In this document: in pieces, positions 1 to 64,000 of the stretch
How positions within the stretch are numbered: position 1 is the stretch's first letter
Layout of the letters: each line of letters starts with the position of its first letter
Notes under the pieces: model-generated
The model's database searches: none
What the model was told of the DNA's origin: nothing
Seen by the model: only the letters and a program-made list of their open reading frames with translations
Made by a program: the position numbers and the translations under genes
From: a virus
Taxonomy: Duplodnaviria > Caudoviricetes
Strand: one strand, 5' to 3'
IMG/VR virus record: IMGVR_UViG_3300021387_000573
Coordinates: 1 to 64,000 of that record
DNA: 64,000 nucleotides

Positions 1-109
1 CTTGCACAAAACCAGTTGGAAACGCAAGCTGTGCCGAAGTATTGCCCTTTTCTCGGATAGCGTCCGCTACCGCTGTAAGGTCGGCGCCATCCACAATATA
101 GTTACTCAA
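1..109 (-). CDS. Tail fibre-like protein, N-terminal part (runs off window)
   Basis: TTG start overlapping the upstream stop; MSNYIVDGADLTAVADAIREKG resembles the N-terminus of 5978..6859. Confidence 0.6.
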   Translation of the reverse strand, partial: MSNYIVDGADLTAVADAIREKGNTSAQLAFPTGFVQ

Positions 110-306
110 AAGCTCACCCCCGAAGCAGACGGGATAGCAACAGTGACACTATCGTATGATGAGCAATCAAACGTCCCATTATCGTTTACAGTTAAGGTTC
201 CAGTTGGCCTCACATAAGTAATCCAATTCCCGTTTTCATCCTGCGCCTGAAACCCATTTACGTTGGCGTACTCTACACCAAATATTTCTAAAGTATCAGC
301 CATCAT
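106..306 (-). CDS. Small fibre-associated protein
   Basis: GTLTVNDNGTFD..YDSVTV repeat shared with neighbouring fibre genes. Confidence 0.6.
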   Translation of the reverse strand: MMADTLEIFGVEYANVNGFQAQDENGNWITYVRPTGTLTVNDNGTFDCSSYDSVTVAIPSASGVSF

Positions 307-307
307 T

Positions 308-1603
308 TTATCCCTTCACATAATTTACTCCGCTCGCAAATACTGCTGATAAATCTTCCTGAAGTACCCACGAGCCATTTACTTTTTTATACGCATTTTG
401 TGCTTCAACGTAATTTCCGTTATTCTTGAAATATAGTTTATTCGGCGGCGAAAACACGATCGTATGATCTTCAGTCACCGCGCTTATTGTATAGCCCCAA
501 TACGGATCAGTACTATACTGCTCGTTTGGAGTTATCTCCACTCTGAACTGCAGCGAGTCGTTGTAATCGTCCGTATAGTTGTCCTTGAAATACTTTACAT
601 AGATATAATGCTCGCCGGCTGGGATAGTATATGAGACCGTCTGAACTGATGAACTATTATTGTTCTTCCCGCTCCAATAAACATTCGCAGCATCTGCGCT
701 TGAGGCAGTAGTCAAAGAGGTATCAACGTTGCTCAACAGGCCAAAGTCGTATGTAGACTCTGCGTAGTTGATAAGTTTAAAATCAACGGTGCACTCTACA
801 GGTAGATCAAATGTTACAATGCTCAACGCGGTGGAGCTTGATTGCCCTTGGTTACTACTTTCATAGTAATCATTGCTATTCAAAGAAAATCCATAGCTAA
901 CCCCAGAGGCTTGCGATACGACATATGACGGAGCGTTAAGTTGACCGCGGGCAAGTCTGTCCGTCACGTTGATGCCGTTATCTTTGCAAACTGGCTTATC
1001 GGTATCATAGCATCGAGCCGTGAATTCAGACCCTGCCAGAACTTCAGAAGAAGACGGTTCGCCGCCACTCACGGTAATAGTATAAGTAACCTCTTGATAT
1101 TCGTACTCAACGACAATTGTCGCGCCATAGATTCTTAGGTTATACGTAGAACTCGTATTACTTGTCCCACGCTTTACGTAATATCTAATCCCAGCGTCGT
1201 CTAATTCATTGCGCGTCCATGTTCCTGTAGATGTAAACATCTGTTCACTCGTGCTCGTGCTTATCGTCAGTGGAGATCCTTTTAATGTCGTTCCGGAGCA
1301 TAGCTGCATCTGCCTAGTTGTTACGCGAGACGAGCTTGTTGTATTTACATACGCCTTAGATGTCGCAGATACAGATATAATGGTTGCATTTTCCGGAATA
1401 GACGACAGATCAAATCTAAAATACAGATATGTTTCCGCACCAGAGCCGGTCTTCCATGTTACCTGTCCGTATGTAGTGTTAGTTGCCCCGGCGTATGCAT
1501 TGGTTAGCGGATACGATGACGACACAGAAGCATAACTGTAATGCGATGTGTCATAACTTGACAGATTAGCTTCTACACTGCCTTCTCTTGTAATAGATCC
1601 CAT
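308..1603 (-). CDS. Putative receptor-binding / carbohydrate-binding structural protein
   Basis: 431 aa, Ser/Thr/Tyr-rich, beta-sandwich-like; in tail fibre cluster; GGAGG RBS. Confidence 0.55.
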   Translation of the reverse strand: MGSITREGSVEANLSSYDTSHYSYASVSSSYPLTNAYAGATNTTYGQVTWKTGSGAETYLYFRFDLSSIPENATIISVSATSKAYVNTTSSSRVTTRQMQLCSGTTLKGSPLTISTSTSEQMFTSTGTWTRNELDDAGIRYYVKRGTSNTSSTYNLRIYGATIVVEYEYQEVTYTITVSGGEPSSSEVLAGSEFTARCYDTDKPVCKDNGINVTDRLARGQLNAPSYVVSQASGVSYGFSLNSNDYYESSNQGQSSSTALSIVTFDLPVECTVDFKLINYAESTYDFGLLSNVDTSLTTASSADAANVYWSGKNNNSSSVQTVSYTIPAGEHYIYVKYFKDNYTDDYNDSLQFRVEITPNEQYSTDPYWGYTISAVTEDHTIVFSPPNKLYFKNNGNYVEAQNAYKKVNGSWVLQEDLSAVFASGVNYVKG

Positions 1604-1616
1604 TTGTCATCCTCCG

Positions 1617-2990
1617 TCAACTGGTCTGCAAATAAATATCCCCATCTTCACCTAAGCTTGAAGATGGCGCAGAGGAACCTGTATAATAGTGCTGTATTAC
1701 AAGGGTGCCAGTCAGTTTAGAACCATTAACATACGCCGTCTTTCCTGAAATAATTTCAGACGAAGACGCGTTTGCATCTGAAGTATCAATATAGTTTGAC
1801 GGGATGGCATCTACTGTAATAGCACCGAGAGTATATCTGCCTGCCGGAACAACGACTTGAGCCAGCTTGGTCGGTGTTATCGTATCACCAAGCTGTGTCT
1901 GAAGCTGAAGCGTGCCAGAGCCAGACGCGGTGACTGTTCCAGCCGTCCCAGAGCTAACATATCCGGAGTTGACCGTAGGAGCCACAGATTGGCTCGCACT
2001 AAAAGATGCGCTAATTACGCCCGTAGAACCATTAACTGAAATATCAACGTCGTCAGTAATAGTTGTTGCCGGGACAGACACAGATCCAGACGGAATTGAA
2101 TTACTCGTACTAGACTCATAATAACCAGCAGGGACGTTGACCGTTGCGCCGGATACAGACAAATCTGTACTTCCTCTACGTGTTATTTCACTTCCGACAT
2201 ATGTGCTGCTAATGGCGCCAACGCTAACTGACGACAAATACTTGCCGCTGTCCGGAGTTACGGTTTGCGAAGACTCGCTTGGCGTAGCACTTTTGCTTTG
2301 CGTTTGAACCGCACTAATAGTTACCGAATTTAATCCGTCATATCCAGAGTCAGGTGTGACAACTTGCTGAGATGTATTTGGCGTTACAGTCTTTGACTGA
2401 GTTTGTATGGCCGATATATCGACAGCAGATAGGAATTTACCGGCGTCTGGAGTTACACTTTGTGAAACAGTAGACGGAGAAACCACCTTTGTTTGCGTTT
2501 GAATCTGTGTGACGGTAACTGAACTCAGACCATCATAACCAGAATCAGGAACGACCGTCTGCTCAGTAGTTGATGGGTCAATAGTTTTTGCCTGAAGAAC
2601 CGGGGCCGCGCCACCTCCAGAAACATTAACGATCACAGATGAATAACCATCAAAAGAATCGTCGGTCGCATCATATGTTCCGTTTTGGTTTATCGTTTTA
2701 GTTCCAAGGTTTGCAGTATTAAATCCTTCCTGTAAGGGAGCGAGTTGGATATATCCATTGACTAGTTTTGCCCCTCCTGCTGCAGTTAACGGAGATATCC
2801 TAATAAACCCGTACTGGTTTTTATACACACCAGAAGTCCACTCGCTCCCGCTAATAGCTGTACCAGTAAGTAAGTTGCCACCCCTGTCATAGGCTGTTGT
2901 CCCGGCTAAGATCTGGCTGGCATCATCCAGCGTACTTTGCGTTAAATCAATTATCGTTGTTTCGCCATATACAACTTTATTGACAGGCAT
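1617..2990 (-). CDS. Tail fibre protein with tandem ~30-aa repeats
   Basis: Four repeats of Q(T/S)[20 protein letters not shown]; C-terminal [17 protein letters not shown] fibre motif. Confidence 0.7.
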
Positions 2991-3002
2991 CGCTTATCCT
3001 CC

Positions 3003-3608
3003 TTATGCTGGCGCTACATTTCCGATAGTTACCGTTGTTCCGTAGCTGTTTGATGTTTCCACGTAGGAAATTGCAGCAACCGTTACCTGTGTAATAGAGT
3101 TATAATCACCAAGATCGCTAGGCACGAACGACTGAGCGGTGGTGTATGGAGTGACGGAGAGAGATGTTGCCTTAACATCTTCAGAACCGCTCATTTCACC
3201 TTCTACACCAAGAATCGTAACGCCTTCACGAATGTTGGCCGCAATAATTTTCGCCTGTTCGGTAGACGAAATTGACACTTTGCCAGATCCATCATGGTAG
3301 CCCTGCGGGATTGTGTACTCTTGCGCCTTTGTGCTGATGGTGCCGGTGACAGCGCCTCTATTTGGCATCGTACCGGTAACTTTATTTCCGCTTACATATG
3401 CGGTTTTGTTCAGCAAAATTTCACTAGCGGCAGCATTGGCGTCAGACGTATCCGCGTCATATGTATTTGTACCAGTGATAATAGCACCTGAGCGATCATG
3501 CGCAGTAACTCCACTGCGCAGTTGGTCTGCATCAGTTAGTGTGTCGCTAGTGAGGTCAATTAGAACTGTATTACCATAAACTACTTTGTTAATGTTGTTG
3601 CTTGGCAT
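3003..3608 (-). CDS. Tail fibre-associated protein
   Basis: Shares NKVVYG..IDLT and [20 protein letters not shown] blocks with 1617..2990. Confidence 0.7.
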   Translation of the reverse strand: MPSNNINKVVYGNTVLIDLTSDTLTDADQLRSGVTAHDRSGAIITGTNTYDADTSDANAAASEILLNKTAYVSGNKVTGTMPNRGAVTGTISTKAQEYTIPQGYHDGSGKVSISSTEQAKIIAANIREGVTILGVEGEMSGSEDVKATSLSVTPYTTAQSFVPSDLGDYNSITQVTVAAISYVETSNSYGTTVTIGNVAPA

Positions 3609-3611
3609 TTT

Positions 3612-3881
3612 TTAACCTCCAATAATAGCGGTGTAACCACCACTTAGATTTGTTGTCTCAAAATATGGGATCTTTAGAACCGTAATATCGTCCGTCATCC
3701 GCAACCCGTTTGTTTCAAGCGTTTGCTCGACTTCGACCATTGGTGTAACAGTATAATCGCCTGTATATGGCTCAAGGCTCGAACCATCCCTGATTATTCT
3801 GTCGCGAAACAATATGTCAACTTTTGGGTCTCCAACTAGAACAGATACAGACGGCGGCTTGAATGAAATCGAAATATTCAA
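3612..3881 (-). CDS. Small structural protein
   Basis: Probable TTG start overlapping the upstream TGA; YTGDYTVTP..QTLET motif. Confidence 0.55.
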   Translation of the reverse strand: MNISISFKPPSVSVLVGDPKVDILFRDRIIRDGSSLEPYTGDYTVTPMVEVEQTLETNGLRMTDDITVLKIPYFETTNLSGGYTAIIGG

Positions 3882-4204
3882 ACCTTCTTCACCACCCTGA
3901 GAGTACCGTCGCTTATGATATTGCACATGAAAATACCGTCTTGATACCAATCAAGACGGTATTTATATCCGCCAACCTGCAGTTTAGAGCTTTCTTCTTT
4001 CGTAAACAATAGATTGACTATATTATCTTCTATTGATTGAAAATCTTTCTCAATTAGTTTAGTACCGCAAGTTTCCGACTTAACAACTATTTTAATAGAG
4101 TCTTGTTCTGAAATAGTAATGCCTTTAAGCTCAAACGGAAGAGCAACACCATAGTCACCGGCGGTCATCTGCAGAGAGCAACCATCTGCTTTCCACATAA
4201 TCAA
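3878..4204 (-). CDS. BppU-like small baseplate/fibre adaptor
   Basis: GD..L.F / Y.Y.L..G.L.V pattern; GGTGA RBS. Confidence 0.5.
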   Translation of the reverse strand: MIMWKADGCSLQMTAGDYGVALPFELKGITISEQDSIKIVVKSETCGTKLIEKDFQSIEDNIVNLLFTKEESSKLQVGGYKYRLDWYQDGIFMCNIISDGTLRVVKKV

Positions 4205-4355
4205 TCACCGTCCGTCGTTAACTTTTATTAATTTATTGGTTGGAACAATCTTCACTATAAAACTGTGTTATAAACGATCCAATCCGTCTGGATATGCGCC
4301 AAAGAACGTGCTGGACTTATGTATCTTACCTCTCGGCTTATATGCTTGTGTTATT

Positions 4356-5966
4356 TCATCCAATCATCTCGTTATCATCATTCCTTATCAGCCTTACGCC
4401 GTTCTTGTAGATGTTCAGCGTGAAGCCCAGGATGCCGTTAGAACCTGATTTTCTTGAGTTCAGTTTCAATCCGATTGCCGTGAAATTAGCGTCTTCGGTA
4501 AGGGTTACGTCGTGCGAAATCGTTTCGCCAGCCGTTGCCCTGCCGAATACCATTCCGGCAGTAAACGTGCCGCTCTGCGCGGACGCTCTTATAACATTGC
4601 TGAAAATGGCAAACGGAACTGCCAGCGATCCTGTCTGTGCCGGTGCGCTGCAATCATCGTCAAAAACAATTTCTGATCGGATGACATCTCCGGCAAGCGC
4701 AGAAAACAGCACGTTGTCCGTGTCAGTCGTTACTCTGTCAGATTCTGGAGATGTTGCGGTCATTTTGGAAAGATTCGTGAGGTTAACACCATTCCATAGT
4801 GAAGTGCTTACCGCTTCAAAACGGGCTTTGTTTCCGTTGGAAACTGTGAAGATGCGCGGATAAAGCCATGTTCCGTTTTGCAGCAGCCCGTTATTTGAGT
4901 CTGGCTTGTAGGAATCATAATTGATGGTCTGCGCACCGCGTCCAACACGAACCTCCCGGAATTCTCCCGTCTGCGAATCGACCACGAAAACGGAGACGCA
5001 ATAGGCCGTCGCCAGCCCAGCCTGGGCTTCCGTTGCGTAGGCACATCCCACATGAACGACGTTGAGGGACGGAAGGATTGTTTTTGCTGTTTGGTTGTGG
5101 TAGTGCCCCGCGAAAGCGCCAAGGCTTCCCTTCCCGCCGCCATCCACATAGGCTTGCAGCGTGTCTTTGAGGTCGGTGAATTTGAAGGAGTTGAGGTTCA
5201 CGGTTCCCGCCGCTCCGGTATCCGCGCCGTGATAGACCACACCAACAAGCCAATCCGCTTTATCCGTCGTGGGTAGCGCGGAGTGCCAGACGGTAGACCC
5301 GTGTGTGGTCAGGCCGTTCGCGTCCGTCGTGAACTCGTTGGCATACCAGCCGGAGTCGCTGTCTACTCCGTCATATTGATTCACGAAGATCATGCGAACC
5401 TTGTGCTTCGTAAAATCTACATAGAAGTTGGTCTCGTCGATGTAGTGCAGCTCTACGCCGTTTCCGTCGTACTGCACCTGATCCCACAACCCATGCAGAA
5501 GCTCATTTGTGTTCAGAGTTCTTCCAACTGAATAGCGCTTATCGTGGTTTCCGCAGGTGAAAAAGACATTCGTTGACGGAAACAGATCGTCAAAATCGTC
5601 CACCACATCTCGCATGTTCTTCTGGACATAGCTGGCGTTTTCGTCTCTGCCGTTAACGATGTCCCCGCCGCAGAAAACCGCGTCCAGCGCCACATCGTCA
5701 CACAGACGGGAGAGAAGCCGCAAGGACGGGCGGTCATCGATGGCAGTTGTGGTGTAGATGCCATCTTCGCTGCGGTGAAGGTCGGAGATGAACGCGAATT
5801 TGAGCGCGGTTCCGTCTGGGTCGTACTTGGCTATCGCGGCTTTTGCATTCGCAAGCACGGTTTCCCCGGCTTCGTCCAGCGTCGCCGGAGTTTCTCTTTG
5901 GCAGCGGGTTCCGTCCCGCTTATAAGCGCTGCGCCAGCGGGTGCCGTCAAGTTTGTATTCTGTCAT
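4356..5966 (-). CDS. Calcineurin-like metallophosphoesterase with C-terminal beta domain
   Basis: Motifs SDLH, GGD, GNHD, YHG, GHYH. Confidence 0.8.
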   Translation of the reverse strand: MTEYKLDGTRWRSAYKRDGTRCQRETPATLDEAGETVLANAKAAIAKYDPDGTALKFAFISDLHRSEDGIYTTTAIDDRPSLRLLSRLCDDVALDAVFCGGDIVNGRDENASYVQKNMRDVVDDFDDLFPSTNVFFTCGNHDKRYSVGRTLNTNELLHGLWDQVQYDGNGVELHYIDETNFYVDFTKHKVRMIFVNQYDGVDSDSGWYANEFTTDANGLTTHGSTVWHSALPTTDKADWLVGVVYHGADTGAAGTVNLNSFKFTDLKDTLQAYVDGGGKGSLGAFAGHYHNQTAKTILPSLNVVHVGCAYATEAQAGLATAYCVSVFVVDSQTGEFREVRVGRGAQTINYDSYKPDSNNGLLQNGTWLYPRIFTVSNGNKARFEAVSTSLWNGVNLTNLSKMTATSPESDRVTTDTDNVLFSALAGDVIRSEIVFDDDCSAPAQTGSLAVPFAIFSNVIRASAQSGTFTAGMVFGRATAGETISHDVTLTEDANFTAIGLKLNSRKSGSNGILGFTLNIYKNGVRLIRNDDNEMIG

Positions 5967-5977
5967 CTTTCGTCACC

Positions 5978-6859
5978 TCACGTAGTTGCCACTTTTCTTG
6001 CGCAAACCAAAATGTATCTATATTCAACTCCCGCCAAAAAATTGTATCCGCTTCCAGCCGTAGTAAATGTGATACTATTCGAAGTATCATCGGTCGAATA
6101 CGCCCCGCCACTTTTCCAGCTATGATTGTTAGCATTTGGTTCGTAAAATATTGGAGTTATGGAAAGCGAAACCATGGTCGATGCCCAATAATTCGAAAAC
6201 CGACATATTTCAAGGCCGGATGCATAGTTGTCATATGCAGAATCGCCTTCATAATTTGTCCAATACTCGTCCGGGATGATCGCGAAAAAATGCCATAGTG
6301 TGTAATCATTCAAATCGATTACATTCCTATCTACTGGAACGGTTACTCTATAATTTGCAGATTCGAGAGTAAATGTTCCAGAAATGGCTTTTATAGGCGG
6401 GTTTGATAGAGATGTCCCGATGTCACCACCTCCAGCCACGCTAACCGTCACGGAACTATACCCATCCGCGTTGTCACTGGACGCGTTGTAGGTTCCGTTC
6501 TCCGTGATGGTCTTGGTCACGAGCGTGGGAGCTGTGCCGCCGGCGGGAACGTTGACAGTAACCTCGTTGTAAGCCGTGTCAGAAGGCGCGGTATAAGTGC
6601 CGTTACTCGTAACAGAGAGCGATGCAAGCAGAGGCATAGGCACAGAAACATGCACGGAGCTGTAACCGTCCACATTGTCGTCCTCTGCGTCATACGTTCC
6701 GTTTGCAAGAATGTTCTTGCTGATAAGTGTAGCTACCGGAATATCGTCAATCGCATCTGCCATCTCGGTAGGGGTATATGTGTTCTGCGTCGATAGCTTC
6801 GCCCGAATGGACGATGCGATATTCGACAGGTTGGTATCGCTTACCAATACTTTAGCCAT
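5978..6859 (-). CDS. Tail fibre-like protein
   Basis: N-terminal LSNIASSIRAK; three NGTY...YSSV-type repeats. Confidence 0.65.
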   Translation of the reverse strand: MAKVLVSDTNLSNIASSIRAKLSTQNTYTPTEMADAIDDIPVATLISKNILANGTYDAEDDNVDGYSSVHVSVPMPLLASLSVTSNGTYTAPSDTAYNEVTVNVPAGGTAPTLVTKTITENGTYNASSDNADGYSSVTVSVAGGGDIGTSLSNPPIKAISGTFTLESANYRVTVPVDRNVIDLNDYTLWHFFAIIPDEYWTNYEGDSAYDNYASGLEICRFSNYWASTMVSLSITPIFYEPNANNHSWKSGGAYSTDDTSNSITFTTAGSGYNFLAGVEYRYILVCARKVATT

Positions 6860-7893
6860 CAGTATTTCACCTCATCTCCGTCTGAATAAGTCGGCGTGTC
6901 AACAACGGCGTTTGCATACCGCCCAATGTTGTATGTTCCGTTTTCAGAAAGTGTTATTGTACCGCCAAGCTCGACTAGTTGCCCCTTTAGCGATTCGATT
7001 AACGTGTCTGCATATACGCCACCGCTCTCGTCTATATATTTAACATGTGAAAAAAGAGAATCAAGCAGGCTAACCTGTGACACCGTCCATCCTTGAGGTT
7101 CCGTTGTTGATTCAAGAGATGATAGTAAAGCTTCGGCAATTTCACCGGCGGTAGATGAATCATACTTTAAGTGTTCTAAAACCTGCCGTAAGAGATAGAT
7201 GTCTTGGACCGTCCATAATTTACCCGTTGGGCCGCCACGAATAGATACACCATCTGCTACATATGCCATTCCGTTCTGTATTTCTGTTATTTCATAATAG
7301 TAATAACTGTAAAATACTAAGTCTCCAACCTTCGGGTCTTTATCTTCTCTTCCAACCAAATCATCTAAATCGAACGAAATCGAATTTACAGTGACAGTCG
7401 GTTCATTTTTGCTTTGCCAAAATAGAGAGCCAACTGCGTGCCTGGCTAGCTCAATTGCATTAATAAATGTCCTAAAATCATCAGATGACGCTGCTCGATC
7501 CATTATGTTCGGAGATTTTCTAACATCTATTAAGAATGGTATTGTGCTAATACTTTCCGTCCCTTTGTAAATGCAGATATCACAAAGGCAATGACCGCAA
7601 GCTGCCGTCACTTGCGATACGAGTTCTACGGTTACGGTCCCGTCGAGCCCGGATATAACCAAATAGCGCCCTAATTCCGTGTCTTCGCTCATACTATCGT
7701 ATACGACAGAATGGCCGTCAGGTTTTTCGCATCGAAATGCAATCCAACAATCAGTCTCCGGGATATATGTTTCTCCATTTTTCTTTAAATAAATCAATAG
7801 TTTCCTGCTAGTTGAGTCGCCTTGCTTTACCCTGACAACAGGTAATGTATTTCGTATCTCTAGGTCTAGCTTCAACTCTGTTATAAACTCCAA
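6859..7893 (-). CDS. Baseplate upper protein (BppU-like)
   Basis: VKQGDSTSR..KPDG N-terminal BppU signature; GGGGTGA RBS before TTG. Confidence 0.7.
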   Translation of the reverse strand: MEFITELKLDLEIRNTLPVVRVKQGDSTSRKLLIYLKKNGETYIPETDCWIAFRCEKPDGHSVVYDSMSEDTELGRYLVISGLDGTVTVELVSQVTAACGHCLCDICIYKGTESISTIPFLIDVRKSPNIMDRAASSDDFRTFINAIELARHAVGSLFWQSKNEPTVTVNSISFDLDDLVGREDKDPKVGDLVFYSYYYYEITEIQNGMAYVADGVSIRGGPTGKLWTVQDIYLLRQVLEHLKYDSSTAGEIAEALLSSLESTTEPQGWTVSQVSLLDSLFSHVKYIDESGGVYADTLIESLKGQLVELGGTITLSENGTYNIGRYANAVVDTPTYSDGDEVKY

Positions 7894-7942
7894 TGTATCA
7901 CCCCCACTTTGTAATAACGTTATCTTACGGTTGCTTCGATTA

Positions 7943-10030
7943 TTATTTCCATCGTCCGACCGCCGTCCACTCAATATAGTACGGCTCGGATGCGCTTGGA
8001 GTGCGTTGATAAAAGTCATACAACTCACAAGCGGCTGTTGTGGCAGACGAGCCAAAGAATCCAGATGGAATTATATGACCAGTTGAATACTTAGCCGATC
8101 CAAACACATGAGGGCTGCTTCCGGCAACAAATGGAACCGGGAAGGTAAAATTACATGACATATCCCACATACCTGTTGTTCCTGTGTTTGTGTTTATAAA
8201 TGTTCCGCTTGTAATACTGGCCCGCCCCCACTCGATCATAGTTCCATCTGGAAACTTACAGTATGTCGCACCATCGGACGTTCCGCTAGCTGGTATAACA
8301 TCTATCCCGTTAATAGACATCTGTTGAGCATATACTGGGACGTTAAAATTAAAGTCGTTTTCGCCCCAGTCAAATACCGGGATACCTTTTTGTACCGTGT
8401 ACTGTTTTGTTACTGTAGAGAGCGCATCAACCGCTCTTACCTCAAACCCATATGATATGTTGTATGGGAAGCTGTTTCCTAAATCTATTGCGCCTCCAGT
8501 TGTATAGTAGCCATTATGAATATAGCTACTTACATCAACTGTCACCCAGCCTGAAAACGACGATGCGTTCTGCTCTTTATAGCGGTATTGGACAGATAAT
8601 GAGTTATTTGCGCTTCCGAAGCTCCCATTAAAGTAATTCCCGTCAAACGATAACCAAATACTATTAGCTGTCGGTGACGGGCGACCAAGAGTAATATTAA
8701 GTGTTAACGGAATATACGCTATAACAGTTGGCGATACGGTTGCTGAAGCTGAATAGCCTCTAGAGTCAGTTGCAGTAAATACGTACTGTGTAGCTTCTGT
8801 ATTAGAGAAATCTCTGTATGTTGCGGATGTACCTAACGAAACATTGTTAATGCTTTTCGATGAGATGGTTGCGCTATTTTTCGCTGTCGCAGTTATAGTC
8901 GCGCGTGCCGTAGATCTGTATTTTATTAATTTGCTACTGTCTCCGGTTAACGCGATTGTCGTAGTATTGATATCCTCAACCGTCCCGCTTACAGATGGTG
9001 AACTTGTCTGAGACGAAGCAGTTACGGTAAACGTACAAGTCTTTGGGCTGCCGAGAGTTGAGGTCGATGATGCGCTAGCATATGTTCTACATGTAATCGT
9101 GCACGTCCCTGTTTTTGAGTTTGGTATTTTTTCGTAAAATGAAGTCGGAACTGAAAATGGGATACTTGTATTTGTGTATTTAACCTCTGTTGTGCTCGTG
9201 CCACCTGTAGCAGTAATATAACCGGTAACGGGGCTCGAAGAGCCAAAAGAATATTGGAGCGAATGATAGTATGATGACGAATGCTTTGTAACTGTGATTG
9301 TAGAAACGCTCCCGATATTTGCGTCAGTAGCAGCTACATCAGATGCCAGCGGCTGCGCCGTTGAAGCAACAGCAACATTCCCATCAACAGTTTTAGTTCC
9401 TCCAGAACTGAACGACACCTCATTAACCGTATGCGTTAACAACTGATAGTTCGCAGATGCTGCGAAAGATATCGTTAGCACATCACCATTATAGATCTTC
9501 GTACCGTTAGATATTGTCCCGGTTCCTGAATTATGTGCAGAGGACGATCTGTTGACCGTAATGCTGCTTCCGCTCCCGGCGTTGACAGAGAGTGTATAAA
9601 TTGTTTCTACTGTACTTGTCCCAAGAAAGAATGGGCTAACGCGCCCTCCGTTATAAAAGGCTATACCATATCCGTCGTTTCCGCCAACGGAGATACTTAT
9701 ATCAACTCCTGATGTTGCGCTACCGGGGATGTCAATATACCCAGTTGCTACATTTCCGGAACTGTCCAGTAGCTTTCTATTTGTGCCGGTGCTTATGTAA
9801 TAGTTTCCGGAGGAAGACCGGCAGTTAAATACCACATTATTGTTTATCGAAATCGTGCCATTTGGGTAGCCACCGCTTATATACCCCTCTGTAACTTCTA
9901 CAGAAGTAATCGTAACTCGATGCTTGTTTGTCGAGGAATTATATGATTCAGACCAGTTTATCTTAAGCGTGAAGTTTACTCCAGTAACATCGTAGCGCGA
10001 AGTAATTGAATATGACCCTGATGAAGCCAA
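7943..10030 (-). CDS. Minor tail / receptor-binding protein (DUF859-like with gp53-like C-terminus)
   Basis: PVFDWGENDFNFNVPV; YCKFPDGTMIEWG...FPVPF...WTAVGRWK. Confidence 0.7.
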   Translation of the reverse strand: MASSGSYSITSRYDVTGVNFTLKINWSESYNSSTNKHRVTITSVEVTEGYISGGYPNGTISINNNVVFNCRSSSGNYYISTGTNRKLLDSSGNVATGYIDIPGSATSGVDISISVGGNDGYGIAFYNGGRVSPFFLGTSTVETIYTLSVNAGSGSSITVNRSSSAHNSGTGTISNGTKIYNGDVLTISFAASANYQLLTHTVNEVSFSSGGTKTVDGNVAVASTAQPLASDVAATDANIGSVSTITVTKHSSSYYHSLQYSFGSSSPVTGYITATGGTSTTEVKYTNTSIPFSVPTSFYEKIPNSKTGTCTITCRTYASASSTSTLGSPKTCTFTVTASSQTSSPSVSGTVEDINTTTIALTGDSSKLIKYRSTARATITATAKNSATISSKSINNVSLGTSATYRDFSNTEATQYVFTATDSRGYSASATVSPTVIAYIPLTLNITLGRPSPTANSIWLSFDGNYFNGSFGSANNSLSVQYRYKEQNASSFSGWVTVDVSSYIHNGYYTTGGAIDLGNSFPYNISYGFEVRAVDALSTVTKQYTVQKGIPVFDWGENDFNFNVPVYAQQMSINGIDVIPASGTSDGATYCKFPDGTMIEWGRASITSGTFINTNTGTTGMWDMSCNFTFPVPFVAGSSPHVFGSAKYSTGHIIPSGFFGSSATTAACELYDFYQRTPSASEPYYIEWTAVGRWK

Positions 10031-10089
10031 AGTATCACCTCCGGCTTCGACGAGCGGAGAAATATCCGCTATGCTGTAAAATCATCCTT

Positions 10090-13000
10090 TTATCCTCCTA
10101 TATAGAAGCAGCCTGTGCGATGTGAGTCTGTTCCGTTCGAATAATCTTCGAAGCGAGAGCTGTCTCCAATTATTAGATATTTGCGCACAGTAATGTTTAA
10201 GGCGTTAACGCCGTCTTTGTCGGCAATCAATATGTTTTCTGGGTCGTTGCCGGTATATCGTCTGACATGCATACCTGTATTGTCCAGATGATTCTCCATC
10301 TCTTCGTCGCTTTTACGGATCGTAAGACCGTCTGCGTTAAACGTGTAGCCGGTGCTTGTCGTAACAGAATCTTGCGGAGTGTCCTCAGCATTTTCAAGTT
10401 TCGTGACCCTGACAAAGAGACCTTTGTTGTCGGAGATTATATTTGTTACCGCGTTTTGCAGTTCATTATACCCAGCGCGAAGACTTGATAGTGGAATGCT
10501 ATCATCGCCGACCCCACCAACAGAAATGTTGATGGATGAGCCATTGAGTACGACATACCCGTCGCTGTCGATATACATTATCGGCTCAAAAGCTTCTTCA
10601 CCATCGTCAACGACTCTTCTCCTGATTGTAAATAAGTCTGCGGTGGAGCTTGGCTCGGTTGTGATTACGAGACCGCCCTCGCCGATCTCAACCGTATTGT
10701 CTGCGTTATAGATTCCAACGTTTTGAGAGAGTATAAGGTTGCCGACCAATGTATCCGCAATAACACCAAATGCCTCTTCTACTTGCTTTGTTCTCGGATT
10801 ATAGAATAGGAACTTTCCAACACCGGCTTTGGACGTTAACCAACCATCATCGGTTACATATAAGCCATTGCTGATAATTTTAAGCTGTTGATCATCATAA
10901 TCACCGCTAAGATCATCAAGCCGTCTACAAAGTAGCCCGTTTTCATCGAAACACACATCTTGATTATCCGAGTTGTTTACAATCTTTAGCGTTGTAAGCG
11001 ACAAACCTCTGTTTACCCATTCGTTCAGCAAGGAATTTGATTTTTTTCCTTTGTCGGCTTGCTTGACAACACCATCATACGATGTAGCCATGCTTTGGAT
11101 TTTCTCCATAAGACTCGAATGGTCATTAACAGCGCAAACATCAGAATACTCGACAGTTATATTTTCTGGATCTTCATAATCGATCTCGTACTCGATAAGT
11201 CGCAATCTATAAACAACTCCGTCCACCGGCATCCTTATCCAGTTTCCACACTCAAAATAATCAACGATAGACGAGAACTCACGCATCAATAACAGGTTTT
11301 TTAGTGATGACTTTATACTGTGCTGAAGTGTTGCAGATTTGATTATTTCCTCTTTTGCAGAAGCTATGAACTGATTGGCGTTGGATATCAATTCTGAATT
11401 ATTTAATCCATCAGAAATATAGTTATCGTTTTTGTAAGTATCTTCTCGTTTATACGAAACAAGTTCAGTCCACAACTCTTCTCCAATGTAATCCTGAAAA
11501 TTTAACTCAGCCTGAACATACGCGCGTTTTTCTTCGATAAAACCTTGCACGCCATTCTCAACCAAATCTATTTCGCTTTCTCTCGTGCTTATTTCTCCCA
11601 TGATGGCGCCGAGTTTTTCATAATATGGGATATATATATTGTTATAAACGTCACGATCAGCTTGTGTCTTAATATCAGAAGTATTAGGAATGCCTTGCTG
11701 GATCATGATGTTTAAAACCGCTTGGCATGAATCATAGAACAACCTTAAATAAGAAAGGCTATACTTTCTAAGTTCAACCTGAAATTCCGAATAGTTTTTA
11801 TTAAATATCGAGACGATATCAAATCCATTATCGCTTTTGTCAAACAGCGCGTTCTTTATCTTTTGATTAACAAACGACTCGTAGTCATCATCAAACGTAA
11901 AGACAGCCGAACATGTAGCCGAGTCAGAATCGTCTAAACGATTTTTTACAATTATCTCTCCGCTCCACGCTTTGGTTTCTTGATCGAAGTTTGACGAAGA
12001 AATATTGGCCGAATATCTATAATCTATATAAAGTTTTATATAATTAAGCACGCTGCTGTTTGCAGAATAGGACGATAGTTTCCCAATATCACTAACAGAA
12101 ATAGTCGATGGCGAAATACTTGAGATGGCATCCGCCTGCTCTTGCGCACTTGTATCAGAATGCACAATTTCAGGCATTAAAGCACTGGAAAGAAAATGCT
12201 TGAAATCAATAACATCATAATATGCACCTGTTAATCCAGAGAAGCCAATAATTGATAACGGTAGCTGCTGTAAATTCAAATTATATTGCTGATACTTTTG
12301 AATGAGATTATTATATTGAGCATTAACCTCGCTATCCATTCCGAAACCGCAAGTGTTATTATAATAATCATACAAAGCATCATAACTTGCCAGCCTGTCT
12401 CTCAAAGCATCGGACATGTCATCCTTTAAATCATCTGATAAATACCAGAGATAATCGCTTCCATTCGGATTACAACTGCGTATCGTTGCCGTCATTAGGT
12501 CATCACCGGCCTCCAGACGGAAACAATTCTTTACAGAATTGACATTAGTGGAATAGTTAATTTCCTTTGCAAGATTCTCTTTCGAAATGAATATATGCGT
12601 GTCTGATCCATATCCTGGACGGATATTTGTTGAACCGCAGCGCTCGCACACGCCATCAATCTTTCCGCGATTCGAGCAATCAAGACAACAGTCTTCTAAG
12701 TCGTATACTCTGATTGATCTGTTGATTGTACCTTGACTTGTCGCCCTGCATCGAACGTCAATATGTAAATCTATTTCAGTAGCAACCTCTTGTAGCGCAT
12801 CATAGATCGTTTTATTATCAAAACTAAAGCTCCTTTGAATATCTTTGATACCAACATCAACATGATCTACGTGATAATGCGGTGCCTTTTCGATCAATCG
12901 ATCCAGTAAAGAGACTGATTTGTTAGACTCGTTATATAAAACTGTTGGGCTATAATCATCCCGTAAAATATCATCTTCGGTATTTATTTCGATGTCATAC

Positions 13001-13326
13001 AGATTTGTTTGCCCAAGCTCTGCTTCACCAAGAGAAATAGCATGTATATTTTTTGTGACCGCATCGCCATCATCTATATCAACGTGAATTTCATACCAAG
13101 TGTCATATTCTCTGCAATATAGTAATTTGAAATCACGAATCTGATCCCAATAATCGGAACATTCGTCCTTGTAGACAAGAAAGAATATTTCCGATGTCCC
13201 CATCATTGAGTCTCTGAATTTTGTTTCATTTGGTTTTATGGCACATATTTTTCGCCCATTGCGATGAGCTAAAATAAACTGCGGCGGTTCTGGAATACCG
13301 TTATTAAATTTTATCTTTATAGCCAT
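10090..13326 (-). CDS. Tail spike / baseplate hub (Tal-like)
   Basis: 1078 aa directly after Dit; RLIEYEIDY, LYVTDDGW.TSKAG, GVIADTLVGNLIL motifs. Confidence 0.7.
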   Translation of the reverse strand: MAIKIKFNNGIPEPPQFILAHRNGRKICAIKPNETKFRDSMMGTSEIFFLVYKDECSDYWDQIRDFKLLYCREYDTWYEIHVDIDDGDAVTKNIHAISLGEAELGQTNLYDIEINTEDDILRDDYSPTVLYNESNKSVSLLDRLIEKAPHYHVDHVDVGIKDIQRSFSFDNKTIYDALQEVATEIDLHIDVRCRATSQGTINRSIRVYDLEDCCLDCSNRGKIDGVCERCGSTNIRPGYGSDTHIFISKENLAKEINYSTNVNSVKNCFRLEAGDDLMTATIRSCNPNGSDYLWYLSDDLKDDMSDALRDRLASYDALYDYYNNTCGFGMDSEVNAQYNNLIQKYQQYNLNLQQLPLSIIGFSGLTGAYYDVIDFKHFLSSALMPEIVHSDTSAQEQADAISSISPSTISVSDIGKLSSYSANSSVLNYIKLYIDYRYSANISSSNFDQETKAWSGEIIVKNRLDDSDSATCSAVFTFDDDYESFVNQKIKNALFDKSDNGFDIVSIFNKNYSEFQVELRKYSLSYLRLFYDSCQAVLNIMIQQGIPNTSDIKTQADRDVYNNIYIPYYEKLGAIMGEISTRESEIDLVENGVQGFIEEKRAYVQAELNFQDYIGEELWTELVSYKREDTYKNDNYISDGLNNSELISNANQFIASAKEEIIKSATLQHSIKSSLKNLLLMREFSSIVDYFECGNWIRMPVDGVVYRLRLIEYEIDYEDPENITVEYSDVCAVNDHSSLMEKIQSMATSYDGVVKQADKGKKSNSLLNEWVNRGLSLTTLKIVNNSDNQDVCFDENGLLCRRLDDLSGDYDDQQLKIISNGLYVTDDGWLTSKAGVGKFLFYNPRTKQVEEAFGVIADTLVGNLILSQNVGIYNADNTVEIGEGGLVITTEPSSTADLFTIRRRVVDDGEEAFEPIMYIDSDGYVVLNGSSINISVGGVGDDSIPLSSLRAGYNELQNAVTNIISDNKGLFVRVTKLENAEDTPQDSVTTSTGYTFNADGLTIRKSDEEMENHLDNTGMHVRRYTGNDPENILIADKDGVNALNITVRKYLIIGDSSRFEDYSNGTDSHRTGCFYIGG

Positions 13327-13341
13327 GTTATTGACCTCAAC

Positions 13342-14154
13342 TTAAATAGAACACTTGATAACAGGCGAATACTTTATTTCAATTTCACATCTCAAAGAAG
13401 AATATATTTGATTGTCCCGATCAGAAATCGTATTGCCCAACTTAAAGAAATCATAATTAAAGTCATTTGCTATATCGTGGCCGGAGTTACTGCTAGATAT
13501 AATTAAACTATCACCAGACATGGTTATGACCTCGTTTGCTTCACAGTTGTTAACTACAGTACGAGAACTAACCAATTCGTTTCTTAGCGTAAGTTTTCCT
13601 GCTTCCAGGCACTTTATTTTTATGTATGGGTAACAATAACCAAGCTCGTCCGAAGAGTCTCGAATCACCAGCGGTTCGGATGTGTCTGATACCACCAGAT
13701 TAAACACTTGTTCCTCTGCATACCCATATGGAGCGTCTGTTTCCACCGTCAGTTGTAACCCAACAACATCAGCGCCGATATAAACTTTTTCTACATTGAA
13801 ACTAGCATGAAAAATTCTCGCGTCTCTTGCATCCCAATAGTAGAATATCAAGTTGCAAAATTCTCTTCTATTTAACCAGCGCATAATTGTTCTGATTAAA
13901 TCGTCGGATAAATAAATATCCTGACCGGAGAACAGGTCAGGATTTTTACATATTCCAAAAGTCGTCGTCAGGCATTCGTCATATTTAGATGAATGTAAAC
14001 TCCAATGCCTTCCATAATTTGCGGAAGTCTTTGTGAAATCAATCTTTGATCCAGCGCTCGCTGTAACAAAACCATCACTATAATCAAAATCACAGATGAT
14101 CAGACCGAAATCGCTCAAATACAAACCATCATATTCAAAATCTAATGCGTTCAC
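13342..14154 (-). CDS. Distal tail protein (Dit)
   Basis: DFEYDG..LSDFGL, RWLNR, TDAPYGY; synteny after TMP. Confidence 0.75.
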   Translation of the reverse strand: MNALDFEYDGLYLSDFGLIICDFDYSDGFVTASAGSKIDFTKTSANYGRHWSLHSSKYDECLTTTFGICKNPDLFSGQDIYLSDDLIRTIMRWLNRREFCNLIFYYWDARDARIFHASFNVEKVYIGADVVGLQLTVETDAPYGYAEEQVFNLVVSDTSEPLVIRDSSDELGYCYPYIKIKCLEAGKLTLRNELVSSRTVVNNCEANEVITMSGDSLIISSSNSGHDIANDFNYDFFKLGNTISDRDNQIYSSLRCEIEIKYSPVIKCSI

Positions 14155-14172
14155 CTGACCGCCTCCTTCTTA

Positions 14173-14481
14173 TCACCTCTTTGCAATCATCTTCGCAAAC
14201 TTTTTCTCATACAATCTCATCTCAAACATAGCTCTATCAATTAACGTCTGATACTTATTTCTGATTTCGTTTGCTTCAAGTATTGCAGATCCGTATTCTT
14301 GTTCAATAGCAGACAATCTACAGATTGCCTCGTCGCATTCTTTCGATATATTTTCAATCTGCTTTTTCAACAGATTATTTTCTTTGGACAAAGAAGCGTT
14401 TTCGGATGTCAACTCAGCAATTGTTTCGGTTAGCCGTTCAATCTTTTGCCTTTGAATCCGAGCCATTCTTTCATCAATCAT
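14173..14481 (-). CDS. Coiled-coil hypothetical protein
   Basis: 102-aa ORF with RBS, heptad pattern. Confidence 0.55.
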   Translation of the reverse strand: MIDERMARIQRQKIERLTETIAELTSENASLSKENNLLKKQIENISKECDEAICRLSAIEQEYGSAILEANEIRNKYQTLIDRAMFEMRLYEKKFAKMIAKR

Positions 14482-14506
14482 TTCTCCATCCCCAAATAAA
14501 GATAGG

Positions 14507-14531
14507 GGAGGGCAGATATAATCTGCCCTCC
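14507..14531 (-). terminator. Hairpin after TMP, possible terminator
   Basis: GGAGGGCAGAT/ATCTGCCCTCC inverted repeat; weak U-tract. Confidence 0.5.
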
Positions 14532-14536
14532 TGAAC

Positions 14537-17500
14537 TTAATTTCTAACGTTTACCTTGTACTTACCCATAGAATTTCCGCCGAACATGGCGTCTTCTGCA
14601 ATGGCTTTGATAATTCTTTCTGCGTTCTTGTCTCTTTGCAATTGAGCAATGAAATCGTTATAGTCGCTTACGCGCTCAATTGAAATATTGACTTCGACGT
14701 TATCGATTCCACCAGACAACGCCCGCTGATTGATACCGCCGTTAACACGTCCAAACATCCGGGACATATCTCTTAACGCAGAAAGCGTTGGTGTAGTGCT
14801 AATACCTGCCCAATTAACTCCGCGCACAGAGTTGATAGCAGCCAGCAAGTTTTCAGTATCGGACGAATCCAATACCAGTTCGGGCTTGCTCGGAGTGCCG
14901 TCAACCTTTGCAATACCGGTATAATCAATGAGGCCACCGGTTTTATACTGCTTCACAGACATGCCGCTCGCAGCGACCATCGCCTGCACATTCGCAAGTA
15001 TTGCGCTGATCACCTGCCCGATAGACGTAAGCTTCGTATCAATACTGCCACCGTACTTAGAAACGATGGAGAACGTGCCGCTACTTCCATCCCAGACTGA
15101 ACGCATCTCATCCGTTGGTGTGTACCCAACGCCTGCGCTTATTCTTTCTATGGTTTGGCAAATAGCATCGGAACTTGCGTTTGTGGCACCAATTAAATCA
15201 TCAATTAAGGCGTCTATGTCATCGAGTCGGCTATTAACAGTTTCCTCATAGTCAGAATACAAATCCTCCATCAGTTTCTTTTGTTCGCTAATATAGTGTT
15301 CATATTCCGTTTCCTGCAAAGACTCTTCAGCTTCTTTTAACTGTTTCTGGAGCTTTTGTACTCTGGATCTGCTTTCCTCAGAAGAATCATTCGTATAGGC
15401 GGCGAGCTGCTTCTGAATATCTGCAATAGTAGAAGTCTGCTTAGAAACCTTTTTCTGATAATCGTAGAGGTCTTTTGCGCTATCCAACGATTTGGTATAT
15501 GCATCAATTAAATCGCGCATTGCCTCCACTTGCTTCTCGATACCCTGCTTCGCGAGATCAGCCGCAGCTCTTTTCTCGTTGTTGGCCTCGGTGATCGACT
15601 GTTGCTGTAAGTCCAATAATTGCTCTCTACGAGCTATCAAGTCCTTGTTCCACGGATCTTTTTGAAGCTCTCCTTCAATTCTCTTGAGTTCTTCGGCGTA
15701 CTGATCCGCCTGAGCCATATAAGTATTATAATTCTGAAGGCGGAGACCAACTGACGTAATACCTTCATCGGTGAATGAGCCGTCGTCATTGAACAATTTG
15801 GAATCTTCTAACAAACCAATAAGAAATTCAGACTCTTCGGTCAACCTGGAAATACGGTCAATTGCGTAATCAAAGTTTTCCCAATTGATTTCTCTGATGG
15901 TTTTTGCGAATTCGATGAGTTGTAATTCCGATTCGCTTATTGCTTCTTTTACGCCATCTATCTCGGAGCGCATCTCGTACCAAGATTTAGAACCTTCTTC
16001 GATCTCGCCTGATTTCATCGCCTGTTCATAATACTTTTGCAGCTCTGCCAGTTCAGATTTCAGCATAGAAAGATTCTTTGACTCTATATCTGCCAAAGAG
16101 GAATAGGCTTTCGCAGATCTCAAATAGCCAGAAGCTTCAAGCTTGTCAATTTCGGCATTAAGCATGTTTGCTTCGTGCTCAATTTGCGAAATCTTGTTCT
16201 CGAAATCTTCTTGTACGGCATCGAAATTTCCGCGATACAAATCACCGAGGCTTTCATGAAGATCATCAACCGCACTCGCGCAATCCAAAGATTTCTCATA
16301 CCACTGCTTATATTCGTTTATGAGCTTTGCGGTTTCCTCGTCGTACTCCGAGATGTCAACGGTTCCTTCACGGACGAGTTTCGCCAAATCATCGCTTAAA
16401 CCAACAGACTCAGCTTCTTTCATGTATCTGTCTGCGGCCTTTTGCTGAAGCTCAATTTCTTTGGTTATCTCCGATATCGCATCTTTAGAAGAAGACAGCC
16501 TCTTGCCGAGACTTTTGAATGTACTATCTATCGTTTTCTTGAATTTGCTAATAGTACGCTCAATCCGATCAATAGCAACTTCGATCCAGTCGATTTTTTG
16601 CTTCTTATCAGAAGCAGAAGAACCTCCGCCGGAACCACCACCAGAACCGGGGCCGCCTCCTAACCCAGAACCAATATCAACATCTTGAAGTGTATCAATT
16701 GGCTTAATCTTTGGCTTCTTTTTATCTTGCTTTGTATAGATTTGTGGATAAGGAAGACTCAAATTCCAGCCGCATGCAACACAATTTGCCATAGTCTCCG
16801 GGTTCATCGTGTTACATTTTGGACATCTTATATGCTTTGGATATTGTTTGCGCCCGCCATCTATGGTTACTAAACTTTTGCTCGGACCTGTCCCAATGGC
16901 GGCAGAACCAAACTTTTTAACCTTGTGCCCATTCCGTTTGGCATCTGCTGTGACATCGGCGGGGAGAACAATGTCGCCAGGTTTAAGATCAACTAACGCC
17001 GGTTTGCCATCATTGAATTCTTTGGCTACGCCGTCCTGGATTACGGTTTCTGGACCAAGTTCATTAACATACGCTTTCCCTCTTGGAGCATTTGTCGTGC
17101 CGCCAGCAAAATGTCCGCCTCTACCGGAAAAGCCGCCGCCGGAATGGGAACTACTGCCGGCTGCAGCGGCTCCCTGAAGTTCGCCATTAGTCGTAACATT
17201 TCCTACAATGTCAACTTCATAAGGGCTTCCTGCAAGCAGAGCATCTAATCTCGACTTAAACCCGTCAATAGCGCTCTCGGCCCCGGAAGCATCGGCGGTT
17301 ACTTCTACACCAGAACCCTTATCGTTTAGTTCGTCAATTCCTTTAGTCGCTTCATTGATCCACTGGTATAGATCCTGCATACCCGTAGTATCGATCATGC
17401 CAGCGGATTCAAGGCTCTTCAGAGCCCCTTGTATATCCCAATAATCAAGCCCATCACCGGCAAGTGACTCGATGATCTGCGGGATTTTCTCGGAATTTTT

Positions 17501-20500
17501 CTTTACTTCGCCCGGGATAAGATCAAGCTTATCCACTAGTTCTCCCATGTCCTCGCCGCTCATCATGGCCTGAACGCCAAGAACATCCAATGCGTCGAGC
17601 AAAGCGATAACAGATGCCTCACTCATTTTTGTAGCTTCCGCAAGAGCGGAGACTGACTTATACGCAAACTGGACATTACCAGCCGCGTCAGCCGTAACCT
17701 TAACCGCATCTCCAAGTTCAGAAGCGTGCTCCTGCAAGTAGCTTACAAAATTAGTCGCATAATCATCAGATGCGAAAACGGCTTCCCAAATACCAGAAGA
17801 AAGCAGTTCGCCAACTTTATCAAGCCCGTAATTGTTCTGCGCCAAGAAATCGCGGTTAAAGAATAAGTCTGCTGCGGCTCGCATCTCATAGGTATCGGTT
17901 TTGCCAGCCTTATAGGATTCAACGGCAGACTGATAAGCTTTCGCCATTTCTGCCGCAGCGTCACCCTTTTCACCGCCTTCAAGCGCCTTCTTATAGTCTT
18001 CGAGAGCCTTTGATGTTACAGTTAATTCATCGCGGAAAGAAACGAGATCATTTATCTGTGCCGACGTTGATTGTTCAGTAGCATTCGCCATGTCGCGTGA
18101 CATGCGCTCAAAATAGATCGCCGCATCCTCTGCGGAATAACCCATTTCAGTAAGACACTGAGCCAATCTGCGGCTTTGATCTTCTGTAAGCTTACCGTCT
18201 TTTAGAAAAGTGTTGACAACATCATCTGCGTCGTCGCCGATTTGTTTGAGACCCTTCTTAAAATTATCGAACGTCTTTTCAGAATCTTTAATACCAAGAG
18301 TCGCCGCAATAGTGCCCAGCAAAGAATCTACTGTTGCTATAGATTCTTTATCTGTCAGATCACCACGCAAACCGACAAGAAAATCCTGAAAAACCGAGAG
18401 CGTTTCCCGTTGCTTGTTGAGGTCGTCTTCTGCTTTAACAAGTTCTTTGTGAAGCCCGTCAAGCGTCTCTTCGTCAGCGTTGTCGAGTTTTGCATCTGTG
18501 ATAGCTTTATTTACAGCGTCAAGTTTTTCACTGGCTGTAGTGTAATCGCTTATTGCGTTGAGGAGTCCACCGAGGCCGGAGCTATTGCGTTCGAGCTCGC
18601 CAATGCCGTCTAAACGCTCTTGCCATGCGTTATCTGTAAAAGACTTGAGCGCTTTTGCGGCATCACTGTTTGCTTTTTCTGTTACCCTGTCCTGCTTATA
18701 TTTTGCAATCTCTTTTAGCAGTTCGAGTTGCCTCTCATACTGATTGTTTTGGCTCTCAAGATTGTCAAGCTCCTCCTGCTCAGTGCTGCTGAGTTCGCCG
18801 GAATCTTTGAGTGCGTTCAGTTCGTCGATGCGCTTCTGAGTTTCATCGACCTTTGACTGCATTTCATCAAACTCTTGCTTTGCTGCTTCGGCATCTTTTT
18901 GAAGCATTTCGAGAGTCGGGTGAGCTTCTCTATAGGCTTTGATGCCAATGGCGACAGCGCCTATGGCGGCACCGATACCGATGATCCATGGAAGGGCAAC
19001 ACCGATAGAGGCTCCAACAGCATCAAAAGAAAGAGCTAATTTGATTTGGTCTTCGGTCAGCCCCTTCGCTGCCAATGAGGCAGCAAGATATTTGGGACTT
19101 AGCAACATTGCTTCATCACCAAGCGAACGCAGGGCAGTCACGGCTACTCCGAGATCTTTAAGTCGCATTTATTAATTGACTGAAGACTGCATTCATAGTA
19201 TAATTTCAACGAGGTGATAAAAATGGGAAAACCAAATTTTTCCATTGAGCAAGTTGCGATTCATTGCCCAAATTGCGGAAATGAAGAAGGGAAAAGGTTC
19301 TTCACATCCGGGGTTGGCGGGAGTTTTGAAGAAACAACCTGCACAAAATGTGGAAGCATTATATCTCAGAATAATAACATTACAAATCCAGCATTCGACG
19401 CAGTTATGAATCCGAAATCAACTGTCACTTGCCCCTTCTGCCAATCTACCAACTGCAAGAAAATCAGTGGTGCTTCTAAGATCGGGAAGGTAGCGCTGTT
19501 TGGTGTGTTTGCTGCTGGGTCTGTTTCTAAAACTTGGCATTGTAATAACTGCGGCAGCAATTTCGGATAATAGGAGTTGTCAATAAATGACATCGGTGCT
19601 ATAATTTCAGTGCATATCGCTCCCCTCAAGTCAGAGAATTAGTAGGATGATGAACGGCGTCTGAACATTCTCGGACGAGAAGGGAGGTGGGATATGGTTG
19701 AATCGGTGTTGTTAAGCGCCTTAGTAGACCTCCTCGTTGGTATCATTTTGATCGCCATCGAGCGTCTCACTGAAAATTAAATAGCGGTGTGCCAGGGACT
19801 GTGTGCAGCAGTCCCTGTTTTTTATTTTGAAAAAGCATTGACATACTACAATAATTGTAGTATTATTGTAGTGAAAGGAGGGGCGTATGAACGATAAGGC
19901 ACTAAATATCAAAATACCAGCAGAGTTATATAATCAGCTTAAAGAAGAAGCGGCGAAAAAGAATATTTCATTGGCTTCGCTTGTCAGGCTGATATGCTCT
20001 GAGTATTTTGAGAACAAATGAAAAAGCTCCGCAACGTGTGAATAGCTTGGCGGCATCCACGTCACAGAGCTCCCGACCGAAGGAGATCGGTCTGTAAATC
20101 TATCCTACTACAAATCGGTCTCCTTGTCAAACATCAATGATTTGTAAGGAGATTTTATGGAAGACGCAAAAGAATATACGTTTACCAGAAATGCAGAAGG
20201 GACCATCATTATCAATGAGAAATGGCCGCCGGTAGACATCGCGCCTGCGACTTCTCTGAGCCGTGCCTCCTTGTTTGCTCTGAATTGGGCAACCGGAGGC
20301 TGCGCTGGGCAACTCGACACCGAAGACATTTTCTCGTTTCTTGATCCTGTTATTCATGGATCTTATCATGGGGTGCCGGATGGATTTGTAAATTCACCAG
20401 ACCTCAATACGGCGCTTATGGTATTTGAACATAAGCCCTCAGAAGTGGAGCTGCGCACCAAGGCGGATCAGGTCTTCACGTTCATTGATACATATAGACA

Positions 20501-23500
20501 CAGCATTCTCACAAGCAAGATGATTCTCAGCGCCACCGAAAAGAGGGAGGCGGTAGCATGAATCAGTCCATTCAGACTTTTGCCAACGAAGAGTTCGGAA
20601 GCATCCGCACCATCATGATCGATAACGAGCCGTGGTTCATTGGAAAAGAGATAGCAACCATTCTTGGGTATGCCAACACAAAGGATGCTCTTGTCAGGCT
20701 TGTTGATGCGCATGATAAAACAGTAGCTCTAAGGTCGCAATTCCCGACCTTAGAAAATATCCCGAATCGCGGGTTGACAATCATCAACGAGTCCGGCCTT
20801 TACAGCCTCATCCTCTCCAGCAAACTCCCGTCTGCCCGAAAGTTCCAGCGTTGGGTGACTTCCGAAGTCCTTCCGACAATCCGTAAGACAGGAGCATACA
20901 TGACGCCGGAAACGCTCAAAGAATCTCTGCGTGATCCCGAATACCTGCGCGGTGTTCTCTCGCTTCTGGACGAGCAGTACGAGAAGAACAAGAAACTGTC
21001 TACCGATCTCGCTGTCGCCAACGAGAGAAACAAAAGTCTCACCACGGCGAATAAGGCGCTGACAGGAGAGATCTGCGAATGGGACTGGCGAGCCTGCATC
21101 AACAGCCTGGTCAGAGCATATGGCAGTTATCGTCTCGGCGGCAACTTCGTCATGGCCTGGAATACTTATTACAAGCATTTCAACAATAAACTCGGCACCA
21201 ATATCCGGAATCGGAAGCCGTGCGGAAAGAGGATTCTGGATAGGGTAGAGCAGAACGAGTGGAAAGACGCTGTGAGAATCGCTGCGGGATTGTGTGAACA
21301 AGCCGATATCGACATCGGGAATGTCTTGAATAACATAAATCTTAGCATCTATATCGATGCCACAGTATAATGATAGTATAAGAGGGGTCGGACTTCCGGC
21401 CTCTTTTTTTTTATTAAATTGTATTGCACATTCGGACATGCATTAACAGCGAATGAAATATGGTTTTCATCCGCTGTGAGAGATTCTGCCCTGCGAACAT
21501 CTCCGCCATAAGATCCTTTATCCCGGCATCGGTTGCCCGATTGCTTCCACCGGATTATATGGATCGACAGGGGAGTCCCTGCTGACGGGTTAGCTGCGCG
21601 TTGCCCATTGTCGTGTCCGGTAGGCGTTATTGTTTAGACTTGGACATCCCACTCCCGCGTGCCACGGTTTGACTTATTTGCCTCGTCGGCTGCCATATAG
21701 GCGTAGTGAGCGTTAGGGGTTCGCGCAATTTACTCTCTTTTTATTTTAGAACCTTCATCCTATGGACTTGTTCACGCAACCATTACTGCGCGTTCTTGCC
21801 CATAGTAGGCCAGCTTAAAGATCTCGGAATTAAGCGTGCCCTCAAGGGGCCGACCGAAGTTCTGTATTAGTGCGGCGATCCCTGCAATACCACCAGCGGC
21901 AAGAAGCGTGCCGCCAGGGCCAAGGAAGCCCGTGATTTTTTCTAAGACATCTGCAAAAGCGGTTAAACCGTCAATTGCGTTACCGATGCCTTCGCGTGGG
22001 AAGAGGTTTTGCCAGATCCCGACGCCAGTTTCTTTCAGCGCGTTGAGCTTGTATTCGAGAGAGTCCATGATGATGGACATCTCTTTATCTGCGTTGCCTG
22101 CGCTGGTTTCCATCTTTGCCATTGCATCTTCAGCGGCGCTGAAGTTGGACAAGATGGCCATACCAATCTGGGCGCGGTTCTTACCAAATAGTTTCTCAAG
22201 CAGGCCAGCCTGTTCCTTGTCGGTAAGTTCGTCCCAGATTTCAGAAATGCGTTTCAGGATTTCGTAGGTGGATTTATAAGTGGTTGGGTTCTCCATTATG
22301 GAGACCTTGCCATGAGTGAGTTCGGAGATGTCGTTCTTGACGTTGCCAAGGGTCTCGTCAAATTCGCCTGTCTCCTCATCCAACATTCTGTTGCTTTTGT
22401 GACCATGATCACATGGCGGGCAGTCGTTTCTGGCTACCTCTCGCGTTTCATATTTACTGGATTATAGCGCGAGTTCGGACTGTATATTACTCTCGCCTTT
22501 AGGCAGGGAGAACGAACTTCAGCACATCTGTTACCAAATGCACCCCGCAGTCTCTGAGGATTCTACTGTTTTGCATATAAAAAATACTCCTGTATAACAG
22601 GAGCTAAAATCTCATCTATTTTATCAAAATCATAATACGGGATTCGTATTAGTTTAATATTGTTTGACTTACAATAATCGGTCTTAATAGCGTCTTTTAT
22701 CTTATTCTTTTCAAACTGTTGCTCTGCCCACTCTTTCCCTTTGCCAGCAAAATCTACCGGGAAGAAGTGCTGTTGCCCATCGAATTCAATAATCGTATTG
22801 GATAATGGAATAAAGAAATCAAACTTGAGCGGTTGCTGATAGACGCATCCATCAAATGTCTTCTGCGGTTTATACTGTATTTTATTCTTTTTCAAAACCA
22901 CAGCTATGCGATCCTCGCCCTTGCTAAACACGCACGACGGGCATCCGGAGCCTTGGTATAAGCTTGCTGGAGTTGTAAACCAAGTGTCTCCACACTTTGC
23001 ACACCTACACTCAATCTTTGATTCCCAGCCAGAGTATTCCCCAATTATCTGAGTAAATGGGGAACGATCTTTTATTTGTAGAGCGAAATCCTCGGTAGTT
23101 TTATTTTTACCAGCACAGTATGAGCACCCATAGGCGCAGTTCTTAAAATGGTCCCAAGCCATAGATTGCTCACCTTTTCCTCTGTGTTCAGGACAGATGA
23201 ATTTTACGATAGAGCCAGTCCTATCATGGCGCAAATATCTTCCAACATATTCAAGACCGAGACTGTTACATCGATCAATTACGGTGTCTTCATCAACCAT
23301 TTTCACCGATTTCTCCATCGTGCAATAATGGCAATGCCTACCAGCATTGACAACATTGTTAAGCGTTCTTTGCTGAACACCGTACTCTGCATGCAAATCG
23401 CAAATGAAATCTAATTTATCATGCATACCAGAATATGTTTCGCTCACCAGATGAAAATGTGGAAAATTGATATTTAAGTACGTTTTGATGTTTTCAACAG

Positions 23501-24859
23501 CATATGGATTCCGTTCAATCCAGCTCGGCTTTCTACCAGATAAATACCTGCTTTTGCAAATATTATATCTATACCCATCTGCATCATGTGCCGGTATTTT
23601 CGTAGACGATATGTATTGTTCAATCGTATAACCATCTTTTTCGAGCAGAGCAAGGAATTCATCTTTTGTCAATCCTTGCACCTCATCATTATCATTTATG
23701 CAAAACAGTAATCTTTCCTAAGTCTCTGGATTCCAGTATCCATTTGACTTATATAGTTCGTTATCTATGCAATTTGTTGAGCGCAGCATAGTCTATGTAT
23801 TTCTACATAGTTGGGCATGGATTTCCTACCCCTAATGCGCATCGAAATCGTTCTTAATCCGTTGCCAACTCTGCTGGCATCCTGCGTTATTTCTGTGCCA
23901 GCCGTAATTAACGCAAGTGTTTGTTCAAACGAGTTGTTTGCCGCAGACATGGACGCCGAAGAAACTTGAAGTGCGTCGGCGAGATCTTTGTTCGACAGAG
24001 CAAAACTATTACCTAAGATGTTAATCTTAGACATAACTCCGTCAAGAACTTCATCGGTTGTAATGCCGAACGCCTTCATCGTCGAGACGAGAGATTCTTG
24101 TGCCGTCTCAGTTGACATACCCGGCGAGATCATTGCAAACTGCGAGCTCAGTCTCGCCATTAATGTTGCATCATGCTTCGAACCGTATCCAAGCCTAGAC
24201 CACGCGGCGGCTTGAGATATGATCTCTTTAGTGCTTACACCGAGCGCCTTAGCCTCTTTATTCGCATCACGATAAAAACTAACCAGATCCCCGTCCGACA
24301 TCGTGGTCGTCTTGCGAAGGTCAACCAAAGCAGTATCAAGTTCAATAACTGTATTAACACCGCTCTCTACTGCCCTTACAATTTTGCTGAGCACCTGATA
24401 TGCACTACCGAGCCCAACAGCCTGCAAAACCGTGTTTTTCAGAGATGCGGCAAAAGAGTTTACCGTCAGCCCTGCCGCTTTTGCCTCTGACTGAATCTTC
24501 GCAAACTCAAGCGCAAGTTGTCGATACCTATCTGTTGGCACATCACCAGCCTTGAGCTCTTTTTGCATCTGTTTCAGAACCGTACCAAACCTGTCTGCCG
24601 CTTTCGAGTTGTTATTCATCCAAGTCTGGATCTTATTAGAAAGCGTGACAGAGCGGATTTGTGTTAGTTCATTTTTATATTCACTTGTGCTTTTTGCGGC
24701 TTCCCTTGCGCCTTTCGCAATACCTTCAAATGGATTGCCTTTTGAAGATCTGTTACTATACGCAGACTCTATCTGTTTGATTATTCGTGCTACATCAGCA
24801 TCAACAGTAGAGTCATCAAGCCTTACTTTGATTAGTGCTTCCCAATTACCACCAGGCAT
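14537..24859 (-). CDS. Tape measure protein, three exons join(23828..24859, 21853..22383, 14537..19165), 2063 aa if spliced
   Basis: TMP core (ELDTALVDLRK, VGNGLRTISMRIRG|LDEETGEF, KSTYEIL) and long coiled coils; both junctions in frame (IRG|LDE, NFG|RLK). Confidence 0.85.
19176..19204 (+). promoter_or_regulatory. SigA-type promoter
   Basis: TTGACT-17-TATAAT. Confidence 0.8.
19223..19570 (+). CDS. Double zinc-ribbon protein with hydrophobic segment (moron-like)
   Basis: CPNC..CTKC and CPFC..CNNC; GAGGTG RBS; own promoter. Confidence 0.75.
   Translation: MGKPNFSIEQVAIHCPNCGNEEGKRFFTSGVGGSFEETTCTKCGSIISQNNNITNPAFDAVMNPKSTVTCPFCQSTNCKKISGASKIGKVALFGVFAAGSVSKTWHCNNCGSNFG
19577..19605 (+). promoter_or_regulatory. 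SigA-type promoter
   Basis: TTGTCA-17-TATAAT. Confidence 0.7.
19694..19780 (+). CDS. 28-aa hydrophobic peptide, type I toxin-like
   Basis: MVESVLLSALVDLLVGIILIAIERLTEN; GGAGGT RBS, promoter and terminator. Confidence 0.65.
   Translation: MVESVLLSALVDLLVGIILIAIERLTEN
19793..19823 (+). terminator. Rho-independent terminator
   Basis: CAGGGACTG..CAGTCCCTG followed by T-run. Confidence 0.75.
19838..19872 (+). promoter_or_regulatory. Promoter with palindromic operator
   Basis: TTGACA-17-TATTAT overlapping TACTACAAT-A-ATTGTAGTA. Confidence 0.75.
19887..20021 (+). CDS. Ribbon-helix-helix (Arc/CopG-like) regulator, 44 aa
   Basis: MNDKALNIKIPAELYNQLKEEAAKKNISLASLVRLICSEY; AAGGAGG RBS. Confidence 0.8.
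   Translation: MNDKALNIKIPAELYNQLKEEAAKKNISLASLVRLICSEYFENK
20157..20561 (+). CDS. Hypothetical protein
   Basis: AAGGAG RBS; stop overlaps start of BRO gene. Confidence 0.65.
   Translation: MEDAKEYTFTRNAEGTIIINEKWPPVDIAPATSLSRASLFALNWATGGCAGQLDTEDIFSFLDPVIHGSYHGVPDGFVNSPDLNTALMVFEHKPSEVELRTKADQVFTFIDTYRHSILTSKMILSATEKREAVA
20558..21370 (+). CDS. BRO-N domain antirepressor-like protein
   Basis: FGSIRT..EPWFIGKEIA..LGY; INESGLYSLILSSKLPSARKFQRWVTSEVLPTIRKTGAY. Confidence 0.9.
   Translation: MNQSIQTFANEEFGSIRTIMIDNEPWFIGKEIATILGYANTKDALVRLVDAHDKTVALRSQFPTLENIPNRGLTIINESGLYSLILSSKLPSARKFQRWVTSEVLPTIRKTGAYMTPETLKESLRDPEYLRGVLSLLDEQYEKNKKLSTDLAVANERNKSLTTANKALTGEICEWDWRACINSLVRAYGSYRLGGNFVMAWNTYYKHFNNKLGTNIRNRKPCGKRILDRVEQNEWKDAVRIAAGLCEQADIDIGNVLNNINLSIYIDATV
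21381..21412 (+). terminator. Rho-independent terminator of the cargo operon
   Basis: AGAGG..GTCGGA/TCCGGCCTCT followed by long T-run. Confidence 0.75.
22384..23827 (-). mobile_element. Group I intron 1 of TMP with endonuclease ORF
   Basis: P1 GGGU/GCCC with U.G; P3 AACGAACU/AGUUCGUU; P7 GACUG/CAGUC; terminal G; P10 AUCCA/UGGAU; ORF looped out by 13-bp inverted repeat TACTGTTTTGCAT. Confidence 0.9.
22563..23681 (-). CDS. Intron-encoded homing endonuclease (Zn-ribbon repeats plus Vsr/DUF559-like nuclease)
   Basis: SKGE..FDFFIP..IIEFDGQQH..D..K..LIRIPY. Confidence 0.8.
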   Translation of the reverse strand: MQGLTKDEFLALLEKDGYTIEQYISSTKIPAHDADGYRYNICKSRYLSGRKPSWIERNPYAVENIKTYLNINFPHFHLVSETYSGMHDKLDFICDLHAEYGVQQRTLNNVVNAGRHCHYCTMEKSVKMVDEDTVIDRCNSLGLEYVGRYLRHDRTGSIVKFICPEHRGKGEQSMAWDHFKNCAYGCSYCAGKNKTTEDFALQIKDRSPFTQIIGEYSGWESKIECRCAKCGDTWFTTPASLYQGSGCPSCVFSKGEDRIAVVLKKNKIQYKPQKTFDGCVYQQPLKFDFFIPLSNTIIEFDGQQHFFPVDFAGKGKEWAEQQFEKNKIKDAIKTDYCKSNNIKLIRIPYYDFDKIDEILAPVIQEYFLYAKQ

Positions 24860-24932
24860 TTATCTCCCTCCTCTCAAAGATTCGGTCAATAAAAAATTCG
24901 CCATCCAAGGCGAACAAATAAAACTATTCATT

Positions 24933-25973
24933 TTACAGATCCTCCAATGAGGTCTGCTTAACAGACTTGATGCCGTCCGCTCCAAAATACTTTTCTAACT
25001 GGGAATCATTTGAGCGGTCATCATAAAGTCTAAGCATTTCTGCGCTAGACCAGCCAGAGATCATTTGGACAACAGCCTCTGGGAGATTAGCTTCGAGCAT
25101 AGATGTCGTCCAGAAATGCCGAACGCTGTGGAAATAAAATGGCTTGTTGAGCATTCGCGAGAAAGTTTCTGCAAGCGAGTTCATCATTGGAACACCTATA
25201 TGCTCATTTGAATCCCTTGAATCAGGGAATAACCACTCGCTTTCAATGCCAAGTCTTTCTCTTTCCTGCATCCACATATCGAAGTATGGCTTAAATGGTT
25301 TCGCAAGCACATAGACATCGAGAAGTTTGCCTCTCTGTCCACGCCCTTTTGTCACCATCTTTTCTGGCGTCTTATATAACGCTCCTCCACAAATCAAGTT
25401 TTTATCATCAAAGTAAGAAACCTTGAATCGAGTTAGTTCTACTTTGCGTTTGCCGCTATACATCGCCAAGGCCAATACGCACGCCTTCATATATTGTTTT
25501 TCCTCGACAAGATGATCAAGCAACGATTTCAGTTCTTCGTCTTTGAAGACTGTTTTAATGCGGACTTCTTCATTAACCGGAGACTCAATCTTATTCCAAA
25601 TTGCTCTATAATCTGGGAACTCGTCATCAAGCATATTCTCGATATAGTTTTCGAGTGACCGCGCCGTAGCCTTCACAGTACGCATTCTTCGAGGAGACCA
25701 TCCCCATACATTCAAAGCGTAGTTCTGAAACTTCGTGATCTCGCGTTTCGTGAAATCCACAAACGCCTTATTCTTGTTGAATTCTAAGCTCCAGCACCAG
25801 ATGATATGTAAATTGCTTGTATATTGCCGGATCGTATTCTTCGCCTTATCCGTTGCTTCCAGATATTCAAGGAAGTCTTTCTCAAGTTCCAAGTTATCCG
25901 GGTTTACCTGCTTCATTTTCTCTTCGGACGTTATCTCGTTATAGACAGTAGAACGCCCTTCAACTTTTCCCAA
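24933..25973 (-). CDS. Tyrosine recombinase
   Basis: SGKRKVEL, HSVRH, SGW, terminal Tyr (RLYD). Confidence 0.85.
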   Translation of the reverse strand: MGKVEGRSTVYNEITSEEKMKQVNPDNLELEKDFLEYLEATDKAKNTIRQYTSNLHIIWCWSLEFNKNKAFVDFTKREITKFQNYALNVWGWSPRRMRTVKATARSLENYIENMLDDEFPDYRAIWNKIESPVNEEVRIKTVFKDEELKSLLDHLVEEKQYMKACVLALAMYSGKRKVELTRFKVSYFDDKNLICGGALYKTPEKMVTKGRGQRGKLLDVYVLAKPFKPYFDMWMQERERLGIESEWLFPDSRDSNEHIGVPMMNSLAETFSRMLNKPFYFHSVRHFWTTSMLEANLPEAVVQMISGWSSAEMLRLYDDRSNDSQLEKYFGADGIKSVKQTSLEDL

Positions 25974-25988
25974 TCACAATCACTTCCT

Positions 25989-26387
25989 TTACTTAATTGC
26001 CGCTTCGATTACAGCAGAAGCATCTCTAATGATATTGTTCATAGCGCGATCAAAATCCAGTGGCCCACCGACAACGCCTGCGCCATGGTTCTCTGCCCAA
26101 CCAAGCACAGTTCCCATTCCGGGCTTGCTGCCAGTCGAGTACCCTCCGCTTGTATCCAAATATGCTTTGAATTCAACGCTATTTGATCCTGCTTTTACAC
26201 CATCAGTTTTTGGAGTATTAGCAAGTTGTCCAGTACGAACATACTTCTTTGGCTCGCCAGACCCATAAAACCTGCCTGTTTCCTCGTACAAATCTCCAAG
26301 AGCCAGTTGCTCCGCACTTTTCATTGCGTTAGTCAGGCTCCTCATAAGCATTTGTCTGAGCTGCGCAGAGCTTGTTGCAGTAGGCAT
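25989..26387 (-). CDS. Tail completion / neck protein (HK97 gp10-like)
   Basis: Y..P..YVRTGQL motif; synteny. Confidence 0.5.
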   Translation of the reverse strand: MPTATSSAQLRQMLMRSLTNAMKSAEQLALGDLYEETGRFYGSGEPKKYVRTGQLANTPKTDGVKAGSNSVEFKAYLDTSGGYSTGSKPGMGTVLGWAENHGAGVVGGPLDFDRAMNNIIRDASAVIEAAIK

Positions 26388-26393
26388 ATTACA

Positions 26394-26879
26394 TCACTCT
26401 TTCTTCAAAGCTTGTTCAACAAAACTGATAACCTTATCGCCGTCAGCGCCAACGATCTCATTAAAACGATTCGATTCACCGAAGATCTTCGCCATATTAT
26501 CGGGCGTGAAATACTGTTCAATAAACTTGCTGATAATGTTTACGCCACGGATAAGAGAGCTTCTGCGGTCTGACACAATCTGCATGGCATCAGAATATGC
26601 GTTGCTAAAATTCAAGCAGGGGAGAGCGTATCCATCAAGCGCATCACGGTAAGCGCAAATAAAATCGTCGTTACCAAATACAGTGTCGAGCGCAGACAGG
26701 TCATCTTCAGTAGTCTTGCGCTCTGCGTCTTTTGCATAAAAGTTCTCATAAAAAATCTGCATTGCATGAAGTCTGCCGGCATGAGGAATGTAACTACCAT
26801 CCTCAGCAATAAAACCAGCAGCAATATCTTCGACCAGATTGATATATTCAACCACGCCAACTTTAGTATCAATTCTCAT
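26394..26879 (-). CDS. Hypothetical protein (possible tail chaperone)
   Basis: ORF with GGAGG RBS in tail module. Confidence 0.5.
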   Translation of the reverse strand: MRIDTKVGVVEYINLVEDIAAGFIAEDGSYIPHAGRLHAMQIFYENFYAKDAERKTTEDDLSALDTVFGNDDFICAYRDALDGYALPCLNFSNAYSDAMQIVSDRRSSLIRGVNIISKFIEQYFTPDNMAKIFGESNRFNEIVGADGDKVISFVEQALKKE

Positions 26880-26926
26880 TTCTCTACCTTCCTCCAAACT
26901 CAATAAAATCAGTTTTCTATCTGTTA

Positions 26927-27076
26927 TTATTTTCTACTTGTTGAACCTGTGATTATTGCCAAAAACGCAGCTCCAATTACAACAAGGAACACTGGCAACA
27001 CAAGCCATGCTTCTGGGCCGTATAGAAACGCTCTCCAACCAAGAGCAGATATCTCACTTATAAGATCGTGCCACAT
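26927..27076 (-). CDS. 49-aa membrane protein
   Basis: MWHDLISEISALGWRAFLYGPEAWLVLPVFLVVIGAAFLAIITGSTSRK; AGGAGAGGT RBS. Confidence 0.6.
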   Translation of the reverse strand: MWHDLISEISALGWRAFLYGPEAWLVLPVFLVVIGAAFLAIITGSTSRK

Positions 27077-27091
27077 ATGCACCTCTCCTTG

Positions 27092-27622
27092 TTACGCCGC
27101 CGGCCTTTCGCCTAAAACACTCAGCAATGCATCCATATCATATCTATAATTTGACTTTAGTTTCCTTTGCGGAATCACAAAGTATTGGATATCATAGTCA
27201 TCCAGATCTTTAAGATTAAAGCTCTTCTTACCAACACAATCCATTAGTCTGTTGAACGCTTCAATCTCAATAAAGATCGTCAACTCCAGCTCGCGGAATT
27301 CGATAATAAATCCGCAAGTCATGCCATCATATTTATTCCAAACATTAAGCCCTTTAATCTGATGATAATGAATTTCTCCCTTATCATCTTCTGTGCGCTC
27401 AAAAGAAATAGACTTTCCGGACACTGTCTTTAGTTCAAAAGCATAAGGTTTGTGCCGTTTGGAATCCCAGACAAAATAATCAAATGGATTCTTCAAACTA
27501 AACCTAAGATTATCGGATCGACCGAATGATTGAGCAGAATCCGAAAGCCTATGTACGAGTGCATAGTCCGGAGCAGACTTCGCCCACTGGATCTCAAAAT
27601 TTTTTCCGGTGGATATCGCCAT
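27092..27622 (-). CDS. recU: Holliday junction resolvase, RecU-like
   Basis: GKNFE, PFDY, FELKT, IHYHQI motifs. Confidence 0.75.
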   Translation of the reverse strand: MAISTGKNFEIQWAKSAPDYALVHRLSDSAQSFGRSDNLRFSLKNPFDYFVWDSKRHKPYAFELKTVSGKSISFERTEDDKGEIHYHQIKGLNVWNKYDGMTCGFIIEFRELELTIFIEIEAFNRLMDCVGKKSFNLKDLDDYDIQYFVIPQRKLKSNYRYDMDALLSVLGERPAA

Positions 27623-27624
27623 AA

Positions 27625-27858
27625 TCAGTCCTTCTTCGGCGCACTCTCGCACCACTTTCGGTAAACATAGGCCGTCTCGCCTTTAAGGAACCAAGCGGTA
27701 ATCTTACCCGGTTTCAGTTCGTTCTCAAATACGAACTTTGGCTGACAGCCATGGCTGGTATAAAAAATAACCTGACGTAGATTATCAATCGGTATCAGGT
27801 TCTCTCGGCCATAGCACTCAATAGCCTCTTCCAAACTCTCAAAACTAATCGTTCTCAT
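27625..27858 (-). CDS. Small hypothetical protein (DUF5659-like)
   Basis: Resembles 34005..34193 and 40588..40833. Confidence 0.5.
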   Translation of the reverse strand: MRTISFESLEEAIECYGRENLIPIDNLRQVIFYTSHGCQPKFVFENELKPGKITAWFLKGETAYVYRKWCESAPKKD

Positions 27859-27941
27859 TCTTTCTCCAAATCGCAAAATTTTAGGGAGATAACAGGTTCT
27901 CAATAGTCTGTCTCTCCCTAAAACAAACTACGATACCCATG

Positions 27942-28181
27942 TCATTCTTCTTTCGACTCAGACTGTTCGTCCGATACAACAGGTGTTTTCTTCTTGCGAG
28001 TTTTCGTCTTTTTCTCAACCGGCTCGCTATAATTATCGGGAACCACAGTGTAGTGCCCGTCATCCTTGACCTTGACGACAGTGGCTTTTCTTCCAATTGC
28101 TGGGATCTGAACCTGAATGTCGTCATACTGAATTACAGTAACTGCTTCGTTATTGAGCAGAACCTTGCATTCTTTCAGCAT
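27942..28181 (-). CDS. Hypothetical protein
   Basis: AAGGAG RBS; basic C-terminus. Confidence 0.6.
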   Translation of the reverse strand: MLKECKVLLNNEAVTVIQYDDIQVQIPAIGRKATVVKVKDDGHYTVVPDNYSEPVEKKTKTRKKKTPVVSDEQSESKEE

Positions 28182-29469
28182 TTAAATTCTCCTTGGATAT
28201 GAAAAAGCCGCCAACAACTTTGTCCGGCGACTCAGATTTTGCTTTATTGAATTCCTCGCGAGTTACGAACTGGAACTTGTAGCCTTTATATCTACTGCCA
28301 CGATTTATCGATTTCCTAACCGCACGTTGGCTACATTTTCCAACTACGCCTTCTAACCAGTCAGTTGCATCGTTAGCGGATCTGAAATACATTGATACAT
28401 CTTCACAAAATAGCGGTTTTGCACCATGCTCTATGGCATTACTTAAATCTAATTTTTCTCTGTCTTCCAGAATGGTGTATGTGCACCAACCAAATTTAGC
28501 ACCAGTCTGAATATATCCAAGAGCAGTTTTATATGAAATCCGAAAAATTTTCGCAATCTCTTTAATCGTCATGAAGCCATGCGAATTTTTGTAATCACAA
28601 ATCATTTTGGCAAAGTTTGATGTTGCGAATGAATCACATAAAACCCAATTAATATCGCTAACCATCTTATCAAGCACATCAAGAAGCCCAGATGATACAA
28701 TATTATTTTTGATATAATCACAATCAGACTCGCTAGAATCTATAGCAAAGTAATAATCAATGCCATTTTCTTTCGCGATATCTCTCTTAAATATATCATT
28801 TTGCTTCTCTTCATCCAGAGTTCTGTACATGCCACCAACATGAACTGGCCTGGAATAGTGTTGTTTTCCATGCATCTCTACAATTATTTTTTTACCATGA
28901 TGCTCGATATACTCGTCATAGAACCTTCCACAAGACCAGTCAAATTTCATTTCTGGATGGAAATCAACACCGCATTGCTCCAAAACAGAATATATGAATT
29001 TATTCGGATAACTTTGACCGTCAGAACATAAACAACTTAAACCATGATTGCTCATCACCTGATGAATCTGTTTGTGATGTATTCGACCGCAATCAGGGCA
29101 TTTCATATCAACATATTTCTTGCTATACTTTGTATTTGTATATACGTCATTTTGATCAACGAAATAAACCATCATCCATGGTGCCGTCGTCGAAATGTCA
29201 TTCACACCTTTGACTATTTTGCTGGGAGAAACACAACAAGCGTTACATCCGCAAGGACGTTTCGATATAAGCGCATCTTCTCTCACCCAATCTTCGTTGC
29301 CACAATCAAGGCATCTATACAAATACCACTTTTCATTTTGTGTATATGACTTGCCGCGTTTTAATTTTTCTTTTGACCTATATTCTCTTTGAATAATGAT
29401 CAAATTTCTATCGTGTGACGAAATTTGGTCTCCAATGTCACACTTAAATTCTCCGAACATCTTCCCCAT
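28150..29469 (-). CDS. Free-standing homing endonuclease-like protein
   Basis: Zn ribbons; SYPNK..YD..IIVEMHGKQHY; C-terminal HTH/NUMOD-like region. Confidence 0.75.
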   Translation of the reverse strand: MGKMFGEFKCDIGDQISSHDRNLIIIQREYRSKEKLKRGKSYTQNEKWYLYRCLDCGNEDWVREDALISKRPCGCNACCVSPSKIVKGVNDISTTAPWMMVYFVDQNDVYTNTKYSKKYVDMKCPDCGRIHHKQIHQVMSNHGLSCLCSDGQSYPNKFIYSVLEQCGVDFHPEMKFDWSCGRFYDEYIEHHGKKIIVEMHGKQHYSRPVHVGGMYRTLDEEKQNDIFKRDIAKENGIDYYFAIDSSESDCDYIKNNIVSSGLLDVLDKMVSDINWVLCDSFATSNFAKMICDYKNSHGFMTIKEIAKIFRISYKTALGYIQTGAKFGWCTYTILEDREKLDLSNAIEHGAKPLFCEDVSMYFRSANDATDWLEGVVGKCSQRAVRKSINRGSRYKGYKFQFVTREEFNKAKSESPDKVVGGFFISKENLNAERMQGSAQ

Positions 29470-29498
29470 ATCTCGCCACCTCTTTTCTAATTAAAACA

Positions 29499-29522
29499 AG
29501 GGGCGGAGATTTCTCCGCCCCC
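29499..29522 (-). terminator. Terminator after tail tube gene
   Basis: GGGGCGGAGA/TCTCCGCCCC hairpin followed by TTGTTTT. Confidence 0.7.
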
Positions 29523-29533
29523 CCAAATAGTTT

Positions 29534-30633
29534 TTATTCAGCGTCTTCCTCGACCATATCGAGAATATTGCCGTCCTTGTCTTCCATAAGATCAACCATA
29601 TGTTCCACCGAGGTCGCTACTCTCGATGAGCGCACAAAGCGCATCTCTATGTTTCCATAAAGTGCAGACTATATCTTCATCTTTTAAGATGCCCACCACA
29701 GTCCTCTGCTTAGAGGCACTTAGTCGTTGAACCTTCTCCTGTTCGGAGCTTGGCTGCTGATTATCCATTAAAAAGCGTTTAGGATTTAACCATGCGCTAT
29801 CTACATATTTTCTTTCTACTTTCGTAACCATCACGCTTGAGCATGTTTCATCTCTACGTTGTGGTATATGTAGCTTTAGGATTTTCCAGCAATTCAATGG
29901 GTTATTTATCATACACGTCTCCGTATACGGACGCTGCTTATCTTATCAACGTCGCAGTAACCGTCGCAGGATCACCTTCGGAGCTGAAGGACAGTTCCCA
30001 AGTGCGCTGGATGGAAGCCTTATAGGCAGTGATCTTAAAGGGAGCGAACGCGCCCTCCTCGTCCTTGTCCAGAGTGCTCATGGTGATGAAGTAATCCTTC
30101 GGCATCTTCTTGTTGTTGAAGGAAATCTTCTTCACGCCGCTCTTGACCAGCAGGTAGCCAATCTCATACTCGCTGCCAACCGCAATGTCAGAAGCCGTAG
30201 TTGCGGTAAACACGTTACCAGCGAATGTACCGGCAATCGCGGCATCCTCGTCGCCGTACTGACCAGCGGGATACGCGAACACAAAACCAGTCTGAATGGT
30301 GTTGCCGTCGCCAGGAACCAGGGTGATCTTACCAGCCTCGGTAGCCTTAATCTTCTCGTGCATAGCGATGGTGGCAGAATTGTCGATGGTGCCATCGGAA
30401 AACAGAGAGAAGAACTTAAAGGTGTAGACCTGCGCCTCGACACTCAGCGTACCGGTGATGGGGTTGGGGAAGGCAATGCGACGAGCGCCCTTAGCCATAG
30501 CGTAGACGGAATCGCCTTCGAGGCCAACAGTGGTGGTATTGGCAGTCTCAAAGAACAGATATGGAGCCATAGTCTTCAGGATGCGAATATCGAGATCACA
30601 TACCTGGCGGTTGGCTTTATTCAGTTCAGGCAT
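29534..30633 (-). CDS. Major tail tube protein, two exons join(29949..30633, 29534..29595), 248 aa
   Basis: Splicing gives ...SSEGDPATVTAT-F-DLMEDKDGNILDMVEEDAE; high-expression codon bias. Confidence 0.85.
29596..29948 (-). mobile_element. ORF-less group I intron (353 nt) in tail tube gene
   Basis: P AAUUGCUGGAAA, Q AAUCAGCAGC, R UCAACGACUA, S AAGAUAUAGUCU; P1 ACGU/GCGU; terminal G. Confidence 0.93.
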
Positions 30634-30669
30634 ATTTTTATCCTCCTAAATAAAGAATGAAGACCAACC

Positions 30670-31479
30670 TTATGGCTGGCCTTTTTTAGTGTCATATTCG
30701 TTTTTGTACCAAGCATCGGGTTTGAACGTTTTCTTTTCATCGCCCCATACAGACACCCTCGTCTTATCAATCTCATAGAAAGCATCGTTTCTCAGCCTAT
30801 CAAATGAATCCATTACCTGATAGATCGTAAGTTTTCCGATGTTTGTATAATTGATAGATGGATGCCTTGTGGCAACGGCAGAAATAATATTCGGCAGAGT
30901 CAGATTGGGATCGTGCTTCCCATTCTTTTTCTGATCTCTTTTAGCCCGTTGCATTTTTTCATATAGTTTTCGTGCCTTCTCATTCTTGAATTTAATCTGC
31001 GAAGGATCAATCTCTTCTTCATCAGCTTCCATGCCGCAAACCTGTTTCAAGATATTGAGAACCTGTGGAAACAAAGGCTCGGTGATAGCGCCACGGATAT
31101 CATCTTTTGATAAATCTCCGTGCGGATCAACGCCTTTGTTCAATATAATAAAAAAGCCATGCTCGTACAGAACAGGCTCTTCGATAAAAAATCGAAACAA
31201 CTCCATGTATATTTCACGCAAAGACTCATCCGCTTCTATAGCAGAAAACAGCGTCATAGAATCCCTTTCCTCGTCGGATAAAGATTCCCACAGCTTCTTG
31301 CCAGCCTCTACGTTAATCTTTGTGAAATACAACTCCGGAGTCATCGAAAGAAAACTCTCATAGAACGCGAGCGTGTCAAATCCGATATCCCAAATCATAT
31401 CAATCGTCGGCTTCCTGATAGTGCAAATAGATAATCGGATCGGGAGCGGACTCGTCATAGTGCCGTAATCAAGTCTCAT
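30670..31479 (-). CDS. Conserved tail-module protein
   Basis: ORF between tail terminator and tube. Confidence 0.55.
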   Translation of the reverse strand: MRLDYGTMTSPLPIRLSICTIRKPTIDMIWDIGFDTLAFYESFLSMTPELYFTKINVEAGKKLWESLSDEERDSMTLFSAIEADESLREIYMELFRFFIEEPVLYEHGFFIILNKGVDPHGDLSKDDIRGAITEPLFPQVLNILKQVCGMEADEEEIDPSQIKFKNEKARKLYEKMQRAKRDQKKNGKHDPNLTLPNIISAVATRHPSINYTNIGKLTIYQVMDSFDRLRNDAFYEIDKTRVSVWGDEKKTFKPDAWYKNEYDTKKGQP

Positions 31480-31967
31480 CTAAAATTGGGCACCTCGAAA
31501 GTCATCTGCACGCCATACATCTGCCTAGAGTTATACGGATATACAGACACTAGGTTCATCGGCCCAATGCCGAATTCCTTATTGACTTCTTCGTCGTTGA
31601 TCAGAACATCCTCGATCATTTGTGAGAGAATGTCGGAGCGATTGCCGTGATAACCTTCCTTTGAGTAATCATCCAGAATGTCCCTATGGCAGATCGCATA
31701 CAACGTAACTTGGCAAGTCTTTGTATTCGTTCGCAGACTCGGCATAATAACATCGTAATAAATGAACGATTCCGTCGCCTCGATAGTGTCGTCGATGAAC
31801 AAGTGAGACTTAACATGATCGCGAAACTCTTTCATAATTTGAGAAGTTTTCTTCCCGGTAAGATCTCCGAGCAGGAGCTCTTTGATGTCGGCACTCTTAT
31901 ACAAGGCGGCATGGATGTTCTCTTTGAATATCCCGCGTTCTGCGGTGTCTTTATTAACTTTAGCCAT
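31476..31967 (-). CDS. Putative tail terminator
   Basis: Size and synteny; GNRSDILS motif. Confidence 0.5.
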   Translation of the reverse strand: MAKVNKDTAERGIFKENIHAALYKSADIKELLLGDLTGKKTSQIMKEFRDHVKSHLFIDDTIEATESFIYYDVIMPSLRTNTKTCQVTLYAICHRDILDDYSKEGYHGNRSDILSQMIEDVLINDEEVNKEFGIGPMNLVSVYPYNSRQMYGVQMTFEVPNFR

Positions 31968-31977
31968 TCATTCCACC

Positions 31978-33051
31978 TCACATAAAAGACTCAATGGTAA
32001 ATGTGATAGAAGCCGATTCATACCCGTCTGCACTCAAAGTCAGCACGAATGAATTGTTCACCAATTTCTTGTTGTTGGCGGAAATCACAATCGCGTTCTC
32101 TGCGTACTCGATGTCCAATAATTCGGACAAGTCGCCGACAATGCTCCACTCGGGTGCTACATCGGACACCACTTTCCCGTCAACATCATAGAACCTTGCG
32201 ACGAATGCGACTGGCTCAATGTCGTTATAGATCACTGGCTCCTCGCAAACGATCTCGCAGGAGCGTGAAGTGATGCCGTCATTTTCGGCGACAGGCACAT
32301 CGCACAGCCAATAGCCTGCTCCATCGATGACATAGTACCCATCGTCTTTGTGTTGCTCGTCCTGCGTCACCATGATCTGGTGCAGACCACTGTCCTGATA
32401 GTCGTACAGAACAGAGTCAACGCGAGTGACGTTGTAAGTAATAACCGGATTCGATGTATCGACCGACACGGAATCGTCAAATGACTTCTCGTAGATCTTG
32501 CACCGCCTGTCGATCACAAAGCGCTTGTTCTGCGTAATCATCAGCGACTCGTCGTCGTCTGGCAACGAGATCAGCAACTGGTCGGAGCGGATCGTATAAT
32601 CTAAATTCACATGCTCGCCGTTGTTGTATTGCGAGGCTGAGATGACATTCGCCCAGCGTTGTATTGGCTTACCGGCATCATTCAGCCAAGAAAGTTGATA
32701 GTTGCAGATAGATAAAATAGCCTTTTCATAAATGCCATTATCATCTACGATACCGACAATCAGCCAGAACCGACCCTTCACCTTAGCGTACATTCCCGCA
32801 TGGCAAGAGCCAATCGGCACCAGCAGATGTCGCACGAGAGTTTTCAGTTTGGTGTCAGTCAGCCTATTATTAAAAATTGCCCGAATGGCAGTACATTCGG
32901 ACAAGTCATAATTATAAAGCTCTACATCCAGAGCTACATCAGATTCCAGCGCTTCAAGAAAACCTTCTTCGCCAAAGTCGTTCAGCGCTTCGCTTTCAAA
33001 GCCGCTCAACTGCATATGTGGCGGTCGCATCAAATACCAACTTTGTGCCAT
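31978..33051 (-). CDS. Head closure / neck protein with Ig-like C-terminus
   Basis: WLIV..CNY.L.W pattern; synteny. Confidence 0.55.
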   Translation of the reverse strand: MAQSWYLMRPPHMQLSGFESEALNDFGEEGFLEALESDVALDVELYNYDLSECTAIRAIFNNRLTDTKLKTLVRHLLVPIGSCHAGMYAKVKGRFWLIVGIVDDNGIYEKAILSICNYQLSWLNDAGKPIQRWANVISASQYNNGEHVNLDYTIRSDQLLISLPDDDESLMITQNKRFVIDRRCKIYEKSFDDSVSVDTSNPVITYNVTRVDSVLYDYQDSGLHQIMVTQDEQHKDDGYYVIDGAGYWLCDVPVAENDGITSRSCEIVCEEPVIYNDIEPVAFVARFYDVDGKVVSDVAPEWSIVGDLSELLDIEYAENAIVISANNKKLVNNSFVLTLSADGYESASITFTIESFM

Positions 33052-33059
33052 AACTCACC

Positions 33060-33464
33060 TCAATTGTAGGCGGTAGGCTTCTGATTGGCCGTCATGATGG
33101 TCGCCTTGACAACGTTATAATCGAGCTCGTTCTTCGCAGCGGTCTTTGACCCGTTGTTTCCGTCAATGCTCAGATCTTTGGACACTATCGAAACGCGCTT
33201 ATTCACTTTGGAAACCTCGCGCTCCATATAGTAGACCTTCATCATCTGAGCCAAGGTATCAATCACATACTGGTCAATCACACCATCGAACGTTTCCTCG
33301 CCCACGAGCGAAATGGGCTCTATTTCTACGGAATATTGAGCGACAGCTTTTTTCAGCCAAAGCAATTCAAGTTCGAGCGGGATGATGCTCTTATCTTGGA
33401 ACGAGGCTTCAAAGCTGTCGATTACTTCGTCAGCGCTGGTCGGAGTGACAGTGTTCTCGTCCAT
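33060..33464 (-). CDS. Head-tail adaptor
   Basis: Size and synteny. Confidence 0.5.
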   Translation of the reverse strand: MDENTVTPTSADEVIDSFEASFQDKSIIPLELELLWLKKAVAQYSVEIEPISLVGEETFDGVIDQYVIDTLAQMMKVYYMEREVSKVNKRVSIVSKDLSIDGNNGSKTAAKNELDYNVVKATIMTANQKPTAYN

Positions 33465-33482
33465 AAGAACACCTCCTATCTT

Positions 33483-33971
33483 TTACAGGCGATAACCCGT
33501 ATGTTCTTCTGCAAATCGGATCTTGCGATAATCGTTGATGCCAAGACGTTTGATTGCATCCAGCACAGCCAGTTGTTCAGAGCTAATCTGGAAAGCATTC
33601 TTAAACGCTGCTTCAAATTCGCTCTGATTCTGAATGCCGAAAACTTCCTGCACCAGTTCGTCGCTAAAACAGAGTTGCTTCTGCGTGCCGTCTTCGCTCT
33701 CGAAACCGCACTCTACGCGGGTGGGAGCATCGTCAATCAGAAGCGTAGCGTGGCTGCCTTTGCCATCCGTGCCAGTAAACAGTTTGTTTCCGTTATTGCA
33801 CTGCGAGATAATCTCATTGCGTGGCAGACGAAAAGTGCCTTTCGGTGAAAATGTCACGTCGGCGTCAATATCGGTGCGGTGAAATCCGGTGTTCCACTCA
33901 GCAATACTGCGCACCGTTACCTTCTTGTCAAGATCCAATTCTTTCTCTCTTGCAGTTCTTGTTCCTGCCAT
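33483..33971 (-). CDS. Conserved virion-module protein
   Basis: FTGTDGKGSHA motif; follows capsid. Confidence 0.55.
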   Translation of the reverse strand: MAGTRTAREKELDLDKKVTVRSIAEWNTGFHRTDIDADVTFSPKGTFRLPRNEIISQCNNGNKLFTGTDGKGSHATLLIDDAPTRVECGFESEDGTQKQLCFSDELVQEVFGIQNQSEFEAAFKNAFQISSEQLAVLDAIKRLGINDYRKIRFAEEHTGYRL

Positions 33972-34004
33972 TTCTTAACCCTCTTTCAACTAAGTCAAAT
34001 GATA

Positions 34005-34193
34005 TTAATTAAACTTGTGCTTCATTTCGTTGTAGGATGCAATAATCCTGTCAAGACGCTCCGACTTCTGGAAGACCCAGTAGCGTTTGCCAGTGTTGCT
34101 GTTGATCCGTGAGTCAAAGCACTTCTCAGAAAAGGCGCTCAAATAATGGAAAAGCCTGAAAGAATAACAATAAAAGTTTGAACTATTTTCCAT
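34005..34193 (-). CDS. DUF5659-like small protein
   Basis: FYCYS..L..YL..N..T...YWVF. Confidence 0.6.
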   Translation of the reverse strand: MENSSNFYCYSFRLFHYLSAFSEKCFDSRINSNTGKRYWVFQKSERLDRIIASYNEMKHKFN

Positions 34194-34206
34194 TATGAAA
34201 CCTCTA

Positions 34207-35154
34207 TTATTTTTGCAATTTCGTCGATAAGATATCTTCTATGCGATTGAAATCCCAGTACCAAATCTCAAGGAGGTCGATGCCATTTTCGGAAACATAT
34301 TCCTTCTTGCGTCTATCGTGCTCTTGTAGTGTTTGGTACTTCTCTTCGCTCTGATAACCAACCGATCCATCATGAAACTCTCCCTGATATTCAATCAGTA
34401 GATTCTCAGACGGAAGAAAGAAGTCAAAGCGTAGCGGACGACCACCAAAACCATTTAGCCCGTCGAATCTTTTCTGCGGGTCATAGTCGATATTGTGCTC
34501 TTTCAGGTAGTTGCGGATCTTCGCCTCCCCACGAGACAGATAGCAATCTGGACATGCACTTGCCTTCCTCTTATCTATCAATTGGTGAGCCCTTGTTTCC
34601 CAAACTCTACCACAGATCTTACACTTGCATGTGATAGGCAACTCATCTTTTTGATACTTTGATATCACATCAAATGTGTCCCAGTTGAGATTATACTTTC
34701 TTATTTCGCCCATGAATTGTTCGTGCGACTTGATTCTCAAATTCTGCACATATCGCATAGCGCATGGTTTGCAAGCATTCCCAGCCATAAGTGCATCAGG
34801 ACATGCATCCCAAACATGCCCGCATTTGGCACATTTGACTTTTACTTTTGTTTTCATATCGTGATATTGCTCAAGAAAAATAACCTTGTTTGCAACATCT
34901 CCGATTTCAAAAACAAATTGCTCATGCGTCTTGCGAGCGCAACTTGTAACATATTCCTGCGCGCACAATTTGCATCCATGCACAGATTTAAGCACTGCCC
35001 CTGGCGTTACATCGAAAACATAATCATGTAAAGAACACTTCATTGAGATTGGTTTCTTTGCAGTTTGGTACTTCCCAATCACCTCAAGATGCGGATGTAA
35101 ACTCTTTACTTCATCGACGAATTCTTCTTGTGTTTTTCGTTTGCTCAAAGCCAA
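34207..35154 (-). CDS. Free-standing homing endonuclease-like protein
   Basis: KTHEQF/Zn-ribbon repeats; SRGE..FDFFLP..LIEYQGEFHD. Confidence 0.8.
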   Translation of the reverse strand: MALSKRKTQEEFVDEVKSLHPHLEVIGKYQTAKKPISMKCSLHDYVFDVTPGAVLKSVHGCKLCAQEYVTSCARKTHEQFVFEIGDVANKVIFLEQYHDMKTKVKVKCAKCGHVWDACPDALMAGNACKPCAMRYVQNLRIKSHEQFMGEIRKYNLNWDTFDVISKYQKDELPITCKCKICGRVWETRAHQLIDKRKASACPDCYLSRGEAKIRNYLKEHNIDYDPQKRFDGLNGFGGRPLRFDFFLPSENLLIEYQGEFHDGSVGYQSEEKYQTLQEHDRRKKEYVSENGIDLLEIWYWDFNRIEDILSTKLQK

Positions 35155-35171
35155 TCCTCCTTCTTAGTAAA

Positions 35172-35196
35172 AGCCCCACCGGAAATCCGGTGGGGC
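35172..35196 (-). terminator. Terminator after capsid gene
   Basis: GCCCCACCGGA/TCCGGTGGGGC followed by TTTT. Confidence 0.75.
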
Positions 35197-35250
35197 ATAA
35201 TCTAAGAGGTGGCAGGTGGCTATCCTGCAAATCCTCTAAAAAGGAGAAAA

Positions 35251-36342
35251 TTAGCCGAGGTTGGTGTCTTTGAGCAGGCCAATTTCAAACTCGTGGCCTT
35301 TGGCAACATCACAGCCAACTTCCAAATCGAAGCGGCTCAAAATTCTACCAGTCTTCACATCGTTGCCGCTGAAGGTGGTCAGGCCGCCACGGGTGTAAGT
35401 GGCAATGGGAGACTTACCGCCGGTGGGCAGCACGAAGGCCAGACCCTGGGGCAGCATGGTGGCGAAGTTGTCGCCAGCCGCATTCTTGGAGGTGAAGTCA
35501 TAGGGATTATCCATCTCAGCAAGCACGGAGCCGTTGTACATGCCCAGCAGGCCATTCTGCTGCAGCTCGTTCATGGCCTTCTCGGAAATACCGAGGATGG
35601 TATTGGAGTTGATGGAGCCAACATAGCCAGCCCAAGGAGTGAACTGGGAAATCATAGCATAGTCGCCGATAACGGTAGGACGGCCAATGCGGCGCACCTT
35701 GCCAAGCACGTCGTCAACGCCCTGCTTGGTCAGGCCGGCACCCTGGAAAGCGTACTTCACGCCGGTGGCATTGTAGATCGCGTTGTAAACCTTATCAATA
35801 ATGGCAGCCTTGGCGCGGTTCATGATGTCAACGCGCACCTGCGCCATGCCCTCGTTCTCCTTGGACATATCGCCAAGAGCAACACGGCGGTAATCAACCT
35901 GATAGCCACCGGAAACAGTCCAGGTAGCGACAGGATAGGTCTCTTTGACGAGAGAGGGGAACACAACGTCGCCGTTCGCGGCCTGCTCGCGGGACTTCTC
36001 GCCAACATGCTTCCAGACCTCGCGCTCGATGCTCTCATCCCAGCCAACATTCTGGTAAGAACCAAAGATACCGAGGAGCTTGATCTCTTCCATCAGCAGA
36101 GGCTCAACGACCAGGCGGCGGATGGAGTTCAGTTCGGAAATAGCGGAGTAGTCGCCGTTCGTGGCACGCTCGCCAAGAGCCTTGATATAAGTGACAGCCT
36201 TGTCAGCCTTGGCACCAAAGCGATCCAGAGACTCGCCATTGGCCATCGCGGCAAAGACCTCTACAACAGGGGAGTGAGCATTGAGCTGGCTGTTGACAAC
36301 GATGTCCTTGCGCTCGTTATTCATCTCAAAAGTAGTTTTCAT
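35251..36342 (-). CDS. Major capsid protein
   Basis: 363 aa, strong codon bias, synteny after scaffold and decoration genes. Confidence 0.85.
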   Translation of the reverse strand: MKTTFEMNNERKDIVVNSQLNAHSPVVEVFAAMANGESLDRFGAKADKAVTYIKALGERATNGDYSAISELNSIRRLVVEPLLMEEIKLLGIFGSYQNVGWDESIEREVWKHVGEKSREQAANGDVVFPSLVKETYPVATWTVSGGYQVDYRRVALGDMSKENEGMAQVRVDIMNRAKAAIIDKVYNAIYNATGVKYAFQGAGLTKQGVDDVLGKVRRIGRPTVIGDYAMISQFTPWAGYVGSINSNTILGISEKAMNELQQNGLLGMYNGSVLAEMDNPYDFTSKNAAGDNFATMLPQGLAFVLPTGGKSPIATYTRGGLTTFSGNDVKTGRILSRFDLEVGCDVAKGHEFEIGLLKDTNLG

Positions 36343-36378
36343 CTATGTAGAACCTTCCTTTCAAAGCATTTACGCTGA

Positions 36379-36774
36379 TTACTCAACAGCGCCGATCTTC
36401 ACGATCACAGCGTCGCCGGTGAGCTGGGTCTTGGCAACGGCTGTGAAGGAAACGGTAGGAGTGCCAACCAGATAATCGGACTTAAAAGTCACGGCATCGC
36501 CAGCCTTCAGACCGGCATAAGCGTTGGTGATGTGCTTGGCATCCACAACCAGCTCCTGGCCGATGTTCGCGCTCAGGTTGAAGCCGTTCAGAAACTCGCC
36601 GGCGGGGATCACAACGTCATCCTTGTAAGCGTCGTCGCCGTTGATGGTGTTCCAGATCATGTAGGTTTCGCCATCAGCAACAAAGATGGAGCCGTTCTTA
36701 ACAGCGGCATTGTGAGTCAGCACGGGGTTATTCTTGGCGATCTCGATCTCGCCAACAGTGCGGAATTTAACCAT
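36379..36774 (-). CDS. Head decoration / capsid-associated protein
   Basis: 131 aa between scaffold and major capsid; high-expression codons. Confidence 0.65.
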   Translation of the reverse strand: MVKFRTVGEIEIAKNNPVLTHNAAVKNGSIFVADGETYMIWNTINGDDAYKDDVVIPAGEFLNGFNLSANIGQELVVDAKHITNAYAGLKAGDAVTFKSDYLVGTPTVSFTAVAKTQLTGDAVIVKIGAVE

Positions 36775-36802
36775 TTGTATTTACCTTCCTTTTCTTAAAG
36801 CA

Positions 36803-37999
36803 TTAAAAAATGCTGGTGTCTTCGTCATCCTTGGATTCCTCAACGGCACCAAAGATGTCATCGACATCAGCGTTCGCGGAGTTCTGCTCCACAACAACAG
36901 CCTCGGCTTCGGCAGCCTTGGCATTCTTACCGATCTGCTCGTAGATCTTGCTCACAACAGCATTGATCTCAACGCTCATCGGATCTTCCTCAAAAGCCTT
37001 CATCTCTTCAGCAACGCAAGCCTTCTCCTCGTCGGTGAACTTGGACAGCGCTTCGTTCATCTCACCAACACGCTCACGAGCCTGAGCCTCGCCAAGCTGC
37101 TTGCGCAGGGCCTCTGCTTCAGCATACAGACGAGACATCTCCTCATCCTTCTGACGCATTTCTTCGTGAACCTGATCGAGCGCCTCCTGAATCTTCTGGG
37201 CGCTGGCAGTCGCTTCATTCTTCTCGGCGATAGCGGTATCGCGGGCTTCATTCGCCTCGGCGACCTTTGTCTCGCACTCAGCCTTAATCTGCTCAATAGT
37301 AGACTTCTGGCTATTCAGTTCAGAGACGGTCTGCTCCACCAGAGACTTAATTTCCTCAGCAGTCATCTGATTGCTTTCCTCCTTATTCTCGTTGATTTCC
37401 AATAAAACTGCGGACGGGTCAGCTTCCTTAATAGACAGGATCGCATACCCGCTGTACTGATAGAATTGTGGTGTTCGTGACTCTTCGTGATATCCATTCT
37501 CGTAGATGATCGCGTCATGTTCAGAATCCTTGATGATTTCTACGCTGCCATGGATAGTTTCGCCGCTTTCAAAATCTGCCTCCAATTTTTCCACGTAGGC
37601 CGGATAGCACATCGCATCCACAACACCATAACCGACAAGGCATCTGCGAACATCGCCTTCGCCAAACTCAACATCCTCGATCTCGGCCTTTTTGAAATGA
37701 CCGATTACAGTCGCGTCTTCAAAATGAGGAAGCATGTCAGCGCCAATATCAGTCGCGCCGTGCCCCCAAGTTTCAATACGGTCGTCGTCCAAAAATTCCA
37801 CACGGATGCTTTTGTCTGCGACAGAATCCTTGTTTGCCTCAACCCACTTCTCTCGCCATGCCAAACCGTTCAGGTTTGTCTGACTGCCAGTGCCATCTGA
37901 GGAGAATGTGTCTTCTGGATAGATTTCATGGAGAACAATTCGGATATCTCGCATGCCGTCTTTCGCTTTCTTGTTTGAAAGTTCAAATCGTTTTATCAT
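36803..37999 (-). CDS. Prohead protease-scaffold fusion
   Basis: Globular N-domain (GHG, GSVEI) plus acidic coiled-coil C-half. Confidence 0.7.
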   Translation of the reverse strand: MIKRFELSNKKAKDGMRDIRIVLHEIYPEDTFSSDGTGSQTNLNGLAWREKWVEANKDSVADKSIRVEFLDDDRIETWGHGATDIGADMLPHFEDATVIGHFKKAEIEDVEFGEGDVRRCLVGYGVVDAMCYPAYVEKLEADFESGETIHGSVEIIKDSEHDAIIYENGYHEESRTPQFYQYSGYAILSIKEADPSAVLLEINENKEESNQMTAEEIKSLVEQTVSELNSQKSTIEQIKAECETKVAEANEARDTAIAEKNEATASAQKIQEALDQVHEEMRQKDEEMSRLYAEAEALRKQLGEAQARERVGEMNEALSKFTDEEKACVAEEMKAFEEDPMSVEINAVVSKIYEQIGKNAKAAEAEAVVVEQNSANADVDDIFGAVEESKDDEDTSIF

Positions 38000-38032
38000 T
38001 CACACCACCTTTCTGATCGAAGTTTTATATAT

Positions 38033-38063
38033 AAAAAGAGACCGGCTCATTCGAACCGATCTC
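38033..38063 (-). terminator. Terminator after portal
   Basis: AGAGATCGG..CCGGTCTCT followed by T-run. Confidence 0.65.
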
Positions 38064-38083
38064 TTATTAACGGATTGCACTCT

Positions 38084-39697
38084 TTAGTTGTCAGAAGGAG
38101 AGGGGAGTGCGTTGCCGTCATTAGCCCTCGACCTTGCCGTGTTGTCTGTGGGATTGTCCGTTTCCGGACGCCCACCTTTATCGTCCGCAGATTGCGTATA
38201 GCTCGTCCTGTGTACGGGCCAGCGGTTCTCCCAGTCGTTCTCTAATTCAAAATCAAGCATAGCTTCGAAAATGTCAGGAGAAATTCCGCAAGATGCCGCC
38301 CAGAATGCAAGACTACCTTTTCCTTGCAGGTACAATTCCTTAGCAAACCCAACCATCTCTTTTTTGTTTACATGGGTGAGCGGAAGATAGCGGACTTCCA
38401 CACGATTCTTTCTATCGCGGATCACATTGCTTGTGATGACCTTATTGAGCTCCTCGGTGATCTGGTCAATCCACTGGAATACCTCAGATGCAACAAGCTG
38501 GAGGTTGAGAGATTGAGAGGCGTATGCACCACTGCCAACACCATTTAACAGCGCAGATGCTAAACCGAGGTCAAGCGCCACATTATCATTGATGTTGTTC
38601 TCGTTCTTTTCATCAAAGATATCCGTATTCTGCGTGTCAAGCGAATCGATCTTTGTCCCCGCTGCAACAGAGAAGAAATTAGTACCGCCACGAGAGTTCT
38701 TTGTAAATATCGCTTCCTTGATCGTGTCATGCTGCGCTTTCTGCTGCTTCTGTGTCAGGGCGCTCACGCCCTTGGTAGCGGACTCGGGGAATGTCTCGAA
38801 GATCACACGGTTATTCAGATCATCCAGAATCCCACGCTTTGTATCCGTGAAATAATCCTTATAGAGAATATCGCGAATTGCAGCAAGCACCAGAGGACGA
38901 CCATAGCGTTCCTCACGCTTAGAGCGGATTTTCAGCACGAGAGTTTTGCTGTTGTCAAGGACAACCCAATTCTTTGCGTCTTTTTTGCCAGTATGTTTCG
39001 CGTTCCACGCATCCCGGATTTCCTTTGGCCACTTGCGGACTGCCTGATCTGCGTTCTCCAAGCGATGATCGAAATAATCCAAGTTAAAAGCAATCACATA
39101 AGAGTTGTTCTTAAACCCTACAATCTTTGTGTAATCAGCGGGAAGCGCATGACAGTAGGCATTTAGGCCGATGTCATTGATCTCCACGATACTGTCAACA
39201 TCGAAGTCCGACATCGTTTTCTGCTTGGAAAGCGGACGCTCTGCGGTCTCAAAGTAGTAGTACGCTGCACCCTCGACCATACCTTTCCAAAGCATATCCC
39301 TGATAATCTCTTTATGCCGAATCGTGCGCAGAGTGGATTCCATCAGTTCTTTGTTCCGTTTTCGTTTCTCTTTGCTCTTGCCATATGGCACAATCACACT
39401 GTCCAGCGTTGGCAGAGCACACATATAGTCAACCGTGTTCGTATACGAACCGTTTGTACCATAGAGCATAAGAGAAATTTCACGCAGAATCTGGTTGTTA
39501 CCCATTGGGTCTTTGACAAGAGCAATCAGGTCTTCTGGCTTGTACACATCCAGAATATTCATACCGAAGTAGAATGAACTGTATGTATAGGCGTCACCGT
39601 AAGAGTTGAACTCATTTACTGGAGCAACGTTCTGCTTCTGTTTGCTTTGTCTGTTTCTTGGGGGACGATTGTTCCCATTGTTATTTGTTTCGGGCAT
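38084..39697 (-). CDS. Portal protein
   Basis: About 537 aa after terminase; YGRP and C-terminal GGRP. Confidence 0.8.
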   Translation of the reverse strand: MPETNNNGNNRPPRNRQSKQKQNVAPVNEFNSYGDAYTYSSFYFGMNILDVYKPEDLIALVKDPMGNNQILREISLMLYGTNGSYTNTVDYMCALPTLDSVIVPYGKSKEKRKRNKELMESTLRTIRHKEIIRDMLWKGMVEGAAYYYFETAERPLSKQKTMSDFDVDSIVEINDIGLNAYCHALPADYTKIVGFKNNSYVIAFNLDYFDHRLENADQAVRKWPKEIRDAWNAKHTGKKDAKNWVVLDNSKTLVLKIRSKREERYGRPLVLAAIRDILYKDYFTDTKRGILDDLNNRVIFETFPESATKGVSALTQKQQKAQHDTIKEAIFTKNSRGGTNFFSVAAGTKIDSLDTQNTDIFDEKNENNINDNVALDLGLASALLNGVGSGAYASQSLNLQLVASEVFQWIDQITEELNKVITSNVIRDRKNRVEVRYLPLTHVNKKEMVGFAKELYLQGKGSLAFWAASCGISPDIFEAMLDFELENDWENRWPVHRTSYTQSADDKGGRPETDNPTDNTARSRANDGNALPSPSDN

Positions 39698-40622
39698 AAT
39701 CACCCTCCCTTCTTATCGCTTTATCGAGTATTTGTGAGATATTATCGAAATCCCAATACCATATTTCCAGCAATCCGATGTTATTTTCCTCGGCAAATTC
39801 ACGCTTACGTCTATCGTGCTCTTCCTGCCGTTCCAAAGCTTCTCCTGTTTTATAACCGCCAAGAGTAGTCCCATCATGAAATGCGCCCTGATATTCAATT
39901 AATAAATTGTAATCAAGAAGAAAGAAATCAAACGATAATTTGCCGCCATTCAATCCATATAAACCATCGTAAGATTTCTGATATTGATACCTGATACCAT
40001 TAGCATCAAGGTATTTCCGCACTTCTCTTTCCCCATGAGACTCCTGACAAAAAGGGCACCCTGTACCACGCAAGAGGCCATCTGGCCTTGCTGTCCATGT
40101 ATTTCCACAATGAGCACATTTGCATTTAACAGGCAATCTTGATCTCTTATATTGCGATATAATCTCTATATATGGATTTATCTTTTTTAATTCGGTCACA
40201 AATTGCTCGTGCGGTTTTCCCTTCCTATACAATTCCCCCGCACACATTGGGCATCGCCTACCGTTTAATAGCATCTGAGGATACTGTTCCCATTCATGCC
40301 CGTCAATTTTGCAGCGGCACCTAACCTTAGTTGCAAAATTGTAATAATCTGACAATAATTCAACATCTGGATTGGCTTTTGAAAGTTCATCAATAAATCG
40401 ACCACTTGTCCATGCAAGTTTGTTATGAGCACTTTTTCTTGCGCACATTGGGCATCCGTGCCCAGTCAATAACGAATTTGGTTTTACACTCCATATATGC
40501 CCACATACTTCGCATTCACACATGATTTTCGTCGATACATTCACATAACGATCTAAAACATGAATTGTCTGGTTTTTAAGCTCCAAATCAGCGACAAACT
40601 GCTCGTGCGTTTTCCGTTCCAT
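39681..40622 (-). CDS. Free-standing homing endonuclease-like protein
   Basis: Paralogue of 34207..35154; SHGE..FDFFL..LIEYQGAFHD. Confidence 0.8.
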   Translation of the reverse strand: MERKTHEQFVADLELKNQTIHVLDRYVNVSTKIMCECEVCGHIWSVKPNSLLTGHGCPMCARKSAHNKLAWTSGRFIDELSKANPDVELLSDYYNFATKVRCRCKIDGHEWEQYPQMLLNGRRCPMCAGELYRKGKPHEQFVTELKKINPYIEIISQYKRSRLPVKCKCAHCGNTWTARPDGLLRGTGCPFCQESHGEREVRKYLDANGIRYQYQKSYDGLYGLNGGKLSFDFFLLDYNLLIEYQGAFHDGTTLGGYKTGEALERQEEHDRRKREFAEENNIGLLEIWYWDFDNISQILDKAIRREGDYARNK

Positions 40623-40833
40623 TATTACCTCCATAGTTTTCCACATAAAAAGAACTGCCAGTTTTTCTGGCAGCCCATTGATTAAGCAATCTATCTAGTT
40701 TTTCATCTCGCACAAAAACCCAGAAATCAGCAAGAGAATTAGGATTCTTCGCAGCAATCTTGTACCTCAGACCATTATCTATTAAATATTTTTTTAAATT
40801 TGCAGAATAGCAACAATAAAGACTTACTTCCAT
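40588..40833 (-). CDS. DUF5659-like small protein
   Basis: YCCYS..LKKYL...NPNS...FWVF. Confidence 0.6.
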   Translation of the reverse strand: MEVSLYCCYSANLKKYLIDNGLRYKIAAKNPNSLADFWVFVRDEKLDRLLNQWAARKTGSSFYVENYGGNNGTENARAVCR

Positions 40834-40839
40834 ATATCC

Positions 40840-42675
40840 TCAATTTACAAACACTGAAAACTCATATTCTTCTGATTGAGACAATAAATCTCGCTCCAGT
40901 AACGACGCAACGAAGCTTGCGTAGCTAACGGAACTATAGCGATCTTTGCGATTGGCTCCAACCTCGCCAACAACAATTGCGCCTGTCTGAGGTTTTTTCT
41001 CATAGACAAGTCCTGCCGTCTCGCTAATAAACTCTTGTGTCTCAAGAAACGGCCTCTCATAAAAAAACTGTGTGTCTGCATCCGGAGCCGATGCATACTC
41101 TTTGATGTTAGGCAAGTAGTTCTCAATGGCTGACTCAAGATTTGATAAAAAGTCAATGCGTTCCTCAACAAGTATTCTGCGAAAGTCGATTGCAATGTCG
41201 CTGTTAAGTTTCTGAGAGGCGTTAATTGCATAAACGCATTCATTTGCACCCTCGACTGTAATTCGACTTGCAATACCATCATCGTTCATGCATCGCAATG
41301 GCTGATATTCAACATCTCGTTCATCATCATACATAGGTCGCGCCATAATATCGTATAAAACCAGGCCGCCGTTGCGCGTATCAAGTACAAGATAATCAGC
41401 ACCAAAATCTTCAAACAACTGCCGTATCCGAATTGCCTGACGAAGTGTGTCGCCGCCCTGCATCGATTCCATATAAGGAACGCTTCGGCGATAACCATTG
41501 CTTACTTCAATGTCGTCACTGCCTTCTCGTTGATACCTTGTGCTTTCCGGGATCAATCGCATACAGGAAAAAATTGAGTTATCGTTTCTTTTGTTCTCAA
41601 CAAACGCGAGGTCAACAGCTAAAAGACGAACCTCTTGCGGTAATTTTGAAATATCGTATGGATTCTTTTTACCAGAACGATAGTCTTCTGTTCTCCTTGG
41701 ATAGAACGGCTTCTTCATACGTTGGTTTTGCTGAAGCATCCCGTATGTGAAGTACGCAGACGTGTTTTCTTTAACCCTGAGATTGAGAAATTCTGTCTCC
41801 CAAGTTATAACGTCTTGTTTCTTCTTTTCTCTCTGAAAGTATCGCATTGTCTTGATCCTGTGACGAATCGAGATTGCTTCATCGAAAGCAAGAAGGCAAG
41901 AGTCTTTCCCTTTCAACATCTCGTCACATGCTTGGTCCACTGTTGACCAGAGCCATGACGTTCCGTTATCAATCCAAGACGAGCTAATATAAATATCTAA
42001 TGGCTCTTCCTGTAATTCGGGTACGTTTGCGTAGAATTCATCTTTCATGTAAGGGACTGGACGCACAATCTGATAAGGAGAAAGGACACTATCTTCATCC
42101 TCTTTCTTAATCTGTCGGAACTCTTCTCGCACAAGAACTGTAGAACGGTATCCGCGTCCACCATCGCCAGGTGCTACAACTGTAATTGTGCTCCCGTTTT
42201 TAAAATAAACAATAACCTCATTCTGGTTATCTTTTACTTTTCGAATCTCTTTCCGAAGAGGCGCAGACATCTTCATGAGTTCTTTTTCTATCTTTTCAGA
42301 AACCAAAAGCTTCGCTTGTTTTTTGGTTCCTGATGCTATAACCACCATTGAATTAGGATACAAAATACAGTAAATACATGCACCAAGGGCAACAATAAAT
42401 GATTTTGCATCTGCACGACTTGCAATGATGACAAAAAAAGAATTGAGCCCCATCAAATACAAGATAATAATCTGGTAAAGATATAGCTTAATCCCAAGGT
42501 AATCCATCGCAAAACGATGAAAGTTACGCCGAAAGAAAGTTGTCCACAGAATAAAATGATCTACATTTTTTTCGTCTCCAAGAAAGGAGTCTGGAGGGAA
42601 ATGCTTAAATAATTCAGCTTGTCGATCATCCGCATTTCGATTCCGATAGTGTTTACGAGGCGCAGATTCACTCAT
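40840..42675 (-). CDS. terL: Terminase large subunit
   Basis: Walker A-like ASRADAKS, RGYR, Walker B LVREEFR, nuclease AVDLA and KDRYSS. Confidence 0.9.
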   Translation of the reverse strand: MSESAPRKHYRNRNADDRQAELFKHFPPDSFLGDEKNVDHFILWTTFFRRNFHRFAMDYLGIKLYLYQIIILYLMGLNSFFVIIASRADAKSFIVALGACIYCILYPNSMVVIASGTKKQAKLLVSEKIEKELMKMSAPLRKEIRKVKDNQNEVIVYFKNGSTITVVAPGDGGRGYRSTVLVREEFRQIKKEDEDSVLSPYQIVRPVPYMKDEFYANVPELQEEPLDIYISSSWIDNGTSWLWSTVDQACDEMLKGKDSCLLAFDEAISIRHRIKTMRYFQREKKKQDVITWETEFLNLRVKENTSAYFTYGMLQQNQRMKKPFYPRRTEDYRSGKKNPYDISKLPQEVRLLAVDLAFVENKRNDNSIFSCMRLIPESTRYQREGSDDIEVSNGYRRSVPYMESMQGGDTLRQAIRIRQLFEDFGADYLVLDTRNGGLVLYDIMARPMYDDERDVEYQPLRCMNDDGIASRITVEGANECVYAINASQKLNSDIAIDFRRILVEERIDFLSNLESAIENYLPNIKEYASAPDADTQFFYERPFLETQEFISETAGLVYEKKPQTGAIVVGEVGANRKDRYSSVSYASFVASLLERDLLSQSEEYEFSVFVN

Positions 42676-43600
42676 CGTCGTCACCACCATCATCTTCATC
42701 CTTGACGTAGAACTCTTCATCTTTATCCCTTGTTCCAAGGAGAATATTTTTAAGCGGGCGTACAAGCATACGTGAGAAATAATCACCTATATCATCAAAA
42801 TCACGATAGAGTTCTTTCCCTTTGTAATATTCGGCAGGAGTATATTGTTCAATGGTTTCAGCAGTAACGCCATACACAAAGTCCTCTGCAACAGCACCAT
42901 CGCCAACAGATTTCAAATTGCCAGCCTTATATGTTTTCGTATACAGATCCGTCATCTTCTGAAAATCATCAAGCCGGCCTTCTCTTGACGCCTTCAACTG
43001 ATGCATCTTAATCCGGCAACAGTCCATGATGTAATTTTCCTGATTGCCGTCTGCACGCGGGTTTGCCGCCTTCAGCAGAGTATAGTGCCGATTCATCTCA
43101 TCGTAGTCTTCCTTTGCAAACCCGGCACCCCACTTCTTGATGTCGGCAGGATCAATAGAGGATTCTTTTTCTTTTTCGGCTTCTTCTGCAGCAAGAATCT
43201 TATCTCTGAGATTTCTTGCCTTTTTGTCGTACAACACACCAGCAATAGTCGTTCCTTCATCCAGCGAATTATCGAACGTTTTCTTCCGATACTGCGTCCT
43301 GTTCAGACCTCGCAGATACTTACCGATAAACGCATCATCGTCCTCAACTTGATCAAACAATTCGTCATTGTAGTAAATATCAAACGCCATGCATGCACGC
43401 TTCATTGCTTCTCGCTGGCTACCATACTTCATCGTGTATGTATCAATTATTTTGGCAAAGCAACTCTTACAAACAGGCATATACCCCGTATCGGAATATA
43501 GATCACTGAAGCATTTATAAAAATCTTTAGAAAGATCTAATATCTCTCGGCAACGGCAGCAAGTATACTTCCCATCACCTTCGAGTAGAGATTCTGGCAT
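42668..43600 (-). CDS. Putative terminase small subunit (Zn finger)
   Basis: CCRC..CKSC; overlaps terL start. Confidence 0.5.
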   Translation of the reverse strand: MPESLLEGDGKYTCCRCREILDLSKDFYKCFSDLYSDTGYMPVCKSCFAKIIDTYTMKYGSQREAMKRACMAFDIYYNDELFDQVEDDDAFIGKYLRGLNRTQYRKKTFDNSLDEGTTIAGVLYDKKARNLRDKILAAEEAEKEKESSIDPADIKKWGAGFAKEDYDEMNRHYTLLKAANPRADGNQENYIMDCCRIKMHQLKASREGRLDDFQKMTDLYTKTYKAGNLKSVGDGAVAEDFVYGVTAETIEQYTPAEYYKGKELYRDFDDIGDYFSRMLVRPLKNILLGTRDKDEEFYVKDEDDGGDDDE

Positions 43601-43756
43601 CTTGCCACCTCCAATCTCAACTATTACAAATAGTTATCGACTAAATGAAAGTCTCCCCATTTTGCACATCGCGTATTTCTGCGGAGAGGTGTGGGGAGTT
43701 CTATTAAACAGAAGGCGCAGCGGTTGCACTTCATTGAGAGGTTGCCGCGACTGTCG

Positions 43757-44296
43757 TTATTCAAGGAAAGAACTAAGGAACTTGCCGAGGGTGGTAGTTC
43801 CGTTATAATGAGAGCCATTCATATTGATCTCAAAGTGGATAACGGCATCATCATTGTCTTCGCAGTGCTCGCAATCGCACGCACACAGTTCACAATCACC
43901 GCAATCAAAATCTTCATCGCCTTCAAAAACGGCTTCATATACAGGCGCGTGTTTCGCCTCATTTTTCAAAGCAATCTTGCTATTCACGCCAGAACCGAGG
44001 ATAAGGCAGTCGTGCTCAAAACTAAGGTATCTATCTTTATCCTTCTGATACGCCTGCTCTACAAAAAGAGTAAGATCGTCAGACAAAGTAATATAATACT
44101 CTTTGTTATAGCCTTCCCACTCCTCTGGATGAATCTCGATGCCATAAGCATCAACTTCGTCATACTTAAGGAGCTCTCTCATCAGTTCTTTTGCTTCATC
44201 ATAAAAAAGAGCGGCGATAGCGCTATGTCCACCAACGGCCTCGGTAAACATGAACTCGGCCAGTTCTTTCATCGTTCCAAAATAAACTCGTTTCAT
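43757..44296 (-). CDS. Acidic hypothetical protein with Cys-rich tail
   Basis: CGDCELCACDCEHC. Confidence 0.6.
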   Translation of the reverse strand: MKRVYFGTMKELAEFMFTEAVGGHSAIAALFYDEAKELMRELLKYDEVDAYGIEIHPEEWEGYNKEYYITLSDDLTLFVEQAYQKDKDRYLSFEHDCLILGSGVNSKIALKNEAKHAPVYEAVFEGDEDFDCGDCELCACDCEHCEDNDDAVIHFEINMNGSHYNGTTTLGKFLSSFLE

Positions 44297-44299
44297 TCT

Positions 44300-44578
44300 C
44301 TACCTCTCGTTAATCGCATTTTTCAGCGTCTTGCTAATCTTGCACCGAACAGATTTATGTGCGGGGTACATCTCCACTTCACCAGTTTTTGGATTCCTAC
44401 GGCGCTGAGGATTGTTTTCAACAACCTCGAATACCATAAAATCCTTAAAAAGTACACGATCTCCACTGATTAGCGCGTTTTTAACTTCATCAAAGAATGA
44501 ATCGATAACGAACGCGCATGTATCATAATTGCATTTCTTTTTCTTGGAGATCTTTTTAATTACGTCTCCTCTAGTCAT
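44300..44578 (-). CDS. HU/IHF-family DNA-binding protein
   Basis: RRNPKTGE arm motif. Confidence 0.85.
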   Translation of the reverse strand: MTRGDVIKKISKKKKCNYDTCAFVIDSFFDEVKNALISGDRVLFKDFMVFEVVENNPQRRRNPKTGEVEMYPAHKSVRCKISKTLKNAINER

Positions 44579-44609
44579 TTCTTACCTCGATTTCAACTAT
44601 AATTTCCAA

Positions 44610-45818
44610 TTAATCCAGAGCGACCGGATAGCAGGCTTTGACACCGTTTTCGTTCACGACACACACCATCTGAGCTGGCTTTCCGCTGATTCTTTTGGAC
44701 ACCGTAAAGTCATCACCCGTGCCGCAAAAACTGCCACTGCGAATGATCTTTACATCGGCAATATCGTCATAAGAACAATGATGCATATGACCATAGAAGA
44801 TAGCATGAGGCTTGACACCGAGCATCATCACAAGTTTTGAAACACCTGCTTCGCTGTAGGTATCATAGTCACCATGCACGGCGAAATACATTTTCTGACG
44901 CACAACAAATGAGGCAATCGTACTATCAATATTGCTGTCATCCAGAAATACAACATTTTTCAGATGTGACAATTTCGCCTTCATGTACCATGGAATAAGA
45001 TCGTCAAGACGTTCGCTTCGTAGAACAAGATCCTTTTGCCCAATGCGTGAGTGGTTCCCAGCAACGCTATTCACATATACAGCACAAAAACTCTTGCTCA
45101 ATTCATAGACAAAAGCAGCAATTAACTCGGCACACTTCTGCACCTGTTCAATCACATTCTCGCGGTTTTCAAGTTGAGTAGTCCAATGAATATTGCCGCT
45201 TACGCAATCACCACCGAGAATCAGATATGCGCTCTCTGCCTGATGTACTCGCTGAATTTCAAGAATCTCACTAAGATAATTGCTAAGACGCTCTCTGGCA
45301 ATATCGGAATCGTAGCGCCCGAAATGATTATTGAAAGTTGTCCCCAAATGAAAATCAGACAACGAAATAATCAAATCGTTGCCTGACTGGTAAACATTAT
45401 TATGAACTTCTGGGAGAGTCGTTCTGCCATTCTCTCGGATCTGCTCTTCCAACCGAGTAAGATTTTCTTCTGCTCGCGCAGACTCACGGGAGAGTTTGTT
45501 CAACGCCTTACGTTCATCAAAAAGTTTCTGTTTCTCTTTACGAACTTCGTCTTTAGCGGCAAGCAGCTCCTTGACATAAGAATCGTCATCGTATTTCTTG
45601 AATACGCCGGCCTCATGAAACTTCTTGGCGTTAGTATATGCTTTGCGGTATGCAGACTCTTTTCGATATTCCGTCTCATCATCTCGGAACTCTTTGTTCA
45701 TCAAGTCTGCAATTTCCGACCAGTCCATATCCAGAGCGCCGGAGTCCTTTGCTTGTCCAAGTCTCCAGAGGAACTGCTCCTCATTTTCGTTCTCTTTTCT
45801 CGTAATAACCAAACTCAA
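44610..45818 (-). CDS. Metallophosphoesterase with N-terminal coiled coil
   Basis: SDFH, GGD, GNH, VHGD, GHMH. Confidence 0.8.
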   Translation of the reverse strand: MSLVITRKENENEEQFLWRLGQAKDSGALDMDWSEIADLMNKEFRDDETEYRKESAYRKAYTNAKKFHEAGVFKKYDDDSYVKELLAAKDEVRKEKQKLFDERKALNKLSRESARAEENLTRLEEQIRENGRTTLPEVHNNVYQSGNDLIISLSDFHLGTTFNNHFGRYDSDIARERLSNYLSEILEIQRVHQAESAYLILGGDCVSGNIHWTTQLENRENVIEQVQKCAELIAAFVYELSKSFCAVYVNSVAGNHSRIGQKDLVLRSERLDDLIPWYMKAKLSHLKNVVFLDDSNIDSTIASFVVRQKMYFAVHGDYDTYSEAGVSKLVMMLGVKPHAIFYGHMHHCSYDDIADVKIIRSGSFCGTGDDFTVSKRISGKPAQMVCVVNENGVKACYPVALD

Positions 45819-45834
45819 TCTCCTATTTCAACTA

Positions 45835-46461
45835 TCAGATTATCTCGTCAATATCGCAATCTTCACCAACAATGTAATCAACGACACCAAGCTCCTTGGC
45901 TTGCTTCGGAAGAAAATACCACTCACAACGATATTTTTCCTTGTAAAGCTCTTCGCTGATCTTGGTGCGAGAAATGATGAACTCTCTCGTCATCTGCTCC
46001 ATTTCACCGGCTTCGAAGTCGATACGATCCTTTGCCTTCGACATATTGTCAAAAGCACCGGTATAGCCTTCGTGCATCAGATACTCGCAGTGAGGGAATG
46101 TATATCTCTTGTGGCCTGAAATAGCAATCAGGAACCCCATAGACGAGCACTCAGCAAGATTGACTGTATAAACGGGTGTTTTACTATTGACAATCGCATC
46201 TACAAGGCTATAACCGCAAATCACGCTTCCGCCAGGAGAATTGATATACAAAAGGATTGGTTTGCGCTCTTCTACAGGAACACCCTTGTCAAGCCTGTTG
46301 TAGCGCAGAATGTGATACACCAACTGGTCAATTACTTCTTCATCAACTTCGCCGTTCAGATAAAGATGGCGATTCTCTTCAATATCTTCAATATCAAATT
46401 TATCTGCATAACAATAGTTGTAAGTCTTCGTAATATCTTCTCGAATGATCTCTTCTCCCAT
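45835..46461 (-). CDS. clpP: ClpP-like peptidase
   Basis: LYINSPGG, SMG, MHE, AKELGVVD. Confidence 0.85.
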   Translation of the reverse strand: MGEEIIREDITKTYNYCYADKFDIEDIEENRHLYLNGEVDEEVIDQLVYHILRYNRLDKGVPVEERKPILLYINSPGGSVICGYSLVDAIVNSKTPVYTVNLAECSSMGFLIAISGHKRYTFPHCEYLMHEGYTGAFDNMSKAKDRIDFEAGEMEQMTREFIISRTKISEELYKEKYRCEWYFLPKQAKELGVVDYIVGEDCDIDEII

Positions 46462-46469
46462 GTTTCCTC

Positions 46470-47912
46470 CTACAGATGGACGACCATGCCCCTGAAAGCA
46501 CAGAGCACACGGTAAGTTTTATCGTTCTTGGAAATGGCTTCTTTTAGTTTGTCGGCTAAACACTTTTTCCCTTCTGGTTCTCCATGAACCAAAATCAGTT
46601 TTCCACAATTGAGGGAACTACCATATTTCACAAGGTCTTCGTGTCCTGCGTGGCTGCTAAAAGAAGAGAGCGTGATACAATCAGCAAGATTGGCAACACG
46701 CTCTTTGTTAATACTTATAAACTTGTGATCTCTATAATTTTTAATCCGATAAGACAGGTAGGATGGATTGTCTCCTGTATAACCAGAGAAAATTACCATA
46801 CTGTTTCTGTCTGCTATATATTTTTTCAAGTAATTTACAACACGACCATTGGTACAGAAGCCAGACGCAGACAGAATGACCTTCGGACGGTTATCCGCTA
46901 AACACGCCTGCGAATCTGCTTTCTCGGAAATGAATTGTACGTTCTCCCAGCGTTTCACAGTATCCCATAATTCAAGATCTTGACCTTCCAAAATATGGTA
47001 ATATAATTCGCTGATCTCGCAACTCAGTTTGGAGTCCACGATGATCGGAACTGTGAAGCTTTGATCCTCGCCGTAAATCTCATACAGCGTTGTCAACATC
47101 TCCTGTGTCCTGCTAAAACTAAAGCAGGGGAGTACCACACTGCCGCCGCGCACAAGCGTCGTATCGATGGCTGATTTCAAATGCTTTACATCCTGTTCCC
47201 TTGTCTTCGTCGAAAATCGCTTTGAGTTTCCGTATGTTGCCTCCAACAGCACAAGATCGTTGTAGCCATCTGGTACTTCCGTATCTGTAACATAGTGGTT
47301 CTTCGTGCTGAGAGCACCAATGTCCGATGTGTATAGAATTTTCTTTTTCTTCCCACCTGTTGTCAGGATCAGTTGTAGTTGTGCCGCACCAACGCAATGA
47401 GCGTTGTGGAGCCACTGAAAACTAACAACATCGTCGAGTTTGTATACGCGGTTATATTCGTCGTGTTCGTAAATCAAATCTAGTGTCTCATAAACATCTT
47501 TCTCTTCGTAAATAGGGGAGTAATCCCGTTTATATCGTTTTGAAAGCACTCTTGCCTCATCATTTAAGATGTAACAGGAGTTAAGAAGAAGCGGTTTCAT
47601 CACGGCAGCGGTCTTATCAGTTGCAATGATTTTCCCGTGGAATCCCTCTTTTACCAAACGCGGCAGCAGGCCCGTGTGATCGATGTGTGCATGGCAAGCA
47701 AACACATAGTCAATCTCAGACGGTTTGAACCGAAATTTCTCCGCATTAATTTTATAGCTGTCCAGGTAACTATTGCTCGATGACTGATGTAGCCCGCACT
47801 CAAGAAGGATTTGGCGACCGCCGAACTTGATAAGATACTGGGAACCAGTTACATCCTCGGATGCTTTCCCAGTGAAAAAGATACCATCGCCTTTCAGCTT
47901 CTTGATGCTCAT
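46470..47912 (-). CDS. Metallo-beta-lactamase / beta-CASP ribonuclease
   Basis: VTGS, HAHIDH, AHCVG, EATYG, SSHA, LVHGE. Confidence 0.9.
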   Translation of the reverse strand: MSIKKLKGDGIFFTGKASEDVTGSQYLIKFGGRQILLECGLHQSSSNSYLDSYKINAEKFRFKPSEIDYVFACHAHIDHTGLLPRLVKEGFHGKIIATDKTAAVMKPLLLNSCYILNDEARVLSKRYKRDYSPIYEEKDVYETLDLIYEHDEYNRVYKLDDVVSFQWLHNAHCVGAAQLQLILTTGGKKKKILYTSDIGALSTKNHYVTDTEVPDGYNDLVLLEATYGNSKRFSTKTREQDVKHLKSAIDTTLVRGGSVVLPCFSFSRTQEMLTTLYEIYGEDQSFTVPIIVDSKLSCEISELYYHILEGQDLELWDTVKRWENVQFISEKADSQACLADNRPKVILSASGFCTNGRVVNYLKKYIADRNSMVIFSGYTGDNPSYLSYRIKNYRDHKFISINKERVANLADCITLSSFSSHAGHEDLVKYGSSLNCGKLILVHGEPEGKKCLADKLKEAISKNDKTYRVLCAFRGMVVHL

Positions 47913-47927
47913 AGGCGCGCTCCCTTC

Positions 47928-48101
47928 TTACTTGTTTAGTTTCTTTGCAAGTGCAGCATATTTATCGCCAATATACCTCTTGTTTGTCGTGCGGTAATAA
48001 CTTGCGAGGTTGCCATTACGGTCAACATAGCCGCGATATGTGTTGCGAATGATGCCTTTCTTGATCAGAAGTTCCATTTCTTCCTTGGTGATTTCCTTAA
48101 T
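47928..48101 (-). CDS. Small basic protein, probable ATT start
   Basis: IKEITKEEMELLIKKGIIRNTYRG...; RBS-like AAGGATGTG upstream. Confidence 0.5.
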   Translation of the reverse strand: MKEITKEEMELLIKKGIIRNTYRGYVDRNGNLASYYRTTNKRYIGDKYAALAKKLNK

Positions 48102-48170
48102 TGTGAATACACATCCTTAAATAAATTTGCCGCCACTTAGAGCCGGTAGCTTGCTCAGTATTCAATTGTG

Positions 48171-48247
48171 TGGTTGCGGAGGTTGGACTTGAACCAACGA
48201 CCTTCAGCTTATGAGGCTGACGAGCTTCCAACTGCTACTACTCCGCA
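48171..48247 (-). tRNA. tRNA-Met (CAT), initiator-like body, encoded CCA
   Basis: TGCGGAG/CTCCGCA acceptor stem, TCAGC-CTCATAA-GCTGA, TTCAAGT T-loop. Confidence 0.9.
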
Positions 48248-48486
48248 GAATATAAAAAAGACCCGACGTGGTACGCATCGTTGAGAGGCGTGTCGGGTTC
48301 TATGTTATAATTAGAGCACGTCCGGCACAGCACAAGCCATGCCGGTAGCTCCAGAGAAGAGAAAGATAGAGAAATGAGAACAGGTATATTTTATACTATA
48401 TACCATAATACTAAAAATTTTTGAAGGACTTGAAACCCGCATAAACACTTGTTTTTTTTGATGTTTTTAACTTTTAATTGCTGCGT

Positions 48487-49356
48487 CTACCTTTGGGACT
48501 TCCATTCTCGTTTGCGCTTTTTGTCATGTTCTTTTTGACAGTCTTGGCACCTACAGGTCTTTGTATTCTTCGCGCTGACGCGGACATCTCTTCCACAATC
48601 CACGCAAGTAATAATTTTGTACTCTTGCGGTACATACCCAGCGCAGTCCTTGCAATACTTCTTCGTGCCAGCTTTGTTCCCACGCATCAAGATCCCACAC
48701 TGTTGGCAAGTAACGATGTTCTCACCTATGTATTGAAGATACAGATACCCAAGATCGCGGAAGTCCGTCACAGCCAAAGCGCAATCTCCGTCGTTGTCGC
48801 AGAAAGTAACGCGTACAGATAGATTATCGTTTTTCTTCGGAAGATCTACGAGATGTCGAATGAAGAAATCGTTAATCATAAAGTCCTGTTTCATTCCACT
48901 CATAGAGACGTGTGCCATCTGGAATACATCTTTTGTTTTATAGACCTTATATCCAACCCAACCGTTGTTCTTTGGATTCCGAATGTTCAAAAGTTTTGCC
49001 AAACACAGAAATGAAAACAGAACCTGCTGATGCTGCTTTGACAGACCGCATCCACTGATTGTGTCGAGCTCATCCTTTGTGATCGGAACAAAGTATTGCT
49101 GAAACAGTTTATACTTCCCGGCAGAGGAGGCCAGTGCCTCGATGACTTCCTCCCACCTCAGAATGCTCTTTTTATACGGAGGATAGTTCTGGCTGATAAA
49201 CTCCGTCAACGCCTTTTGTATCCGAACTTTGCGATAGCCAAGCTCGTGGTAATAATATTTTGCCAAGATTTGTGCGGTCTGCCAAGCGTTATCACCCAAC
49301 GTCTTCTCTCGCAAACACTGTTCCGCATATTCTTTTTCATTCAGTATAATCTTCAT
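48487..49356 (-). CDS. Conserved RNAP-adjacent protein with C-terminal Zn ribbons
   Basis: Four CxxC pairs; coupled to the RNAP gene. Confidence 0.6.
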   Translation of the reverse strand: MKIILNEKEYAEQCLREKTLGDNAWQTAQILAKYYYHELGYRKVRIQKALTEFISQNYPPYKKSILRWEEVIEALASSAGKYKLFQQYFVPITKDELDTISGCGLSKQHQQVLFSFLCLAKLLNIRNPKNNGWVGYKVYKTKDVFQMAHVSMSGMKQDFMINDFFIRHLVDLPKKNDNLSVRVTFCDNDGDCALAVTDFRDLGYLYLQYIGENIVTCQQCGILMRGNKAGTKKYCKDCAGYVPQEYKIITCVDCGRDVRVSAKNTKTCRCQDCQKEHDKKRKREWKSQR

Positions 49357-52114
49357 TGGGCTCCTCCAGGACGCACACAGTTGTCATCGTATATGTTTCG
49401 CCGCCGTATGTAAACGTATCCCCGGTATCAGAATCGCCATGCTTCGGATATGAAATCATGCCACCATTTGAACCGAGCAGGTTTTCAATAATTTGTTCAC
49501 CAGCGACAACCCACGCAAACTGCTTAGACCCCTCTTTGTGATAGCAAAGATCCAGAACAATGTCGCAGAGTTCTTTCTCATTTGGGCATATGATCTCCGC
49601 CTTCATTCTGAAGCGCCTGATGAAATCATCTTTTGTTTGCGGGAGTTCATCCTCGCTCATATAACCATCCGAGCGCATGAATTTCATATACTGCTGTAAT
49701 TCATGTTGGTAGTCGCGATATAGATCAGATATGGCTTGATAATCCTTTTGGCTATACTCGACACCGGACTTCATGATCGTATAATCAAAATCATTTGGCT
49801 TTGGTAATTGACCGTAATTAGGAAATACTTCTTCGATATGCCAGCAGATTCGATTTACAGTGCAAGGATTCATGCCGATCTTTTTATCTGTATCATAGTG
49901 AGACAAAAAGTCTTTGACTCGTTTAACCTTAAACTTTTTTCCTCGGAGTTCTTCGAGTGTGCAAATACCAAGATGGGCAAAATTCCTTCGGCAGCTCTTA
50001 TCATTGCCATTGATATAATCATCAATCTGCTTATTGAGGTTACTGTACACATAACGCATGAAATACGGCTTGTACGGCGCACATATCTCTCGGCAGAGTT
50101 TTTTGTATCCCTCGTCTTCAACACTATCAATATCTCGATATGAGAACCAGCAGGATGGCATCGGCTTGCAAACAATCCCTTTAATCCGATCTATTGTTTC
50201 TTGCTGAAATGCTTGCCCGCACATAACTCTGTACCGCAACGTTTTGTACTCATTAGATTCATGATCTTCAAACCCTGCACACGCTTCAATCATCGCAGTA
50301 ACATGGTTCGTTACGACGCCGATATCGTCATTAAAGGCTTTTTTATTACCTTCTATGATATCTTCTTCTTGCGGCACTTTCTTTTTCGCTTTCTTCTGCA
50401 AACAGAGTAGAGTTCGTGCATTCGGAGTGTTTTTAATGATTGTTCTGGCATTCGTAGTAAACACTGTATCGCCATCAAAATCGCAGCCATTTAGAGCATC
50501 CGCCATGGTATCCCATGCATTAATAAGGCACGCGGTTTTGATATGCTGAAACCAATTCAGCACCTCATCGCTTTTGTTGAGTTTCATCCTCCGAATATTG
50601 TGGATGCTGGTCATCGGAGCACGAAAACAACAGGCTTCATCAGCCTCTTTGTCAATCCAATATCTATGATAAATCTCTCCTGCATGAAGGAGCCCTGTTA
50701 CAGGAAGCCCGAACATACTTTGGCACAATGCATACAGATCTCCGCCAAGCATGGCAAAATTGGCATTAAGGCGAATAGAACCCTTCTTCGCAGAATCAAT
50801 CCGCTTCTTTATCATAGAGTGGATATTGCGACGAACATATGGGTCGTTGATCATGGCCGGTTCTACCATCAGCGCTTTAACATAATCGGCGGTCGCATGA
50901 ACAGCCTCTCTGTCATCCATACCTTGCCCGCATAAAAATGCCAAACTCTTGCGGTAGTCACCACCAAGAACATCGTTGATTTCCTGAACGGTTGATTCGC
51001 ATAATTCGTCAATCTCTTCATCCGTCATATTAATATCCTGAAGGAACTGATAGTTACTATCTCGAACGTTTTCCAGTTTCTCCGGAGTATCCTTCGTCGC
51101 AGAGAACAGATAGTGGTTTTCCGCGCAGTTCTTCGCGTAGTCTTCCCAACTGTCGTAGGAATCATAAAGCTTGAGCATAGACTCGGTGAGAATCATATCT
51201 GCTTCACGAACATCTCGCACGTCTCCCCAGACATCTTTGATGAAGTATGTTCCGGCGACCTTCTCTGCAAACTCAACAAAGTCAAAGGTATAAAGCATTC
51301 CCTTCGTCCACGCATTTCTGCAATTGAATCCGGAGAGTGTATGCTCCGCGTCTCCGTTCAGAAATCCGTTGACACGTCGAGAGTAAGCAGGAGAGATCAT
51401 GCCATTGCCGTCAGAGGCATCGTGCTCGATCTCGTAACCGTCTTCATATGTAAGTTCTGGCTCGCCATCCGTATCCGTATTAATTAGGATGACATCATCC
51501 TTGAACTTAGTCATACAGTCATGGACAACGATAACGCCATTCGGCTGCGGAATCGGAGTAGAACCAGAGCAGGTAAGGGCACAGTATGCTTCAAACTTTG
51601 CGGGGACGAGCTCCTTCTCCATGTTGCGCCCGTTATCAATACGTTTTCTCAACTCCGGCCAGAGAACGTCATTCACATATACGATGGTGCTTGTTTTAAC
51701 ACCGCCATTTGTTCCGAGTAAACGATGATAACGAACGCCATTGATCTTGAATCCTTGATTGGCGCGGTCGTAATCTTTGTTGCTATCCATAACAACGCAG
51801 ACGTAATCAGGCTGGAACTGCAATCTGTACAGGGCATTGTACAGACTGCGAATCCGAACCTTCGTCTCCGTGCTCTTCGGACGCTTTTTCTCGTTCTTGA
51901 TACTGCGCTGGATCTGCTTTACCTTGGCGTCATAGTCTTCTACACCATTGAGCTCATCGATCCACCGGAGCATCTGGCTGTCATTCAGAGCAACGATCAG
52001 GTCTGGGTAATCGCGCAGCGCGGTTTCCAGCGGAAGATCCAAATCCCAGTTCGCTCGCTTGAGCTGCTTGGTATGAATTTTATAAATAAGTTTCTGTGCT
52101 GCCTTTTGTTTCAT
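49337..52114 (-). CDS. yonO: YonO-like single-subunit DNA-dependent RNA polymerase (RdRP-like double-psi barrel)
   Basis: 925 aa; DGNG.ISP, R..WTKG, FRAP, catalytic GCDFDGD; upstream of late genes as in SPbeta. Confidence 0.85.
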   Translation of the reverse strand: MKQKAAQKLIYKIHTKQLKRANWDLDLPLETALRDYPDLIVALNDSQMLRWIDELNGVEDYDAKVKQIQRSIKNEKKRPKSTETKVRIRSLYNALYRLQFQPDYVCVVMDSNKDYDRANQGFKINGVRYHRLLGTNGGVKTSTIVYVNDVLWPELRKRIDNGRNMEKELVPAKFEAYCALTCSGSTPIPQPNGVIVVHDCMTKFKDDVILINTDTDGEPELTYEDGYEIEHDASDGNGMISPAYSRRVNGFLNGDAEHTLSGFNCRNAWTKGMLYTFDFVEFAEKVAGTYFIKDVWGDVRDVREADMILTESMLKLYDSYDSWEDYAKNCAENHYLFSATKDTPEKLENVRDSNYQFLQDINMTDEEIDELCESTVQEINDVLGGDYRKSLAFLCGQGMDDREAVHATADYVKALMVEPAMINDPYVRRNIHSMIKKRIDSAKKGSIRLNANFAMLGGDLYALCQSMFGLPVTGLLHAGEIYHRYWIDKEADEACCFRAPMTSIHNIRRMKLNKSDEVLNWFQHIKTACLINAWDTMADALNGCDFDGDTVFTTNARTIIKNTPNARTLLCLQKKAKKKVPQEEDIIEGNKKAFNDDIGVVTNHVTAMIEACAGFEDHESNEYKTLRYRVMCGQAFQQETIDRIKGIVCKPMPSCWFSYRDIDSVEDEGYKKLCREICAPYKPYFMRYVYSNLNKQIDDYINGNDKSCRRNFAHLGICTLEELRGKKFKVKRVKDFLSHYDTDKKIGMNPCTVNRICWHIEEVFPNYGQLPKPNDFDYTIMKSGVEYSQKDYQAISDLYRDYQHELQQYMKFMRSDGYMSEDELPQTKDDFIRRFRMKAEIICPNEKELCDIVLDLCYHKEGSKQFAWVVAGEQIIENLLGSNGGMISYPKHGDSDTGDTFTYGGETYTMTTVCVLEEPNEDYTE

Positions 52115-52253
52115 GCATCACCCTTCTTGAAAAAGTAGGTCTATTTTTAAACCTGCCATAAAAATCTCACATATTTTATGGGGAGGAATTTTCGCATGCC
52201 TGTTTCCGTGGGTATCCGGATGTCTGAGAACAGATTAAATTTCTTCCCATAAT

Positions 52254-52478
52254 TTATTGAGTATTTTTAGCACGTCCTAATTCGAGTCTCTGACAGAGCG
52301 CTTCTCTCTGTTCATCTGTCAGCTCCCGTTTACGAAACGGATTCTTGCCGAAACGAAATGGATAGAGCGGGCAGGTAGACGCCGGACAGAGTTTGACTTC
52401 TGTGGTCTGGTCACAACAGCAATCCAAGCATTTAGCTCTGATTGCTTTTAATGGAGAAGTGATTTGTTTATTGTCCAT
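52254..52478 (-). CDS. Small Cys-rich protein
   Basis: PLKAIRAKCLDCC..CP..CPLYPFRFG. Confidence 0.7.
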   Translation of the reverse strand: MDNKQITSPLKAIRAKCLDCCCDQTTEVKLCPASTCPLYPFRFGKNPFRKRELTDEQREALCQRLELGRAKNTQ

Positions 52479-52668
52479 GTTTTTCCTCACTAAATATGTT
52501 CCTTAGATAATCATCCCATCGACTAAGCGCCTCTTGGGCACGATCAATCGCCTCAATGCGCTGAGAAAGCACATCAAACATTGGGTTTTTCTTCGATAGT
52601 CCAGCCATAGCGCCGGTCAAATCAATTGCCATGATCTCTAAAACATGAATTGCTTCTTTATTTGACAT
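52468..52668 (-). CDS. Hypothetical protein
   Basis: GAGGTG RBS; overlapping operon. Confidence 0.55.
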   Translation of the reverse strand: MSNKEAIHVLEIMAIDLTGAMAGLSKKNPMFDVLSQRIEAIDRAQEALSRWDDYLRNIFSEEKHGQ

Positions 52669-52873
52669 CGTGCACCTCTTCTGCGTTTGCAATAAGATTA
52701 TTCCACCATCGGTCGTCTTCCTTCTTTTGTGCGCGGGCACCGTCAAGATATGCAGCCAAGTAGGCCATGTCCGAGTTGTCACACTCAGAACCGAGATTAA
52801 ACTGGCGATCTGCTTCTGCCAGACTTTGCTCTGCAGATTCTATTACGCTTCTTTTAGTTTTATTTGACTGCAT
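52658..52873 (-). CDS. Hypothetical protein
   Basis: AAGGTGG RBS. Confidence 0.55.
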   Translation of the reverse strand: MQSNKTKRSVIESAEQSLAEADRQFNLGSECDNSDMAYLAAYLDGARAQKKEDDRWWNNLIANAEEVHDVK

Positions 52874-53220
52874 TTAACCACCTTAAAACAAAGCTCGTCT
52901 GGGAGCCATTCAGTTTGTAATTCGTCATGTTCAAATCGCAATAAGTCAATGATATGTTCTATCTTAAAGCAGAAGTCTTCTCTGCCGGAACGAATCGTGC
53001 GCAAAACTCCGTTAATAAACTGCGTATAACGGAACCATTCTGATTCGCCGGTATATGTATATGGTGTGTTCTCGAATGAGTATCGATGAGAAGGGAAGCG
53101 GTCATCGATGCTTGGCTGGGTTATATCTCGCAGATGGCCGAACAATGGTTGCCACTGATCGTCCGTCATCTGAGGAAGGATCTTATTGATCTCCTTACAT
53201 TGCTTGGATGAAAGTTTCAC
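52843..53220 (-). CDS. Hypothetical protein
   Basis: First gene of leftward operon; GAGG RBS. Confidence 0.55.
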   Translation of the reverse strand: MKLSSKQCKEINKILPQMTDDQWQPLFGHLRDITQPSIDDRFPSHRYSFENTPYTYTGESEWFRYTQFINGVLRTIRSGREDFCFKIEHIIDLLRFEHDELQTEWLPDELCFKVVKCSQIKLKEA

Positions 53221-53368
53221 GCGGCCATAAATCCTCTCTTTCTGTTCTTATCAAGTTTGTTTCATATATTTGCATTAGTCAACAGTTACTATGACGGGCA
53301 ACCGCCAAGGGGCATCTCTGCAGCTACCAGGACGAATCACCGATGGGCATATCGGTATCGTCGATGGT

Positions 53369-53402
53369 ATTGTACTCCTTTATTATGCATTTGTCAACAG
53401 TT
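53369..53402 (-). promoter_or_regulatory. Leftward SigA promoter with conserved motif
   Basis: TTGACA-17-TACAAT within AACTGTTGACAAATGCA. Confidence 0.7.
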
Positions 53403-53599
53403 TAATCTGGCTGTATCTCGAAAAGTTTTGTGGCAGTCGCCAGGACGAAGATGAACCGGGGATCATTTTGCTGTGCCGATGATAAACTGGAGAGCTCCGG
53501 CTGCAAGATCGATAAGATAGGAATGGCTCCCACAGAAGGAAAGGGGAGAGGCAGCCGATCCGAAACTGTTATGGCAGCATACCAGGACAGCCGCCTCGA

Positions 53600-53860
53600 C
53601 CAGACTTTTCTTTCTTTTTCTTTTATAGATTTTCTTTCTTCTTTCTTTTATATATTATTATATAAATATAGTATTAAGTAGGTAAGGCAATAAACTCTTA
53701 CAGTAATAAAATACAGTAATAAACTATTACTGTAAGAAGTAATAAACTCATACAGTAAGATACTTATTACTTAAACACAGTATTAGTTTATTCACTTATT
53801 ATATTAATACTATATGACATTATTATATACGTTCATAAACTAATACTGTGTCGCGAACCT
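53600..53860. repeat. AT-rich iteron-like region (candidate origin)
   Basis: Repeated TACAGTAA and ATAAACT; 17-bp inverted repeat 53775-53791 / 53835-53851. Confidence 0.55.
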
Positions 53861-55073
53861 ATTGATTTTAACCTCTGTCAACTGATCAAAATTTGTAAAT
53901 AACACGCCGGTTAAACTCAATAGCTTACGCGATGAACAACAATCAGAGAAATATTTTTCTCACAGTATGAAACTCAATTTTCAAAGCTGTCAGAACTTTT
54001 TGCGCAAAGTGCTGTGAGTGGTTGCGATTGTACAATTTGCACAAAAATGCAGAAAGCAACCATGAACTGGGCACTTTCTGCGCGTATGAGTATCTGACGG
54101 TTATTGTTTCACTAGATCATGAATTGTCCAAAAGCTTAAAATCAATCCAATTTCATATAGAAACTCTCTTGTCGTGGGAAGTTGTCTACCTGTGTCAGAT
54201 TACTGATCGGATCTTCAACTTCCCATTTTTTGTTGTCTTGTAGAGTTTTCGATTTGATTTTCGATAAAGTATCTTGTTTTGGGAAGTTATGAAAATCTGG
54301 CAGTATGAAATGGGTGAGAAGACAGGACGGAGAAAAACAAAAAAAAGTGGGGGAAGATAGGGGTAAAAAAATGTGAGTGAAGGAGAACACATGCCGTCCT
54401 GGCTTCGGCTGCTGGAGTGGCCGGTGATGTAAACCCACCCCCGGTTAGATAGCTCTAACTGCTCTTGCCGTGGGCGATCCGTGGCAAGTCAAGAAAAGCG
54501 CAAAATCTTGACTTTAGCTAAGTAAAGTAAATTGATCGCAATTTAATTGTGCAAGTTGCATAAAACAGCTTTTTTATTCAAAAAGTTGAAATATTCAAAA
54601 TTTTTAACTTTTAGCACTATATCGAGGTGCGATATATCGAGGCTCGATATATGATCCTTTGTTTTTGGCATGATATCATTTTGATATCACTTTAATATCA
54701 ATCCATTTTCCCCACTTGTCAAGTATTTTTCCTTTACAATCCGCTCTAATTCCCCACTTGCTTTATAGGAATTATATCCCATGCGCATATAATCCCCACT
54801 GAATCAATAGGAAATCAGATCCTCCAGCTAATGTATTAAGCGCTTAATACAATAATACACTTCCTGGTTTTCTCTTTCCCTCCTATTCGACATGATACAC
54901 AAGCGCGGGAAAACATATCTACATCGGACATATATAGCGGGCTGCGTGTCAGCCTTGCGCGGGAAAAGCTCTTGACGGTTATTTCCAGATTGTTTCTTGT
55001 GCTTGCCTATACTATATAATTGCAAAATTCAAGCGCGGCAAAAAAAACCGCGCTTTTCTATTTCTATAGTGTA

Positions 55074-55331
55074 TTAGTCCGAAAGAGAATCAAGCAGAGT
55101 TTTCCCGCTTTCGTTGTCGTGGCTGTCAACAGTTTTTTCTAAGCTTTCTATTTTTTCATTTACTGCACTTTTTATAAAAGTATTTAGCGGCATTCCGGCG
55201 ATTTCAGCGGCTTTTTTCCACTTTTCCGCTATTTCTATGGGTAAATCAAGCGGAATCCGTTTATATTTTTCTTTGGCAAATTTCAATTTATAATCAACAT
55301 TTTTCGCTCTTTTTTTGTTCTCAGAATCCAT
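55074..55331 (-). CDS. Ribbon-helix-helix regulator
   Basis: YKRIPLDLP..WKKAA..GMPLNTFIKSAV. Confidence 0.7.
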   Translation of the reverse strand: MDSENKKRAKNVDYKLKFAKEKYKRIPLDLPIEIAEKWKKAAEIAGMPLNTFIKSAVNEKIESLEKTVDSHDNESGKTLLDSLSD

Positions 55332-55393
55332 ATAAATCAGCCCTTTTCATAACTTTTAATGGTTAAATTGTACGATCCTGGCAAATTTGCACA

Positions 55394-55455
55394 ATCTCGT
55401 ACGTGATATTTTGTGCATTTTACCACTTGCGTTTATATCTCGTACGTGATATCTT
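55394..55455 (+). promoter_or_regulatory. Rightward promoter with duplicated operator
   Basis: ATCTCGTACGTGATAT twice (55394, 55437); TTGCGT-17-TATCTT. Confidence 0.7.
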
Positions 55456-55740
55456 ATAGCCACAACAGGGAACGCGCAGCCGGCGACGATACGAGCGGGC
55501 CGAAACTTGTGGGGATAGAATAGGCTATAAATACCGCGGCGCAGAAAGGGCGCGTATAATGCGGTTATATTGGGGCGTCAACTCTTTAACTATGCGCGGG
55601 AAAATTTGCAGTATTGCAGACGCGCAAGGCAAAGTTAACGGACGTATAACGCAAAAACATTTTAGCATTGACTGCCCGCGCCGTCAAGATACGGCGCGGA
55701 AAATGAATGCTAAAAAATTTCAATCTGGAGGTTGAACACA

Positions 55741-56061
55741 ATGAAAAAGTATACTCTTTCAATTGGCTTGAGAGACGGCAAAATTCCCGGCCACCCGCAA
55801 ATTATCCCGTCATTTATCGCAAAATCCATTATAGCAGATACCATGATTTCCCGTTTCGGCGGCGCGACGATCCTCCCCGCGCTCGGCGTTTACACGCACG
55901 ACAACGGGCGCAAAGTCCGCGAAAATACCATTGTTGTCTACATCTACGACGCAGAAGAAAGCGCCGTCAAATCCGCTTGCGAATATCTCGCGCGGCGCTT
56001 GCGTCAAGAGTCTATCGCCTACGAATGCGCAGAAGTGACAAGCGAATTTATTCGGCCATAA
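55741..56061 (+). CDS. Putative SAM lyase / DUF3574-like protein
   Basis: GAT..G.Y..E.T..QESI pattern; first early gene. Confidence 0.55.
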   Translation: MKKYTLSIGLRDGKIPGHPQIIPSFIAKSIIADTMISRFGGATILPALGVYTHDNGRKVRENTIVVYIYDAEESAVKSACEYLARRLRQESIAYECAEVTSEFIRP

Positions 56062-56093
56062 CTGTTGACAAATGCAAAAAGGAGGTTTATACC

Positions 56094-56348
56094 ATGAAAA
56101 AATTTGAATTGCCTTGCTATGATAGCCGAAAATCTTTTTACGGAAAAGCCGTTGTTCTGGAGGAAAACGGGGAAAAGACGCTCTACAGCTACGGCACACG
56201 GGTGTGCAAGCTGGACAAGTCCGGCCACTTCCGGCGGCTCTGGGGCGGCTATTCTGCCACAACTATGCGCCACGTTAACAGCTTTCTCATGCACTACGAT
56301 CAGGAGGGAGGCGGGAAGAACTGGTGGACTGCGCAGCCCGTGGCTTAA
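56094..56348 (+). CDS. Conserved phage early protein
   Basis: KSFYGKA..LYSYGT..YSATTMRHV; AGGAGG RBS. Confidence 0.7.
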   Translation: MKKFELPCYDSRKSFYGKAVVLEENGEKTLYSYGTRVCKLDKSGHFRRLWGGYSATTMRHVNSFLMHYDQEGGGKNWWTAQPVA

Positions 56349-56463
56349 ATCGGGCAAAATTCCGGAAAACCGGCGCGGACTTTTTGACGGACTTTTCCCC
56401 GCGAAACAACGGAAAATCCGATCCCATTCAACAAAATTTTAGAAAATCCAGGAGGGAAAAACT

Positions 56464-56631
56464 ATGGAAAATTATCTTTGTCTATTCAGTAGCGAATACT
56501 TTACCGCCGGAAAAATCTATACCATGGTGGACTATTTGCCGGAAAATATCGGCGTACTTGTCTACGATAACCAGGGCTATCCGCACGGCCTGAGCTATGA
56601 CTTTCTTTGCAAGAATTTTCGGAAAATTTGA
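56464..56631 (+). CDS. Hypothetical protein, 55 aa
   Basis: AGGAGG RBS; MENYLCLFSS... Confidence 0.6.
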   Translation: MENYLCLFSSEYFTAGKIYTMVDYLPENIGVLVYDNQGYPHGLSYDFLCKNFRKI

Positions 56632-56645
56632 GGGAGGAAAATATC

Positions 56646-57011
56646 ATGGAAAGAATCACAAAATCGGAATTTATCCGCACAATCACGGAAAATTTGACCA
56701 CGTTTGTCGGCAATGCGCGGAACATCACGGAGGACACACTGGAGGCAAAGCTGGACAGCTTGCAATTCTATGACGATGAAATTTTGGAAAAACGCACGGC
56801 CACGGCTCGCGCCACGTTCGTGGAATTTTCGGGCGGCAGTAGGCTCTATCTGAATCAGGCCGGAAAATATGAGTTTTTCCGCAATATCGGCCCCGCATGG
56901 GGCAGCCCACTCGGGAATACCGGCGCGGAATTTGTCGCCGTGAAATATACGGAAACTTTGAGCGACGGCGAAGACTGGACGCGTTGGACAGTTTATCTCG
57001 TGCATAGGTAA
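56646..57011 (+). CDS. Hypothetical protein
   Basis: GGAGG RBS. Confidence 0.65.
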   Translation: MERITKSEFIRTITENLTTFVGNARNITEDTLEAKLDSLQFYDDEILEKRTATARATFVEFSGGSRLYLNQAGKYEFFRNIGPAWGSPLGNTGAEFVAVKYTETLSDGEDWTRWTVYLVHR

Positions 57012-57022
57012 AGGAGGAAAAT

Positions 57023-57223
57023 ATGGAATTTCGCAATTATAAAGTCGCGTATCACTTTGAGCGGGATGGAAAATACATACGTAAAGTGGAAGAAATCATG
57101 GCTACAAGCGCCCAGGACGCCGCCGACACGATCCGGGAGGAATGCACCGATCTGAGCTATCCGCGCGTCGATCGTGTATGGGTGGAAACTTTGACCGCAT
57201 GGGAAGAAAGGGAGTTTGAATAA
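57023..57223 (+). CDS. Hypothetical protein
   Basis: AGGAGG RBS. Confidence 0.65.
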   Translation: MEFRNYKVAYHFERDGKYIRKVEEIMATSAQDAADTIREECTDLSYPRVDRVWVETLTAWEEREFE

Positions 57224-57491
57224 TGCTGGAAAATTTGACGCGCAGCGGCTTTTGTTTCTTGCGCCAGGAAGACGAAAACCGCGCTATTTATGAAAACAAG
57301 TTTACCGGCCTTTGGCTTGTGGTAGATTTGGAAAACGATACATACAAAGTTGTGGAGGACTGAAATATGGAAAAACTGCTGGAAAAAATCAGAAAATTTC
57401 TCAACTCGGACTTCATGCGATCCTTTGCCAACGGTGTAAACGCGGCGCACATAGCTATGTGGACACTCTAACATAACAACAATATAACTTG

Positions 57492-57520
57492 TTGACAAAT
57501 GCAAATACATATGCTATCTT
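57492..57520 (+). promoter_or_regulatory. SigA promoter with conserved motif
   Basis: TTGACA-17-TATCTT within TGTTGACAAATGCA. Confidence 0.65.
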
Positions 57521-57652
57521 AATAAGGGAATCAGAAAATAAGATAGAACAAGCTGGAAAATTTGGAAAATATGGAGCGCCGGAGCGCGGAAAAATTGAAT
57601 TTGACGAAGAGCCGGACAGTTTCCGGCGCTCTATTGAAAAGGAGAAATAAAA

Positions 57653-58024
57653 ATGGAAAATTCTGTTCATATCAACATCAACGGCCACGATATCAGTTTT
57701 TACAATCGCAGCGAGAGCACCCGGAACGGCTTCCGGCATGTGTCCAGCATGTTTCTTGACCATGAGCATGTGGGGCGCGGAATTTGTAACTATCTCAACA
57801 GGACATGGGAATGGTACAGCTTTCAGTCTTCCATGATCCGCGCCGTGGAAAATCGGATGGACGAGCGCCAGGACCGGCTGGAGAGCATCTACCGCCGCAA
57901 CAACGGCATCAAGCGCATGACGGCAGCGAAGCGCGGAGAATTTGAGAAAATTCTGGATGATGACAGCACCATGCAGCTCTACCGGGACACGATCAAGAAT
58001 CTGAAGGAGGTATATCACCGTTGA
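57653..58024 (+). CDS. Conserved phage early protein
   Basis: TRNGFRH..YLNRTWE.Y.FQS. Confidence 0.7.
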   Translation: MENSVHININGHDISFYNRSESTRNGFRHVSSMFLDHEHVGRGICNYLNRTWEWYSFQSSMIRAVENRMDERQDRLESIYRRNNGIKRMTAAKRGEFEKILDDDSTMQLYRDTIKNLKEVYHR

Positions 58025-58218
58025 AAACCTACAGACTGGAATGGGAAATGCCGGACGGAGCATCCGGGCTGGAAACTTATGCGGACGATCTGGACGCGCT
58101 GAACGATCTGGAAGATTTGATCGAAGACGGCGCGGAATGGGCGCAGCTCATGGAGTCCGAAACATACGGCGGCATGGTCGTGGATGAAACAATCATCAAG
58201 GAATATCGGAGGGAATAA
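58021..58218 (+). CDS. Acidic hypothetical protein
   Basis: AAGGAGG RBS. Confidence 0.6.
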   Translation: MKTYRLEWEMPDGASGLETYADDLDALNDLEDLIEDGAEWAQLMESETYGGMVVDETIIKEYRRE

Positions 58219-58433
58219 TGGAAAAATTCAAGACGATCTCCGAGCTTGAAATCCTCAATTATGCGTGGCTGGAAGTCCTGAAGAAATACCAATACGCAGA
58301 AGAGCGAGCCAAACGCCTGTGGGCTCTTGGAAAATCCGCGCCCATTGCGGAGGCTCGCATGGAAAAACTGAAAGCCCAGGAACAGGAGCTTCACGACGCG
58401 ATCCTTGAGCTGGAAAAAACGATGAAATGTTAA
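58218..58433 (+). CDS. Hypothetical protein
   Basis: Coupled ORF with RBS. Confidence 0.6.
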   Translation: MEKFKTISELEILNYAWLEVLKKYQYAEERAKRLWALGKSAPIAEARMEKLKAQEQELHDAILELEKTMKC

Positions 58434-58453
58434 TTTGATAAGGAGGAAATACA

Positions 58454-58639
58454 ATGCACGAAGTTACTTATATCAATTCCGTAGGCGTTGAAGTTGTGGA
58501 AACTTTTGAAACAGAAGAGGAAGCAACGGAATTTACAAGACACCTTGACGAGCGTATTAAACGTGGAACGTGCAAAGGTTACTGCTATCACAAGCCGGGA
58601 ATTAACAATCTGCGAGAGCTGGACGAGCATTGGGCTTGA
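58454..58639 (+). CDS. Hypothetical protein
   Basis: AAGGAGG RBS. Confidence 0.6.
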   Translation: MHEVTYINSVGVEVVETFETEEEATEFTRHLDERIKRGTCKGYCYHKPGINNLRELDEHWA

Positions 58640-58836
58640 TGGATGAAATAACTATTTCATAAGGAGAAAAACATGAATTTCGTTGAATACTGGATTGCAA
58701 GAGTGAATCAGGCATATGACAAACTTGATTGTTCAAAACTGGACGAGAAGACACGGGACAGTTTGGTTTATGCCGCTTCAAATCTTGTTAGCGAGTTGGA
58801 AAAAGCGGCCAATTTGGCCGGATAAAGGAGGAAAAC

Positions 58837-59112
58837 ATGAAAGTCAAATATGCGTATCTGGACAGGCGAAACACTTACGAGCTGGAGGCACCGGCCAAAA
58901 TCAAGGATAGCTGGGGAACTCCGTGGGAAGTGGCGAGCTTCCATGTGGAAGATTTCACCGGAAAATCTGTGCGTATCAGATACTACGGGACAAACAAGGT
59001 GGCTCTGTTTCGAGCCTTGAAAAGACTGACCTACGGCGAGGATGGAAATCTTTACTGCCAAGTTGCAAACAAAGTTTTTCTCATTGGAACATGGGAAATC
59101 AAAGAACTTTGA
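58837..59112 (+). CDS. Hypothetical protein
   Basis: AAGGAGG RBS. Confidence 0.6.
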   Translation: MKVKYAYLDRRNTYELEAPAKIKDSWGTPWEVASFHVEDFTGKSVRIRYYGTNKVALFRALKRLTYGEDGNLYCQVANKVFLIGTWEIKEL

Positions 59113-59290
59113 AAGGTCTTGATATCATCTATAGCGAGGACGATAGCGGCTACTATGCACAAGACTTCAACGATCCGAAGCAGCCAGCCAGCCAGGTATT
59201 CCAGTCTGTGGAAGATCTGAAGGAAGCAATCGACAGCGGAAAAATCAAGCTGAAATAAAACAATCTTTTGATTAGGAGGATTTGGAAAAT

Positions 59291-59575
59291 ATGAAAATCA
59301 CAAGAGGCTTTAACGGCCAGACGATTGAGATCGAGCTGACCGAGAACGAACTTTACCAGGCGTATATCGAACAGGAGCATATCTTTGATAGAAACGATGT
59401 AGAAAACTACTTCGATGACTATGAAGACTCTGATTTTGAGACAGAGTACGGATGCAGCCGCGCAGAGGCCATGGAAAAACTGGACGAAATCGCCTATGAA
59501 ATGCGCAGAAACATCGATAAGTACGATATGAACTGGTATGACGCCCGTGAAGCGGCTATTGCGGAAAAACTGTAA
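59291..59575 (+). CDS. Highly acidic small protein
   Basis: D/E-rich; AGGAGG RBS. Confidence 0.65.
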   Translation: MKITRGFNGQTIEIELTENELYQAYIEQEHIFDRNDVENYFDDYEDSDFETEYGCSRAEAMEKLDEIAYEMRRNIDKYDMNWYDAREAAIAEKL

Positions 59576-59669
59576 TTGATCGTCAGAGCGATCTAAAACA
59601 GTCCATTAAGCTCTGAGCGTGGGGCTTATGCCCCGGTTGGAAAAATACATAATATGGGGAGGAAAAGTC

Positions 59670-59918
59670 ATGTATACCAATGTCAAAGTCAAGCTATCCA
59701 AGAAGGACTTCGATACGATCAAGGAAATTTCCGAGCGGGAATCGTCTTTCGATTGGGATATCCCGAGCGGCTACATCATGTTCGGAAAATATGGCATGAC
59801 CGTCTGCCGTCTGTGCCGGAAAATCTGGTACACAAAGTACGTATCCGAGTGGAAAAGTAAATCTTACAAGGACATTATGGAAGAACTGGACGAACAGGAA
59901 TGGAGGGAAATCGCATGA
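59670..59918 (+). CDS. Hypothetical protein
   Basis: GGAGG RBS. Confidence 0.6.
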   Translation: MYTNVKVKLSKKDFDTIKEISERESSFDWDIPSGYIMFGKYGMTVCRLCRKIWYTKYVSEWKSKSYKDIMEELDEQEWREIA

Positions 59919-60103
59919 CCGTGGTATTCAATGACATTCGGCGTGAAACTTACGAGCGTTTGGAAAATGTGTGGTGGATGGAAGAATACTGGGCAAAAAC
60001 TTCTTCTGGCCACATGTCGTGGTTTTGGCTTTGCCACATGGAAGACGGAACAAACCGTTCATTTCAGAAGAAACACTATTCGATCCATCGGATCGACGGA
60101 TAA
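59915..60103 (+). CDS. Hypothetical protein
   Basis: ATGA coupling. Confidence 0.55.
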   Translation: MTVVFNDIRRETYERLENVWWMEEYWAKTSSGHMSWFWLCHMEDGTNRSFQKKHYSIHRIDG

Positions 60104-60115
60104 GGAGGACATGTC

Positions 60116-60313
60116 ATGATTAAAGACGAAATCTTCTGCTATATCAGAGACAATTTCAATCTGGATGATATGGCGGCGTCTACGCTTGTTTGGAATATCG
60201 TTTCGCTTCTTGTTGATGAAGTGCAGAACAAGGATGATCGTATTTCGTTTGCGGAAGATTTGCTCGATGGGCTTGGCCTTAATGACAAAGAGTTAGCGCA
60301 GCTCTTTGGATGA
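60116..60313 (+). CDS. Hypothetical protein
   Basis: AAGGAGG RBS. Confidence 0.6.
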   Translation: MIKDEIFCYIRDNFNLDDMAASTLVWNIVSLLVDEVQNKDDRISFAEDLLDGLGLNDKELAQLFG

Positions 60314-60340
60314 AATGATTATTTGATTGGAGTGGAAAAG

Positions 60341-60604
60341 ATGATTACTCTTGCTGAAGCATTCAAGCTCTGCGATATCAATGAAGAAAATGTGTATCTC
60401 CGTCATGTGGAGGAATCCAATTCTGTCTGGAGCAGCGGACATTACTTCCGGTCGAAGAAAATCCGCGACAAGATGGACATGCGGAAAATCCGAGTGGTCA
60501 AGATCGAACCGGCTTTTGAACACTTCGGGCCTGATTTCATCGGCTGGCGCTTTATTGTCGCCGGTATCACGCCGGAAGAATTGACGAGAATCGAATACAA
60601 ATAA
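60341..60604 (+). CDS. Hypothetical protein
   Basis: GGAG RBS. Confidence 0.55.
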   Translation: MITLAEAFKLCDINEENVYLRHVEESNSVWSSGHYFRSKKIRDKMDMRKIRVVKIEPAFEHFGPDFIGWRFIVAGITPEELTRIEYK

Positions 60605-60611
60605 GGAGGAT

Positions 60612-60857
60612 ATGAACATGGAGCTTTTCGTCGTGACTGATAACATCGTGCAGAACTTGTTCACGGAGCCAAGATACTACACAGAGGCGATTGACGCGAC
60701 ATATATCGTCGGTATCTACTCCACGAGAGAACAGGCTGTGAAGGAAGTCGAGCGTCTGGAAAAACTGAGAGACGATTCCGGCGATCCCGATATGTTCGAC
60801 CGGCACTACTACTGTGTCCAGACCTTCAACCTGGATGAGAACTATTCGATCAAATAA
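60612..60857 (+). CDS. Hypothetical protein
   Basis: AAGGAGG RBS; IVGIYSTREQA motif. Confidence 0.6.
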   Translation: MNMELFVVTDNIVQNLFTEPRYYTEAIDATYIVGIYSTREQAVKEVERLEKLRDDSGDPDMFDRHYYCVQTFNLDENYSIK

Positions 60858-60865
60858 AATGCAGA

Positions 60866-60948
60866 TTTCATAATGCAGAGCACACCGGAAAATCCGGTGT
60901 AATGCAGCCGAAGACCGTTGCAAGCCGGTTGTACTGGAAAATATGAAT
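60866..60948 (+). ncRNA. Twister ribozyme (circularly permuted, P5-type)
   Basis: P2' UGCA-GA-GCA, P1 CACCGG/CCGGUG, U^AA, P2 UGCA-GC, P4 ACCG/CGGU with loop UUGCAAGC. Confidence 0.8.
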
Positions 60949-60960
60949 GGAGGTTTACAT

Positions 60961-61161
60961 ATGAGCAATCGAATCCCGAGAAACGCCACCCGTTTGGAAG
61001 TTACCTGGCTGGTCGGCTCCAATGCTTGTCCGGCAGGAACCACAACAGAGGTTTGGAAAGACAGCTTTGGCTGGCATGAACAAATCGGCGGAAAATACTA
61101 CAGCGTTTTCCCTGCGCATCTGCGCAATGAAAACGTCTGCAAATTCAAGGTGATCGCATGA
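60961..61161 (+). CDS. Hypothetical protein
   Basis: GGAGGT RBS. Confidence 0.6.
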   Translation: MSNRIPRNATRLEVTWLVGSNACPAGTTTEVWKDSFGWHEQIGGKYYSVFPAHLRNENVCKFKVIA

Positions 61162-61379
61162 TGGAAAATACGATGAACATTGAACCTGCGTCCATACTGA
61201 GCTTGGAACAGTACATAAATGTACTCCACGATCGCATAGAGAGCGATCCGTATATGGAAAGCGCGTACACCGTAGAGGACAGACACAAACTGTCTGGCAT
61301 CCGCGAGGCGCTGGGGCTGCTTGGCATCCACCTTGTCGAAAACGAGTATGGATACATCGAATGTGTGAGGGTGTTCTGA
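61158..61379 (+). CDS. Hypothetical protein
   Basis: Coupled ORF. Confidence 0.55.
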   Translation: MMENTMNIEPASILSLEQYINVLHDRIESDPYMESAYTVEDRHKLSGIREALGLLGIHLVENEYGYIECVRVF

Positions 61380-61567
61380 TGGAAAAAATGGACAATATCA
61401 TCACTACTTACGCGCCGGAAACGGACATGACTTTCATCCTGGAGGATGACGAGTATCACACTAAGGTGATCGGTTGGTACTATGGCGAGCCGAACGTATG
61501 GGCAACAAAGCTCTTCGCCGGAAAACTTGAAGCCACATACAGTAAACCAAAGAGGTGGAAAACATGA
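61379..61567 (+). CDS. Hypothetical protein
   Basis: VIGWYYGEP motif; coupled ORF. Confidence 0.6.
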   Translation: MEKMDNIITTYAPETDMTFILEDDEYHTKVIGWYYGEPNVWATKLFAGKLEATYSKPKRWKT

Positions 61568-61848
61568 AATATCCCGTCGAATGCAACAACTGGTATCTTT
61601 TGGACGTGGACTCCATGGAATATTACAGAGTGACGCCGGAAGGCCATGAATTCATCGACATGACATGGCTTGACGGAGACGAGGAAGACACATACGCCGT
61701 CTGCACTAATCTGGAAGAGACGGAAGACTTCTATCAAGCTGAGTATGACTTTCAGGATCTTCACCACACAGATAGCTATTGTATCTCCGGCATCGTAACT
61801 AAATCAGAATCGGAAAGAATTATTCTGGATTATATCCAGACACATTAA
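61564..61848 (+). CDS. Acidic hypothetical protein
   Basis: GAGGT RBS. Confidence 0.6.
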   Translation: MKYPVECNNWYLLDVDSMEYYRVTPEGHEFIDMTWLDGDEEDTYAVCTNLEETEDFYQAEYDFQDLHHTDSYCISGIVTKSESERIILDYIQTH

Positions 61849-61929
61849 GGTTTCTCTGAGGGTTGAGCCTATCAGCCCTATCCCATGCAGATAAAACATG
61901 ACTTGGAAATTTTGAAGGAGGATTTACAA

Positions 61930-62631
61930 ATGCGTATTCACGAGGATAACAGTTATATCAACAACAAACTGATTGCCGGTGGGCTGATGCGGAAAATTCC
62001 GCACTCCATCCGTCTGGACGTGGGTTACACCGAAGAGCAGAAAGCCGCGAATAGAGCCTATGCCGAGAAGGTTGGGCTGAACAGCCAAGAATGGAAGGAT
62101 TCTTGCGAGGCAGCTCGTCAGCGTCAGGCAGAGGAAAATCTGAAGATCGTGGAGTATCTCTCGGAGCATCTTACTGTCGGCGCGTTTCGCATGGAAAACT
62201 TGGACGATTGCGACCTCTGGTTCTGGTGCAATGACCTGTACAATACTTGCCACGATGGAAGATCCGGCAGAGATTACAGTTACATCACCCTGTCTTTTGT
62301 CCGTGACGATGCCGATCTGAACCGGAAAAATTGCAGACGCGCTATGGAACTTCTCGCTGTCTATCCTTGTGATCTCATGCAGGCCACGATCCAGTGGAGC
62401 CAGGAGGAACGCAAGGAAAACACGACTCGCGTTGCGGAGAAAATCTTCCAGACTTATGCTGGTAGGTTTGTCAAGCTCGGAAACACCGAAGGTAAGATCG
62501 AGAAGTGGGATAACGGTTATATCTTCAAGAAGAAGTATTCCAAGAAGTATGCCTATCGCCTGACACCGCTGGAAATTTGCAGAAGTTTCTACTGCCAGGA
62601 TGAAGTTGCCGCAGCGCTCGCGGCCATGTGA
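61930..62631 (+). CDS. Conserved phage hypothetical protein
   Basis: DLWFWCN..GRDYSYITLSF; AAGGAGG RBS. Confidence 0.7.
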   Translation: MRIHEDNSYINNKLIAGGLMRKIPHSIRLDVGYTEEQKAANRAYAEKVGLNSQEWKDSCEAARQRQAEENLKIVEYLSEHLTVGAFRMENLDDCDLWFWCNDLYNTCHDGRSGRDYSYITLSFVRDDADLNRKNCRRAMELLAVYPCDLMQATIQWSQEERKENTTRVAEKIFQTYAGRFVKLGNTEGKIEKWDNGYIFKKKYSKKYAYRLTPLEICRSFYCQDEVAAALAAM

Positions 62632-62644
62632 TTGGAGGATTTGA

Positions 62645-62908
62645 ATGACAGTCAAAGAGTTTCTTTCCCTGTGGGCGGATAATCCGAGCATCAAAATCAT
62701 GCAAATGCCGATCAAAAAGATTGACAAAAGCAGCGACCCTGTTCATAGACAGACAGCTCTCGTTTCGGAACTTTTGAAATCCAATCAGAACTATCTGGAT
62801 TTTGAGATTGCTTACTTCCTGATGGATGACGATCTGCTAATCGTCGTCTGCAAAGCAAACGAAGAGCAGGCAAGAAAAACGGTCGATGCCTATCTTGAAG
62901 GCAGATGA
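62645..62908 (+). CDS. Hypothetical protein
   Basis: GGAGG RBS. Confidence 0.6.
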   Translation: MTVKEFLSLWADNPSIKIMQMPIKKIDKSSDPVHRQTALVSELLKSNQNYLDFEIAYFLMDDDLLIVVCKANEEQARKTVDAYLEGR

Positions 62909-62921
62909 TTGGAGGATTTGA

Positions 62922-63113
62922 ATGGGACAGCATAAATATAATCCGACAGCCATCGCCGCAAAGAACGGGGAGCTTCCGCCGAAGCCGCCGAAAATGAGCA
63001 AGCGAGAGCGCGAGGCGGCCCTGTACGCAGCCATGGAAAAAGCTATGCACGAGAAGGGTTTGCTGACGCCGGACGATCTGCTGAAAGTCGGAAACATTGA
63101 GAAGTATTATTAA
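62922..63113 (+). CDS. Hypothetical protein
   Basis: GGAGG RBS. Confidence 0.6.
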   Translation: MGQHKYNPTAIAAKNGELPPKPPKMSKREREAALYAAMEKAMHEKGLLTPDDLLKVGNIEKYY

Positions 63114-63133
63114 ATTGAATTGGAGAATCTGAA

Positions 63134-63346
63134 ATGGATAGAGAAATTGTGGAAGAAATCATCTTCGGCATGGTCGATATCATCAACGAAAACTATCGGC
63201 TCAAGAGAGAGCTGAAAGAAGCCAAGGAGTATGAGCGGAAGTATAACGATCTGCTTGACCAGAGCGTGAAGAATGCCGCAGCCGGACAGAAAGCTATGTT
63301 TGAAGCGATCCTTGCCGGTACATTTGCATCTGGAAAATCGGACTGA
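63134..63346 (+). CDS. Hypothetical coiled-coil protein
   Basis: GGAG RBS. Confidence 0.6.
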   Translation: MDREIVEEIIFGMVDIINENYRLKRELKEAKEYERKYNDLLDQSVKNAAAGQKAMFEAILAGTFASGKSD

Positions 63347-63361
63347 TTTGGAGGATTTGAT

Positions 63362-63649
63362 ATGGATTCTTGGATTGATGCATTCGTGAAGTCTTACGAG
63401 GAAGAACAGCAGAGGCATATTAAAGAGGTTGATCCTGCCGTAGAGCTTGGCGCTTGGAAAAAACCATATGGAAAGATCTGTGAGTTTGAGGGCTCCAGAC
63501 AGGTTGCCGTCATTTATTACGGAACATGTCCTCATTGCGGTGAAGAATCCGCAGTCAGTTTCAGGTTTGGAACATATGCCGATCCGGAGTACCCACCGTT
63601 CTGCCCGGAGTGCGGCCAGCAGGTGAAGACGATCATGCCGAAGCGATAA
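63362..63649 (+). CDS. Zinc-ribbon protein
   Basis: CPHCG..FCPECG. Confidence 0.65.
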   Translation: MDSWIDAFVKSYEEEQQRHIKEVDPAVELGAWKKPYGKICEFEGSRQVAVIYYGTCPHCGEESAVSFRFGTYADPEYPPFCPECGQQVKTIMPKR

Positions 63650-63661
63650 GGAGAATTCGAC

Positions 63662-63856
63662 ATGGCAGCAGCGTACATCAAAGTGTTTTGCAATGGCGAA
63701 CCTGTTCGGACATTTGGCGGAAATAAAAAGGAAGTCAGGATAATGTGGGAAGCGTATGAAAACATGACTGTAGAAGAATTTGTCACGAAACATCCAAGAT
63801 TTGCCGGAAAGTGCAAACACAGAAAACATATCGTTGTGATGTTCAAAAAGAAATGA
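63662..63856 (+). CDS. Hypothetical protein
   Basis: AAGGAG RBS. Confidence 0.55.
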   Translation: MAAAYIKVFCNGEPVRTFGGNKKEVRIMWEAYENMTVEEFVTKHPRFAGKCKHRKHIVVMFKKK

Positions 63857-64000
63857 AATATGACTTTTATCGGAGGTGGAAAAATTGATTGCTGCAAGAC
63901 CTAAAATCGCCCGTTATGGCGTGGAAATTCTGGTTGACGAGACACGCTATCAGAATAGCGTTTTGTTTTACGACACCGAAGCCGAGCGGGATGCTGTCGC

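What the first reader, a model, noticed from the sequence alone, without database searches (positions are those of the whole stretch)
19166..21852. Cargo-carrying group I intron: a 2.7-kb self-splicing harbour for accessory genes inside the tape measure gene
Seen: TMP exon 2 (...QNFG, ending at U21853) is followed by a complete group I core on the minus strand (P 21720-30, Q 21593-602, P7 21487-93/21433-38, P3, P8 21446-77). No 3' splice site follows nearby. Instead about 2.2 kb of plus-strand genes sit where P9 would be (Zn-ribbon protein, hydrophobic peptide, RHH regulator, hypothetical, BRO antirepressor), with three SigA promoters and two terminators. The TMP frame resumes after ...UAAAUG| at 19165, giving QNFG|RLKDLG in frame; the apparent ATG there has no RBS. 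Known: phage group I introns normally carry only a homing endonuclease or nothing. Inference: this ribozyme lets an essential structural gene tolerate a variable island of morons, which gene callers would report as two TMP genes plus an insertion.
Basis: partly seen in the sequence, partly recalled or inferred. Interest (0 to 1): 0.95.

Follow-up and report, generated by a model that had tools for sequence, protein, structure and literature searches.

The report
Gene-carrying self-splicing intron in tail gene
A phage's essential tail-length gene is interrupted by a 2.7-kb group I intron, missed by the standard Rfam model, that carries five backward-facing accessory genes and finds its far-off 3' splice site through an unusually long 19-base guide pairing.

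Summary
Window 21852..19166 (minus strand) is a precise, codon-phase-0 insertion in a 2063-aa tape measure gene; uninterrupted homologues run straight through QNFG|RLKDLG. Rfam's RF00028 model finds nothing there. An alignment of 19 distinct relatives nevertheless shows a group I core: 91.7% of cells pair against 35-47% in slid controls, and 59 of 91 pairs carry compensatory changes. The hallmarks are present: U.G at the 5' splice site, a G as last intron base, an invariant G-C in P7, and P3, P4, P5 and P8.

A 17-20 bp P10 helix links intron nt 23-42 to the first 20 nt of exon 3, 2.69 kb away, and it covaries with synonymous exon positions. Five of 13 relatives have no start codon at the junction, so exon 3 there can only be expressed after splicing.

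Every copy carries an antisense Zn-ribbon gene. The basal intron is about 830-950 nt. The window adds a 28-aa peptide unit and an RHH-hypothetical-BRO operon, and a phage with identical exons carries a 3594-nt version. A second intron family at the same site ranges from 2.2 to 3.9 kb.

Splicing itself is inferred; the RNA contigs were too sparse to show it. This is a new variant of a known kind.

The parts
19166..21852 (-). Whole group I intron (2687 nt), phase 0, between TMP codons G521 and R522 of the joined 2063-aa protein
   Evidence: Uninterrupted homologues align across the junction. U at 21853 and G at 19166.
21408..21852 (-). Ribozyme core (module A, intron nt 1-445: P1-P8)
   Evidence: Conserved at 66-99% in 19 distinct loci. 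91.7% of cells pair against 35-47% in slid controls, and 59 of 91 pairs show double changes.
21853..21855 (-). Last three exon-2 bases (GGU), the 5' strand of P1; U21853 pairs with G43 of the intron
   Evidence: U.G in 19 of 19 sequences. Pair -2/44 covaries: AU 10, GC 5, GU 3, CG 1.
21838..21850 (-). P1a hairpin just inside the 5' splice site (nt 3-15)
   Evidence: The hairpin is kept with changed sequence in L003, L008, L015 and L053; the MAFFT alignment is poor here (helix 2).
21808..21830 (-). Internal guide sequence: nt 23-42 pair with exon 3 (P10), nt 43-45 with exon 2 (P1)
   Evidence: 19 of 20 pairs in the window. In 9 loci the best complement within 6 kb falls at the 3' splice site.
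21760..21805 (-). P2 (nt 48-55 with 86-93) and its inner helix
   Evidence: helices 3 and 4: 95% and 92% paired, 11 of 13 pairs with double changes.
21478..21737 (-). P3 (nt 116-120 with 371-375) enclosing the P4-P6 domain: P4 126-131/253-258, P5 135-137/247-249, P6 265-269/347-351
   Evidence: P3 is 100% paired with 3 covarying pairs; P4 and P5 are 86-100% paired with covariation. P6 is badly aligned (46%).
21433..21493 (-). P7 (nt 360, 362-366 with 415-420, A361 bulged) enclosing P3' and P8 (21446-21477)
   Evidence: P7 is 100% paired; its first pair is GC 12, CG 5, AU 2, and the G-C after the bulge is invariant. P8 is 97.6% paired with 11 of 13 pairs covarying.
21380..21407 (+). Intrinsic terminator of the BRO operon; in the intron RNA the same hairpin sits at the P9 position, about 25 nt after P7
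   Evidence: Every compact relative has a G+C-rich hairpin at this place.
20558..21370 (+). BRO-N antirepressor-like gene (270 aa), antisense cargo
   Evidence: PF02498 at 4e-26; PHROG anti-repressor Ant at 1e-51.
20157..20561 (+). Hypothetical 134-aa gene, antisense cargo
   Evidence: No family in Pfam, PHROGs, NCBIfam or PADLOC. A homologue is present in L001 cargo.
19838..20021 (+). Promoter match (19838-19866) and 44-aa ribbon-helix-helix (Arc/CopG-like) gene 19887-20021
19577..19817 (+). Small unit: promoter match 19577-19605, 28-aa hydrophobic peptide ORF 19694-19780 with a GGGAGG ribosome site, terminator 19793-19817
   Evidence: Read; promoter and terminator. Function not tested.
19176..19570 (+). 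Promoter match 19176-19204 and the conserved antisense Zn-ribbon gene (ATG 19223 to 19570, 115 aa, two CxxC..CxxC ribbons)
   Evidence: Kept as a protein in every intron copy at 31-61% identity, with a near-invariant C-terminal 45 aa. No named family.
19166..19166 (-). Terminal G of the intron (omega G)
   Evidence: All 13 relatives with a mapped 3' splice site end in G.
19146..19165 (-). First 20 nt of exon 3, the target strand of P10
   Evidence: Seven of 20 columns show two or more Watson-Crick pair types; column 15 has GC, AU, CG and UA.
21853..22383 (-). TMP exon 2 (177 aa)
14537..19165 (-). TMP exon 3 (1542 aa plus stop)

Best explanation
This is a genuine group I self-splicing intron of a lineage that Rfam's model does not recognise. 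It sits between two codons of a 2063-aa phage tape measure gene.

All catalytic helices (P1 to P8) lie in the first ~420 nt. The rest of the intron, where P9 would be, is occupied by genes on the opposite strand with their own promoters and terminators:
- a Zn-ribbon gene found in every member of the intron family;
- in this phage, also a 28-aa hydrophobic peptide unit and an RHH-hypothetical-BRO antirepressor operon.

When the late TMP transcript is made, P1 (GGU of exon 2 with G43-C45, U.G wobble) would set the 5' cut. The 3' splice site lies 2.69 kb away. It would be brought to the core by a 19-bp P10 helix between intron nt 23-42 and the first 20 nt of exon 3, with G19166 as the terminal G. 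Ligation would give QNFG-RLKDLG.

Shown here: the anatomy, the covariation, the conservation, the variable cargo, and the lack of an alternative start codon in relatives. Inferred: that splicing occurs, that the cargo is expressed from its own promoters at a different time from the TMP, and what the cargo does.
For: 1. Precise insertion. Uninterrupted TMPs (P0007, P0011, P0012, P0024, P0026 and others) are continuous across the junction, for example LKAFKTLSDVG against IQNFG|RLKDLG.

2. Ribozyme core. On 19 distinct homologues, 91.7% of cells pair against 35-47% with partners slid by 1-3 columns. 59 of 91 pairs have changes on both sides, the covariation score is 0.476 against 0.08-0.14, and 0 of 500 shuffles reach it. 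P3 and P7 are 100% paired; U.G at the 5' splice site holds in 19 of 19.

3. P10. The best complement to the guide within up to 6 kb lands exactly after a G where the TMP frame resumes, in the window and in L001, L003, L004, L005, L053, L071, L072 and L207. An anchored scan finds the same junction in 11 loci, and second-best to a decoy in L193. These 12 loci show 16-21 pairs of 22, with compensatory changes at seven positions, including synonymous third positions of a Leu codon: CUC, CUG and CUU paired to G, C and A.

4. No independent start. L003, L004, L005, L071 and L072 have no ATG, GTG or TTG between the upstream stop and the junction, and in L005 a TAG immediately precedes it. None of the 13 has a Shine-Dalgarno there.

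5. Same core, different cargo. Insert lengths are 826-950 nt in the basal forms, then 1348, 1587, 1595, 1712, 2687 (window) and 3594 nt (L001, whose exons 1 and 2 are 100% identical).

6. Rfam's silence is weak evidence. The RF00028 seed lacks whole subgroups (PMC11878797).
Against: - No RNA evidence. Two metatranscriptome runs from the same sample give only 2-4x contigs, and none crosses 21853|19165.
- RF00028 gives no hit at E<=10 on the window, or at E<=1 on compact relatives.
- P9 and P9.0 are not identified beyond a terminator hairpin.
- P6 aligns poorly (46% paired).
- Exon 2 translation runs 27 codons into the intron, across the guide, which could compete with folding.
- Convergent antisense transcription could interfere with splicing.
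- No close intron-less allele was found.
Confidence: 0.85

Rival explanations
1. The ribozyme in this particular copy is decayed or inefficient, so the phage record carries a disrupted, non-functional TMP. The relatives may still splice.
For: No spliced RNA was seen. The cargo is unusually large for the family, 2687 nt against about 850 nt. A+3 opposite C40 is a mismatch in the window's P10.
Against: The core is 99% identical to L001 and 93% to the compact L005. P10 still has 19 of 20 pairs. All three exons are open, with 1542 aa after the junction. A second family splices across up to 3.9 kb by the same logic.
Confidence: 0.07
2. The TMP is truly made as two polypeptides. The N-terminal piece would carry the 27-aa read-through tail, and the C-terminal piece would start at ATG 19168. 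The conserved RNA would serve some other purpose.
For: ATG precedes the junction in 8 of 13 relatives. Gene callers predict two proteins.
Against: Five relatives have no start codon there, and one has a stop directly before the junction. No locus has a ribosome-binding site. Covariation between the intron guide and exon 3 has no role without splicing. Tail-length rulers are single chains in known phages (established knowledge).
Confidence: 0.05
3. The element is removed at the DNA level, by a transposon-like or recombinase-mediated excision, rather than from RNA. The Zn-ribbon protein would be the mobility enzyme.
For: A conserved gene of unknown function always accompanies the element. It gives weak sub-threshold matches to IS1595-type transposase Zn ribbons.
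Against: No recombinase, transposase or nuclease domain was found in any library. There are no terminal repeats at the element's ends. DNA contigs from the same sample keep the insert and show no 19166-21852 skip among the listed joints, whereas intron-less forms of the other two introns do appear. The group I core with U.G and a terminal G explains the boundaries.
Confidence: 0.03

Closest known systems
IStrons (CdISt1, BcISt1): group I ribozyme fused to an IS200/IS605 element (PMC4227781)
   Same: The ribozyme core is at the 5' end. One to two kb of protein-coding cargo lies between the core and the 3' splice site. Splicing makes the insertion harmless to the host gene.
   Different: The cargo here has no TnpA or TnpB (Pfam). 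The genes are antisense with their own promoters and terminators. The element sits at one conserved site of one gene rather than at many sites. It has a 17-20 bp P10.
Group I introns in prophage tape measure genes of the Bacillus cereus group (TMP-IVS1-3; PMC2504315)
   Same: Group I introns interrupt a TMP gene of more than 1200 aa, often several per gene. The window's TMP has two inserts, and relatives have up to three insertion sites.
   Different: I did not read that paper for intron content, so whether those introns carry any non-endonuclease cargo was not checked. No sequence similarity to them was tested.
Phage T4 nrdD (sunY) intron, with its ORF 3' of the catalytic core in the P9 region (own knowledge, not checked here)
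   Same: The core is complete before the ORF, and the 3' splice site is far downstream.
   Different: T4 has a single sense-strand homing-endonuclease ORF of about 0.8 kb and no long P10.
Nuclear rDNA group I introns with antisense homing endonuclease genes (PMC9548176)
   Same: A protein gene lies on the strand opposite to the ribozyme.
   Different: Those are eukaryotic and carry one His-Cys endonuclease. Here the element is in a phage and carries several non-nuclease genes with bacterial promoters.
Fungal mitochondrial rnl group I intron carrying rps3 (own knowledge, not checked here)
   Same: A non-endonuclease gene is housed in a group I intron.
   Different: That is a single sense-strand host gene, fixed rather than variable.

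Membership tests
Group I intron | 5' exon ends in U, which forms a U.G wobble in P1 with an internal guide sequence | tested here: met
   U.G in 19 of 19 sequences. The neighbouring pair covaries: AU, GC, CG and GU.
Group I intron | Last intron nucleotide is G | tested here: met
   13 of 13 mapped 3' splice sites follow a G.
Group I intron | P3-P8 and P4-P6 domains in canonical order, with the P3/P7 pseudoknot | tested here: met
   P3 100%, P4 86-100%, P5 89.5%, P7 100% and P8 97.6% paired, with compensatory changes. P6 is inconclusive (46%).
Group I intron | P7 guanosine-binding helix with a bulged base and a conserved G-C pair | tested here: met
   A361 is bulged. G362-C419 is invariant in 19 sequences, and the closing pair covaries between C-G and G-C.
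Group I intron | P10 between the guide and the 3' exon, adjacent to P1 on the guide | tested here: met
   P10 starts at exon +1, paired to G42 next to G43 of P1. It is 17-20 bp and covaries.
Group I intron | Match to Rfam RF00028 | tested here: not met
   No hit at E<=10 in the window or at E<=1 in compact relatives. The same model scores 86.6 bits on the intron at 29645-29934. The model is known to be incomplete (PMC11878797).
Group I intron | Guanosine-dependent self-splicing | not testable with these tools
   The RNA contigs are too sparse. This needs an in vitro assay.
IStron | IS200/IS605 (or other IS) transposase genes in the 3' part | tested here: not met
   No TnpA or TnpB; only sub-threshold Zn-ribbon matches.
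Homing-endonuclease-bearing mobile intron | Intron ORF of a LAGLIDADG, GIY-YIG, HNH, His-Cys, PD-(D/E)xK or EDxHD family | tested here: not met
   None of the five cargo ORFs matches a nuclease family. The fold search on the Zn-ribbon protein found only generic Zn ribbons.

The most novel reading that the evidence does not exclude
These TMP-site introns may be a dedicated gene-cassette platform. A ribozyme with a ~20-nt programmable guide makes splicing independent of cargo length. Phages could then park and exchange early or lysogeny-expressed accessory genes (an antirepressor operon, a toxin-like peptide, regulators, a DUF3800 gene) inside an essential late gene, where they cannot be lost by simple deletion. 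The ever-present Zn-ribbon protein would be the element's own maintenance or mobility factor, of a kind not yet described.
Probability: 0.4. Interest if true: 0.88.

Novelty: new variant of a known kind. Interest (0 to 1): 0.75.

Why it matters
1. Annotation. Public protein sets hold this TMP as truncated N-terminal pieces ending in an intron read-through tail and as headless C-terminal pieces. Rfam misses the ribozyme entirely, so the lineage is invisible to standard pipelines.

2. RNA biology. A natural group I ribozyme that selects a 3' splice site 0.8-3.9 kb away through a 17-20 bp guide is an unusual solution. It is testable by compensatory mutagenesis.

3. Phage biology. An essential structural gene serves as a safe location for accessory genes transcribed the other way. 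This links intron biology to moron and counter-defence gene traffic.

4. Tools. A cargo-tolerant self-splicing cassette with a programmable guide could be useful for inserting payloads into essential phage genes.

Tried and rejected
- **Rfam.** Gathering and E-value scans of the window, of compact relatives and of 20 Zn-ribbon loci gave no RF00028 hit on this lineage.
- **RNA evidence.** Two metatranscriptomic runs from the sample (X5, X20) were laid on 14400-30800. They gave only short 2-4x contigs, none bridging either TMP junction, so they neither support nor refute splicing. DNA in the RNA libraries cannot be excluded.
- **Known phage records.** blastn of 18000-25000 found only BRO and endonuclease fragments.
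- **Intron-less allele.** A degenerate pattern for the ligated junction gave three chance matches in viral contigs, none a TMP. The closest exon 3 relatives are all split.
- **Function of the Zn-ribbon protein.** Pfam, PHROGs, NCBIfam, PADLOC and the ESM Atlas gave only 'hypothetical' or sub-threshold Zn-ribbon matches. The AlphaFold model was modest (pLDDT 68.5), and Foldseek against PDB had no hit below E 0.1.
- **An alternative P1.** A first P1 proposal (U-1 with G42) was dropped because L008, L015 and L053 break it. The U-1.G43 scheme fits all sequences.
- **Other readings considered and rejected.** Group II intron: the ends are not GUGYG...AY. Intein: the frame stops after 27 codons.
Full report
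**Setting.** The window is the first 64 kb of a 124,755-base IMG/VR virus record. On the minus strand lies a tape measure gene in three pieces:
- 24859..23828, 344 aa, with the PhageMin_Tail domain;
- 22383..21853, 177 aa;
- 19165..14537, 1542 aa.

About 350 database homologues of the middle piece were found. Long uninterrupted ones (P0007, P0011, P0012, P0016, P0024, P0026 and others) align continuously across both gaps. At the second gap, LKAFKTLSDVG of P0026 lines up with IQNFG|RLKDLG of the joined window protein. Both gaps are therefore precise insertions between codons, and joining the pieces gives 2063 aa.

**The observation.** Exon 2 ends with U21853, the insert ends with G19166, and the frame resumes at C19165. 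The ATG at 19168 is preceded by A/T-rich sequence that is the reverse of a plus-strand promoter, with no ribosome-binding site. The plus strand of the insert carries:
- a 115-aa double Zn-ribbon ORF;
- a 28-aa hydrophobic peptide ORF with a GGGAGG site;
- a 44-aa ribbon-helix-helix ORF;
- a 134-aa ORF with no family;
- a 270-aa BRO-N protein.

There are three promoter matches at 11 of 12 positions and two strong terminators.

**Is it a group I intron?** Rfam says no. RF00028 scores 86.6 bits on another intron at 29645-29934, yet gives nothing for 18800-22600 at E<=10, and nothing on compact relatives. That model is known to lack whole subgroups (PMC11878797), so I tested the structure by comparison instead.

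blastn and nhmmer found the first 445 nt of the insert in 19 distinct loci at 57-99% identity. All of them follow the same TMP codons (..AAC TTC GGT|..TTC GAT|..TTC GCT|). I wrote down the helices by hand, filled the peripheral hairpins with RNAalifold, and counted pairs on the MAFFT alignment.
- 91.7% of cells form standard pairs, against 35-47% when partners are slid by 1-3 columns.
- 59 of 91 pairs show changes on both sides, against 12-21 in the slid controls.
- The covariation score is 0.476 against 0.08-0.14, and no shuffle of 500 reaches any measure.
- P3 is 100% paired, switching between GAGAG/CUCUC, GAGGA/UCCUC and AAGGA/UCCUU.
- P4 switches between UGCGCG/CGCGCA and UGCUUG/CGAGCA.
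- P7 is 100% paired with a bulged A, an invariant G-C, and a closing pair of C-G, G-C or A-U.
- P8 has 11 covarying pairs.
- The 5' exon always ends in U opposite G43, and the next pair is A-U, G-C, C-G or G.U.
- P6 is poorly aligned (46%).

This is a group I core in every structural respect that I could test.

**The distant 3' splice site.** Intron nt 24-38 are the exact reverse complement of exon 3 nt +4 to +18, 2.69 kb away. Across loci, the best-scoring complement to the guide region within up to 6 kb downstream falls exactly where the TMP frame resumes, directly after a G. This holds for the window and for L001, L003, L004, L005, L053, L071, L072 and L207; an anchored scan adds L015 and L125, and in L193 ranks the junction second to a decoy.

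The helix starts at exon +1, paired to G42, the base next to G43 that pairs with the 5' exon's U. This is the canonical layout of P1 and P10 on one guide. In 12 loci it has 16-21 pairs of 22. Seven columns show two or more Watson-Crick types, and one shows all four. Some of the covarying exon positions are synonymous: Leu CUC, CUG and CUU are matched by G, C and A in the guide. Selection therefore acts on RNA pairing between the intron's 5' end and the start of exon 3, which only makes sense if the exons are joined.

**Can exon 3 be translated on its own?** In L003, L004, L005, L071 and L072 there is no ATG, GTG or TTG between the upstream in-frame stop and the junction. In L005 a TAG directly precedes the junction. 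None of the 13 loci has a Shine-Dalgarno sequence there. Gene callers either start these proteins at MRLKDLG or MQLKDLG or fall back to an internal Met. The ATG in the window is best read as the common ..AUG ending of the intron.

**Anatomy of the cargo.** A second conserved block (intron nt 2283-2429 and beyond) is the 3' half of the antisense Zn-ribbon gene. In L003, L004 and L005 it lies only 25-30 nt from the core, giving an element of 866-881 nt. The gene is kept as a protein in all copies: all eight Cys of the two ribbons are invariant, the C-terminal 45 aa are nearly invariant and the N-terminal half is variable. That C-terminal domain occurs in at least 160 further Clostridia phage and prophage loci. 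No library names it, and a modest structural model matches only generic Zn ribbons.

Between the core and this gene's stop codon every copy has a G+C-rich hairpin. It serves as the antisense gene's terminator and sits where P9 belongs in the intron RNA. The window's extra 1.84 kb (peptide unit plus RHH-hypothetical-BRO operon) lies exactly there.

L001 and L002 come from two independent assemblies. Their exons 1 and 2 are identical and their core is 99% identical, yet the insert is 3594 nt. It holds related BRO and hypothetical genes (84% identity), extra small ORFs, and a 43-nt duplicate of the Zn-ribbon gene's end. A bovine-gut contig shows a further variant. Other members reach 1348-1712 nt, with longer Zn-ribbon proteins or extra ORFs.

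**A wider pattern.** In another set of gut phage contigs (L077-L111, L169) an intron sits at the same TMP site, and its first ~150 nt resemble this one. Its guide pairs 17-20 of 20 with the sequence after a G where a frame of 1000 aa or more resumes (436 aa in L086, at the locus edge). Its length takes 14 different values from 2221 to 3865 nt. One such intron carries a Zn-ribbon-domain gene, an HTH regulator and a DUF3800 gene. Its core helices covary by eye, but I did not count them formally.

**What is not shown.** No RNA read crosses the junction. The two metatranscriptomes from the sample give only scattered low-depth contigs. P9.0 and P9 are not defined. Exon 2 translation runs 27 codons into the intron, over the guide. 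The timing and function of the cargo, and how the intron moves, are inferences. It has no recognisable endonuclease. The neighbouring intron 531 nt upstream does carry an endonuclease-like ORF and might co-convert it.

**Comparison with known elements.**
- Group I introns in prophage TMP genes are known (PMC2504315).
- A 5' ribozyme with kilobases of 3' cargo is known from IStrons (PMC4227781), but there the cargo is a transposon.
- Antisense intron genes are known in nuclear rDNA introns (PMC9548176).

I found no description of a phage group I intron with several antisense, self-promoted accessory genes, of such a long P10, or of a conserved Zn-ribbon companion gene.

**Verdict.** This is a real feature and a new variant of a known kind. 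Confidence is about 0.85 that it is a functional splicing intron with cargo.

Noticed in passing
window 22384-23827 (-): The first TMP insert is 1444 nt. The exon ends ..AGG GGU| and the insert ends ..AAUG|. It holds a 372-aa ORF (23681..22563) with a CapR-homology match and an FDF..EFDGQQH endonuclease-like motif. Homologues are continuous across it. A DNA contig in run X1 skips 22563-23712 (1148 nt), which is an ORF-less form of this insert in the same sample.
   Followed up: partly
window 29645-29934 (-): A canonical group I intron (RF00028, 86.6 bits). DNA contigs in two runs skip 29594-29948, so intron-less alleles of that gene circulate.
   Followed up: partly
window 59578-59641 (+), 60874-60929 (+), 48178-48297 (-): Rfam hits above gathering score: a Pistol ribozyme (60.3 bits), a type-P5 twister ribozyme (48.1 bits), and an abiF RNA next to a tRNA. 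The phage record is unusually rich in ribozymes.
   Followed up: no
L077-L111, L169 (e.g. L087:3180-6973 -): A second intron family at the same TMP site, 2221-3865 nt long, with a 17-20 of 20 guide-exon helix. The cargo includes a Zn-ribbon-domain gene, an HTH_3 regulator and DUF3800. Rfam does not detect it.
   Followed up: partly
L193 (intron nt 833 against 1348): The guide has an 18 of 20 complement inside the intron at nt 833, after a G but with no open frame. The true junction at nt 1348 has 17 of 20. This may be a decoy, or a relic 3' splice site left by cargo gain.
   Followed up: no
L001:5393-5435 and L002:5271-5313: A 43-nt duplicate of the 3' end of the Zn-ribbon gene lies next to the BRO operon, far from the full gene. 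It looks like a scar of cargo insertion or recombination.
   Followed up: no
L036, L037, L024, L026-L030, L040, L054: TMP homologues in other phages are interrupted at several other positions within the exon 1 and exon 2 regions, with up to three gaps in L036 and L037. This gene family is a hot spot for insertions.
   Followed up: no
window 19577-19817 (+): A self-contained unit: promoter match, 28-aa hydrophobic peptide and terminator. It resembles a type I toxin or a small membrane protein, and the intron RNA would be its natural antisense.
   Followed up: partly

Follow-up and report, generated by a model that had tools for sequence, protein, structure and literature searches.

The window, a stretch of 64,000 nucleotides, carries the tail tape-measure gene of a gut phage on its minus strand, and all features given below are on that strand unless marked otherwise. 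Intron 2 of this gene (19166..21852, 2687 nt), one of three introns in the window, contains 2.2 kb of genes that run on the opposite strand. Its boundaries were drawn from P1/P10 geometry, the reading frame, and comparison with two intron-less homologues, L017 and L006. [quoted passage not shown] Exon 3 (14537..19165) is open for 1543 codons in the window and for more than 1500 in all lineages, and its start encodes RLKDLGV, which is matched by the KLKELG motif of the uninterrupted L017 gene. The junction is established by the gap-free protein alignment of the spliced product, NFG|RLKDLG, with the uninterrupted tape-measure genes of L017 (NFGKLKELG) and L006. A different splice site, at AGAACU| with a GGUUCU stretch as the guide, was considered and rejected, as the G is not conserved and both the frame and the protein alignment disagree with it. 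Two metatranscriptome runs from the source sample covered the region 14000-31500 only with short contigs of low depth, among which neither the 21853|19165 junction nor a joint across intron 1 was seen; from the sequence we infer that intron 2 splices.

The cargo of intron 2 (19176..21412, plus strand) consists in the window of three modules, namely a zinc-ribbon ORF (19214-19570), which lies beside the 3' splice site in relatives too, an ORF at 20157-20561, and a Bro-N/anti-repressor ORF (20558-21370), with near-consensus promoter-like sites on the same plus strand at 19176-19204, 19577-19605 and 19838-19866. The only families matched by the cargo proteins are Bro-N/anti-repressor and zinc-ribbon, and no transposase is among them. 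An intrinsic terminator predicted for this operon (21380..21407, plus strand) forms, within the intron RNA, a hairpin at the place where P9 is expected, and a hairpin of different sequence occupies the same place in L120, L040, L145 and L147; this element may double as P9.

Upstream of the cargo lies the catalytic core (21434..21805), a covariation-supported fold of 63 pairs made up of P2 (21805-21798/21767-21760), P3 (21737-21732/21483-21478), P4 (21728-21722/21600-21594), P5 (21719-21716/21606-21603), P6 (21589-21583/21508-21502), P7 (21491-21487/21438-21434) and P8 (21477-21465/21458-21446), and preceded by the internal guide triplet GCC (21808..21810), which pairs with the exon-2 GGU to form the exon side of P1. 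The fold is established by comparison of five homologues, in which P1-P8, including the P3/P7 pseudoknot, are paired in 96.5% of cells, compared with 36-43% when the strands are slid against each other; 22 core pairs have changed on both sides, with a compensatory change in each of P3, P4, P6, P7 and P8. The splice-site U.G is kept in five of five homologues, while position -2 has gone from G-C to A-U in a compensatory manner. RNAalifold also placed in its consensus a small GCCC/GGGC hairpin at the 5' end of the intron, within the P1 loop (21838..21850), with compensatory changes in the L040 subgroup. With a U.G-bearing P1 and IGS, a P3-P8/P4-P6 core with its pseudoknot, and a terminal G, intron 2 would qualify as a group I intron, even if the exon side of P1, at only 3 bp, is short for the group and counts against this reading. 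A further point against it is that the Rfam group I model RF00028 gave no match at E values up to 10, either over a 3.6-kb region or with the 471-nt core alone, although it does recognise intron 3 (86.6 bits). The strands of P7 are GGGCA/UGUCC where GACUA/UAGUC is usual, only 4 nt separate it from P3', and a search for a consistent 2-bp P9.0 pairing found none. No phage in GenBank was found to be related to the region or to the core at the DNA level; a scan of 185,579 species genomes for the J2/3 motif gave chance matches only, and a scan of viral contigs for the 15-nt motif mostly chance matches.

The feature that drew attention to this locus is an exact 15-nt reverse complement, in which minus-strand 21828-21814 and 19162-19148 match at 100% over a distance of 2651 nt, as found by both direct reading and a repeat search. 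This is the longest perfect inverted repeat within 14000-25500. Perfect 15-mers are expected at a rate of 6e-5 anywhere in the precursor and of 2e-7 in the first 10 nt of exon 3, and in 300 shuffles of the remaining precursor the longest complement to the 39-nt P1 loop measured 6-11 nt; because of this low expectation and these shuffles, the repeat is not due to chance. Its position is equally well established. The intron copy adjoins the 3' strand of P1, GCUGGCC (21814-21808), with which it shares its last G, and the exon copy begins at +4, three nucleotides past the terminal G, just as the original prediction had it. The pairing extends further than was first seen, however, as the guide (g1-g20, 21811..21830, including the 15-mer at 21814-21828) and the start of exon 3 (+1 to +20, 19146..19165, including the 15-mer at 19148-19162) form a C-G pair at +1, a G.U at +2, an A.C mismatch at +3, perfect pairs from +4 to +18, a G.U at +19 and a U-A at +20. 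The duplex spans 20 positions, of which one is a mismatch and two are G.U pairs; it is worth -26 to -28.5 kcal/mol and is present in the minimum-free-energy fold of the full 2761-nt precursor. The last nucleotide of the guide adjoins the G of the 5'-splice-site U.G pair, the exon pairing begins at +1, and the helix is contiguous with P1; at g1-g4, P10 and the intron side of P1 are mutually exclusive. As had also been noted, the P10 helices of the other two introns in the window are of 5 bp (intron 1) and 7 bp (intron 3), with energies of -6.2 and -6.4 kcal/mol, and this guide is about three times the usual length. Taken together, these observations make it highly probable, in our judgement, that the repeat forms the centre of a P10 helix of unusual length, belonging to a group I intron within a phage tape-measure gene. 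Our literature search found no paper describing such a long-guide intron.

Covariation between the guide and the start of exon 3, the check proposed in the original prediction, is present in the eight other members of the intron family, which comprises intron 2 and eight relatives from other metagenomic phages. Across five sequences, 81 of 94 cells are paired, in contrast with 28-54% for slid strands, and eight positions show compensatory changes. In all nine sequences positions +12 to +17 are paired, compensatory positions number 14, and G.U pairs are tolerated. The closest relative, L120, has exchanged G-C for A-U at +10 and has +2/+3 repaired. Family duplexes range from -12.6 to -28.5 kcal/mol, as opposed to about -6 for the other two introns of the window. 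The naming of the helix as an extended P10 held up well, given that it lies directly 5' of the IGS, starts at exon-3 +1, stacks on P1 and co-varies. Two features of the family nevertheless weigh against the reading. The common layout is a short proximal P10 of 3-7 bp, a bulge or internal loop, and a distal helix, conserved in the family, that covers positions +10 to +18 of the exon; only in the window and L120 is the loop zipped into a single helix of 15-18 bp, and the continuous 15-bp form is restricted to these two, so the extreme length itself is not conserved. In addition, because the conserved peptide constrains the exon strand, part of the covariation amounts to one-sided tracking by the guide. 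Two types of intron were left out of the family comparison: that of L003/L037, from the source sample and at a similar position in the gene, whose P1 and P10 could not be settled by eye (the L003 intron has no Rfam match either), and the L141/L143/L144/L148 type, in which exon 3 was not found within 4.5 kb and a search of a record of this type with the exon-3 protein gave no match.

The suggestion that the long guide compensates for the distance imposed by the cargo did not hold. The intron of L120 measures 868 nt and has a guide that is equally long (17 of 18 positions paired), members of 826-986 nt have guide duplexes of -12.6 to -20.4 kcal/mol, and in L036, whose intron belongs to a different family and sits at the same codon with similar cargo, 7 bp suffices. 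Guide strength is therefore a trait of the lineage and is not scaled to distance. The related idea that the choice of the 3' site is independent of the cargo is, on the other hand, consistent with our data, in that L120 carries only the zinc-ribbon gene in place of the three modules of the window and the guide is kept in both.

The ribozyme core, P1-P8, occupies the first 420 nt of the intron, and the place that a P9 domain usually takes, beside the 3' splice site, is held by the 2.2 kb of antisense genes, presumably transcribed from promoters of their own. We propose that a 20-nt segment of the P1 loop, directly 5' of the guide triplet, brings the 3' splice site back to the core by pairing with exon 3 over its first 20 nt. 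Both exons would be lined up end to end along a single uninterrupted guide, and for exon ligation the terminal G (19166) could move into the G site of P7. That the extra length of the guide matters for capture of the 3' site is what we infer from this arrangement. A more ambitious version, which we put forward only tentatively and with more doubt than confidence, is that in this family the bipartite guide (short P10 plus distal helix) docks the 3' splice site in place of a P9 domain, which leaves the 3' part of the intron free to accommodate kilobases of independently transcribed antisense genes, the 15-18 bp version of the window being strong enough to work with an exon 3 supplied as a second RNA molecule. 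Three points speak against the extended-P10 reading: guide strength is unrelated to intron length; the exon-2 reading frame, in the window and L120, stays open across the guide and meets its stop 81 nt into the intron, in the P2 loop, so ribosomes could unwind the guide; and since about 6 bp is the optimal P10 for engineered ribozymes (PMC6155759), exon release might be slowed by one that is very stable.

Among other explanations for the helix, the one to which we give some, if little, credence is that it is a real structural clamp that only loops out the cargo so that the ribozyme can fold. In that case the terminal G, together with the initial few P10 pairs, would set the 3' site, and site choice would not need the distal part. 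Intron 1 of the same gene does have a 14-nt perfect stem bracketing its endonuclease ORF, IStrons have an inverted-repeat stem around their IS part (PMC4227781), and in most family members a loop separates the proximal and distal helices. In intron 2, however, the cargo is not bracketed alone, as one strand of the helix is exon; in the window and L120 the helix directly adjoins P1, and the distal helix is never more than 20 nt from the splice site. A further possibility is that the two arms are terminal inverted repeats of an element, 21828..19148, moved or excised as DNA. Inserted transposons typically end in such repeats and deletion of 21828-19148 keeps the frame, yet the cargo is without a transposase, the exon arm is native coding sequence found in the uninterrupted L017 gene, and the excision product aligns worse with uninterrupted genes than the spliced product does. 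The G.U pairs and bulges tolerated in relatives fit an RNA rather than protein-bound DNA ends, and the DNA runs examined yielded no contig without 21828-19148, although contigs that lack intron 3 or the intron-1 ORF do occur in them; we consider this explanation barely credible.

Two further possibilities, both of which strike us as very improbable, accept the pairing and assign it another task. Exon 3 could, as the original prediction suggested, be made as a separate transcript, to be trans-spliced with the long guide as a docking sequence, given that a duplex of this strength could keep two RNAs together, that a pre-mRNA must cross three near-consensus antisense promoters, and that promoter-like sites exist on the gene strand at 20130-20102 and 19385-19358. 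These gene-strand promoter and terminator matches within the cargo are, however, at consensus level only, in an AT-rich region full of such matches, the cargo terminator is without a U tract in the gene direction, and exon 3 lies directly downstream on the same strand in every relative seen, with no split arrangement. Alternatively, instead of aiding capture of the 3' site, the duplex might be regulatory and delay exon release or translation of the tape measure, or be a double-stranded site for RNase III. A continuous helix of 15-18 bp approaches the substrates of RNase III, and about -26 kcal/mol far exceeds what engineered ribozymes need (PMC6155759). Against this, the helices of most members are shorter and interrupted, the long perfect duplex is not conserved, and the data show no sign of cleavage. 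An extended P10 remains our preferred reading of the helix.

P10 is a textbook element of group I introns, viewed as short, weak and often dispensable. If our interpretation is correct, base pairing alone, by a strong and co-evolving guide, would suffice for a group I ribozyme to define a distant 3' splice site across 0.8-2.7 kb, which would account for the swappable antisense cargo tolerated within an essential phage gene. It would also supply natural templates for the extended guides used in trans-splicing and RNA circularisation, which are now designed by trial and error, and the predicted guide is directly testable with compensatory mutants.

A comparable problem is reportedly faced by the intron of T4 nrdD (sunY), whose "remote 3' splice junction" is said to have been described by Michel et al. 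in Genes Dev in 1992. There, too, the core and the 3' splice site are separated by an ORF, reportedly a homing endonuclease gene on the sense strand, and pairings with the core are therefore needed to return the junction; this is said to be achieved by P9.0, a short P10 and 3'-terminal P9 substructures. IStrons share with intron 2 a 5' ribozyme, a kilobase passenger past the core and a distant 3' splice site, but they are of IA2 type, with P7.1/P7.2, P9.0-P9.2 and transposase genes (PMC4227781), whereas intron 2 has antisense passengers with their own promoters and a bridging helix that uses the exon; an IStron identity was rejected, as there is no IS200/IS605 or IS607 transposase and no space for P7.1/P7.2 between P7 and P3'. 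Introns of Bacillus cereus-group prophages also occupy tape-measure and tail-tube genes, where different introns are fitted to one site via P1/P10; these belong to the IA1/IA2 types, some of them carrying homing endonuclease genes, and have an ordinary P10, and neither antisense cargo nor a long guide is described for them (PMC2504315). Natural P10 helices, described as "a short sequence" (PMC3984707), involve nucleotides 2-8 of the 3' exon and are weak, with an optimum of about 6 bp (PMC6155759). The helix of intron 2 uses the same strands, the same position beside the G of the U.G pair and the same start at exon +1 as an ordinary P10, but spans 20 positions at about -26 kcal/mol, and the family adds a distal helix past the loop. 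The same layout is found in the extended guides engineered for trans-splicing Tetrahymena and Azoarcus ribozymes, with a short splice-site helix, an internal loop and a longer capture duplex (PMC6155759); those guides bind a 5' substrate in trans, whereas the guide of this family occurs naturally, pairs with the 3' exon and, as far as seen, works in cis.

The tape-measure gene lies on the minus strand in three pieces, which match successive parts of one PHROG tape-measure profile and align to the uninterrupted tape-measure gene of L002, 2217 residues long, which served as our reference for the gene layout. On this basis, the end of exon 1 lies near 23828, and exons 2 and 3 span 22389-21853 and 19165-14537, respectively. 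The spliced product predicted for the second intron (NFG|RLKDLG) aligns without gaps to the uninterrupted genes of two of the contigs compared, L017 (NFGKLKELG) and L006. An in-frame deletion with the 15-mer repeat as its limits, considered instead of splicing, aligned more poorly to uninterrupted tape-measure genes and, because of both these results, we took intron 2 to be 21852-19166.

Scanning of this locus with Rfam gave no match, even at E values up to 10, and the only intron that Rfam found in the window is at 29645-29934. P2-P8 are nonetheless recognisable by eye in the first 420 nt of intron 2. Homologues were gathered from viral contigs (L040, L112, L147), metagenomes (L120, L122), and three further sequences (L145, L150, L083, whose matching exon-3 loci are L152, L151, and L153, respectively). 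In five sequences, the proposed P1-P8 fold, with its P3/P7 pseudoknot, paired 96.5% of cells, compared to 36-43% when partners were slid, and 22 of the 63 core pairs showed changes on both sides. The U.G at the 5' splice site was unchanged in all five, while the adjoining pair alternated between G-C and A-U. The RNA runs of the source sample, thin over this region, showed no exon joint. One of their contigs matches the intron core perfectly (21424-21773); the 77 nt that follow differ from the window past 21424, and the contig may come from a sibling intron whose cargo is different. Separately, exon-2 nucleotides -10 to -5 (21862-21857) can base-pair with conserved nucleotides just downstream of P2 (21754-21749). 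This could tether the 5' exon, held by only 3 bp in P1, at a second point, or could give a different fold in which the splice site is hidden.

The two 15-mers on which the original prediction was built are indeed exact reverse complements, and such a match is far beyond chance, as the longest in 300 shuffles was 11 and the expected number of perfect 15-mers is 6e-5. The pairing extends further than these: next to the internal guide triplet GCC (21810-21808), which pairs with exon-2 GGU, the 20 nt immediately 5' (21811-21830) pair with exon 3 positions +1 to +20 (19165-19146) through 17 Watson-Crick pairs, two G.U pairs, and one A.C at +3. This guide fits the definition of P10 at about three times the usual length, in agreement with the extended P10 that had been proposed. 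According to reviews, natural P10 helices are weak, pair nucleotides 2-8 of the 3' exon, and have their optimum at about 6 bp (PMC6155759; PMC3984707). Those of the other two introns of the window are likewise as short as had been claimed, at 5 bp and 7 bp, and each has a duplex energy of about -6 kcal/mol. The guide/exon-3 duplex in the window has an energy of -26 to -28.5 kcal/mol, and is included in the minimum-free-energy fold of the entire 2761-nt precursor.

Covariation of the guide with the start of exon 3 was also found across relatives: in five sequences, 81 of 94 cells were paired, compared to 28-54% when slid, with eight compensatory positions. In the closest relative, L120, which has the same ribozyme and a single cargo gene in an 868-nt intron, the guide differs from that of the window at three positions matched by changes in exon 3; a G-C pair becomes A-U at +10, +2/+3 are now fully paired, and one new mismatch appears at +7. 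Over nine family members, compensatory change was seen at 14 exon positions, with G.U pairs present, and exon positions +12 to +17 were paired in all nine. Duplex energies (kcal/mol) were -28.5 in the window, -23.2 in L120, -21.7 in L083, -20.4 in L147, -16.9 in L112, -14.7 in L150, -13.6 in L040, -12.7 in L122, and -12.6 in L145. The family plan combines a 3-7 bp proximal P10 with a distal helix of 7-9 bp, the two being separated by an internal loop or a bulge; in the window and L120 this loop is closed, giving one long helix. Because the peptide encoded by the exon strand of P10 is conserved and found in intron-less genes too, it is the guide that follows the exon. In four further members (L141, L143, L144, L148), of which at least L141 and L144 carry contig names resembling isolate-genome identifiers, the P1 loop contains a 9-nt exon-3-like copy onto which the guide folds back, and more than 4.5 kb after the core contain no tape-measure exon 3.

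The suggestion that the length of the guide compensates for the distance imposed by the cargo, however, does not hold, as the same guide is found in introns of 868 and 2687 nt, and L036, with a different intron family and related cargo at the same codon, has a P10 of 7 bp. This second, unrelated-looking group I intron type, seen in L036 (5495/6404), L024, and L039 at the identical tape-measure codon (KNIG|IFK), carries antisense cargo too, with a P10 of only 7 bp. In intron 2, P7' is followed by about 25 nt and then by a hairpin whose opposite strand is the cargo terminator; beyond it, antisense genes occupy 2.2 kb. Of their three near-consensus promoters, the first is separated from the 3' splice site by only 10 nt of intron, and no P9 domain adjoins that site. 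The long guide could form together with the exon side of P1, competing only with the 4-bp intron side of P1, as is normal for P10, and would thereby keep the 3' exon and the neighbouring terminal G at the core, ready for the second step.

The gene adjoining the 3' splice site (19176-19570, plus strand, with its near-consensus promoter ~10 nt inside the intron end) encodes a conserved small protein with two zinc ribbons flanking a hydrophobic stretch and a common C-terminal block. It occurs in all family members seen (in L120 at 2374-2703, in L040 at 5981-6277, and in L122 at 5476-5772) and also in L036 (5863-6327), whose intron at this codon belongs to another family. The intron's final 10-30 nt can also form a local stem with exon +18 to +42, whose loop would hold both the 3' splice site and the target of P10 (window 19134-19195, 9 bp; L040 6343-6396, 14 bp; L122, 14 bp; L112, 11 bp); in L120 this stem was not significant. 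A 28-nt inverted repeat, 79% complementary (19949-19976 / 21448-21475), relates the ribozyme P8 hairpin to the cargo's small ribbon-helix-helix-like gene.

Elsewhere in the window, a 14-nt perfect inverted repeat (22564-22577 / 23697-23710) flanks the endonuclease ORF of intron 1 (region 22563-23712). Because a source-sample DNA contig skips 22564-23711, with seven other letters in its place, an allele without the endonuclease gene coexists. The tail-tube gene has a 353-nt intron (29595-29947) that is exactly skipped in DNA contigs of two studies, and therefore intron-less alleles circulate; the P5 extension of this intron varies by ~105-111 nt between strains. A distance of 1.2 kb separates the pistol and twister-P5 ribozymes (59578-59641, 60874-60929), and an abiF RNA (48178-48297) adjoins a tRNA.

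Our literature searches turned up no account of a natural P10 that is long or bipartite, nor of group I introns carrying antisense cargo. The T4 nrdD intron reportedly has a kilobase passenger after its core. Such passengers also occur in IStrons (PMC4227781), tape-measure and tail-tube genes have already been shown to contain group I introns (PMC2504315), and engineered ribozymes provide examples of long guides (PMC6155759).
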